Source: Alkanindiges illinoisensis DSM 15370 (lineage in GTDB: Bacteria; Pseudomonadota; Gammaproteobacteria; Pseudomonadales; Moraxellaceae). From it: 32,000 nucleotides of DNA. Positions 1 through 32,000 of the stretch are shown here, one piece after another (within the stretch, counting starts at the first letter, position 1; each line of letters starts with the position of its first letter). The stretch lies in contig NZ_JHUX01000003.1 in the NCBI RefSeq assembly GCF_000619845.1, positions 430,064 through 462,063 on the forward strand, written 5' to 3'. Both the position numbers and the translations under genes were made by a program. The notes under the pieces were generated by a model that did not search any database, was not told where the DNA came from, and worked only from the letters and a program-made list of their open reading frames with translations.

Positions 1-289
1 CTCACCGTTAGGGATAAACCAGCAAGCCGTAAGCGGTGCATTTTATGCAGTGCCACCGCAAATCTGCCGCGATGAGGCCAAACTGGATGAACATATTAAT
101 ATTTTACGGGACTTGATGAGCCGGATGAAAGTGCCCGTGCATTTAACCCGCTTGGGCTATACCGTGATCGCGCGTTACCTGGGCAACGATACCCGGCAAT
201 GTCTGGATGCCTTTGCAGGTTTGCGCGCCAAATGCCGCCGCGAATGGTTTGGTCTGGATGAAGAACTCCCAAGGATCTGGAAAACCTGA
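1..289 (+). CDS. ureD: Urease accessory protein UreD, 3-prime partial (5-prime end is upstream of the window)
   Basis: Frame 2 is open from base 2 to TGA 287-289, so the track's GTG at 50 is internal. The C-terminus ...RYLGNDTRQCLDAFAGLRAKCRREWFGLDEELPRIWKT matches the characteristic UreD tail (K. aerogenes UreD ends ...LPRIWLT). It lies directly upstream of ureABC. Confidence 0.85.
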   Translation, partial: SPLGINQQAVSGAFYAVPPQICRDEAKLDEHINILRDLMSRMKVPVHLTRLGYTVIARYLGNDTRQCLDAFAGLRAKCRREWFGLDEELPRIWKT

Positions 290-379
290 TACTTATATCA
301 ATTGCTGGTTTATTCATCATTAAACGCAAAATTTGCATACTTCTTGCTTTTATTAAAATGTTAACAAAAGAGCTTACCT

Positions 380-682
380 ATGGAACTGACCCCAACCGAA
401 AAAGACAAGATGCTAATTTTTACTGCCGGGCTGGTGGCAGAACGGCGAAAAGCTCGTGGATTAAAGCTCAATTATCCCGAAGCAGTTGCCTATATTTCCG
501 CAGCACTACTGGAAGGGGCACGTGATGGCCGTAGTGTGAGTGATCTGATGCATTATGGTACGACACTGCTGACGCGGGATGATGTGATGGATGGCGTGGC
601 AGACATGATTGCCGAGGTTCAGGTGGAAGCGACCTTTCCCGATGGTAGCAAGCTGGTGACCGTGCATCAGCCTATTATGTAA
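380..682 (+). CDS. ureA: Urease gamma subunit
   Basis: 100-aa ORF with the canonical UreA sequence: [14 protein letters not shown]..., [31 protein letters not shown]. Confidence 0.97.
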
Positions 683-705
683 ATAGCAATAATAAGGAAC
701 AGTAC

Positions 706-1011
706 ATGATTCCCGGTGAAACTTTTGTGGAAGCTGGTGACATTGAAATTAATGCAGGCCGTCAAACTATGCGAATTGATGTCAGCAACCATGGGGATCG
801 TCCCATCCAAATTGGTTCGCACTTTCATTTTTATGAAGTCAATGACTCACTGGTATTTGAGCGTGAGCAAAGCAAAGGCTTTCGCCTGAATATTCCAGCG
901 GGTACAGCCGTGCGTTTTGAGCCGGGGCAAGTGCGGCAGGTTGAACTGGTAGCCCTTGCCGGCAAGCGTGAAGTGTATGGCTTTGCCGGACGGGTAATGG
1001 GCGCACTTTAA
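706..1011 (+). CDS. ureB: Urease beta subunit
   Basis: 101-aa ORF starting MIPGE. It carries the conserved [19 protein letters not shown] motif, and an AAGGA Shine-Dalgarno lies upstream. Confidence 0.97.
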
Positions 1012-1052
1012 TTGTTAAAGAAAAAAATAGAAGATTTTAGGAAGCATACCCT

Positions 1053-2753
1053 ATGAAAATGTCGCGCCGTGCTTATAGTGAAATGTTTGGCCCGACCAAA
1101 GGTGACCGGGTTCGGCTGGCAGATACCGAACTGCTGCTTGAGGTTGAACACGACTACACCTGCTATGGTGAAGAGGTGAAATTTGGTGGCGGCAAGGTCA
1201 TTCGGGATGGTATGGGCCAGTCCCAGCTGAATGCTGAATTTGTCGCCGATACCGTAATTACCAATGCGCTGATTGTGGACTGGTGGGGTATTGTTAAAGC
1301 CGATGTGGGGCTTAAAAATGGCCGGATCTGGAAAATTGGTAAGGCGGGTAATCCCGATATTCAGCCTGATATTGATATTCCGCTAGGGGCAGCGACCGAA
1401 GTGATTGCCGGTGAAGGGCAGATTTTAACCGCAGGCGGCGTGGATACCCATATTCACTGGATTTGCCCGCAACAGGTGGAAACCGCCTTAATGTCCGGTG
1501 TAACGACCATGATTGGTGGTGGTACGGGGCCTGCTGCTGGAACATCTGCCACCACAGTGACGCCGGGGCCGTGGCATATTGCGACCATGTTGAAATCAAT
1601 TGATAGCCTGCCGATGAATATTGGCTTGCTGGGTAAAGGGAATTTAAGTTTGCCTGAGCCCATTGCCGAGCAAATCAGGGCAGGTGTGGTGGGCTTAAAG
1701 CTGCATGAGGACTGGGGATCAACCCCGGCAGCAATTGATAACTGCCTGACGGTGGCTGACCAGTACGATGTGCAGGTTGCCATCCATACCGATACCTTGA
1801 ATGAAAGCGGTTTTCTGGAAGCTACCTTAGGCGCATTTAAGGACCGCACTATTCATACCTATCATACTGAAGGCGCAGGCGGTGGCCATGCACCCGACAT
1901 TTTAAAAGCGATTGGGCAGGCCAATGTGTTGCCGTCCTCAACCAATCCCACCCGTCCGTACACCATCAACACTATTGATGAGCATCTGGACATGCTGATG
2001 GTGTGTCATCACCTGGACCCTGCCATCAGCGAAGATGTGGCATTTGCTGAAAGCCGGATTCGCCGTGAAACCATTGCCGCCGAAGATATTTTGCAGGACA
2101 TGGGTGCGATTGCCATGATGAGTTCCGACTCGCAGGCCATGGGACGTGTGGGCGAGGTGATTATTCGAACCTGGCAAACTGCCCACAAGATGAAAGTGCA
2201 GCGTGGCCCGCTGGATGGCGATTCTGAGCGCAATGATAACCACCGTATTAAGCGTTATATTGCCAAATACACCATTAATCCGGCCATTACGCATGGCATT
2301 GCCCATGAAGTGGGTTCAGTAGAAGTAGGCAAGCTGGCTGATCTGGTGTTGTGGAAACCGGCATTTTTTGGCGTGAAGCCGTCCATGATTATTAAAGGTG
2401 GCATGATTGCGGCTGCACCGATGGGTGATATCAATGCTTCCATTCCAACGCCGCAGCCAGTGCATTATCGTCCGATGTTTGCTGCATTGCCGGATGGCGT
2501 GCATGCGTCCTGCATCACCTTTTTATCGCAGGTTGCTATTGAGAATGGCGTGGCTGAGCAGTTGGGCCTCAAGAAAATGATTAGCCCGGCCAAAAATACC
2601 CGAAATATCCGCAAGACCGACATGAAGCACAATGATTATTTACCGGTGATGGAAGTACACCCGGAAACCTATGTGGTGAAAGCCGATGGTGTGCATTTAA
2701 CCTGTGAGCCAGCAGATGTGTTGCCGATGGCGCAGCGGTATTTTTTGTTTTAG
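1053..2753 (+). CDS. ureC: Urease alpha (catalytic) subunit
   Basis: 566 aa. Motifs seen: [29 protein letters not shown] (Ni-ligand His pair), GLKLHEDWG (carbamylated-Lys region), MVCHHLD, and C-terminal MAQRYFLF. Confidence 0.98.
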
Positions 2754-2759
2754 GATTTG

Positions 2760-3524
2760 ATGATTCATATGAAAGAGTATTCGGCCTCAGAGTTACATCA
2801 CACTTTCGATACAGAGAAAATTTTTGATGAATTTATTTCAAGTATTGGGGGAGTCGTTATTAAGAATGGTCTGAGGGGTAATCCCAATTTTTTGAATTCG
2901 GATTATTCTTTTCTTCATAAGCATAGAAAAATTTATGTAGAGCTGAAAAGCTTGCAAAATGATTTTGCTGAGATATGTAAATTACAGTCCAAAATAGAAA
3001 GCTTATATCGAAAGTGGATTGACCGTGGAGAAATAACGCTCTCTGCGATATTTAATTTCAATGAACTAACGGATTTTCAGAGAAGGAAAGTAGTCGAGGT
3101 TAAATACGAGCCAGTTAGACGTGTACTTAAAAAAGCAAATCAACAGATTAAGTCAACAGCACTGAGTTTTGGAGCGGAGAGCTATTCTGGATTGGTCATT
3201 TTGATAATTGATGGTGTTAAAGCTATTGAGTTTAATAACCTATTTTCGGCAATTTGTATGCTTCTGCAAAAAGAAAAATTTAGTGGCATTGACGGTTTTG
3301 TTTTGATGACTATGAATCACTATGTTGATATTGGTAATAAGCAAGCAAGACAGTTATGGGTTCCTGCTTATGAAGATGATAATAATATTGAGCTATCAGA
3401 ATTTGTAAATTGGCTAGGTAGTAAATGGTTTGAGTTTTTCTCTAACCTCATAGGTGGGTTTGAACATGACCCAATAATAACGGATTCTATAGAGCCGTTA
3501 AGGAATACTAAGAATATTTTTTGA
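2760..3524 (+). CDS. Hypothetical protein with a PD-(D/E)xK-like motif; AT-rich insertion inside the urease operon
   Basis: An uninterrupted 255-codon ORF (track start TTG 2757; ATG at 2760 and 2769; AGGA at 2752-2755). It begins a few nt after the ureC stop and ends 8 nt before the ureE ATG. It is markedly AT-rich compared with its neighbours. Motif: D49(NSDYSF)-x12-E62-L-K64 (KIYVELK), preceded by an acidic helix. I recognise no named family. Confidence 0.6.
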   Translation: MIHMKEYSASELHHTFDTEKIFDEFISSIGGVVIKNGLRGNPNFLNSDYSFLHKHRKIYVELKSLQNDFAEICKLQSKIESLYRKWIDRGEITLSAIFNFNELTDFQRRKVVEVKYEPVRRVLKKANQQIKSTALSFGAESYSGLVILIIDGVKAIEFNNLFSAICMLLQKEKFSGIDGFVLMTMNHYVDIGNKQARQLWVPAYEDDNNIELSEFVNWLGSKWFEFFSNLIGGFEHDPIITDSIEPLRNTKNIF

Positions 3525-3532
3525 GATAGAAA

Positions 3533-4003
3533 ATGAACATTTACACCCAGCGATTACCTATTGATTTTCAACCCCAAGGCGATATCCAAATTATCGCTTT
3601 AAATTATGACACCCGGCAGAAGTGTCGCTTCCGTGCCACTTTAGATAATGGTCAGGACATTGGCGTGGACTTGCCGCGGACTGGCGTGTTGCGTGGTGGT
3701 GCCTATATCGGTACAGAAACTGGTGAAGTATTGAAAATTCAGGCCGCTCCGGAAAAACTGCTGTGCGTGACTGCTAATGAGCCATTTGATTTGCTAAAGG
3801 CAGCCTATCATCTGGGTAACCGTCATGTGCCACTCATGCTCACACCGGCGGCCTTATATCTGGAACCGGATTATGTGCTGGCCGATATGGTGCGCGGTTT
3901 GGGTTTGAAAGTAGAAGAAGTCATGCATCCATTTGAGCCGGAAAGCGGTGCATACGCCCAGCATCAGCACGACAATCGCTTGCGTCCCTATGTCCCTCAT
4001 TAA
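3533..4003 (+). CDS. ureE: Urease accessory (nickel metallochaperone) protein UreE
   Basis: 156 aa, in the canonical operon position. It has the conserved [11 protein letters not shown] motif and a His-containing tail (QHQHD...VPH). Confidence 0.9.
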
Positions 4004-4012
4004 AGCTAAGCC

Positions 4013-4726
4013 ATGCCCATTACTGAATTGATATCTGACAGTAGCAGTGCAATGAACGCCGCCAGTTTGCTTAAGCTGTTGACCTTGTCTTCTACCGCCT
4101 TGCCCATTGGCGCATATTGCTATTCGCAGGGCGTGGAAAGCGCAATTGAGTGTGGTCTGGTGAGTAATGAAAAAAATGCACTGGCTTATTTTGAAGATGT
4201 ACTGGACTTATTGCTGGTGCGTTATGAGTTGCCGATGCTGGCACAGTTAATTGATGCCGCAAAATCGGTGGCAACGCAACCTGATGAATATACCCGGCTG
4301 GCTAGCGACTATAAAGCCAGCCGCGAAACCCGTGAGTTTTTGCTGGAAAGTCAGCAACTGGCTTTTTCACTCAACGCATGGATTAAACAGGTGCTGGGGC
4401 TAGAGGTCCAGGTAGAGTCGCATTATGGTTTTGTGCCAGTGTATGCGCAGTTATGTGCACGTTTGAATTTGCAGCCACAAGACTGTCTGACGGCTTATTG
4501 TTTTAGCGTACTGGAAAATCAGGTACTCGCCGCAGTGAAAACCGTGCCGCTCGGACAGATGAGCGGCCAGCGAATTTTATGGCAACTGCATCAGCGTATG
4601 CCAGAAGCGATCCAGCAGGCATTAAATTTGCAAGATGCTAAACAACCTTTAAGCAGTAATTTACCCAATTTTGCCATGTTGTCCATGCAACATGAAAACC
4701 AGTATTCACGGCTGTTCCGGTCGTAA
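4013..4726 (+). CDS. ureF: Urease accessory protein UreF
   Basis: 237 aa between ureE and ureG. The N-terminal [14 protein letters not shown] matches the UreF signature region. Confidence 0.9.
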
Positions 4727-4757
4727 ATATTTTATTCAGTCATTTTCAGGAATTAAT

Positions 4758-5372
4758 ATGTCAGAACGTAGTCCACTTCGAGTCGGCATTGGAGGCCCGG
4801 TTGGTTCGGGTAAAACAGCCCTTACCTTAAATCTGTGCCTTGCCTTGCGTGATAAATACAATATGGCGGTGGTCACTAATGATATTTATACCAAGGAAGA
4901 CTCCAACTTTTTAACCCGCAATCAAGCCATGACTCCAGACCGGATTGTCGGGGTCGAAACGGGCGGTTGTCCACATACCGCCATCCGGGAAGATGCTTCG
5001 ATTAATCTGGCGGCTATTGATGACCTGAATAACAAGTTTGCTGGACTTGAGCTGATTATTATTGAAAGTGGTGGGGATAACCTGGCTGCAACCTTTAGTC
5101 CTGAGCTGTCTGATTTAACCTTATATGTCATTGATGTGGCCGCTGGGGAAAAAATCCCGCGTAAGGGTGGACCCGGCATTACCAAGTCTGACCTGCTGAT
5201 TATCAACAAGACTGACCTGGCGCCAATGGTAGGGGCGTCGCTCGAAGTGATGGATCAGGATGCCAAACGTATGCGGGGTGAGCGACCATTTCTGTTTTCC
5301 AACATGAAAACCAAAGATGGCCTAAATGACATTATTGCCTTTATTGAAAAGCAAGGTCTATTCAAGAATTAA
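4758..5372 (+). CDS. ureG: Urease accessory GTPase UreG
   Basis: P-loop [11 protein letters not shown], Cys-Pro-His nickel motif ([11 protein letters not shown]), ESGGDNL and NKTDLA. The start is moved to ATG 4758 (AGGA 8 nt upstream); the track ORF from 4671 is an upstream extension overlapping ureF. Confidence 0.95.
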
Positions 5373-5391
5373 CTCCGATTGAGGAAAAATC

Positions 5392-5949
5392 ATGCGATTT
5401 TTATTACTGACGTTACTGGCAGTTTCAGGTGCTGCACTGGCACATCCGGGCCATGAATACAGTCATTCTGCCTTGCTGGCGGGGTTGCTGCATCCATTGT
5501 CGGGACTGGATCATTTAACCATGGGCCTGGGTTTGGGAATTTTGCTGGCGCGCACTTTTAAGCAGGCACGCTTTATGGGACTGGCATTGTTACTGGTCAC
5601 ACTCAGTGCTGGTTTTATGCTGGGCATGGCACAGATTGTTCCTGTTAACATCGCAGAATATGGCATTGTGGCATCGTTGCTGGTATTGGCGATTGCATTG
5701 TGGCAGCGTTCTACCTCAGTATTTTTGGCAATGGCTGCGCTGCTGGGCATATTCCACGGACTGGCGCACGGCGCTGAATTAGGGACTGAGATGAATCCGG
5801 TAGGCTTTATGATGGGCATGCTAATTACGTTAAGCGCACTCTACAGTGTTGGCCTGGTTGCAGGGCAATGGATCAAGCGTCATATCAAGCAAGGTGACCG
5901 TGTAGTTGCTGTGCTAACTGGTGTGGTTGCATTGCTGGGACTGGCTTAA
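5392..5949 (+). CDS. ureJ: HupE/UreJ family nickel transporter
   Basis: 185 aa. A signal peptide is followed by HPGHEYSH, and LSGLDHL and HGLAHG motifs are present. The protein is multi-TM and lies last in the urease cluster. Confidence 0.88.
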   Translation: MRFLLLTLLAVSGAALAHPGHEYSHSALLAGLLHPLSGLDHLTMGLGLGILLARTFKQARFMGLALLLVTLSAGFMLGMAQIVPVNIAEYGIVASLLVLAIALWQRSTSVFLAMAALLGIFHGLAHGAELGTEMNPVGFMMGMLITLSALYSVGLVAGQWIKRHIKQGDRVVAVLTGVVALLGLA

Positions 5950-5974
5950 ACCCAAGGTTTTTTATCGTAAATAG

Positions 5975-6008
5975 ACCTGCTGATCATCGTTAGTTGGCAG
6001 GTTTTTAT
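5975..6008 (+). terminator. Rho-independent terminator of the urease cluster
   Basis: ACCTGC (5975-5980) pairs with GCAGGT (5997-6002), extendable by wobble pairs, and is followed by TTTTTAT. It lies 26 nt after the hupE/ureJ stop. Confidence 0.6.
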
Positions 6009-6375
6009 CGTATGTTGAAATTAAAAAAATTAACCAGTTCGCTTTTATCCTAGTCCAGTCTGATCAAAGGATTTTCCCCAGTTTATTTTCAATTCCATAC
6101 TGAAGGCATGATTCAGTACAACTGTTTTAAGCAGGGTACACCTTTAGGCCCTGTTACGCTCTTGTGAAATGAGCTAAGTAGGGTGCCATGCACAAGGAGC
6201 CTATCGTGAAGCAAGAGTACCTTAAGACAAAAGTACCCTGGTTTGATGTGAAGCCGCTGATAAGCTTTAATCTATACCGATAATAATCTTTAAGTTGCTA
6301 GTATGCCTCAACAGCTAAATAATAATGTTAAAAGAGCAGGATCAGATCAATAGACCGAATCACTGCATTTGACGT

Positions 6376-6669
6376 TCAAATTCCGCACACACTGCAATTC
6401 ATGCCCTTGCAATTATGCAGTACCGAGTTACGGGCAGCATTTTTTTCAGTGCCCGGCCCGCTAATGCCTTTACCGGCCAGTTGTTCAGCCTTACTTTGCG
6501 GTTGCCATTTGTAGTTGGTTTTAAACTGCACCCGTCCAGTGAGCAGGGGCTTGGCCGGCGTTGCCTGCTGGCAGTAGTGGCAACTAATTTCGCTGGACAG
6601 CTCGGAAACGGCCAGCTGTTGTTCAAAAATACCGTCGCAATGCTGGCAACGAATGTCATATAAGGGCAT
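6376..6669 (-). CDS. fmdB: FmdB-family zinc-ribbon putative regulatory protein
   Basis: 97 aa. N-terminal MPLYDIRCQHC-(x18)-CHYC is the CxxC...CxxC ribbon typical of the FmdB family. AAGGAG lies 8 nt upstream, and the gene is immediately downstream of the formamidase gene. Confidence 0.8.
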   Translation of the reverse strand: MPLYDIRCQHCDGIFEQQLAVSELSSEISCHYCQQATPAKPLLTGRVQFKTNYKWQPQSKAEQLAGKGISGPGTEKNAARNSVLHNCKGMNCSVCGI

Positions 6670-6701
6670 GGTAAAACTCCTTAACCCAAATTATTGATGA
6701 C

Positions 6702-6730
6702 TTAAAAAGCCTCCCCATGGCTAGGGAGGT
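6702..6730 (-). terminator. Intergenic hairpin plus U-tract between fmdA and fmdB (terminator/attenuator)
   Basis: On the minus strand, CCTCCC-TAGCCATG-GGGAGG is followed by CTTTTTAA. The GC-rich 6-bp stem spans 6710-6715 and 6724-6729. Confidence 0.5.
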
Positions 6731-6763
6731 TTGTTTGGGTTTTTAGTCCACTGTCATTAAAGT

Positions 6764-7942
6764 TTAGCGCTCATGGCCCCAATATTTTTTCTCACTCAGC
6801 ATGCCTTTGGGCAGGATGTCCTGCTCAAAAATACCGGTGGGCAGTGAAATGGTGCAGGCACAGTTGGGAATATCCACAATGCCACCAATGCGGCCTTCAA
6901 CCGGTGCCGCTGTAAGCAGCATATACGCCTGACTACCGGTAAAGCCAAAGTTTTCCAGATATTTAATTGCTTTTAAACAGGCCTGTCGATAAGCCACAGT
7001 GGCATCCAGATAGTAGTTCACGCCATTTTCCACGCTGATGCCTTCAAAGGTGAGCCATTCGTCGTAGTTGGGTTTGACCGGACTGGGAATAAAAATGGGC
7101 GCGTCGATGTTGTACTTGGCCATACCGCCCTTAATCAGGTCAAAGCCCACGCGGGTCACGCCATCCATTTCAATGGCGCCACAAAAGCCAATTTCACCAT
7201 CGCCTTGCGAGAAGTGCAAATCACCCATCGAAAACCCGGCTCCCGCCACATACACCGGAAAGAAAATCCGCGAACCTGCCGATAAGTCCTTGATATCCGT
7301 ATTTCCACCGTGTTCACGCGGTGGCACCGTACGTGCGGCCTCGCTTGCCATACGGTCAAACTCGGCGCCTTGCAAGCCACGTAGTACCGCAGTGCGCGGG
7401 TCGGGGGGATTGGCCTGACCTTTGGGCACCAGCAGCGCTTCACGGCGGTTCCATTCCTTGAGCAAGTCCATAGAGGGCAGGCAACCCATCAAGCCCGGAT
7501 GGGTGAGGCCAGCAATCCGCACGCCCGGAATATGCCGTGAGGTGGCATACAGACCTTTTAAATCCCAAATGGCTTTGTCGGCATCGGGGAAATAATCGGC
7601 CAGAAAGCCACCGCCATTTTCCTTGGCAAATACACCGGAAAACCCAATCGGGGTGACCGGTTTAATATCTAGCAGGTCAATCACCAGCAAGTCGCCCGGT
7701 TCAGCGCCTTCCACGTAAAAGGGTCCGGTTAACGGATGCGCACGGGTCAGGTCAACATTAATAATATCGTCAACGGTGTCGGTATCCTTGATTTGTGCAT
7801 CCAGAAAATCCAGACTTTCCAGCAGGATTTCTTCGCCTGGCTTGACCGAGGTTAAAAACGGAATGTCCGGGTGCCAGCGGTTATGCCCCAGTTCAGCTTG
7901 TTCGGCTAGCGGTATCCCGGGTTTAATTTTGATATGTTGCAT
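6764..7942 (-). CDS. fmdA: Formamidase / acetamidase-family amidohydrolase
   Basis: FmdA_AmdA-family motifs: HNRWHPDIP, GPFYVEGAEPGDLLVID, FAKENGGGFL, TVPPREHGGNTDIKDL, GDLHFSQGDGEI.FCGAIEM. The start is set at ATG 7942 (MQHIK..., GAGGA 9 nt upstream); the track's 8044 start adds 34 poorly coding residues. Confidence 0.9.
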   Translation of the reverse strand: MQHIKIKPGIPLAEQAELGHNRWHPDIPFLTSVKPGEEILLESLDFLDAQIKDTDTVDDIINVDLTRAHPLTGPFYVEGAEPGDLLVIDLLDIKPVTPIGFSGVFAKENGGGFLADYFPDADKAIWDLKGLYATSRHIPGVRIAGLTHPGLMGCLPSMDLLKEWNRREALLVPKGQANPPDPRTAVLRGLQGAEFDRMASEAARTVPPREHGGNTDIKDLSAGSRIFFPVYVAGAGFSMGDLHFSQGDGEIGFCGAIEMDGVTRVGFDLIKGGMAKYNIDAPIFIPSPVKPNYDEWLTFEGISVENGVNYYLDATVAYRQACLKAIKYLENFGFTGSQAYMLLTAAPVEGRIGGIVDIPNCACTISLPTGIFEQDILPKGMLSEKKYWGHER

Positions 7943-8070
7943 GATGGTGTCCTCGGTATGTGCATGGTGTTGCGACTTGAATTTACGATCAGGTTGCCAA
8001 GGCATTGGCGGTGAAAAAGCGTTCCGGTCAGGAGGTCTGGTCAAGCGATTGTTTGCATTGCCAGTTCAAG

Positions 8071-9141
8071 CTATGAATTAACCGGATGCGCCATAACGGC
8101 GAATTGCCGGTTTTTGACCGTCATATACAGTTGCTGCTGTTCTGGGTGCTCAAGGATAAAACGCGCCAGTACCGGTTCCAGTTGGGTACGAAACTTGCGC
8201 GCCAGATCACGCGCGCCAAAGCGCACACGATGCTGACGGCTGAGCAGTGCCCGTGTGCTGGCATCAAGGCGGATACTGCGGCCCTGTTTGCGCAGGCGGG
8301 TGTTCAACTTATCCAGTTCAATATCAATCAATGCGGCCAGCCACTGTTTGGCCACGGGCTGGTAATGCAAAATCCTGTCAATCCGGTTTAAAAATTCAGG
8401 ATCAAACTGCTGGTGCAGGGCTTTTTCAGTGATTTGCCGAGGTGATTTGCCCAGTTGTTGACAAAGCATTTGAACCGGTTTGGGTAGTCTGGAAAAATAA
8501 TTCAGCGCGTTTTGTGCCTGACGTGCGCCCACGTTACTGGTCATAAAAATCAGGCTGTTTTTAAAATCAATGGTTTTGCTGCCAGAAGACAAAGTCAGCG
8601 TGCCGCTATCAAGTATATTGAGCAGGCTACGAATCACCTCTGTGCTGGCTTTTTCCAGCTCATCAAACAGCACAATGCCGGGTTTGCTAAAACTGCCCTG
8701 TATCGCCTCAATGTCAAATAACGTGGTGCCTTCCTTGCTGCCGACATAACCCGGCGGCGCTCCAGTCAGCGCGGCGGCATAGTGTTCCTGCGCCAGCGTA
8801 TTCATATCAATACGGCAAAAGGCATTGGGACGGCCATAAATTGCCTCGCTAATCAGCCGTACGGTTTCGGTTTTGCCCACGCCGGTTGAACCCAGCATCA
8901 GCGTGACCGACAACGGGCGCTCGGTGCTGGAAAAATCAGCCTTGACCACATTGAGCATGTTTTCAATTTCGTCCAGTGCAGCCTCTTGCCCAATAATGCG
9001 TGCGCGCAAATGCTGCATCACCACTTTTGGTTCAAACGCAAAGCGTGAGGTGTTCAAACGCTGCTGGCTGGCGGCATCGGCATGGCGTTGCTGTGCATTG
9101 GTCTCGCGGTTGTGTTCCAGCACATCATTAATAAACGGCAT
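8071..9141 (-). CDS. amiB: AmiB-like AAA+ (Clp-related) ATPase
   Basis: Walker A GSTGVGKTE and Walker B VLFDELEKA. It directly follows amiE, as amiB does in the P. aeruginosa amiEBCRS operon. ATG 9141 is preferred over the track's TTG 9162. Confidence 0.75.
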   Translation of the reverse strand: MPFINDVLEHNRETNAQQRHADAASQQRLNTSRFAFEPKVVMQHLRARIIGQEAALDEIENMLNVVKADFSSTERPLSVTLMLGSTGVGKTETVRLISEAIYGRPNAFCRIDMNTLAQEHYAAALTGAPPGYVGSKEGTTLFDIEAIQGSFSKPGIVLFDELEKASTEVIRSLLNILDSGTLTLSSGSKTIDFKNSLIFMTSNVGARQAQNALNYFSRLPKPVQMLCQQLGKSPRQITEKALHQQFDPEFLNRIDRILHYQPVAKQWLAALIDIELDKLNTRLRKQGRSIRLDASTRALLSRQHRVRFGARDLARKFRTQLEPVLARFILEHPEQQQLYMTVKNRQFAVMAHPVNS

Positions 9142-9198
9142 TGCTAAACCCTTTTTGCTCAATTTGCTGTACTAGCCCTTTCCTGTCAGGTAAAACGC

Positions 9199-10239
9199 TT
9201 AAGCCTCTTTTTCCAGTCCTTCATGCGGCAGGTTGCCAATCGGGCATTCAGCCACGCCAATGGTAGAGCGAGTAAAGCTTTCGACATTGGCCTGTGCTTT
9301 TTCGGCATCCAGCACCCATGTGCGGTAAAAATCAAACGGGCAGGTGGCTACACCCTTGTCGCCATCGCCATTGTTGTAAACGCCGGTGTAACCACGATGC
9401 AGCAGCTTGAACAAATGATTTTGTGCCTGATCGTACTTGCGCGCATCGCGGATTTCGGGGATGGATAATTGCGCGTACTGAATGCCATTTTCTTCTTCGC
9501 CACATTCGCCTAAGGTGCGGCCATCAAAACCCACAATGGCTGAATGACCAAAATAGGTATACACGCCATCAAAACCGGTGCAGTTGGCGACAGCCACATA
9601 GCAGTTGTTGGCCCAAGCCATGGTTTTGGCCATCATGATCTGCTGTTCCTTGGCGGGGTACATATAACCCTGACAGCGCACAATCAGCTCGGCGCCTTTC
9701 ATGGCACAGTCACGCCAGATTTCGGGATAGTTGCCGTCATCACAGATAATCAGGGAAATTTTTAAGCCTTTGGGGCCAACCGACACATAAGTCTGATCGC
9801 CTGGACACCAGCCTTCAATCGGGCACCACGGGATTACCTTGCGGTATTTCTGCACAATCTCGCCGTCGTTATTAATCAGTACCAGCGTGTTGTATGGTAC
9901 TTTCTGCGGGTGCTGTTCATGCCGTTCGCCGGTAATGGAAAACACGCCCCACACATTGGCCTGCTTGCACGCCGCCGAGAAAATCGCGGTTTCATCACCG
10001 GGAATAGTGGCGGCGGTTTCCATCATTTCGCTCTGGTCATACATGATGCCCATGGTGCTGTATTCGGGAAAAATCACCAGATCCATACCGGGCAAACCCT
10101 GCTTCATGCCAATCAGCATGTCAGCAATTTTTTTGGCATTGTCCAGCACTTCGGCTTTGGTGTGCAGGCGTGGAATGCGATAGTTCACTACGGCCACACC
10201 CACGGTACTGGGACTGCTTGAAATATCGCCATGACGCAT
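9199..10239 (-). CDS. amiE: Aliphatic amidase (nitrilase superfamily)
   Basis: 346 aa, colinear by eye with P. aeruginosa AmiE from [17 protein letters not shown] to [23 protein letters not shown]. Catalytic contexts are present: FPE59YS, KYRK134VIPW, LIIC166DDGNYPE. A GAAGGAAG SD lies upstream. Confidence 0.97.
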
Positions 10240-10285
10240 GATGTCTTCCTTCTTTCAACGGACTAAATGCAGCAGTCTAAATTCA

Positions 10286-10370
10286 GTAAAAACACAACAG
10301 GGCAGGCATGCTTTAAAGCCGGGAGGATGGCTTAACCGCTGTGGTGGTATGCTTGGCCTGTCCTGTTGTG
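10286..10370 (-). promoter_or_regulatory. amiE 5-prime leader: long stem plus U5 (terminator-like, candidate conditional terminator)
   Basis: In minus-strand RNA, CACAACAGGACAGGC (10370-10356) pairs with GCCUGCCCUGUUGUG (10307-10293): 14 of 15 pairs with one A-C mismatch. The stem is followed immediately by UUUUUAC. The 48-nt interior contains a further AAGCC/GGCUU hairpin. The structure ends about 50 nt upstream of the amiE ATG. Confidence 0.45.
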
Positions 10371-10405
10371 ATGGCTTTAGTGTTGAATAAAAAAACACAA
10401 GAAAA

Positions 10406-10425
10406 CATACGTTGGATGACGTATA
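10406..10425. promoter_or_regulatory. 20-bp palindrome CATACG-N8-CGTATA upstream of the amiE leader (candidate operator)
   Basis: Sequence CATACGTTGGATGACGTATA. It lies between the urtE terminator and the amiE leader hairpin. Its arms and spacing are nearly identical to the palindrome at 15866-15885. Confidence 0.45.
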
Positions 10426-10473
10426 AAATGTGACTTAATAAATTATTAATCATTTGTTTATTAAAATGTTTTT

Positions 10474-10514
10474 AAATAAAAAAAGGCCTATGCAAAAAAG
10501 GATGCATAGGCCTT
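10474..10514 (-). terminator. Rho-independent terminator of the urt operon
   Basis: A perfect 12-bp stem (10483-10494 pairs with 10503-10514) with an 8-nt loop. On the minus strand it is followed by TTTTTATTT. It lies about 50 nt after the urtE stop. Confidence 0.8.
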
Positions 10515-10564
10515 GAAACTAAAAAATTCAGAATATTTTTTACTGGTTGGAACGGTTTAAAGAC

Positions 10565-11266
10565 CTAAACCGACAAATACTGGCTAATGGTTTTTTCATC
10601 CACGTTGTCGCGGGTGTTTTCATACACCAGCCGACCCTTGTCAATCACAAAAAAGCGGTCAGCAATGTCCATGGTAAAGCTCAGCACCTGCTCGGATACC
10701 ACAATGGTCAGATCGCGCTGGTCACGGATTTGTTTGAGCGAGCGGGCAATATCCTTAATGATGGAGGGCTGAATGCCTTCGGTGGGTTCGTCTAAAAGCA
10801 ACACTTTGGGGTTGGTCGCCAGTGCCCGCGCAATCGCCAGTTGTTGCTGCTGGCCACCGGACAAATTGCCGCCCTTGCGCTTGCGCATGTCATACAGCAC
10901 CGGGAACAGTTCATATAAATCTTCTGGCACCTTGCCGCGTGCCGAAGCAGGCAGGCCGGTCTGGATATTTTCCAGTACCGTCATGGTGGAAAATATCATG
11001 CGGCCCTGCGGCACATAAGCCAGTCCATTATTAACGCGCTGATAAGAATCCATTTTTTCAATGCGCTTGCCGTCCAGCGTAATTTCACCACCTCGGGTTG
11101 GCAGCACGCCCATCAGGGTTTTAAACAGCGTGGTTTTGCCCATGCCATTACGGCCCATCACCGCAATAATTTCATTTTTGGCCACGTCTAGGTTTAGCTG
11201 GTGAATCACTTCACTTTGTCCATAGCCGGAGGCCAGGGCTTGAATATTAAACATACTGCTCATCAT
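10565..11266 (-). CDS. urtE: Urea/short-chain-amide ABC transporter ATP-binding protein UrtE
   Basis: ABC ATPase with Walker A GRNGMGKTT, signature LSGGQQQ and Walker B LLLDEP; LivF-like and last gene of the urt operon. Start set at ATG 11266 (GGAGA SD) rather than the track's 11311. Confidence 0.9.
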   Translation of the reverse strand: MMSSMFNIQALASGYGQSEVIHQLNLDVAKNEIIAVMGRNGMGKTTLFKTLMGVLPTRGGEITLDGKRIEKMDSYQRVNNGLAYVPQGRMIFSTMTVLENIQTGLPASARGKVPEDLYELFPVLYDMRKRKGGNLSGGQQQQLAIARALATNPKVLLLDEPTEGIQPSIIKDIARSLKQIRDQRDLTIVVSEQVLSFTMDIADRFFVIDKGRLVYENTRDNVDEKTISQYLSV

Positions 11267-11323
11267 GTTTTCTCCAGTATGACATTTAGAAATATTGAAC
11301 AACGTCGGCAATGCAGCTCGCTA

Positions 11324-12088
11324 TTAATGGCCCAAATACACTTCGATCACTTTAGGATTGCTCTGTACATCTTCCATTTTGCCTTCTGCCAGAATCTGTC
11401 CCTGATGCAGCACGGTTACTTTATCGGCAATGGTTTTAACAAATTCCATATCGTGCTCAATCACCAGCACCGAGCGGCCTTCACAAATCTTACGAATCAA
11501 CAGCGCGGTTTTTTCGCGTTCCGAAACACTCATGCCAGCCACCGGTTCATCCAGCATCACTAGTTCGGGGTCTTGCATCAGCAGCATGCCAATTTCCAGC
11601 CACTGTTTTTGCCCGTGTGAGAGTAAATCAGCAGTTTGATCCAGCATGTCGGTGAGAAAAATCTCGGCAGCAATGGCTTTTACCCGGTCAATCACATCAT
11701 TTGATCGTTTGAAAAATAGTGCGCCAAACACGGTACGCCCGCGTGGAAAGGACATTTCCAGATTTTCAAACACGGTCAGGTTTTCATAAATGGACGGGGT
11801 CTGAAACTTGCGGCCAACGCCAGCATGCACAATCGCATGCTCGCTCATGCCGGTTAATTCCTTGCCCTTAAACTGGATTTTGCCGCTGGTGGCACGGGTT
11901 TTGCCGCAAATCAAATCCAGCACCGTGGTTTTGCCGGCACCGTTAGGGCCAATCACCACGCGTACTTCATTGGGATCAATGTACATGGTGAGGTTGTTGA
12001 CGGCCTTGAATCCGTCAAACGACACGGTTAAGTCTTCAACTAGCAGCACTGGTTTTGGCATTTCAACGCCAATGGCTTGATGGCTCAT
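11324..12088 (-). CDS. urtD: Urea/short-chain-amide ABC transporter ATP-binding protein UrtD
   Basis: ABC ATPase with Walker A GPNGAGKTT, LSHGQKQ and Walker B VMLDEP; LivG-like. Its ATG overlaps the urtC stop (ATGA at 12085-12088). Confidence 0.9.
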   Translation of the reverse strand: MSHQAIGVEMPKPVLLVEDLTVSFDGFKAVNNLTMYIDPNEVRVVIGPNGAGKTTVLDLICGKTRATSGKIQFKGKELTGMSEHAIVHAGVGRKFQTPSIYENLTVFENLEMSFPRGRTVFGALFFKRSNDVIDRVKAIAAEIFLTDMLDQTADLLSHGQKQWLEIGMLLMQDPELVMLDEPVAGMSVSEREKTALLIRKICEGRSVLVIEHDMEFVKTIADKVTVLHQGQILAEGKMEDVQSNPKVIEVYLGH

Positions 12089-13263
12089 TTGCTGGACTCC
12101 TCTGCGCTGGCTGCTGTCACGCTAACCGGGCTGTGTTCAACCACCACACTATTGCTGCTGGCCGGGGTTTTGGTTTTTTTGGCCGAAAAATAAGGCTTGA
12201 CGTACTTGTCATACAGACCAGCCAGACCATTGGGGAAGAACATCACCACCACAATAAACAGGCCACCCATCAGGAATAACCACAGCTCCGGGAAGGATTC
12301 AGAAAAGTAGGTTTTGCCAAAGTTCACCAGCAGCGTGCCGTATACAGCGCCCAGCAAGGACAGGCGACCACCCACTGCCGCAAATATCACCATTTCAATC
12401 GAAGGCACGATGCCGACAAAGGACGGTGACATAAAGCCCACTTGCAGGGTAAACATGGCACCGCCAATGGCTGAAATGGCAGCGGCAACACAGAAAATAA
12501 ATACCTTGTACATCGATACGTTGTAGCCGGAAAAGCGTACCCGTTCTTCCTTGTCACGCATGGCAGACAGCAGGCGGCCCAGCTTGGAACTTAGGATATA
12601 GCGGCCGACCAGAATGGCAGCAATCAGCAAGCCCGCATTGACAAAGTACAACACGTATTTGGCCGAATCGGTGCGGATATCCCAGCCATGCAGGGTTTTG
12701 AGGTCAGTAATACCATTGACGCCACCAGTAAAGCCCTGCTGGCCAATGATTAAAATGGTCAGAATGGCGGCAATGGCCTGGGTGACAATTGAAAAGTACA
12801 CATCGCCCACGCGACGGGTAAACATGGCAATGCCAATGATAAAGGCCAGTACAGTGGGTACGGCAATCACCGCAAACAGGGTAAAGGCAAAACTATGGAA
12901 CGGTTCCCACATTAGCGGCAGGCTGGTCACCTGATTCCAGTCCATAAAGTCGGGAATGCCGGGTGTGGTCTGGTGCGCGGTACTGGTGGCATCCGAGGCT
13001 TCCAGCTTTAAAAACATGGCCATGCAGTAACCGCCAAGACCAAAGAAAATGCCCTGACCCAGACTTAAAATACCGCCGTGGCCCCAGCACAGCACTAATC
13101 CAACCGCCACAAAGGCATAGCTTAAATATTTGCCCACCAGGTTAAGGCGGAAGATGTCAAAGAAAACCGGCATCACCACTAAGATGATGGCCGCCAGAAT
13201 CAGCAGGCCAATGGCGCCCTGTTTTCCACCAAGTATTGCATTTAATGTATCTTTCATGATCAT
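12085..13263 (-). CDS. urtC: Urea/short-chain-amide ABC transporter permease UrtC
   Basis: 392 aa, highly hydrophobic LivM-like permease lying between urtB and urtD. Confidence 0.88.
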   Translation of the reverse strand: MIMKDTLNAILGGKQGAIGLLILAAIILVVMPVFFDIFRLNLVGKYLSYAFVAVGLVLCWGHGGILSLGQGIFFGLGGYCMAMFLKLEASDATSTAHQTTPGIPDFMDWNQVTSLPLMWEPFHSFAFTLFAVIAVPTVLAFIIGIAMFTRRVGDVYFSIVTQAIAAILTILIIGQQGFTGGVNGITDLKTLHGWDIRTDSAKYVLYFVNAGLLIAAILVGRYILSSKLGRLLSAMRDKEERVRFSGYNVSMYKVFIFCVAAAISAIGGAMFTLQVGFMSPSFVGIVPSIEMVIFAAVGGRLSLLGAVYGTLLVNFGKTYFSESFPELWLFLMGGLFIVVVMFFPNGLAGLYDKYVKPYFSAKKTKTPASSNSVVVEHSPVSVTAASAEESSK

Positions 13264-13326
13264 TCTTCTGTCAGTGAGGTGAAGACCGTGCGCAGTGACT
13301 TGCGCAGCCCTTGCATCAGTACGCCA

Positions 13327-14244
13327 CTACTTGCGCACCTTGACCGAAAACAAACCTTGCGGGCGAATCATCAGGATAATAATGACCACGGACAGGGTAA
13401 TGACTTTGGCCATTGAGCCACTAATAAAGAACTCAAGAACCGACTGGGTTTGTGCAATGGAGAAGGCCGAGGCAATGGTGCCAACCAGGCTTTGCGCGCC
13501 ACCAAACACCACTACTAAAAAGGTATCCACAATGTACAGCGAGCCAGAGGTTGGACCAGTGGAACCAATGGTGGTAAATGCAGCACCGGCAATACCAGCC
13601 ACCCCGCAGCCCAGCGCAAAGGTCATGCGGTCCACCCGCTTGGTATTAATGCCTACCGCGTTACTCATAATGCGGTTTTGTGTGGTGGCGCGTACTTGTA
13701 AGCCCCAGCGTGAACGGAACAGCAAATAGAAAATAATGCTGGTGACGACTAAGGTAATGCCCACCAGAAACAGGCCGTTAATGGGAATATCAATCAGGTC
13801 GGTGGGCTGGTAGGAACCCATCAGCCATTCCGGCAGGGTGGGGCTGACTTCCTTGGGACCAAAAGTAGAGCGGAAGATCTGCTGCATGACCAGACTCAAG
13901 CCCCAGGTGGCCAGCAGGGTATCCAGTGGACGGTGATACAGTCTTGAAATCATCACACGTTCCACGCCGTAGCCTACAAGGCCTGCAATAAAGAACGACA
14001 CAATGATGGCAATAAAAAAGTAGTAGGGCATCAAGGCCGGGGCATAGCTTTCGGTCAGGGTCGAGATCATGTAGGTGGTATAGGCACCAATGGTGAGAAA
14101 CTCGCCATGTGCCATGTTAATTACGCCCATCTGGCCAAAAATAATGGCAAGACCCAGGGCCATTAGCAGCAGCACACAAAACACCGATAAGCCATTAAAG
14201 CCTTGCATTGCGAAGATTGCGCCCATTTCTGAGAGTGAGGTCAT
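13327..14244 (-). CDS. urtB: Urea/short-chain-amide ABC transporter permease UrtB
   Basis: 305 aa LivH-like permease (MGVINMAHGEF motif). A TGGAG SD lies 7 nt upstream. Confidence 0.88.
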   Translation of the reverse strand: MTSLSEMGAIFAMQGFNGLSVFCVLLLMALGLAIIFGQMGVINMAHGEFLTIGAYTTYMISTLTESYAPALMPYYFFIAIIVSFFIAGLVGYGVERVMISRLYHRPLDTLLATWGLSLVMQQIFRSTFGPKEVSPTLPEWLMGSYQPTDLIDIPINGLFLVGITLVVTSIIFYLLFRSRWGLQVRATTQNRIMSNAVGINTKRVDRMTFALGCGVAGIAGAAFTTIGSTGPTSGSLYIVDTFLVVVFGGAQSLVGTIASAFSIAQTQSVLEFFISGSMAKVITLSVVIIILMIRPQGLFSVKVRK

Positions 14245-14349
14245 GGCAAACTCCAGCGTTGGGTTTGAAAGCAGGCGCTAAAAGCAGATATTAAAATTCT
14301 TGGCTTAACGCAACCGATTCAATCCAACGGTTAAAAGCAAATAGTGAAA

Positions 14350-14442
14350 AACAGTCTGTAAAAATCTTTGAACGCAGACTGTTAAAAGCAGTAGAACAAA
14401 AGACCAATAACCGGGCGGTGACAAGCATTGGCCCATCACCGC
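14350..14442 (-). promoter_or_regulatory. Two intercistronic stem-loops in the urtA-urtB spacer
   Basis: AACAGTCTG (14350-14358) pairs with CAGACTGTT (14375-14383), and GCGGTGA (14415-14421) pairs with TCACCGC (14436-14442). There is no strong U-tract. This is consistent with the mRNA-stabilising or partial-terminating structures often found after binding-protein genes. Confidence 0.4.
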
Positions 14443-14467
14443 AAGGATCAATTCAGGACTAAATTGC

Positions 14468-15724
14468 CTAGTAACCTTTCGGGAACGGGTTTGGCACAAT
14501 CAGCTTGGGTGATTCATATACCACCTTAAACTGGCCGTTGGGCAGCGCCATACCAATGCGGGACTTGCTCCACAGGTGATGGTTTGGATGCACTTTCACA
14601 TAGCCTTCCGGTGCAGTTTTCAGCTCAATACCAGGAGAAGCAGCCACCACCTTGTTCACATCAAAACTACCGGCTTTTTCAACTGCGGCTTTCCACAGCC
14701 ATGGACCCAGATAAGCTGCCTGCGTTACATCACCAATCACGGCTTTGGGGCCATATTTGGCTTTGAAGGCCTGTACGAATTTCACATTGTTGGGGTTATT
14801 CAGGCTCTGGAAGTATTTAAACGAGGCATAGAACCCGGCCATGTTTTCACCGCCAATCCCCAGCAATTCATCCTCGCTGGCTGAGAAGGTCAGCAGGGTT
14901 TGCTTGTTGCCTGTCACGCCAGCAGCTTTTAGCTGTTTGTAAAACGCCACGTTGGAGCCGCCTACTACCGCAGAGACAATGGCATCCGGGTGCTTGAGCT
15001 TCATTTTGTTAATCAGTGAGCCAAACTGGGTGCTGCCCAGCGCATAGTATTCTTCACCCACCACTTTGCCTTTCAGCACTTTTTCAATATGGGTACGGGC
15101 AATTTTCATGGTGGTGCGCGGCCAGATATAATCAGAGCCCACCAGGTAAAAAGTCTTGGCTTTCTTCTCGCGCGCCAGCCAGTTCAGGGCTTCAAGCACC
15201 TGCTGGGTGGCTTCCTGTCCGGTGTAAATCACGTTTTTGGATTGTTCCAGCCCTTCATAAAAGGTGGGGTAATACAGCAGGCCATTGTCACGTTCAAAAA
15301 TGGGCAGTACCGCTTTGCGTGAAGCAGAGGTCCAGCAGCCAAAAACGGCAGCAACCCGGTCTTTTTCTAACAATTTTTTGGATTTTTCAGCAAAGGTTGG
15401 CCAGTCAGAGGCACCATCTTCCTGAATAATACGAATCTTGCGGCCCAGGATTCCGCCTTGCGCATTGATCTGTTCAATGGCCAGTCGTTCGGCCTGAATG
15501 GCACCGGTTTCACTGATGGCCATGGTGCCAGTGGCAGAGTGCAACTGACCAACCACCACTTCCTTGTCATTCACGGCAAGCTTGGTGGTATTGATGGCTG
15601 CGGTTGCTGGTGCAGCCTGTGCCAGGATGGGCAGCATGGCCAAAGGTAAGGACATTAACCCCAAAACCAGTTTACGACGGCTGGTTTTTAATGTGGATTG
15701 GAGCGTTTTAGTGGGATTGGTCAT
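14468..15724 (-). CDS. urtA: Periplasmic urea/short-chain-amide-binding protein (UrtA/FmdD, LivJ-fold)
   Basis: A signal peptide with an RR-containing n-region (TSRRKLVLGLMSLPLAMLPILAQA) precedes a type-I periplasmic binding fold (VVGQLHSATGTMAISE, FGCWTSASRKAV). Start set at ATG 15724 (AGGAG 9 nt upstream) rather than the track's 15775. Confidence 0.9.
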   Translation of the reverse strand: MTNPTKTLQSTLKTSRRKLVLGLMSLPLAMLPILAQAAPATAAINTTKLAVNDKEVVVGQLHSATGTMAISETGAIQAERLAIEQINAQGGILGRKIRIIQEDGASDWPTFAEKSKKLLEKDRVAAVFGCWTSASRKAVLPIFERDNGLLYYPTFYEGLEQSKNVIYTGQEATQQVLEALNWLAREKKAKTFYLVGSDYIWPRTTMKIARTHIEKVLKGKVVGEEYYALGSTQFGSLINKMKLKHPDAIVSAVVGGSNVAFYKQLKAAGVTGNKQTLLTFSASEDELLGIGGENMAGFYASFKYFQSLNNPNNVKFVQAFKAKYGPKAVIGDVTQAAYLGPWLWKAAVEKAGSFDVNKVVAASPGIELKTAPEGYVKVHPNHHLWSKSRIGMALPNGQFKVVYESPKLIVPNPFPKGY

Positions 15725-15865
15725 GGTTGACGACTCCTGAAAAAGCAATGTGTAAAGGCAGTGCTTAAACCGCAAGCTTGTTGTGCTATTGAACTGTTTA
15801 TCAGCAGGTTAAACAGGCCACCTGCCAGCTTGTAATCAGACTACGTGCAACGCCGTACTGCCCGC

Positions 15866-15885
15866 TATACGTCACATTGCGTATA
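15866..15885. promoter_or_regulatory. 20-bp palindrome TATACG-N8-CGTATA in the divergent urtA / sensor-kinase control region (candidate operator)
   Basis: Sequence TATACGTCACATTGCGTATA has perfect 6-bp inverted arms. It lies about 140 nt upstream of the urtA ATG and about 120-130 nt upstream of the kinase start. Its architecture matches 10406-10425. Confidence 0.45.
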
Positions 15886-16015
15886 TCGGGTTTAAAAAAT
15901 AGCCAGCTTGTGAAAAAAGAAAATTGGAATGAGAAAAACAATGGACCGATAGCATTGATCTTGGCGCGCTTTTTGAATTGATGAGATACGCTATTTTTTA
16001 AATGTTGTGTTATCC

Positions 16016-19000
16016 ATGTCAGTTCCATTGCCAGACAGCGCAATTACCCAGCCGGAGGATGGTTCTGCCCCCCAGCGCATTATTAAGATCCGGCGTGACT
16101 ACAACACCTGGGTAGCTGATGAAACGCTGGAAGACTACGCCTTGCGCTACACACCTAAAACCATGCGCAAGTGGTCGGAGTTCCGGGTAGCCAATACCGC
16201 CTTTGGTGCGGTGTCGTTTCTGGCCATGGAAGCCATTGGTGCTTCAATCGCGCTTAATTACGGCTTTATTAATGCTTTTGTGGCGATTTGCGTGGTGTGC
16301 CTGCTGATTTTTTTAACCAGCCTGCCTATCAGCTACTATGCAGCGCGCTATGGCGTAGACATGGACCTGCTCACGCGAGGTGCAGGTTTTGGTTATATTG
16401 GTTCAACCCTAACGTCTTTAATTTATTCCAGTTTTACTTTTATTTTCTTTGCCATAGAAGCCGCTATTATGGCGCTGGCACTGGAGCTGTTTACCGGTCT
16501 GCCGTTATATTTGGGTTATCTGGTCAGTTCGCTAGTGATCATTCCCGTGGTGCTGCGCGGCATTACGCTCATCAATAAATTACAGGCATGGACACAGCCC
16601 GTCTGGCTGATGTTGCTGATCCTGCCGTATGCCGCTTTGCTGTATCAGCAACCCACCATTCTGCATGACACGCTGAATTTTTCCGGCAAGTTCGGGCAGG
16701 CCCCAGAATTTAATGTGCTACTTTTTGGTGCAGCCTGTACGGTTATTTTTGCGTTAGTGGCCCAGGTTGGGGAGCAGGTCGATTATTTGCGCTTTTTACC
16801 AGCCAAAACGCCCCAGAACCGGACGCGCTGGTATGGCGCATTACTGACTGCCGGACCAGGCTGGATTTTGTTTGGCATGTTCAAGATTTTTGGCGGGGTA
16901 TTGCTGGCAGTGCTGGCCTTGCAGCATTTTGTGCCGCTGGACAAAGCCTCTGACCCCACGCAGTTATATTTAATTGCCTATCAGTATGTGTTTGCCCAGC
17001 CAGAAGTGGCGCTGGCCTTTACCGCACTGTTTGTGGTGATTTCCCAGATCAAGATTAATGTGACCAATGCCTATGCGGGTTCGCTGGCGTGGTCGAATTT
17101 TTTTGCACGCCTGACCCATAGCCATCCCGGGCGGGTGGTGTGGCTGGTGTTTAATGTGCTAATTGCCGTACTGCTGATGGAACTGGGCGTGTTTCATGCG
17201 CTAGAGCAGGTACTGGGCCTATATGCCAATGTTGCCATTGCGTGGATTGCCGCACTGGTGGCCGATCTGGTGATTAACAAGCCGCTGGGCTTAAGTCCCA
17301 AGGGCATTGAGTTTCGCCGTGCCTATTTATATGACATTAATCCGGTAGGCGTGGGCGCTATGCTGATTGCCTCGGTGCTGTCCATTACCGCCTATTCCGG
17401 GGTGTTTGGTGAGCTGCCCAAGGCACTGGCCTCGTTTATTGCCCTGACCACCTCATTTATTTGTGTGCCCTTAATTGCATGGCTGACCAAAAGCAAATAC
17501 TACATTGCCCGTCCACCGACGATTTTTTATCAGGAGTTGCAAGGCTGCTGTATTTGTGAAAAAAAATATGAAAAAGAAGACATGGCCTATTGCCCGGCCT
17601 ATCAGGATGCCATTTGTTCGCTGTGCTGCTCGCTGGATGCACGCTGCCATGACTTGTGCAAGCCAGAAGCCCGGTTGTCGTCACAACTACTGGCCATTGC
17701 CCAGAAAATCCTGCCTACCAGTTGGTCAACCCGCATCAATACCCGCCTAAGCTACTATTTGCTGTTGGTGCTGATTTTGACCGTACTGCTGGGTGCCAGC
17801 CTTGGCCTGATTTATTTTCAGGAAATCTTGGTATTGCAGGATTTTAACAGTGACAGTACTACCTCGCTGGCCCTGATTTTTATCAAGATTTTTGCCATTT
17901 TATTTTTGCTGATTTGCGTGGCGTCATGGTGGCTGGTGCTGACCTATGAAAGCCGCCGCGTGGCACAGGAAGAATCCAACCGGCAAACCACGCTGCTGGT
18001 TCAGGAAATTAATGCGCACCGCATTACCGACCAGCAATTACAGCAGGCGCAACAGGTGGCGGAGCGCGCCAATCAGGCCAAAAGTCGTTATGTCACTGGC
18101 ATTAGCCATGAACTGCGCACCCCGTTGAATAGCATTCTGGGCTACAGTCAATTGATTGCCAAGGATAACGGCCTGTCGCTGCAAAGCAAAACCCACCTCA
18201 ATATCATTCATCGTAGCGGCGCGCACCTGATTTCCCTGATTGATGGCCTGCTGGATCTGGCGCGTATTGAAACCGGCAAGCTCACACTGGTGCCTACCGA
18301 AATTAATCTGCCGGAATTTTTAAATTATTTGGCGGATATGTTCAGGCCACAGGCCACCGATAAGGGCATTACCTTTATTTGTGATTTTTCCGAGCACCTG
18401 CCGCAATATATTCGCAGCGATAAAAAACGGCTTGATCAGATTCTCATTAACATCATTGGCAATGCGGTCAAGTTTACCCAGCGTGGCAAAGTCACCTTTA
18501 AGGTCAGCTACCGTTACCAGACTGCCACCTTTGAAATTGATGACAGCGGTTGTGGCATTACCCCAGAGGACTTGCCCAATATCTTTAATCCATTTGAGCG
18601 TGGCGGCAATACACCAGCGCATGCCATTGCTGGGACAGGGCTAGGGCTGACCATTGCCAAATTGTTGACCGATTTGCTGGGTGGGGAAATTAATGTACGC
18701 AGTCAGGTCAGCGTGGGCAGTACTTTCCAGATTCGGCTATACCTGCCAGAGGTGCAAAGCCCCAAGCCCATTAGTTTAAATATCATTCACCAGATTACTG
18801 GCTATGAAGGCCCGCGCCAGAAAATCCTGCTGGTAGATAATGAAGAACTCGATCGCCAATTACTCTGGCAATTTTTGCAGCCCCTTGGCTTTGAGTTGGC
18901 CGAAGCTGATTCAGGGCTGGCTTGCCTGCGACTGGTGCCGGAATTCCAGCCGGACCTGATCCTGATGGATTTAACCATGCCGCACTTAAATGGCTGGGAG

Positions 19001-19483
19001 ACTGCCAGCATTCTGCGCAACAATCATTTAACCTTAGCCCCTATCCTGATTGTATCGGCCAATGCCGAAGAGCAGGGCAAAAGCAACGATGCCCAGATTG
19101 AGCGTGATGATTTTATTGTTAAACCAGTAGACCTGTTGCGTTTGCTGGAGCGTATTGGCCAGCGGCTTCACCTGAACTGGATCAAGCTGCAACAACAATC
19201 CACGTCTACGAATGTCCAGCCAGCAGCGTTAGCCGTGGTAGGACTCAACGAAGCGGTGTGTACCGGCGCCCATACCATTAAAAATCCACTAAGCCAGACC
19301 GACCGACAGGCTTTACAACAACTGGTCAATATGGGCTACGTGCGCGGCATTAACAGCAAACTTGATGACATTGCCCGGCAGCAACCTGAGCATACAATAG
19401 CCATTCAACACTTAAAAACCCTGGCCAATCAGTTTGACTTCAAAGCATTACAGACGCAATTACAACAGGAGCAATGGCCATGA
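16016..19483 (+). CDS. Hybrid sensor histidine kinase: NCS1-permease-like multi-TM domain, Cys-rich linker, 2 TM, HisKA-HATPase, receiver, Hpt-like C-terminus
   Basis: The first roughly 510 aa hold about 12 hydrophobic helices with purine/cytosine-permease-like motifs (RKWSEFRVANTAFGAVSFL, LTRGAGFGYIGS). These are followed by CCICEKKYEKEDMAYCPAYQDAICSLCCSLDARCHDLC and two more TM helices. Then come the H-box GISHELRTPLN, N/G boxes (IIGNAVKFT, DSGCGI, GTGLGLTI), a REC domain (ILLVDN..., LILMDLTMPHLNG) and a C-terminal IQHLKTLANQF resembling the Hpt HxxKG region. The track start is GTG 16007; ATG 16016 is used here. Confidence 0.9.
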   Translation: MSVPLPDSAITQPEDGSAPQRIIKIRRDYNTWVADETLEDYALRYTPKTMRKWSEFRVANTAFGAVSFLAMEAIGASIALNYGFINAFVAICVVCLLIFLTSLPISYYAARYGVDMDLLTRGAGFGYIGSTLTSLIYSSFTFIFFAIEAAIMALALELFTGLPLYLGYLVSSLVIIPVVLRGITLINKLQAWTQPVWLMLLILPYAALLYQQPTILHDTLNFSGKFGQAPEFNVLLFGAACTVIFALVAQVGEQVDYLRFLPAKTPQNRTRWYGALLTAGPGWILFGMFKIFGGVLLAVLALQHFVPLDKASDPTQLYLIAYQYVFAQPEVALAFTALFVVISQIKINVTNAYAGSLAWSNFFARLTHSHPGRVVWLVFNVLIAVLLMELGVFHALEQVLGLYANVAIAWIAALVADLVINKPLGLSPKGIEFRRAYLYDINPVGVGAMLIASVLSITAYSGVFGELPKALASFIALTTSFICVPLIAWLTKSKYYIARPPTIFYQELQGCCICEKKYEKEDMAYCPAYQDAICSLCCSLDARCHDLCKPEARLSSQLLAIAQKILPTSWSTRINTRLSYYLLLVLILTVLLGASLGLIYFQEILVLQDFNSDSTTSLALIFIKIFAILFLLICVASWWLVLTYESRRVAQEESNRQTTLLVQEINAHRITDQQLQQAQQVAERANQAKSRYVTGISHELRTPLNSILGYSQLIAKDNGLSLQSKTHLNIIHRSGAHLISLIDGLLDLARIETGKLTLVPTEINLPEFLNYLADMFRPQATDKGITFICDFSEHLPQYIRSDKKRLDQILINIIGNAVKFTQRGKVTFKVSYRYQTATFEIDDSGCGITPEDLPNIFNPFERGGNTPAHAIAGTGLGLTIAKLLTDLLGGEINVRSQVSVGSTFQIRLYLPEVQSPKPISLNIIHQITGYEGPRQKILLVDNEELDRQLLWQFLQPLGFELAEADSGLACLRLVPEFQPDLILMDLTMPHLNGWETASILRNNHLTLAPILIVSANAEEQGKSNDAQIERDDFIVKPVDLLRLLERIGQRLHLNWIKLQQQSTSTNVQPAALAVVGLNEAVCTGAHTIKNPLSQTDRQALQQLVNMGYVRGINSKLDDIARQQPEHTIAIQHLKTLANQFDFKALQTQLQQEQWP

Positions 19484-20403
19484 GCAGCGCTTTGCATGAC
19501 CCATTAGCACAGGCAGGACAGGTAGTATTGATTGTGGATGACATACCGGACAATCTGGCGCTGCTGCACACTACACTGGATCAGGCTGGCTACACCGTGC
19601 TGGTGGCCACCGATGGCTATAGCGCCATAGAACGCGCCAGCAATTTTATGCCGGATGCCATTTTGCTGGATGCCATGATGCCCGGAATCAATGGCTTTGA
19701 CACCTGCAAGCTGCTAAAGGAAAATCCGCTAACCCAGCATATCCCCGTTATTTTTATGACTGGCCTGACCGAAAGCGAGCATGTGGTGCAGGGTTTTCAA
19801 AGTGGTGGGGTAGACTATGTGACCAAACCGCTGCAACATGATGTAGTTCTGGCACGGCTTAAAACCCATATTAACAATTCACGGCAGGTACACCAGCGTG
19901 AACAAATGATCAATGCTGCTGGTATTGCCATGCTGGCCTTCAATTCAAGTGGCCAGCTCATTTGGCAAACCCCGCTGGCCCTACAATTGCTTCAGGACAA
20001 TATTGAACAAATTGACAGCTTTTATTTAAAAATCAAGGAATGGTTCCAACACGCTGAAGCGCAATCCAGCCTGGTCATTTCTGGTATAAAGCAAAACCTG
20101 AGCCTGACCCGGCTTGTCGATACGAAGCAGACCGCGAATGGGCAAAGCAACCATCTAATCATGATCCAGACGCAGGACACCATTCCTGCACCTGAGATAC
20201 TCATGCAATGCTGTGGCATCACCCCACGTGAGGCTGAAGTACTGCACTGGGTGGCACTTGGCAAGACCAACCGAGATATTGGTGAAATTCTGGAACTTAG
20301 CCCGCGTACCGTGAATAAACATCTGGAGCATATTTTTAGCAAGCTGAATGTAGAAACCCGTACTGGTGCCGTGTCAGCAGCACTGGGCCGTGTTAAAAAA
20401 TAA
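19474..20403 (+). CDS. Response regulator: REC, central PAS-like region, LuxR/FixJ-type HTH
   Basis: REC domain (VLIVDDIPDN, AILLDAMMPGINGFD, TGL...K) and a C-terminal GerE/LuxR HTH (LTPREAEVLHWVALGKTNRDIGEILELSPRTVNKHLEHIFSKLNV). The ATG overlaps the kinase 3-prime end by 10 nt, indicating translational coupling. Confidence 0.9.
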   Translation: MAMSSALHDPLAQAGQVVLIVDDIPDNLALLHTTLDQAGYTVLVATDGYSAIERASNFMPDAILLDAMMPGINGFDTCKLLKENPLTQHIPVIFMTGLTESEHVVQGFQSGGVDYVTKPLQHDVVLARLKTHINNSRQVHQREQMINAAGIAMLAFNSSGQLIWQTPLALQLLQDNIEQIDSFYLKIKEWFQHAEAQSSLVISGIKQNLSLTRLVDTKQTANGQSNHLIMIQTQDTIPAPEILMQCCGITPREAEVLHWVALGKTNRDIGEILELSPRTVNKHLEHIFSKLNVETRTGAVSAALGRVKK

Positions 20404-20712
20404 CAATTCTGGCAGGTTAATCAAATCTTATAAAAAACCTAGCCGGCTGAAAGCCTGGTCAACTGGTAGGGAGATACTCGCAAATCATGCAGCGGTACTT
20501 GCGCCTTAATTTACTGCGCATCAAGAGGTGGTTATGGCTGAGGTGGAAGTAAACTGTAGTATTATGAGGTAGGGGTATATATTTATTTTATAGTCTGGCT
20601 AAGCATCGCTATACTTGGTTCTGTGCTTATTATTCTATCTCATGCCCAAGTTTAGGCTAGTTTTATTCAAATTAATAAGCCGTATTTTATCTGAACACTA
20701 CTTCTGATTAAT

Positions 20713-21114
20713 TTATTCCAGTACCTGTTGATAAGGCTTAAAGCCATCCATGATAGCATTAGCGATGAGATAAAGATGAGCTGCCTGTTGATGATACCAC
20801 TCGATAAACTGGTTCATTTTGTCAGCAATGATTGAATGATCCGGTGGAGTATAGGAAGCACCCGTAATAAGTACATTATTTTGCCAATAGCGACCAGCGT
20901 TCTCATAATCAATGTTTTTCAGGATGAGCTGATGAATATTACGAATTTGCCACTCTGAAAAAGGTTCATATTTTTTGATAATGTCTTCAACAAAAAAAAT
21001 GTCATTGCGATGGTTAATGGCTTCAAAGTGCTCACGGATTGCTTTACCACCCACCGTAATGCCCTCAAGAACAACTTTGGTTTCAAGTAAAGTCAGTGTA
21101 TAGGAATTTTCCAA
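20713..21114 (-). pseudogene. Fic-domain gene remnant, truncated at both ends with the catalytic motif lost
   Basis: The sequence TLTLLETKVVLEGITVGGKAIREHFEAINHRNDIFFVEDIIKKYEPFSEWQIRNIHQLILKNIDYENAGRYW matches the conserved pre-motif region of Fic proteins (IEGNTLTL.ET..VLE.GITIGGK.L.EH.EAINH). The ORF begins at a TTG with no N-terminal domain. It ends at ...NAIMDGFKPYQQVLE, where HPFxDGNGR would be expected. AT-rich non-coding DNA flanks it on both sides. Confidence 0.6.
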
Positions 21115-21353
21115 ATATTCATTTTTTATTGCAATAAGCTATTTTTAAAATTCATCTTTTAAACAGCAAGCGGTATCAGTTAATTTTAAAATTATATTTC
21201 ATACATTGAATTTTAATTAATTAAATGTAATATTTGGCTGATGCTGTTGTTGAGAGCTGCTGTTGAGATTTGCTCCAACTCTAATATTGCTGCGATTCCC
21301 GTATTCTGAATTCCTGTTAATAGCCAAACCCTTTTTAAGCCACGTGGAAAGTT

Positions 21354-22217
21354 ATGACCACTCAAAAACTCAATGCCCGTCATTTAATTACTGACTTGTT
21401 GCTGGCCTCTGAAGGGCAGGCGATTTCAATTAAGCAAATGATTTTAGCGGCCAAACTATTTGGGTTAAGTGAGAATGGCATCCGGGTGGCAGTGACCCGG
21501 TTATCCAGCGAGGGCGTGATTGTTGCTGCCGAACGGGGCGTGTACCAACTGAGTGAGCAAGCGCATGAGTGGGCCAGTGTGATGCTAAACCGCAGAACAG
21601 GGCTTAAGGAAACCAAGGTTTGGAAACAACAATATCTGGCGGTATTGACAGGAACTTTGGGCAGAGTGGATCGTACTGCGTTAAAACGCCGGGAGCGGGC
21701 GCTCAAGCATTATGGCTTTCGTGAGTTGGAACAAGGGGTATTTATTCGTCCTGATAATCTGGCGGCTTCTTTTGAGGATATTCTTAAGAATCTAAAAACC
21801 GCTGGTCTGGAGCCAGAAGCCAAGATGTGCCAGATCAGTTGTTTTGATCAGGCCACAACAGGAATGATCAAAAAGTTATGGTTAACTGAAACCTTGAATA
21901 AAAATTATGAAAAGTACAGTCATATCATCCAGCACTGGTTAAGCCGAGTACCGGCCTTGGGTCTTGAAGATGCAGCCAGAGAATCATTATTACTGGGTCG
22001 TCAGACTATCTCCTTATTAATGAATGACCCTTTATTGCCTGAACCTTTTATCAATATTGAAGCAAGAAACCAGTTTGCGGCTGATGTGCAGCAACTGGAT
22101 CAGGTTGGTCAACAGCTTTGGCAACAGTTGCATGAGTTAACTTTGGGCACAACAACACCCGCCCTGTTAACTGCGGAAGACGCTGGCCACAAACAGAAGC
22201 AGCTTAAGTTCTGCTAA
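21354..22217 (+). CDS. PaaX-family-like transcriptional regulator
   Basis: 287 aa. The N-terminal winged-helix region (ARHLITDLLLA...ISIKQMILAAKLFGLSENGIRVAVTRLSSEGVIVAAERGVYQLS) and the middle region (W..LAV...L....R..LR..L...GF.EL..GVFIRP) resemble PaaX_N/PaaX_C. Confidence 0.6.
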   Translation: MTTQKLNARHLITDLLLASEGQAISIKQMILAAKLFGLSENGIRVAVTRLSSEGVIVAAERGVYQLSEQAHEWASVMLNRRTGLKETKVWKQQYLAVLTGTLGRVDRTALKRRERALKHYGFRELEQGVFIRPDNLAASFEDILKNLKTAGLEPEAKMCQISCFDQATTGMIKKLWLTETLNKNYEKYSHIIQHWLSRVPALGLEDAARESLLLGRQTISLLMNDPLLPEPFINIEARNQFAADVQQLDQVGQQLWQQLHELTLGTTTPALLTAEDAGHKQKQLKFC

Positions 22218-22248
22218 TTAAATAATGAATTTGTGCGCTGGAGCCAAT

Positions 22249-23127
22249 ATGCCTTTATATCAGTCTGCCTTGGCAGCCAATATCTTTAATCAGCAGGTTG
22301 TTATTGTTACTGGTGGTGGTTCAGGCATTGGTCGTTGCACCGCGCATGAACTGGCGTCCCTGGGTGCGCAGGTGATTCTTACCGGAAGAAAAGAAGAGAA
22401 GCTTCAGCGTGTGCAGCAGGAAATCATTGAGGATGGCGGCAAGGCCAGCTATCGCGTTTGTGATAATCGTGATGAAGTGGTCGTAAAGCAAACGGTGGCT
22501 TCGATTGTTGCCGAGTTTGGCAGGATTGATGGTCTGGTTAACAATGCAGGCGGTCAGTTTCCTGCATTTTTAGAAACCATGTCGGCCAATGCGTTTGACA
22601 GTGTGGTGCGCAATAACCTGTTGGGAACATTTTTGATGATGCGGGAAGTGTTTAACCAGAGCATGTCAAAAACAGGGGGCAGTATTGTCAATATGACCAT
22701 CGACATGTGGGATGGACTGCCGGGCATGGGTCATTCAGGTGCAGCACGGGCAGGGATTGATAATTTAACCAAAACGTCTGCACTGGAATGGGCCAGAGCC
22801 GGTGTCCGGGTTAATGCAGTTGCGCCGGGCTGGGTTATGGCATCGGGACTGGATTCCTATAAGGATGGCATGAAAGCCATGATTCCCACGGTTGCCGCCA
22901 AAATTCCATTAAAGCGTATGGCAACAGAATCTGAAGTGTCTGCACTGATGTGTTTTTTATTATCGCCTGCGACTGCGTTTATGACCGGGGTGAATGTCAG
23001 GATTGATGGCGGGGCATCGCTGGTTTCGCCGTATTTTCCGCTCCCAGACCATAATAATTCCAGGCCTTTTGAAGCATTTCATCGTGATGGCATACCGAAT
23101 GTGATTAAGGAAATGCAAAAAGCTTAG
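22249..23127 (+). CDS. SDR-family oxidoreductase, 2,4-dienoyl-CoA / trans-2-enoyl-CoA reductase-like
   Basis: Rossmann motif VTGGGSGIGR and NNAGG are present. The active-site region HSGAARAGIDNLTKTSALEW resembles the DECR/PECR-type (S..AAKAG) subgroup. Start set at ATG 22249 (GGAG SD) rather than the track's 22225. Confidence 0.8.
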   Translation: MPLYQSALAANIFNQQVVIVTGGGSGIGRCTAHELASLGAQVILTGRKEEKLQRVQQEIIEDGGKASYRVCDNRDEVVVKQTVASIVAEFGRIDGLVNNAGGQFPAFLETMSANAFDSVVRNNLLGTFLMMREVFNQSMSKTGGSIVNMTIDMWDGLPGMGHSGAARAGIDNLTKTSALEWARAGVRVNAVAPGWVMASGLDSYKDGMKAMIPTVAAKIPLKRMATESEVSALMCFLLSPATAFMTGVNVRIDGGASLVSPYFPLPDHNNSRPFEAFHRDGIPNVIKEMQKA

Positions 23128-23206
23128 CATTATTATTTTTAAATCATCTATAAGCAGTTACCTTAACACAGCGCTTGTCATTATCTTTTATACCTAGCGA
23201 ACACTC

Positions 23207-23231
23207 AGGCATCTCTCAGGATGCCTTTTTT
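23207..23231 (+). terminator. Rho-independent terminator after the SDR gene
   Basis: AGGCATC (23207-23213) pairs with GATGCCT (23220-23226) across a 6-nt loop, followed by TTTTTTATTTT. Confidence 0.7.
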
Positions 23232-23361
23232 ATTTTATGGTGATTTTAATTATAATTACATATTTTGAATTTAAATAAAATTATTGAAATATTTCTTTTT
23301 TGGTAATATTATTGAAAATATGAAATTAAAACCATTGGCGTCAAACGTGGAAGGATTAGGC

Positions 23362-24381
23362 ATGAATACTCGTGTAAGCGTTGCTGAGCTGTTTAGCCGG
23401 GATGAAATCAGGGAACTGACTGAACCATCGGACAGTCAGGGTGGCTGGGCAGTGGCTTCAACCTGGGCAGTGATTGGAGCTACCTTTGCCGGGGTTGCTG
23501 TGTCATGGAAGTATTTGCCGGGTTGGGGCAAGCTGCTGGTTTGTGCTGCTGCATTGGCTATTCTGGCTGGACGGCAGTTGGCGCTGGCAATCCTGATGCA
23601 TGATGCCTCGCACAGTAGCCTGTTTAAAAACAAGTGGCTCAATGACCATATTGTAGACTGGGCATGTGCCAAGCCAATCTGGAATGACCTGCATAAATAC
23701 CGTGCGCACCATATGCGCCATCATGCCAAAACCTCTACGGTTGATGACCCTGATATGTCATTGGTGACCGGCTATCCCACCACTAAAAAATCACTGGCCC
23801 GCAAGTTTCTGCGTGATATTAGCGGGGTTACAGGACTGAAATTCAGTCTGGGCCGTGTCCTGATGGATGCCGAGGTTTTAAAGTGGACAGTTGCCAATGA
23901 CAAAACCTGGTTGCCACGCGAAGGCCGTCAGTGGTATGACTATCCACGTGTCCTCCTGAAAAATAGCCGTGGCGCGATCATTACCAATGCCGCGCTATTT
24001 GGCGCTTTGTGGGCAGCAGGCCATCCCAAATTATATTTATTGTGGCCGCTGGCGTATCTCACGCCGTTTCCCTTATTTATCCGCATCCGTTCCATGGCCG
24101 AGCATGCGGGAATGGAAACCAGTAACTCGGCACTCACCAATACCCGCACTACCAAGGCTGGCTGGTTTGCACGGGCTTTTGTAGCGCCAATCCGGGTGAA
24201 CTATCACATGGAACATCACCTGATGGCCTCCGTGCCTTATTTTAAGCTACCAAAGATGCATCAGTTATTGCGTGAGCGCGGTTATGCGCCTGAACCGCCA
24301 ACCTATCGGCAAGTGATGAATTTGCTGTCGAAAAAGTCTGGTAAGGTTGATAGTACTCAAACTGCCATCCAAAAAAGCTAG
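23362..24381 (+). CDS. Membrane fatty-acid-desaturase-family protein (di-iron, three His boxes)
   Basis: His boxes HDASH, HKYRAHHMRHH and HMEHH, with hydrophobic helices between them. Start set at ATG 23362 (GGAAGGA SD); the track ORF begins at TTG 23284. Confidence 0.82.
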   Translation: MNTRVSVAELFSRDEIRELTEPSDSQGGWAVASTWAVIGATFAGVAVSWKYLPGWGKLLVCAAALAILAGRQLALAILMHDASHSSLFKNKWLNDHIVDWACAKPIWNDLHKYRAHHMRHHAKTSTVDDPDMSLVTGYPTTKKSLARKFLRDISGVTGLKFSLGRVLMDAEVLKWTVANDKTWLPREGRQWYDYPRVLLKNSRGAIITNAALFGALWAAGHPKLYLLWPLAYLTPFPLFIRIRSMAEHAGMETSNSALTNTRTTKAGWFARAFVAPIRVNYHMEHHLMASVPYFKLPKMHQLLRERGYAPEPPTYRQVMNLLSKKSGKVDSTQTAIQKS

Positions 24382-24469
24382 TAAGTCAACAGAATAAAGC
24401 TTAGCTAGCATTCATTTGACAGAAAGAAGCAGGTTTAACAGTCTTAATAACATATTAGGGAAGTTTACA

Positions 24470-24883
24470 ATGGGTGCATCCAAAGCGGAAATCACAGCAT
24501 TTTTAGCCCGTGAGTTTCAGCAGGCGCAAGCAAAATGCGAGATTGATGAGGTTTCGGATCGACGTGCAACGATTATTTACCGGACGGATCACAATGATTT
24601 ACGCCCCGGTGGAACGGTGTCTGGCCCAACCTTGATGCTGGTTGCCGATTTTGCCCTTTATGTGGCGATTCTGGGAACGGTTGGCTTAATTCCCCTGGCA
24701 GTAACCACCAGCATGACGCTTAATTTTTTGCGTAAACCTGCCGGTGATCAGGAGATTATTGGCGATTGCCGACTCATGAAAGTGGGCAAAACCCTGGTAG
24801 TGGGTGAAGTTTGGTTGTATTCAAAAGGTATGGATGAACCCGTTGCGCATGCGGTGGGAACTTATGCCATTCCAGCCCAATAG
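24470..24883 (+). CDS. PaaI-type hotdog-fold thioesterase
   Basis: About 137 aa. RPGGTVSGPTLMLVADFALYVAIL and the C-terminal GKTLVVGEVWLY...AHAVGTYAI pattern are typical of PaaI/YdiI-like thioesterases. ATG 24470 is preferred to the track's TTG 24416. Confidence 0.75.
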   Translation: MGASKAEITAFLAREFQQAQAKCEIDEVSDRRATIIYRTDHNDLRPGGTVSGPTLMLVADFALYVAILGTVGLIPLAVTTSMTLNFLRKPAGDQEIIGDCRLMKVGKTLVVGEVWLYSKGMDEPVAHAVGTYAIPAQ

Positions 24884-25345
24884 TTTCAGCACGTTATAGT
24901 TAATAAGCTGCTCAATCATGATGGGCTAAGCTTGCTTGACCAGTTAAGATAGATAGCCCTACAAAATTTGCTGGCAGTTTTTAGCAGATTTGCCCGTGAA
25001 TTATGTTTAATCTGCCTATAGGTACTGCGATTTTTAGCAGTCATTTTCCCGGCCAAAGTGATGGCTTTCTGCATGAGGTTTTCGGCCCTATAAACCTGAT
25101 TGACAATAGTAAAGTTTGGTATCCCAATAGAAAGTAATGCACAGTTGTTTGTAAAGCGAAGTGATCATCAACCATTAATAGGGTGGACTAGATTAAAGGT
25201 CATTTAAAGAAGCTGATAATCATGGCCGCGCCTGTTGATCTGCCAGCAGACACAAATCTTAACTAATATTTAATCTTGGGATATTCAGTTAGGCTCTGTA
25301 TCATGTAGCATCCGTTCTTTAAGTTAACCCCTTAAGGCAAACACA

Positions 25346-25771
25346 ATGACTGGTGAAAAACCTGAGATTATGCATGCCCATAAAGAAAAAATTGATTTCA
25401 GGTACAGTTTTGAGATCAGTGGTTTTAAAAAATCTACAGGGAAAGGCACCATCATTATTGATGATCAATTGCCGGATGAAGAAATTAAGCAACTTATCAA
25501 TGACTTTGTATTAAAAAAAGTCCGTGAATTCCTGAAGGGAAAAACCATTACCCCCCAAGGAAATTTTACGATTAGTACCAATATTGAAATCACTAAAATT
25601 TCCCGGTTAGCGCCCTTGAATAACATGATTTATCCGGGGGATGAATCAGGGCAGGTGACTAGCCGTAAATACATCGTGTTTATTGTGGGAGTAGCTTTTG
25701 TGCTCCTGATGTTTTGGGTAGTGCTGCTTAATACACCGTCGCTCTCTTCAATAAAATGGCAGAGTCACTAA
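25346..25771 (+). CDS. Hypothetical tail-anchored membrane protein
   Basis: 141-aa ORF with AAGG 8 nt upstream. It has a Lys/Glu-rich soluble N-terminal part and one C-terminal TM helix (YIVFIVGVAFVLLMFWVVLL). No family recognised. Confidence 0.5.
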   Translation: MTGEKPEIMHAHKEKIDFRYSFEISGFKKSTGKGTIIIDDQLPDEEIKQLINDFVLKKVREFLKGKTITPQGNFTISTNIEITKISRLAPLNNMIYPGDESGQVTSRKYIVFIVGVAFVLLMFWVVLLNTPSLSSIKWQSH

Positions 25772-25910
25772 ACCACTAAACTCGTACACCGCCAGACTTA
25801 AATCTATAAAAAGAAAGTTAATGAAAGTTGTACTTCATTCATTTTTCAGGCTTTCTGGTCAGCTATGATGATGTTTTATAACAATACTCATTAAATAGAG
25901 CCTTGAGCAT

Positions 25911-26519
25911 ATGCAAAATTGTGAACGTGTGGTGTTTATCAGCACGATCAGTACTGAGCTGATTGATCTGGCAGAAACGCTCCAGCAACTTCGAAATAGT
26001 GGAATCGCCTATCACGTGCGTGAGGAGGTAACCGGGCTATTGCTGTATAGCGAACAGTATATCTTTCATTGCATCGAAAGCAGGCATGGCGGAATGGATC
26101 AGTTCAAGCACGATTTAATGGCTTATCCTCATTATCGTCATCAAAAGCTGATCTATGAACAGGCTGGCGTTGAGCCTCGATTCAAGCGCTGGAGCATGGT
26201 ATATGCAATTACCGAAACACATATTCAGGATTTTATCCAGAAACAGCGCTGGTCTACATTTAATCCCTACCTGCTGGAAGGAGCAGTGCTTGATGAGTTT
26301 ATGGAGCTGATATATAGCTATGGTAACAACCACAATACTGTAGTGATTCAGGCTAATGACCAGGTTAATTCCAGCTATCAGCCTACTCAAGCCACACTTG
26401 GCAACCCTAAAAAAACCTGCGGTATGCTCATGATTGCACTGGGCTTATTGCTAGGGGTTATTATCTATGGCCTGAATTACTTTGGGCTAATGCCCGACAG
26501 CTATAGTAAAAGCTGGTAA
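25911..26519 (+). CDS. Hypothetical protein with a degenerate BLUF-like N-terminal domain and a C-terminal TM anchor
   Basis: The pattern VVFISTIS...(x25)...VTGLLLYSEQYIFHCIES...YRHQ...RFKRWSMVYA follows the BLUF layout (hYxLIYxS ... ITGxLLY..xxFxQxLEG ... DxRH ... RxFxxWSM). A C-terminal TM helix is present (CGMLMIALGLLLGVIIYGLNYFGL). Confidence 0.45.
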   Translation: MQNCERVVFISTISTELIDLAETLQQLRNSGIAYHVREEVTGLLLYSEQYIFHCIESRHGGMDQFKHDLMAYPHYRHQKLIYEQAGVEPRFKRWSMVYAITETHIQDFIQKQRWSTFNPYLLEGAVLDEFMELIYSYGNNHNTVVIQANDQVNSSYQPTQATLGNPKKTCGMLMIALGLLLGVIIYGLNYFGLMPDSYSKSW

Positions 26520-26924
26520 GTTCAGAGCAGGGCATGACTTTACCTACAATTTTTAGAGTTGCAGGCCATCTTTAAGCACCTAACCCCTGAATGATTCAGC
26601 ATATCTTTGGTTTATGGTCATGCAATGTAATGACAAATGGCCTTGGATCAATCGTGTCAGCATAAGTTTTTTCTTTAAAAAATTGATCAAGCAAAATTTA
26701 TATTTTACCAGCTACAAACAGGCTGCTTGGATTTTATAAGTTTCTATCGCTACTAACATTAATAAAATCATATAAAACCTTCTTTTAGTTGATTGATTTT
26801 TAGAAGTCATTTTTAAAGTTATTATTTGTTGAATCAGTAGAAATTTATTATTTAATCTCTGAGTGCGGGATCAAACAGTATAAAAATATCATTTTGTTAG
26901 ACAAATTTAAAATATAAATGTAGT

Positions 26925-26943
26925 ATTAATGATAATAATTAGC
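26925..26943. promoter_or_regulatory. Fur box upstream of the siderophore operon
   Basis: ATTAATGATAATAATTAGC matches the 19-bp Fur consensus GATAATGATAATCATTATC at 15 of 19 positions, with the central AATGATAAT perfect. It lies 27 nt upstream of the dat ATG, in an AT-rich promoter region. Confidence 0.6.
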
Positions 26944-26969
26944 ATTAACAATAAACAAGTGGAGAAATA

Positions 26970-28355
26970 ATGACAGCTCAAGCAATGTTGGGTGCAGGCA
27001 CTAAAACCTATAACAATGAGTACTGGCTGGAGCGACAAGCCTACTTTGAATCCAGTGTGCGCAGTTATCCGCGAAAATTGCCACTGGCCATTACCAGAGC
27101 ACAAGGCTGCTGGGTAACCGATGCCAATGGCAAGGATTATCTGGATTGTCTGGCGGGAGCAGGCACACTGGCGCTAGGCCATAATCATCCGCACATTATT
27201 CAGGCCATTCAGCAGGTATTAGAGCAGGGCTTGCCATTACACACTCTTGATCTCACCACACCTCTAAAAGATGCCTTTAGTGAAAGCCTGCTATTTTTTT
27301 TGGCAAATAATGTTAATGATTATTGTTTACAGTTTTGTGGCCCTTCTGGCGCAGATGCCGTAGAAGCAGCACTGAAACTGGCCAAAACAGTAACCAAGCG
27401 GCGTCATATCATTAGTTTCTCCGGTGGTTATCATGGCATGACACACGGGGCACTGGCAGTGACGGGTAATCTGGCACCCAAGCAGCAGGTGAGCGGACTA
27501 ATGCCGGATGTACAGTTTATGCCGTATCCGCATGCCTATCGCTGCCCGCTGGGTTTGGGTGCTACACAGGGCAGTACCGCACTGGCGCATTATTTTGAAA
27601 ATTTTATTGAGGATGTGGAAAGCGGGGTTTGCTTGCCGGCTGCGGTGATTCTGGAGGCCGTGCAGGGTGAGGGTGGTGTCAATGTGGCTCCGGTTGCATG
27701 GCTGCAAAAAATCCGCGAGGTGACCCGGCGCCATGGCATTTTGCTGATTATTGATGAAGTACAGGCCGGATTTGGCCGTACTGGAAAACGCTTTGCATTC
27801 CAGCATGCTGGGATTGAACCGGATATTGTGGTGATGTCCAAGGCAGTCGGCGGCGGCTTACCACTGGCAGTACTGGCCATTCGCCGCGAGTTTGACCAGT
27901 GGCAGGCAGGAGCACATACCGGCACGTTTCGGGGCAATCAGTTGGCTATGGCAACCGGGCTTGCCACCCTAAACTACCTGAGCCAGCCTGACAACCTGTT
28001 ACAGGTACAAAAACAGGGCGATGCCTTAATGCAGCAGCTCACAGCCTTGCAAAATCAGTTTGCCTGTCTGGGGCAGGTGCGTGGTCTGGGCTTGATGCTG
28101 GGCATTGAAATTGTTGATGAACGCCTGCCGGCAGATCATCTGGGGGCATATCCGGCTGATGCGGCGCTGGCGGTTGCCATTCAGCAGCAGTGCTTTGAGC
28201 ATGGCCTGTTACTGGAACGCGGTGGCCGCAATGGAACAGTTATTCGCCTGTTGCCACCGCTGATTATTTCCAGCAGTGAATGTGAGCAGGTGATTAGCCG
28301 CTTCAAGGCAGCATTGCAGGCCGCTTTGCTAGAGCAGCGGGGTGCCGCAGCATGA
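26970..28355 (+). CDS. dat: L-2,4-diaminobutyrate:2-oxoglutarate aminotransferase (Dat/RhbA-type)
   Basis: 461 aa class-III aminotransferase. [48 protein letters not shown] is almost the Acinetobacter Dat N-terminus as I recall it. [11 protein letters not shown] and the PLP-Lys context VMSKAVGGG are present. A GGAG SD lies upstream. Confidence 0.93.
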
Positions 28356-29899
28356 TGCATACCAGTAGTACTTCCAGCAGTAGCACTTCCAAAAATCAGG
28401 TTGAGCACTTTTTGCTGTGTGACAGTGAGATTTCCCGGCAACACTATCAGCAACAGTTAGAGCAGGCCATTAAAGGCATTCAACAGTGGTTATCCGAACC
28501 AGACATGTATTCCGGGCTGGATGTTTCCACACTGGCGCAATCCATCCATCTCAATATTGGCAACGAATCACAGCCTGCTGAACAGGTGATCGGGCAGGCG
28601 CTGGAACAATATCTCAAGCATAGTCTCAAGGTGCATCATCCGCATTGTGTGGCACATTTGCACTGTCCCACCTTAATGATTAGCCAGACCGCCGAACTGC
28701 TAATGAACGCCAGTAATCAAAGCATGGATTCGTGGGATCAAAGCCCGGCTGCTACCTTGATTGAAATGAAGCTGATGGCGTGGTTGCGTGACTTGGCAGG
28801 CTATAGCGCTGGTGATGCCGGGGTGTTTACCAGTGGTGGTACGCAAAGCAATCTGATGGGCTTGTTACTGGCGCGTGATGCGACGGTAAAACGGGTTTGG
28901 AATGTTGAGGTGCGCACTCAGGGCTTGCCGTCTGATGCCCAGCGCCTGCGGGTGATTTGCTCCAGCCAGGCGCATTTTTCAGTACAGAAAAACATGGCAT
29001 TACTGGGATTGGGCTATCAATCGGTAGTGGCTATTGACTGTGATGCAAAAGGCCGGATGGATATTAATGCCCTAGAGCAAACCATTGTGCAATTGCAGCA
29101 GGATGATTATGTCATTGCAGCAATTGTGGCAACTGCAGGGACTACGGATATCGGCGCAATTGATCCTTTGCAGCAGATTGTAGTAATTGCCCAGCAACAT
29201 GATATTTGGCTGCATGTCGATGCTGCCTGGGGCGGGGCGTTACTGTTATCAAAGCGCTATCGGCATTGGCTGGCTGGGCTGGAACAGGCAGATTCCATCA
29301 CCCTGGATTTTCATAAGCACTTTTTTCAACCCATTAGCTGTGGGGCATTTTTATTAAAAAATCCGGCCCATTTTGCCCTAATGCATTATCAGGCTGATTA
29401 CCTGAACTCGGCATTTGATGATATGCAGGGCGTGCCCAATCTGGTGGCCCGGTCACTGCAAACCACACGCCGTTTTGATGCGCTAAAGCTATGGATGAGC
29501 CTGCAACATCTGGGTATAGCGCAGTTTGGCAATCTGGTTGAACATGGCATTGATCTGGCCCGGCAAATTGCAGTCTGTATTAAAGCTGATGCACAGTTGC
29601 AACTGATGATTGAGCCACAATTGTCCAGTGTGCTGTTCCGGTTAAATTTTCCTGAATTAACAGCTAACCAGCTAGATTTGTTGAATCAGCAGGTGGCTGA
29701 TCACTTACTACAAAGTGGACAAGCCAATGTTGGCGTAACTCGCTTTCACCAGCAGACCTGTCTCAAATTAACCATTTTAAATCCGGTAATTACATTGCCT
29801 GATCTGGAGCAATTACTGGCGCTGGTCAAGCAGCAGGCCATTTTATTGTTGCAGCCAGCCGAAGCGCAGCAGGGAATTCGCCAACAGGAGTGCATGTGA
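28352..29899 (+). CDS. ddc: L-2,4-diaminobutyrate decarboxylase (Ddc/RhbB-type, PLP-dependent)
   Basis: 515 aa group-II decarboxylase with [20 protein letters not shown] and the PLP-Lys context DFHKHF. There is an ATGA overlap with dat. Confidence 0.93.
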
Positions 29900-31683
29900 T
29901 GAAACAGCATGCCAACCGTCTGGCGTTACAACACCTGATTAATGCCTATGCGCAGGAAACAGGCCGCGGCCATCTTATTTTGCCTGCCCAGCAAGATTCG
30001 GTGCAGCAAAAAATCAGTCAGCACAAGCCTTTGCTTTGTCTGAAATTAAGACCGTTAAACCTGAACATGATGGTGCCACTGGATTACGCTAGCCAGCTGG
30101 GCAGGCACCGGATTGCAGCTGAACCCTGGCTATGGCAGGACAATCAATGGCGTCAGTTGAGCCCTGTACTGGTGGCCAACCTGTTGCTGGAAGATATTGT
30201 ACAAAGTAGCAGGCGACCAATTGATGCAGCTAGTGTGCTGGAGCGCTGGGTGCAAAGCCGGGATGCCGTGCAATACTTTTTGCAGCAGCGTGCACAGACA
30301 CTGGATGAATTGGTAGCGCCAAAACAGAGTTTTATATTTAGTGAACAAGCCTTGCTGGCTGGCCATGCCATGCATCCAACGCCCAAAAGTCGGCAAGGCT
30401 TTATGCATGAAGAATTTGTGCAGTATTCGCCCGAAACCCAAGGGCAATGCCAGCTACATTTCTGGCTGGTGGCACCGGATTATATCGCGGAAAGCAGCGC
30501 AGATAATACCTTGCCAACAGCCACCCTCAGGCAACTTTTAAAGCCTGTTGCCACTACACGCCAACAGGCTTTAATGCAGCAATATCCACAATGGAAATTA
30601 TTGCCGTTGCATCCGTGGCAGGCGCGTTATTTAAGCGGCAAAGACTGGTGGCAACACCTGCTTGATGCAGGCCAACTGGTTGATCTGGGGCGCATGGGTT
30701 GGCAACTGTCACCCACTACGTCTATTCGCACACTGGCGGCTATCAATGCGCCGTGGATGTTCAAGCCGTCCTTGTCGGTTGCCATCACCAATTCGATTCG
30801 GGTCAATCAGGCGCATGAGTGCCTGCGCGGTGAAACCGGTTGCCGCTTGTGGCGTAGTGAGTTTGGTGCACAGTTGCAGCAGGATTATCCAACGCTGGCA
30901 GCCATTAATGATCCAGCATGGATTGCCTTGCACTGGCAGGGCAAGGTGGTCAATGAGACTATTTGTATTTTGCGTGACAATCCTTTTGATGAGCATGTGC
31001 AGGTGAGCTGTATGGCCAGCCTGTGTCAGGATCATCCCATCAAACCGGAAAACCGCTTGCAGCAGATTATTGCTACCTTGGCTATGCAGGAAAATCGCCC
31101 GCCCGAAGAGATTGCCACAGACTGGTTTGCACGTTTTCTGCAAGTAGCCGTAGAACCCATGCTGGGTATTTACATGCGCTTTGGCATGGCATTTGAGGCG
31201 CACCAGCAAAACACCCTGCTTGAGCTAAACCAGTTATGGCCGTCCAAATTCTGGCTACGTGATAATCAGGGCTTTTACTATATTGAAGAATATGCCCAGC
31301 AGATTATTGAGCTGTTTCCAGTTTTAGCCACCGATGCCCAGTCCGTGGGGCCAAAGTCCTTTGTGGATGAACGGGTGATTTATTACCTGTTTGGCAATAC
31401 GATTTTTGGCCTGATCAATGCGCTGGGGGCAACGGGTTTTATTGATGAAACTACCTTGTTGCAACGCTTGCAATACACCTTGCAGGCTTTGCTAATGCAG
31501 TATCCCGAAAGTACTTTACTGCACTGGCTGCTGACTGCTGACACCTTGCCATATAAGGGCAATTTGCTCACCCGTTTGCATGAGCTGGATGAACTGCTGG
31601 CACCACTGGAATTCCAGTCGGTCTATGTAAACATCAACAATCCGCTCAAGGTCGGCTCACAGCAGGAGCAGATTTATGCTTGA
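29899..31683 (+). CDS. IucA/IucC-family NIS siderophore synthetase (RhbC-like)
   Basis: About 594 aa. Family motifs seen: EQALLAGHAMHPTPKSRQGF, LHPWQ, SPTTSIRTL and FEAHQQNTLLEL. ATG 29899 (CAGGAG 8 nt upstream) overlaps the ddc stop; the track start is GTG 29890. Confidence 0.9.
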   Translation: MKQHANRLALQHLINAYAQETGRGHLILPAQQDSVQQKISQHKPLLCLKLRPLNLNMMVPLDYASQLGRHRIAAEPWLWQDNQWRQLSPVLVANLLLEDIVQSSRRPIDAASVLERWVQSRDAVQYFLQQRAQTLDELVAPKQSFIFSEQALLAGHAMHPTPKSRQGFMHEEFVQYSPETQGQCQLHFWLVAPDYIAESSADNTLPTATLRQLLKPVATTRQQALMQQYPQWKLLPLHPWQARYLSGKDWWQHLLDAGQLVDLGRMGWQLSPTTSIRTLAAINAPWMFKPSLSVAITNSIRVNQAHECLRGETGCRLWRSEFGAQLQQDYPTLAAINDPAWIALHWQGKVVNETICILRDNPFDEHVQVSCMASLCQDHPIKPENRLQQIIATLAMQENRPPEEIATDWFARFLQVAVEPMLGIYMRFGMAFEAHQQNTLLELNQLWPSKFWLRDNQGFYYIEEYAQQIIELFPVLATDAQSVGPKSFVDERVIYYLFGNTIFGLINALGATGFIDETTLLQRLQYTLQALLMQYPESTLLHWLLTADTLPYKGNLLTRLHELDELLAPLEFQSVYVNINNPLKVGSQQEQIYA

Positions 31684-32000
31684 TATGATTGGTATTGGCC
31701 TTGGGCCATTTAACCTGAGTCTGGCAGCGCTGCTGCATCCGCATCATACGCAACTGGATTATTGCTTTTTTGAGCAAAAAGCCGCGTTTTCATGGCATGA
31801 CGGCATGTTACTGCCAGGCACCACACTTCAGGTTCCGTTTATGGCCGATCTGGTGAGCATGGTTGACCCCACCAGTCCGTTTAGTTTTTTAAATTATCTG
31901 AAGCAGCATGGCCGGCTGTTCAAATTTTATTTTCTGGAAAAACTGCACATCCCCCGGCAGGAATACAACCATTATTGCCAATGGGTGAGCCAGCAATTAA
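31676..32000 (+). CDS. Lysine/ornithine/diamine N-hydroxylating flavin monooxygenase (IucD/RhbE-like), 5-prime partial
   Basis: This ORF is absent from the track because it runs off the window. It reads MLDMIGIGLGPFNLSLAALL...FFEQKAAFSWHDGMLLPGTTLQVPFMADLVSMVDPTSPFSFLNYLKQHGRLFKFYF, which is the typical IucD/PvdA-family N-terminus (GIG.GP.NLSLA, LQ..F..DLV...DPTS.fSFLNYL). It overlaps the synthetase stop by 8 nt. Confidence 0.85.
   Translation, partial: MLDMIGIGLGPFNLSLAALLHPHHTQLDYCFFEQKAAFSWHDGMLLPGTTLQVPFMADLVSMVDPTSPFSFLNYLKQHGRLFKFYFLEKLHIPRQEYNHYCQWVSQQL

Follow-up and report, generated by a model that had tools for sequence, protein, structure and literature searches.

The window analyzed here, a stretch of 32,000 nucleotides from Alkanindiges illinoisensis DSM 15370, carries an open reading frame between the urease genes ureC and ureE, which we named ORFX. 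This frame lies on the + strand, comprises 251–255 codons (2757, 2760 or 2769 to 3524, according to the start codon) and occupies the whole gap between the two genes. The features of the junction are the following:

1053 to 2753, + strand: ureC (urease alpha subunit), defined by its open reading frame and translation; left anchor of the cassette site.
2739 to 2747, + strand: left copy of the 9-nt direct repeat TATTTTTTG, exact, in the last codons of ureC.
2752 to 2755, + strand: AGGA, read from the sequence; it may serve as the Shine-Dalgarno sequence of ORFX (putative function).
2760 to 3524, + strand: ORFX (predicted), which probably encodes a PD-(D/E)xK-type nuclease; its family is unnamed (PHROG 20483).
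3515 to 3523, + strand: right copy of TATTTTTTG, exact, in the last codons of ORFX.
3533 to 4003, + strand: ureE, right anchor of the cassette site.

An earlier sequence-only reading of this DNA had placed the frame (2757–3524) tightly between ureC and ureE, and this arrangement was confirmed: the stop codon of ureC (TAG) is found at 2751–2753, that of ORFX at 3522–3524, and 8 nt separate the latter from the ATG of ureE at 3533. The TTG at 2757 is merely the mechanical start of the open reading frame, the alternatives being ATG 2760 and ATG 2769. We consider ATG 2760 the likely start codon based on the AGGA located 4 nt 5' of it, while the recorded gene call for this protein is 251 aa long and starts at ATG 2769. 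The AGGA overlaps the TAG of ureC, which would imply read-through transcription and translational coupling, and the tagGATTTGATGATTC stretch around it is kept in the orthologous ORFX-bearing locus L001. No open reading frame of at least 50 aa was found on the strand opposite to ORFX. Promoter- and terminator-like consensus matches in positions 1–6500 were not more frequent than in shuffled sequence, and there were none on the + strand at the borders of ORFX, in agreement with the previous remark that the operon leaves no space for a separate promoter or terminator of this gene.

The gene was also described as AT-rich, and this is indeed the case: its GC-content is 0.339 (GC3 of 0.30) vs. 0.47–0.52 for the genes from ureA to ureJ (whole window: 0.479). 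The two copies of TATTTTTTG are 776 nt apart. We rejected this repeat as a target-site duplication: its right copy is imperfect in L001 (TATTTTATG) and the repeat is missing from the other cargos of this site. It could represent a footprint of microhomology or a chance occurrence in T-rich DNA. Separately, an Rfam match to 5_ureB_sRNA was observed in antisense inside ureC, and it is most simply explained by the conservation of the urease coding sequence.

ORFX was previously viewed as an orphan gene. This is incorrect, since we identified 425 homologous clusters (HMMER, E ≤ 1e-3; clusters at 50% identity). Exhaustive HMMER searches were needed to reveal this family because a word-indexed protein search returned only two proteins with ORFX as query and seven with the family profile. 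Relative to a 78%-identical orthologue located at the same site, the dN/dS of ORFX is 0.175, which indicates from sequence comparison that ORFX is a real gene evolving under purifying selection. The only label that we found for the family is PHROG 20483, a phage protein family of unknown function: ORFX matches it over residues 48–180 (E = 2e-8) and its HMM matches 94 of the 102 family members that we aligned. The proposal that the protein belongs to no recognized named family was otherwise upheld. ORFX presented no match in Pfam, even at E ≤ 10, nor in sequence searches against NCBIfam and the PDB, and its single match in PADLOC-DB 2.0 was a chance-level hit to Cmr5 (E = 0.025; 12.9 bits). The family profile yielded no match among PDB sequences, and the 102 members presented only two faint Pfam matches to REase-ARP (E = 0.013) and one to CdiA_C (E = 0.033). 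Domain fusions in the longer family members were uninformative, a search of a plasmid collection returned no match to ORFX, and we found nothing pertinent in the literature on the urease of Alkanindiges, the phage AbIPP1 or the urease clusters of Acinetobacter.

The sequence-only reading had recognized in this protein the residues D49, E62 and K64, in the D…(D/E)xK arrangement of nucleases with a restriction-endonuclease fold. These residues are present as described and correspond to D45, E58 and K60 when the protein is numbered from ATG 2769 instead of the start of the 255-aa frame (likewise, Q130 becomes Q126); this numbering is used below. The codons concerned are located as follows:

2814 to 2816, + strand: E16, acidic residue of the first core helix, found in at least 90% of homologues.
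2901 to 2903, + strand: D45 (= D49), invariant, at the start of the second core strand within N-[AS]-D-Y-x-F.
2940 to 2948, + strand: E58-L59-K60 (= E62-L-K64), third core strand, with E (2940–2942) and K (2946–2948) invariant.
2961 to 3104, + strand: helical insertion of residues 65–112, between the ExK strand and the KKANxQ helix.
3144 to 3146, + strand: Q126, invariant, in the helix K-K-A-N-x-Q-I-K-x-T that precedes the fourth strand.

D45, E58, K60 and Q126 are invariant among the 102 aligned homologues, for which mean column identity is 21%, and the first three are also invariant in a second alignment (A5). The AlphaFold2 model of full-length ORFX (pLDDT = 94.1; pTM = 0.90) consists of a helix (15–25), a short strand (29–30), two strands (46–50 and 53–62), a series of helices, a strand (139–147), a helix (155–169) and a last strand (176–181). 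E16 is thus found on the first helix, D45 at the second strand, ExK on the third strand and Q126 on a helix spanning residues 114–133, ahead of the final strand, helix and strand. The helices of the insertion cover residues 65–85, 91–94 and 102–112. Based on the order of DSSP elements in the predicted structure, rather than on its coordinates, the model fits the core topology expected of the PD-(D/E)xK fold (helix, three strands, helix, strand).

Structural comparisons were dependent on the helical insertion. With the full model, Foldseek identified nothing significant in the PDB or BFVD and the matches were mostly helical (best E-values: 0.07 in the PDB, for a protein that is not a nuclease, and 8e-3 in BFVD, for a capsid protein). 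We then modeled the core after deleting residues 66–112 (47 residues; the deletion construct was aligned with the full-length rows), and obtained a pLDDT of 94. The best matches to this core were SfsA (4dav; E = 1.8e-3; probability 0.97) and BsmI (9f38; E = 3.5e-3; probability 0.97), followed by Hjc, RecU, MGME1, cap-snatching endonucleases, HincII, SgrAI, PaqCI and the Avs4 nuclease. PD-(D/E)xK enzymes made up most of the 50 best matches, but these were obtained with an engineered deletion model, none reaches E = 1e-3 and the TM-scores are 0.2–0.4. These nuclease matches appear only once residues 66–112 have been removed. Alternatively, ORFX might not be a nuclease at all: the four invariant residues (D, E, K and Q) would be used for some other chemistry or for ligand binding, and the resemblance to PD-(D/E)xK enzymes would be superficial. 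The lack of significant matches for the full-length model in the PDB or BFVD and of any sequence-profile link to a PD-(D/E)xK family is in line with this view. However, the motif is canonical in its order, its spacing and its placement (helix 1, strand 2 and strand 3) and the insert-free model retrieves mostly PD-(D/E)xK enzymes, and we regard this alternative as very improbable. No search attributed a non-nuclease fold to the protein, and the nuclease fold proposed earlier is retained, with borderline E-values from predicted structures. Overall, the models suggest that ORFX is probably a PD-(D/E)xK-type enzyme and that it would possess nuclease activity.

We further analyzed the genomic context of the family. 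Prophages, integrative islands and neighborhoods of toxin-antitoxin or defense genes are the main locations of the distant relatives of ORFX. Homologues are present in the Acinetobacter phage AbIPP1 and in a prophage related to it, and those of temperate Acinetobacter phages occupy the early-right region, near a Holliday-junction-resolvase-like gene. One relative lies in a Legionella island that also encodes an integrase and AbiEii, and the neighbors of relatives include SocA_Panacea, RES, Uma2, Shedu SduA, reverse transcriptases and integrases. Other members are found tightly 3' of polA, or between cobT and a nitroreductase gene. Among the 25 most common Pfam families of 134 neighbor proteins from about 40 loci, we detected no methyltransferase and no recurrent partner. 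A reverse transcriptase was considered as a candidate partner (RVT_1 in 4 of the 134 neighbors) and set aside: the motifs of 12 long neighboring open reading frames revealed no consistent partner.

These contexts raise the possibility that ORFX is the remnant of a phage-derived nuclease of the recombination or resolvase type, merely tolerated in the chromosome. The location of the phage homologues near a resolvase-like gene, the structural matches to Hjc and RecU and the decay of the copy of A. wanghuae, which is frameshifted, are all compatible with such an origin. The dN/dS of 0.175 and the predicted catalytic residues, intact in two species, argue instead for a maintained function, and the window contains no other phage genes near ORFX. 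We consider a tolerated remnant quite unlikely.

The closest homologues present a different distribution. The four closest of them, namely that of the window itself and those with 78%, 53–55% and 42–44% identity, are all located directly 3' of ureC, and their operons have two or more different layouts. This adjacency, along with the tight gene packing that suggests translational coupling and the purifying selection acting on ORFX, could point to an unrecognized urease-associated factor, for instance one that regulates or processes something in the operon and is kept because it acts with UreC. Yet, strains that lack ORFX while being 99–100% identical in ureC and ureF–ureJ carry unrelated cargo in its place. 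The junction is empty (37 nt) in an Aquirhabdus metagenome-assembled genome (MAG) and spans about 240 nt without an ORFX homologue in Moraxella osloensis. In addition, 80 metagenomic loci carrying more distant relatives were devoid of urease genes, the reading frame is broken in A. wanghuae, and the ORFX product does not resemble UreD, UreE, UreF, UreG or UreJ. A role in urease function thus appears highly improbable. The sequence-only reading had left two options, a solitary defense or selfish gene and a urease-associated factor; the first is supported, as a probable role, and the second is unlikely.

Comparing loci revealed that the ureC/ureE junction is a variable site. The 3' end of ureC is conserved at all the loci compared, and the UreC of the window is 96–99% identical to that of Alkanindiges and 89% identical to that of A. 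wanghuae. At this site, A. hydrocarboniclasticus H1 possesses a DUF2971 gene, whose GC-content (0.33) is as low as that of ORFX (0.34, with flanks of about 0.50). The A. illinoisensis genome used for comparison and one Moraxellaceae MAG possess vapC with a phd/yefM-type antitoxin on the minus strand, and a MAG of the beta-proteobacterium Comamonas possesses a Doc/MazE pair. ORFX is therefore not a conserved gene of ure operons with a typical composition, given that near-identical strains carry vapBC or DUF2971 and that the Aquirhabdus junction is empty. The ORFX-bearing contigs L001 and L002 are 100% identical to strain H1 outside two tracts beside the insert, one made up of the final 300 nt of ureC and the other of the ~550 nt that follow the ureE ATG. 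In the window, the first ~100 nt of ureE (3533–3632) present an identity of 0.60–0.70 to A. illinoisensis, which then rises to 0.8–1.0. These sequence comparisons indicate that the ureC/ureE junction is a cassette hotspot bordered by sharp recombination tracts. Between the two Alkanindiges species, ORFX has a dS of 0.74, comparable to the values of the flanking genes (0.77–1.6), and may therefore be an old resident of the site rather than a recent import.

Some of these observations are also expected if ORFX is a free-standing homing-type endonuclease that cuts the 3' end of ureC, or the ureC/ureE junction, of alleles devoid of ORFX. Repair from an ORFX-bearing copy, acquired for example by DNA uptake, would then copy the gene along with its adjoining flanks; the Moraxellaceae concerned are naturally competent. 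ORFX is inserted with hardly any spacer between two genes that are highly conserved, its presence varies within a species, and the divergent tracts of ~300 and ~550 nt resemble co-conversion tracts. The location of the four closest homologues 3' of ureC despite identities of 42–78% is what target-site fidelity predicts, and other members sit tightly after polA or between cobT and a nitroreductase gene. PD-(D/E)xK homing endonucleases are on record, I-Ssp6803I being one of them. However, the same signature (insertion between conserved genes, presence/absence and divergent flanks) is displayed by cargos that are not nucleases: vapBC, DUF2971 and Doc/MazE share the site, so that the tracts can be accounted for by ordinary hotspot recombination, with no need for homing. 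Moreover, many relatives lie in islands or prophages with no obvious conserved target gene, and an old vertical residence explains the adjacency to ureC equally well. We view homing as unlikely. A more specific version is a shade less likely again. In it, ORFX and the relatives linked to ureC would be homing-type endonucleases of the chromosome that recognize the conserved 3' end of ureC, and sister clades would recognize polA or cobT. If true, it would represent a case of "intronless homing" in bacterial housekeeping operons, in which these genes would compete with toxin-antitoxin cassettes for the site and spread among naturally transformable Moraxellaceae by cutting ORFX-less alleles and being copied during repair.

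We favor, with reasonable but limited confidence, the interpretation that ORFX encodes a PD-(D/E)xK-type nuclease that constitutes swappable selfish or defense cargo at the ureC/ureE hotspot and is not involved in urease maturation. Sister strains carry a toxin-antitoxin pair or another phage-type gene at the same position, which suggests that ORFX is exchangeable cargo and not a part of the urease machinery. Its product would be a single-domain and probably metal-dependent nuclease, and the gene would be one among several alternative cargos of a small cassette hotspot. Strains would swap these cassettes by homologous recombination within the highly conserved flanking ure genes. Devoid of its own promoter and terminator, ORFX would most likely be expressed from the ure-operon transcript, with a translation coupled to that of ureC, and its role would most likely be that of a solitary selfish or defense-type DNA nuclease riding on the operon. 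Catalysis, a DNA substrate, co-transcription and a defense or selfish role are properties that we infer for ORFX.

Some observations fit this interpretation less well. It is difficult to see how restriction or addiction could work with a nuclease that stands alone, lacking a methyltransferase, antitoxin or sensor partner. In addition, a model of random hitch-hiking does not predict the adjacency of the four closest homologues to ureC.

If our interpretation is correct, it provides a fold and a catalytic motif for an unnamed family with hundreds of clusters in phages, islands and defense or toxin-antitoxin neighborhoods, and it designates this family as a candidate new solitary nuclease for defense or selfish spread. 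The comparison of loci documents that a housekeeping operon can harbor a very small cassette hotspot with precise boundaries, and the recombination tracts show how the cargo is exchanged. The junction constitutes a tractable natural system in which to analyze how selfish and defense genes colonize operons of essential function and compete for sites, and whether cargo perturbs the expression of the downstream genes of urease maturation.

Several known systems can be compared to ORFX. The gene shares with the members of PHROG 20483, including the homologues of phage AbIPP1 and the related prophage, its match to this profile, but it is chromosomal and located in a housekeeping operon with no surrounding phage genes. 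By comparison with the urease accessory proteins UreD, UreE, UreF, UreG and UreJ, we found no homology, and ORFX is absent from conspecific or near-conspecific strains and from the operons of Aquirhabdus and Moraxella. Like the Mrr-type type IV enzymes and Shedu SduA, it would be a nuclease of the superfamily without a cognate methyltransferase, found among defense or toxin-antitoxin genes; unlike them, it presents no PADLOC match and no DNA-modification reader or sensor domain. VapBC of A. illinoisensis and Doc/MazE of Comamonas occupy the identical ureC/ureE position, vary between strains and belong to mobile or addictive gene classes. They are, however, two-gene units on the opposite strand, whereas ORFX is a single gene on the strand of the operon, without an antitoxin and with no room beside it for a partner gene, whether of a restriction-modification or a toxin-antitoxin system.

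The free-standing homing genes seg and mob of phage T4 and I-Ssp6803I resemble ORFX as small AT-rich nuclease genes wedged between conserved genes, with a presence that varies among close relatives and divergent tracts adjoining the insert. ORFX differs from seg and mob by its bacterial chromosomal host and by sharing its site with non-nuclease cargos, and no homology to I-Ssp6803I was detected in the searches that we ran. Finally, relative to the PD-(D/E)xK superfamily, ORFX has no detectable sequence-profile relation to named families, its helices 65–112 after the ExK strand mask the fold from Foldseek and its TM-scores to known members are 0.2–0.4. Nevertheless, it presents the acidic residue in helix 1, the D at the start of strand 2, the ExK in strand 3 and a conserved polar residue (here a Q) on the following helix, in a single predicted domain of about 250 residues with the order helix, three strands, helix, strand, helix, strand.

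ORFX, the AT-rich gene that fills the gap between ureC and ureE of the urease operon, is delimited in the window as follows:

2757-3524, + strand: ORFX in the ORF listing of the window
2751-2753, + strand: ureC stop codon (TAG)
3522-3524, + strand: ORFX stop codon (TGA)
3533, + strand: ureE start codon (ATG)

The placement of the gene between the ureC stop and the ureE ATG, as claimed in the sequence-only reading, was confirmed, and no rival ORF of at least 50 aa was found on the opposite strand across ORFX. TTG 2757 is only the mechanical ORF start. ATG 2760 is preceded at 4 nt by an AGGA overlapping the ureC stop, in a stretch kept in the orthologous locus, and the recorded gene call for the encoded protein (P0001, 251 aa) begins at ATG 2769, from which residues are numbered here. 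Consensus scans detected neither a promoter nor a terminator on the + strand at the ORFX borders, match counts being no higher than in shuffled sequence. The AT-richness that had been estimated by hand also held: G+C is 0.339 (GC3 0.30), against 0.47-0.52 from ureA to ureJ and 0.479 for the entire window. Since ORFX has a G+C of 0.32-0.34 in both Alkanindiges species, its low G+C is a stable trait and no proof of recent import; its dS is similar to that of the flanking genes. Relative to P0002, a 78%-identical orthologue that occupies the same ureC-X-ureE slot in metagenomic contigs, ORFX presents a dN/dS of 0.175 (dS 0.74; flanking ure genes, 0.01-0.10 with dS 0.77-1.6). ORFX is under purifying selection.

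Several other features of the window were recorded. An exact 9-nt direct repeat, TATTTTTTG, is found at 2739-2747 (ureC end) and 3515-3523 (ORFX end); loss of one copy plus the intervening DNA would keep the ureC stop intact, with AAA-ATG (ureE) next. This repeat may be due to chance because it is imperfect in the orthologous locus. Antisense within ureC, positions 1203-1485 (- strand) match the Rfam model 5_ureB_sRNA (78 bits, E 7e-19), a Helicobacter antisense RNA model built on urease alpha-subunit coding sequence; the match probably reflects conservation of that coding sequence. Downstream of the ure cluster, 6764-9162 (- strand) encodes a formamidase/acetamidase (FmdA_AmdA, E 4e-165) and an AAA_2/ClpB-like ATPase, which together with urease form an amide/urea nitrogen metabolism neighbourhood. 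Two further AT-rich patches were observed. The first (20.5-21.5 kb, G+C ~0.37) contains a 133-residue ORF at 20713-21114 (- strand) that matches only part of the Fic/DOC domain profile (E 3e-5, positions 1-71 of 93) and may be a truncated Fic gene. The second (25346-26519, + strand, G+C ~0.38) holds two small genes, one for a 202-residue protein that combines a BLUF blue-light sensor domain (E 7e-7) with a hydrophobic stretch at its C terminus, the other for a 141-residue protein without a family match.

A UreE scan of species-representative genomes placed the window in Alkanindiges, and its UreC shares 98.9% identity with the A. illinoisensis protein. In other genomes, the ureC|ureE junction is occupied by different genes:

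L008 5144-6001, + strand: DUF2971 protein of 285 residues, in ORFX's place in A. hydrocarboniclasticus H1
L009 5106-5874, - strand: PIN-domain VapC and Phd/YefM antitoxin, between ureC and ureE in A. illinoisensis
L010 5119-5951, - strand: PIN-domain VapC and Phd/YefM antitoxin, between ureC and ureE in a Moraxellaceae MAG
L020 5206-5813, - strand: Doc (Fic family, E 9e-17) and MazE-type antitoxin (E 6e-10), between ureC and ureE in a Comamonas sp. MAG

The DUF2971 gene of H1 (G+C 0.33) overlaps the ureC stop with its start and the ureE ATG with its stop; its product matches Pfam with E 7e-10 and also the phage family PHROG 1762. Because the VapC pair runs against the ure operon, ureEFG may depend on a promoter of their own there. 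Comamonas is a beta-proteobacterium, so the junction draws toxin-antitoxin modules beyond Moraxellaceae too. An Aquirhabdus MAG has 37 nt only at this position. The urease operon contains, at this junction, an unusual micro-hotspot for cassettes. As a separate observation, Moraxella osloensis apparently encodes UreB and UreC fused in a single 696-residue ORF (L013 3668-5758, + strand), and its ureC-ureE spacer of ~240 nt holds just a small cysteine-rich ORF.

The sequences around the cargo present bounded tracts of divergence. Two contigs that carry ORFX (L001/L002) share 100% identity with strain H1 until 300 nt before the ureC stop and 0.80-0.96 thereafter; right of the cassette, identity is 0.66-0.94 over the first ~550 nt, through ureE into the beginning of ureF, before it climbs back to ~1.00. 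The window is 0.88-1.00 identical to A. illinoisensis but only 0.60-0.70 at 3533-3632. These tracts show that, within species, cassettes undergo allelic replacement through homologous recombination in the ure genes on either side.

The closest homologues of ORFX all follow ureC: the window copy, P0002, a copy in Acinetobacter wanghuae (53-55% identity) and P0004 (42-44%), which lies ~100 nt beyond a ureC stop on contigs of ~30% G+C. The A. wanghuae operon has an unusual order:

L021 4074-10663: ureE-F-G-D-A-B, a GNAT acetyltransferase gene, ureC, REP-like palindromic repeats and the ORFX homologue

The ORFX homologue there is frameshifted, with its N-terminal 26 codons (9922-10002) in a different frame. 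The linkage of all these copies to ureC suggests either some site fidelity or an old resident that has diverged at about five times the rate of UreC. A homing-type endonuclease aimed at the ureC end would account for both the linkage and the flanking tracts, but the same tracts are seen with other cargos, and we consider this explanation unlikely.

HMMER, run exhaustively against 1.84 billion representatives, yielded 425 clusters at E <= 1e-3 (165 at E <= 1e-10), mostly stand-alone proteins of ~250 residues, and the gene can no longer be called an orphan as first proposed. The statement that it belongs to no named family stood: neither ORFX nor its family profile matched Pfam, NCBIfam, PADLOC or PDB sequences. 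Only PHROG 20483, a family without an assigned function, provides a label (ORFX, E 2e-8; 94 of 102 members also match). Faint matches to REase-ARP in two members and to CdiA_C in one are the only fold hints at the sequence level.

Outside urease operons, homologues with 30-32% identity share one slot in Acinetobacter phage AbIPP1 and a related prophage; that slot separates the terminase region from the preceding replication genes, resolvase-like gene and conserved PHROG 5656 gene. That ORFX is a tolerated phage-derived recombination nuclease seems improbable to us. A Legionella pneumophila copy shares its island with an integrase, DUF927 and AbiEii, and others adjoin SocA_Panacea, Uma2, AAA_15/21 ATPase and CopG genes. 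Distant family members also sit close behind housekeeping genes: one copy (L025 5954-10311) comes after a DUF433/DUF5615 pair adjoining polA, another sits directly behind polA with overlapping starts in a tightly packed arrangement (L089/L092 2071-5705), and a third is packed tightly between cobT and a nitroreductase gene (L068 3127-6386). A Pfam census of 134 neighbours listed, among housekeeping genes, reverse transcriptases (4), SocA_Panacea, integrase, RES and DUF5677 (2 each), and Shedu SduA, Uma2, pPIWI nucleases and resolvase (1 each). The 25 commonest families among these neighbours include no methyltransferase or recurrent partner. Urease genes are absent from all 80 metagenomic loci with relatives of 27-37% identity. 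A role as a urease factor is very unlikely, given these urease-free loci of more distant relatives and the absence of ORFX at strain level.

The catalytic motif proposed from the sequence (numbered D49/E62/K64 in that reading, D45, E58 and K60 here) proved invariant across 102 aligned sequences whose columns average 21% identity, and Q126 is the only other invariant column. Residues including E16, N43, A44, L59, A123 and T130 are shared by at least 90% of the sequences, and three family motifs emerge: N-A-D-Y-x-F, V-I-A-E-L-K and K-K-A-N-x-Q-I-K-x-T. An AlphaFold2 model built on this alignment (pLDDT 94.1, pTM 0.90) predicts these elements:

Residues 15-25: helix with E16
Residues 29-30: short strand
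Residues 46-50: strand, with D45 just ahead of it
Residues 53-62: strand with ExK
Residues 65-133: helices, with Q126 on the last
Residues 139-147: strand
Residues 155-169: helix
Residues 176-181: strand

Judged from DSSP, this predicted order is that expected of a PD-(D/E)xK core. Foldseek with the full model returned nothing significant in BFVD or in PDB, where the best match (E 0.07) was to acetyl-CoA carboxylase helices. Because the helices inserted behind the ExK strand were suspected of blocking matches, residues 66-112 were removed and the construct was modelled with full-length homologues as alignment (pLDDT 94.1, pTM 0.91). Its top matches were mainly PD-(D/E)xK enzymes, led by DNA-bound SfsA (E 1.8e-3, probability 0.97) and BsmI (E 3.5e-3, probability 0.97), all with E > 1e-3 and TM-scores of 0.2-0.4 for an engineered query. 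MGME1, Hjc, RecU, HincII, SgrAI, PaqCI and the Avs4 nuclease were also matched, as were bunyavirus and arenavirus cap-snatching endonucleases. The models suggest that ORFX probably, though not certainly, adopts the PD-(D/E)xK fold, and we give little credence to its not being a nuclease.

We rather favor ORFX as a solitary PD-(D/E)xK-type DNA nuclease of a mobile-element-linked family, an exchangeable hotspot cargo with a selfish or defensive role rather than one in urease. It would be carried as swappable cargo at a recombination hotspot, would be expressed from the ure operon through read-through and coupling, and would serve itself or defence. The gene makes a sound lead that lends itself to testing, and nothing surprising in its mechanism has emerged so far. 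Compared with known systems, it matches none of the PADLOC defence models and, unlike restriction-modification and toxin-antitoxin modules, has no methyltransferase or antitoxin partner. It shares the motif and predicted topology of PD-(D/E)xK nucleases but not their sequence profiles, and its structural similarity to them is borderline; it appears to represent an unnamed family inside this known superfamily, with a distinctive helical insert.

Follow-up and report, generated by a model that had tools for sequence, protein, structure and literature searches.

What does the hybrid sensor histidine kinase encoded among the urea- and amide-utilisation genes of Alkanindiges illinoisensis DSM 15370 respond to, and which genes does it control? 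The 32,000-nucleotide stretch of DNA analysed here (the window; features in Table 1) points to an answer that we favour and regard as fairly probable, namely that it works with the LuxR-type regulator whose gene overlaps its own as a two-component system inducing the scavenging of urea and short-chain amides.

Table 1. Coordinates in the window of the kinase gene, its encoded domains, neighbouring genes and operator-type sites.
Feature	Position	Strand	Support or remark
ureC, 255-aa ORF, ureE, ureF, ureG, hupE/ureJ	1053..5949	+	
amiE (aliphatic amidase), ClpB-like AAA+, fmdA (formamidase), fmdB-like zinc-ribbon ORF	6376..10239	-	
Candidate operator TACGTTGGATGACGTA	10408..10423	.	urtE-amiE intergenic, 169 nt upstream of amiE
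urtABCDE, urea/short-chain-amide ABC transporter operon	10565..15775	-	TIGR03407/03409/03408/03411/03410, all above cut-off
urtA	14468..15775	-	TIGR03407 513.8 bits, above cut-off
Weaker operator-like site TACGTGCAACGCCGTA	15842..15857	.	26 bp from TACGTCACATTGCGTA site; TACG-N8-CGTA scan
Candidate operator TACGTCACATTGCGTA	15868..15883	.	urtA-kinase intergenic; exact pattern match
Hybrid sensor histidine kinase gene	16007..19483	+	ORF list; 1158 aa; GTG start
Near-invariant N-terminal cytoplasmic segment, aa ~20-50	16064..16156	+	invariant columns in 75 sequences
12-TM NCS1-like (LeuT-fold) permease-type sensor domain (predicted), aa ~55-495	16169..17491	+	AF2 model, Foldseek, hhalign
Cytoplasmic 8-Cys mini-domain, aa ~505-555	17519..17671	+	C-x2-C-x11-C-x7-C-x2-CC-x5-C-x3-C
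TM13-TM14 hairpin, aa ~579-640	17741..17926	+	returns chain to cytoplasm
Signalling helix/coiled coil from TM14 to DHp, aa ~641-690	17927..18076	+	AF2
HisKA (DHp), aa 691-757	18077..18277	+	Pfam PF00512, E 3e-17
HATPase_c, aa 805-913	18419..18745	+	Pfam PF02518, E 3.3e-25
Receiver (REC), aa 940-1050	18824..19156	+	Pfam PF00072, E 6.4e-21
Small four-helix domain, aa ~1097-1153	19295..19465	+	AF2 pLDDT 89-98
Response regulator, REC + unassigned middle segment + GerE/LuxR-type HTH	19474..20403	+	Pfam PF00072 E 1e-26, PF00196 E 6e-18

The start of the regulator gene and the kinase stop share 10 nt, which falls to 4 nt if the second ATG of the regulator is used (junction sequence), and an alternative in-frame ATG at 16016 lies three codons past the kinase GTG. 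Profile matches in the amiE/fmdA block are above cut-off (NF009802, 696 bits; NF045496, 549 bits), while no homologue of AmiC/AmiR or NtrBC was found in the window and no NCBIfam equivalog reached its cut-off on the kinase, the highest, TorS, scoring 277 bits vs 676 needed. A first-pass annotation made from the letters had described an ORF of this length divergent from urtA, translationally coupled to a LuxR-type regulator and close to amiE, fmdA and ure genes, with no AmiC/AmiR or NtrBC-type regulator in view; the ORF list and the profile searches agree with it on each point, urtBCDE and ureC/E/F/G/J being likewise in the window. Its reading of the chain as a sensor of about 12 membrane helices with NCS1-like motifs, a Cys cluster, two further TM helices and HisKA, HATPase and REC domains in that order is also borne out by the domain-level evidence that follows.

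Hydropathy and the helices of the AlphaFold (AF2) model concur in a membrane domain of about 12 helices, modelled mostly at pLDDT >85 (whole model: pLDDT 81.5, pTM 0.80). The proposed kinship of this domain with transporters was put to structural comparison, and the nearest solved structures are NCS1 permeases: the five top Foldseek matches in the PDB all belong to this family (CodB 7qoa; Mhp1 2jln, 4d1a and 2x79; E 1e-8 to 3e-7; target-normalised TM-score 0.68-0.75), and other LeuT-fold families enter the list from E 2e-5 on. Searches with the domain's own sequence gave no Pfam or PDB match above threshold, PF02133 included. Alignment of profiles with hhalign placed kinase residues 42-449 against positions 5-366 of the CodB family profile (82% probability, E 1e-5, 346 co-linear columns); in addition, one distant family member matches PF02133 over 385 residues (E 1.4e-3), and homologues carry the automatic JGI annotation 'purine-cytosine permease-like protein'. 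On the strength of the AlphaFold model and this co-linearity, the sensor is a predicted divergent NCS1-like, transporter-derived LeuT-fold module.

CodB and Mhp1 (PDB 7QOA, 2JLN; PMC9379551) thus offer the closest comparison, both as top structural matches and through a co-linear profile alignment of some 350 columns. Under the residue mapping to CodB, which depends on the hhalign alignment at 82% probability, the CodB loop motif HLLAR-FSFGxKGS corresponds to DLLTRGAGFGYIGS in the kinase, the TM8 Asn N280 is kept as N354 and one Thr of the Na2 site, T279, as T353, whereas the Na2-site Asn275 is replaced by an invariant Lys349 and the aromatic substrate sandwich is lost in the kinase family (W108 to F/L147, F204 to V/I251). 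In CodB this sandwich stacks ring substrates, and it has been called conserved throughout NCS1 (PMC9379551). The invariant polar residues of TM3 and TM8 are T144, E151, K349 and N354, and the canonical LeuT-fold substrate-site polar residues of TM3, TM6 and TM8 are invariant even in stand-alone permease relatives. Compared with these two NCS1 transporters, the present protein is extended by an 8-Cys tail, a further pair of TM helices and a kinase.

The membrane domain is preceded by a segment with nine invariant residues in 75 sequences (R29, R30, Y32, N33, E39, E42, D43, Y44 and R47), predicted as a helix (24-47) at low pLDDT, and followed by the mini-domain whose eight cysteines (C514, C517, C529, C537, C540, C541, C547 and C551) are invariant in the same number of sequences and identically spaced in 79 of 80 loci. 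No Pfam or PDB family was found for this mini-domain, which also ends the stand-alone permease relatives; its Cys pattern suggests putative metal binding. The chain then crosses the membrane twice more (hydropathy peaks 584-602 and 621-639; AF2 helices 579-610 and 615-663), and the second of these helices, unbroken from TM14 onward, points to the start of HisKA at 691, residues 664-690 being excluded from the model. The kinase core and the receiver are intact: the H-box reads SHELRTP, with His701 as phospho-acceptor by motif position, and in the receiver, which is modelled at pLDDT 96-98 and matches REC folds in structure, Asp988 and Lys1039 are conserved and the D, S/A and K-P columns are invariant in homologues.

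Beyond the receiver lies a tail with the motif L..L.EL...GYVrGI..kLDeI...F...LR.La..F.L, which the first-pass annotation had taken, from the string IQHLKTLANQF, for an Hpt-like domain completing an H-D-H phosphorelay in one chain. Neither claim holds. Pfam Hpt gives no match on the kinase even at E<=10; among 111 full-length homologues, only 9% have His at the position of H1135 (in 'IQHLK'), and nowhere in the folded tail (1097-1153) does the share of His rise above 11%; and the four helices, of 9-15 residues each in the AF2 model, are too small for a canonical Hpt. With an Hpt identity rejected and no conserved His present, there is no in-chain H-D-H relay. An ANTAR identity was likewise rejected by profile tests of homologous tails, those of 41 homologues matching neither Hpt nor ANTAR nor any other Pfam or PDB family.

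Relatives of the kinase occur in at least 595 species genomes, and a survey of their gene neighbourhoods, as the first-pass annotation had suggested, reveals a strong association with urea and amide genes. Among the 55 loci flanked by at least 8 kb on both sides, 50 carry at least one of urt (44 loci), ure (17), fmdA (21) and amiE (6) no more than 10 kb away; in the other five, urea and amide genes are absent at this range. The commonest neighbour is urt, and a divergent urtA adjoins the kinase gene in 25 of 80 loci; an HK-RR-urtA layout is also found in D. aromatica (PMC2907700). In many loci only ure genes accompany the kinase, or no transporter lies inside the 10-kb range. With coverage filtered strictly, a LuxR-type regulator lies 3' of the kinase in 49 of the 55 well-flanked loci, and the one of the six misses that was inspected (L057) contains a shorter REC+LuxR form. 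Furthermore, stand-alone relatives comprising the permease and 8-Cys domains adjoin genes for cytoplasmic amidases, and their surroundings lack a Urt transporter: in P0186 and P0190 an Amidase gene (PF01425) lies directly downstream, and the P0186 cluster also holds FmdA_AmdA and CN_hydrolase genes. No allantoinase, hydantoinase or deaminase genes were found among the neighbours.

A 7-2-7 palindrome, consensus ATACGTCA-NN-TGACGTAT (TACGTCA-NN-TGACGTA), recurs in the promoter DNA of the kinase operon, of urtA and of amiE/fmdA. Three sites of this type lie in the window, the exact pattern occurring twice vs 0.23 expected; a TACG-N8-CGTA scan of 1.5 Mb returned 72 sites, 70 of them intergenic, and in 36 of 77 loci such a site falls in the 400 bp preceding the kinase gene, vs 0.64% of background windows. 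Tandem sites 22 bp apart occur in Pseudomonas loci (L007, L027, L044 and L061), equivalents of TACGTTGGATGACGTA lie upstream of fmdA in L007, L021, L027, L057 and L061, and operator-type sites precede both urtA classes as well. Fewer than half of the loci have the strict pattern ahead of the kinase, those of Comamonadaceae showing a different match or none, and the ure genes in the window, whose promoter lies outside it, have no visible operator nearby. The candidate operator could belong to another regulator. NarL and NarP, which recognise 7-2-7 heptamers of the form TACYYMT, offer a parallel in their two inverted TAC-initial heptamers with a 2-bp spacer and in the GerE/LuxR-type HTH family shared with the partner regulator, the heptamer differing (TACGTCA here).

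On the favoured reading, urea and/or formamide/acetamide would bind within the permease-like domain, in a central pocket lined by TM1/3/6/8, and a rocking-bundle conformational change would be relayed to the kinase by way of TM12, the Cys domain and the TM13-14 hairpin. Phosphate from His701~P would then reach the regulator, most likely by direct transfer because there is no Hpt, with the internal receiver serving as phosphate sink or modulator; alternatively, the route may run through an Hpt protein encoded elsewhere. A phosphorylated regulator dimer would bind the palindromes, activate urtABCDE and amiE-fmdA and autoregulate its own operon. The permease-like domain may translocate its substrate, as a true transceptor, or only bind it. 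Of the earlier proposal that permease-like sensing controls amide and urea scavenging, the transporter-derived sensor, the gene association and the LuxR pairing thus stand and the Hpt relay does not, while the shared candidate operator and the coupling of stand-alone permease relatives to amidase genes add support. Given hundreds of species with urea/amide neighbours, the partner regulator and a shared site, this is probably a widespread, unstudied switch by which bacteria draw nitrogen from urea and small amides.

Full-text literature searches found no experimentally characterised member, in line with the first-pass annotation, which knew of none. Transporter-fused kinases are nevertheless an established class, exemplified by the Amt-fused Ks-Amt5 (PMC12918730) and by the SLC5/STAC kinases CbrA, CrbS and RpuS, and in CrbS/CrbR and RpuS/RpuR the partner of an SLC5-symporter hybrid kinase is a LuxR-type regulator that binds a conserved promoter motif (PMC9100948). 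The system described here, likely responsive to urea and short-chain amides, is analogous to the SLC5-fused CrbS/CrbR: both designs fuse an N-terminal LeuT-fold transporter domain to HisKA-HATPase-REC, both have a cognate REC+LuxR/GerE regulator, often in the same operon, and in both a promoter motif would direct the regulator to uptake and utilisation genes of one nutrient class. A C-terminal REC is described for CrbS and RpuS and an Hpt never mentioned (PMC9100948), which we read as the same Hpt-less arrangement. The differences lie in the module (NCS1-like here, with no PF00474 match, vs SLC5), the linker (8-Cys domain and TM hairpin vs STAC+PAS), the small helical tail added after REC and the predicted nutrients (urea and amides as nitrogen sources vs acetate and pyruvate).

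Pseudomonas CbrA, another transporter-like sensor kinase, provides a precedent for a bacterial transceptor, reports of both transport and kinase activity being cited in PMC9100948 (Zhang 2015; Wirtz 2020). CbrA is not a hybrid kinase, however, and CbrA/CbrB is a global carbon/nitrogen regulator rather than a local operon switch. CbrB, an NtrC-type sigma-54 activator, is not of the LuxR type. In the P. aeruginosa amidase operon, AmiC/AmiR provides a dedicated short-chain-amide sensor controlling amiE, as is proposed here, and the AmiC fold is related to the periplasmic-binding-protein fold of UrtA/FmdD; that system pairs a cytoplasmic ligand sensor with an ANTAR antiterminator and uses no two-component phosphorelay. 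In Ks-Amt5 (PDB 6EU6), described in PMC12918730, an Amt-type ammonium sensor is fused to a histidine kinase, so that a nitrogen-compound transporter fold has again become, or doubles as, the input domain; there the fold is Amt rather than LeuT/NCS1, ammonium is sensed, and no partner regulator is known.

Another, unlikely reading is modelled on co-sensing by a transporter and a kinase, as in DctA-DcuS and BceAB-BceS: the permease-like domain would not bind the nutrient itself but would sense, by protein contact, how active or occupied the Urt ABC transporter is, or liganded UrtA. The frequency of urt (44/55) and of an adjoining divergent urtA (25/80) would fit, and the N-terminal segment, the 8-Cys domain and the C-terminal helical tail could be interaction surfaces; yet the substrate-site polar residues of TM3, TM6 and TM8 are invariant, also in stand-alone relatives that sit beside cytoplasmic amidases with no Urt nearby, and many loci have ure only or no transporter within 10 kb.

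Urea is a product of ureide and guanidine catabolism, and the genes for its uptake and hydrolysis might be induced indirectly by a different ligand, either a ring ureide or nucleobase-type NCS1 substrate (allantoin, hydantoin, cytosine, uracil) or some other small nitrogen-rich compound that is degraded to urea (of the guanidine/biguanide type, or cyanate). All characterised NCS1 members nearest in fold carry nucleobases or hydantoins (PMC9379551), and the NCS1 range has recently widened to metformin (PMC13390362), but we hold this reading to be just as improbable as the preceding one: the ring-stacking sandwich is not kept (F/L147, V/I251), and the neighbours are urt, ure, fmdA, amiE and signature amidases, not allantoinase, hydantoinase or deaminase genes. 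Still less probable is a metal or redox input, in which the 8-Cys domain would read Zn/Ni or Fe-S/thiol redox as a signal tied to urease maturation or nitrogen status, leaving the permease-like domain mainly as membrane scaffold. The invariant Cys spacing, the position of the domain between permease and kinase-leading hairpin, and the nearby genes for nickel-dependent urease and hupE/ureJ are consistent with it. However, the same domain ends kinase-less relatives and is therefore part of the permease unit rather than a kinase-specific sensor, and the permease core is conserved beyond the needs of a scaffold, with identity across orders of 60-68% in the N-terminal half vs 30-46% in the REC and tail region.

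The architecture, conservation, gene association and operator distribution of the kinase system are matters of observation, and comparative genomics lends strong support to a role of this system in urea and amide scavenging. A pattern scan with one genome per species returned at least 595 genomes containing a relative, and the taxa with the system include Pseudomonas, Bordetella, Achromobacter, Herbaspirillum, Paraburkholderia, Methylophilaceae and Rhodocyclaceae. A tblastn screen of 80 fetched homologous kinase loci, with proteins encoded in the window as queries, placed urt, ure, fmdA or amiE in the flanks of 68. This gene-neighbourhood survey, which the first-pass annotation had proposed, bore out the expected association where at least 8 kb was available on both sides: 50 of 55 such loci carried urt (44), ure (17), fmdA (21) or amiE (6), and in the other five a repeat search with looser thresholds and added amidase queries revealed no urea/amide neighbours. 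Downstream of the kinase, 49 of these 55 loci encode a LuxR-type regulator when coverage is filtered strictly, and the one inspected of the six misses, Pseudomonas locus L057, contains a shorter REC+LuxR form. Two classes of UrtA occur across the fetched loci, one with 65-84% identity to the window's UrtA and fmdA alongside in 24/24, which may represent an FmdDEF-type amide/urea transporter, and one with ~42% identity and fmdA alongside in 0/17.

Within the window, the divergent urtA and the nearby amiE, fmdA and ure genes of the first-pass annotation were all identified, and no homologue of AmiC/AmiR or NtrBC was found there, as had also been claimed. The minus strand carries urtA-B-C-D-E, amiE, a ClpB-like AAA+ gene, fmdA and a small FmdB-type zinc-ribbon ORF, in that order, and the plus-strand genes comprise ureC, an ORF of no known family, ureE, ureF, ureG and hupE/ureJ. 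All five UrtABCDE subunits score above their NCBIfam equivalog cut-offs (urtA, TIGR03407, 513.8 vs 492.75; TIGR03409, 398.6 vs 250.3; TIGR03408, 440.8 vs 296.2; TIGR03411, 374.4 vs 304.1; TIGR03410, 334.7 vs 285.8).

The kinase itself agrees with its earlier description in most respects. The ORF list and Pfam confirmed the reading frame, with an alternative in-frame ATG three codons after the GTG start, and the HisKA/HATPase/REC core (HisKA 691-757, HATPase_c 805-913, REC 940-1050), including the H-box His701 and, in the receiver, the conserved Asp988 together with Lys1039. Hydropathy reproduced the proposed membrane part as roughly 12 hydrophobic stretches within the first 491 residues, and the two additional TM helices as peaks at 584-602 and 621-639; a 75-sequence family alignment resolved the Cys cluster into eight invariant cysteines after TM12. 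The coupling to a LuxR-type regulator likewise stands, since the start of the regulator overlaps the kinase stop codon at the junction ATGGCCATGA and Pfam assigns the product REC and GerE domains. With the kinase as query, no NCBIfam equivalog comes near its cut-off, TorS scoring highest with 277 of the 676 bits required, which places the kinase outside every curated named family. Near its N-terminus, a segment modelled with low confidence is near-invariant across orders and may serve in interaction or autoregulation.

Positions of the kinase, its partner regulator, candidate regulatory sites and other features of the window
Feature	Position	Strand	Remarks
255-aa ORF	2757-3524	+	between ureC and ureE
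97-aa ORF	6376-6669	-	directly downstream of fmdA
ClpB/ClpA-like AAA+ ORF	8071-9162	-	363 aa, single module; between amiE and fmdA
Candidate operator	10408-10423		169 nt upstream of amiE
Candidate operators	15842-15857; 15868-15883		urtA-kinase spacer
Sigma-54 promoter candidate (rejected)	15962-15977		2 mismatches, including the -12 GC
Hybrid sensor histidine kinase	16007-19483	+	GTG start; 1158 aa
Kinase N-terminal segment	16064-16156	+	aa 20-50; invariant R29 R30 Y32 N33 E39 E42 D43 Y44 R47
Response regulator	19474-20403	+	REC (PF00072) 93.8 bits; GerE (PF00196) 64.7 bits; both above cut-offs
Regulator middle segment	19864-20208	+	aa 130-245, ~115 residues, unassigned, between REC and LuxR HTH
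Low-GC stretch	20000-22000		GC 0.38-0.42 vs ~0.50 elsewhere
Truncated Fic-domain ORF	20713-21114	-	in the first low-GC stretch
Low-GC stretch	25000-27000		GC 0.38-0.42 vs ~0.50 elsewhere
BLUF-domain protein	25911-26519		in the second low-GC stretch
Class-III aminotransferase, PLP-dependent decarboxylase, IucA/IucC-FhuF protein	26970-31683	+	consecutive genes

A Pfam scan of the kinase gave no match within the first ~650 residues, and residues 1-510 alone matched no Pfam family at E ≤ 10 and did not reach the gathering score of PF02133 (Transp_cyt_pur); neither a phmmer search of the PDB with the N-terminal part nor a family profile of the domain returned a transporter there. Sequence methods applied to the kinase alone thus failed, and identification came only from fold and profile-profile methods. 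Homologues are plentiful and well conserved, with at least 8000 clusters in a word-indexed search (the best among the matches listed at 68% identity) and 1716 clusters at E ≤ 1e-3 for residues 1-510 in an exhaustive search of 1.84 billion representatives. The AlphaFold2 model of residues 1-664 (mean pLDDT 81.5, pTM 0.80, membrane core mostly >90) shows a 12-TM LeuT fold with NCS1 transporters as its nearest structures: in a Foldseek search of the PDB, ranks 1-5 are all NCS1 (CodB 7QOA; Mhp1 2JLN/4D1A/2X79), with E from 1e-8 to 3e-7 and target-normalised TM-scores of 0.68-0.75, and the other LeuT-fold families (SiaT, Nramp, NIS, DUR3, ApcT, LeuT) rank later, with E ≥ 2e-5.

Profile comparison points the same way. 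Since a full-length profile searched against the PDB was dominated by kinase and REC matches, an N-terminal-only alignment was prepared from the locus DNA references and compared by hhalign with a CodB profile made from E. coli codB and relatives. The two aligned over 346 co-linear columns (kinase residues 42-449, CodB 5-366 of 419) at E 1e-5 and 82.1% probability, the usual level being 95% and both profiles being shallow; against the single CodB sequence the probability was 77%. The alignment places DLLTRGAGFGYIGS, a motif on which the first-pass annotation had based its NCS1 resemblance, onto the conserved CodB HLLAR-FSFGxKGS, and that resemblance is supported by the fold ranking and, more suggestively, by the profile alignment. 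In addition, the distant relative P0239 matches PF02133 over 385 residues (E 1.4e-3; 17.9 bits, below the cut-off of 23.5), and JGI automatic annotation labels many homologues 'purine-cytosine permease-like protein'. We place the N-terminal domain in the APC/LeuT superfamily as a divergent branch that is NCS1-like without being a canonical NCS1 member.

In CodB, the aromatic pair Trp108/Phe204, 'conserved throughout the NCS1 family', sandwiches the substrate, and the Na2 cation site is formed by the TM1 backbone and TM8 Asn275/Thr278/Thr279 (PMC9379551). When these residues are transferred through the hhalign alignment, a mapping of moderate confidence, the aromatic sandwich is not kept in the kinase family: W108 corresponds to F147 (F in 59 and L in 16 of 75 sequences) and F204 to V251 (I in 47, V in 27 of 75). 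TM8 Asn280 corresponds to an invariant N354. At the Na2 site, G29 and T279 are kept as G67 and T353, T278 is lost (V/M/L352), and N275 is replaced by an invariant lysine, K349, which may indicate sodium independence, with a fixed positive charge in place of Na+. A small non-aromatic ligand would agree with this apparent loss of the residues for ring stacking. That the ligand might instead be a ring ureide or another nitrogen-rich compound is, in our estimate, distinctly unlikely.

Between membrane domain and kinase core lies the coupling region. The eight cysteines lie in a ~50-residue segment after TM12, and their spacing, C-x2-C-x11-C-x7-C-x2-CC-x5-C-x3-C, is the same in 79 of the 80 loci; searched against Pfam and the PDB, this 8-Cys domain matched no family and gave only generic CxxC zinc-knuckle noise. 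Judged from the pattern only, two Zn sites or an Fe-S centre would be plausible, and a metal or redox input to the kinase through this domain is a reading that we consider very improbable. NCS1 transporters have both their N- and C-termini inside, which puts the 8-Cys domain and the kinase part in the cytoplasm. Beyond the 8-Cys domain, the second helix of the TM13-TM14 hairpin (615-663) runs unbroken to the end of the AlphaFold2 model and points toward HisKA.

The permease and 8-Cys modules also occur together with other partners. Five stand-alone relatives of ~550 aa and 32-44% identity (P0186, P0190, P0192, P0195, P0239) consist of the permease module and the same 8-Cys tail, with nothing further. 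Their genomic context rests on P0186 and P0190, the contigs of the other three being too short: P0186 is followed after a 33-nt gap by an Amidase (PF01425) gene, its cluster also including a second amidase and genes for FmdA_AmdA, a CN_hydrolase and a LysR regulator, and P0190 and the Amidase gene downstream of it overlap by 4 nt. The stand-alone permease+8-Cys genes that directly precede signature-amidase (PF01425) genes lie in L082 (8001-11227), the locus with the FmdA_AmdA and CN_hydrolase genes and the second amidase, and in L085 (1079-3927). These arrangements suggest that the stand-alone proteins are an unrecognised amide-permease clade. Permease and 8-Cys domain are thus a pre-existing unit tied to amide catabolism, to which the kinase lineage added the TM hairpin and signalling domains. 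The same unit is fused to PAS-GAF-PAS-GGDEF-EAL in the 1554-aa P0133 and to GAF-HisKA-HATPase-REC with a true Hpt in the 1488-aa P0149; fusion to such varied outputs marks it as a portable sensor module.

The first-pass annotation went astray at the other end of the chain, where it saw an Hpt-like tail completing an H-D-H phosphorelay. Hpt (PF01627) is absent at E ≤ 10 from the kinase tail and from 41 homologous tails, in a test that is able to detect such a domain, as the true Pfam Hpt of P0149 demonstrates. The candidate His1135 is poorly conserved (His in 9% of 111 homologues), no column of the folded tail (1097-1153) exceeds 11% His, and the AlphaFold2 model of residues 926-1158 (pLDDT 88.7) shows REC, a disordered linker and a confident four-helix bundle which, with helices of only 9-15 residues each, is too small for a canonical Hpt. 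The tail is an unassigned small helical domain, and so the chain lacks a full H-D-H relay. An ANTAR tail was considered as well, EutV appearing at Foldseek ranks 2 and 4, and was rejected given an rmsd of 19.7 A and failed profile tests, ANTAR (PF03861) being absent from the 41 tails and from the PDB profile search.

A further line of evidence comes from a conserved palindrome. Of 26 intergenic regions between divergent urtA and kinase genes, 25 contain the heptamer TACGTCA, whose generalised form, TACG-N8-CGTA, has 72 sites in 1.5 Mb of loci, 70 of them intergenic and almost confined to three places: upstream of the kinase gene irrespective of the upstream neighbour, upstream of urtA of either class, and between urtE and fmdA/amiE. 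Such a site lies within 400 bp upstream of the kinase in 36 of 77 loci, as against 0.64% of equal-sized background windows, and a stricter pattern gives 2 matches in the window vs 0.23 expected. The symmetrised consensus is ATACGTCA-NN-TGACGTAT. Inverted 7-2-7 heptamers beginning with TAC are, we take it, the layout of NarL-family sites, which fits a GerE-type regulator, and the sole regulator always co-located with the palindrome is the LuxR-type partner of the kinase. We infer that the palindrome is probably the site of this partner regulator.

Some loci depart from the common form. Comamonadaceae loci L052, L067 and L075 have no strict-pattern site upstream of the kinase and carry a GC-richer palindrome, TACGCCAC..GGCGTA, upstream of urtA; the candidate operator may have drifted there together with the regulator. 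Pseudomonas orthologues of the regulator (e.g. L057 13041-14078) lack the middle segment between REC and HTH, so that long and short forms exist. As for promoters, the sigma-54 candidate was discarded, the window holding 28 matches where 35 are expected by chance, and a sigma-70 scan of the urtA-kinase intergenic region gave one weak match, no better than shuffled sequence.

Taken as a sequence of events, the proposed mechanism would begin with urea and/or formamide/acetamide occupying the TM1/3/6/8 pocket of the permease-like domain; a LeuT-type conformational change would then reach the DHp helix by way of TM12, the 8-Cys domain and the hairpin; and the regulator would probably take the phosphoryl group of His701~P directly, which would leave the internal receiver as a sink or modulator, or else would receive it through a separate Hpt protein. 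A regulator dimer bound to the palindromes would activate urtABCDE and amiE-fmdA and autoregulate. The interpretation offered in the first-pass annotation is retained in its core, a permease-like sensor linked to amide/urea scavenging, and is given up as regards the Hpt and the H-D-H relay. That the kinase co-senses with the Urt transporter, whose genes are its most frequent neighbours, seems improbable to us. We regard as tentative, and on the doubtful side, the proposal that the kinase is a transceptor, in which the NCS1-derived domain would still move urea and small amides independently of cations, with Lys349 substituting for Na+, and would relay its cycle via a metal-bound 8-Cys domain and the hairpin. 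If true, the kinase would be the first example of a substrate-specific two-component system for urea/amide sensing, and its permease domain would mark out a hitherto unrecognised group of amide permeases in the NCS1/APC superfamily, with stand-alone members supplying cytoplasmic amidases.

The closest functional analogues are CrbS/CrbR and RpuS/RpuR, SLC5/STAC hybrid kinases with LuxR-type regulators that control the uptake genes of one nutrient through a conserved promoter motif (PMC9100948). Shared with CrbS and RpuS are a LeuT-fold transporter domain, a hybrid kinase with a C-terminal REC, a LuxR-family regulator and a conserved promoter motif. Unlike the SLC5/STAC kinases (CbrA, CrbS, RpuS), however, the present kinase has no SLC5/SSS domain and no PF00474 match, SSS structures (SiaT, NIS, SGLT, DUR3) falling below NCS1 in its fold search; nor has it a STAC domain, the linker here being the 8-Cys domain and TM hairpin, and residues 511-688 giving only chance-level matches to Pfam. 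The kinase is not a member of the SLC5/STAC family and represents the same working with another transporter module and coupler. Ks-Amt5 provides a further precedent for a nitrogen-transporter fold as kinase input (PMC12918730), and GrtK/GrtR of Burkholderia glumae was dismissed as a characterised relative, its kinase of 427 aa having a PilS-like 6-TM domain and no relation to the present one.

In line with the first-pass annotation, which knew of no characterised example, no characterised member was found in the full-text literature, a body that leaves most subscription-journal papers outside its reach. The D. aromatica genome paper depicts an HK(1131 aa)-RR(308 aa)-UrtA arrangement uncommented (PMC2907700), the E. 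guguanensis genome paper reports, without experimental work, that urtABCDE adjoins genes for a hybrid HK and a LuxR regulator (PMC13296017), and papers on Azoarcus BH72 and P. stutzeri NtrC give the kinase-regulator pair as annotation only or leave it unmentioned. Within the class of transporter-fused sensor kinases, the system stands as a real and widespread variant that has apparently gone unstudied.

Soil, water and host environments all offer urea and small amides as major sources of nitrogen. To our knowledge, general nitrogen control (NtrC/NAC) is the only explanation of urt/ure expression for most Proteobacteria, with a few special-case exceptions such as UreR and AmiC/AmiR. As a dedicated, substrate-linked two-component system, the kinase system bears on this gap in nitrogen regulation and, its operator being predicted, is directly testable. 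It adds an NCS1-like family as a second one to the transporter-derived sensors, so far mainly SLC5, together with a new coupling device in the 8-Cys domain and TM hairpin, and its stand-alone relatives direct attention to amide permeases. Practical uses include urea/amide biosensors and urease control in agricultural or clinical strains.

Several other genes of the window merit mention. The 97-aa ORF has two CxxC pairs (MPLYDIRCQHCDG...CHYCQ) and resembles a 'putative regulatory protein' of the FmdB zinc-ribbon type, its place after fmdA presumably matching the fmdA-fmdB order of Methylophilus. The ClpB/ClpA-like gene, which also follows amiE in loci L021, L027 and L061, recalls, we presume, AmiB of the P. 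aeruginosa amidase operon. The 255-aa ORF has no Pfam or NCBIfam match and is unusual for a urease cluster. The two low-GC stretches are possibly acquired or decaying DNA, and the three consecutive genes near the end of the window are the signature of an NRPS-independent siderophore pathway.
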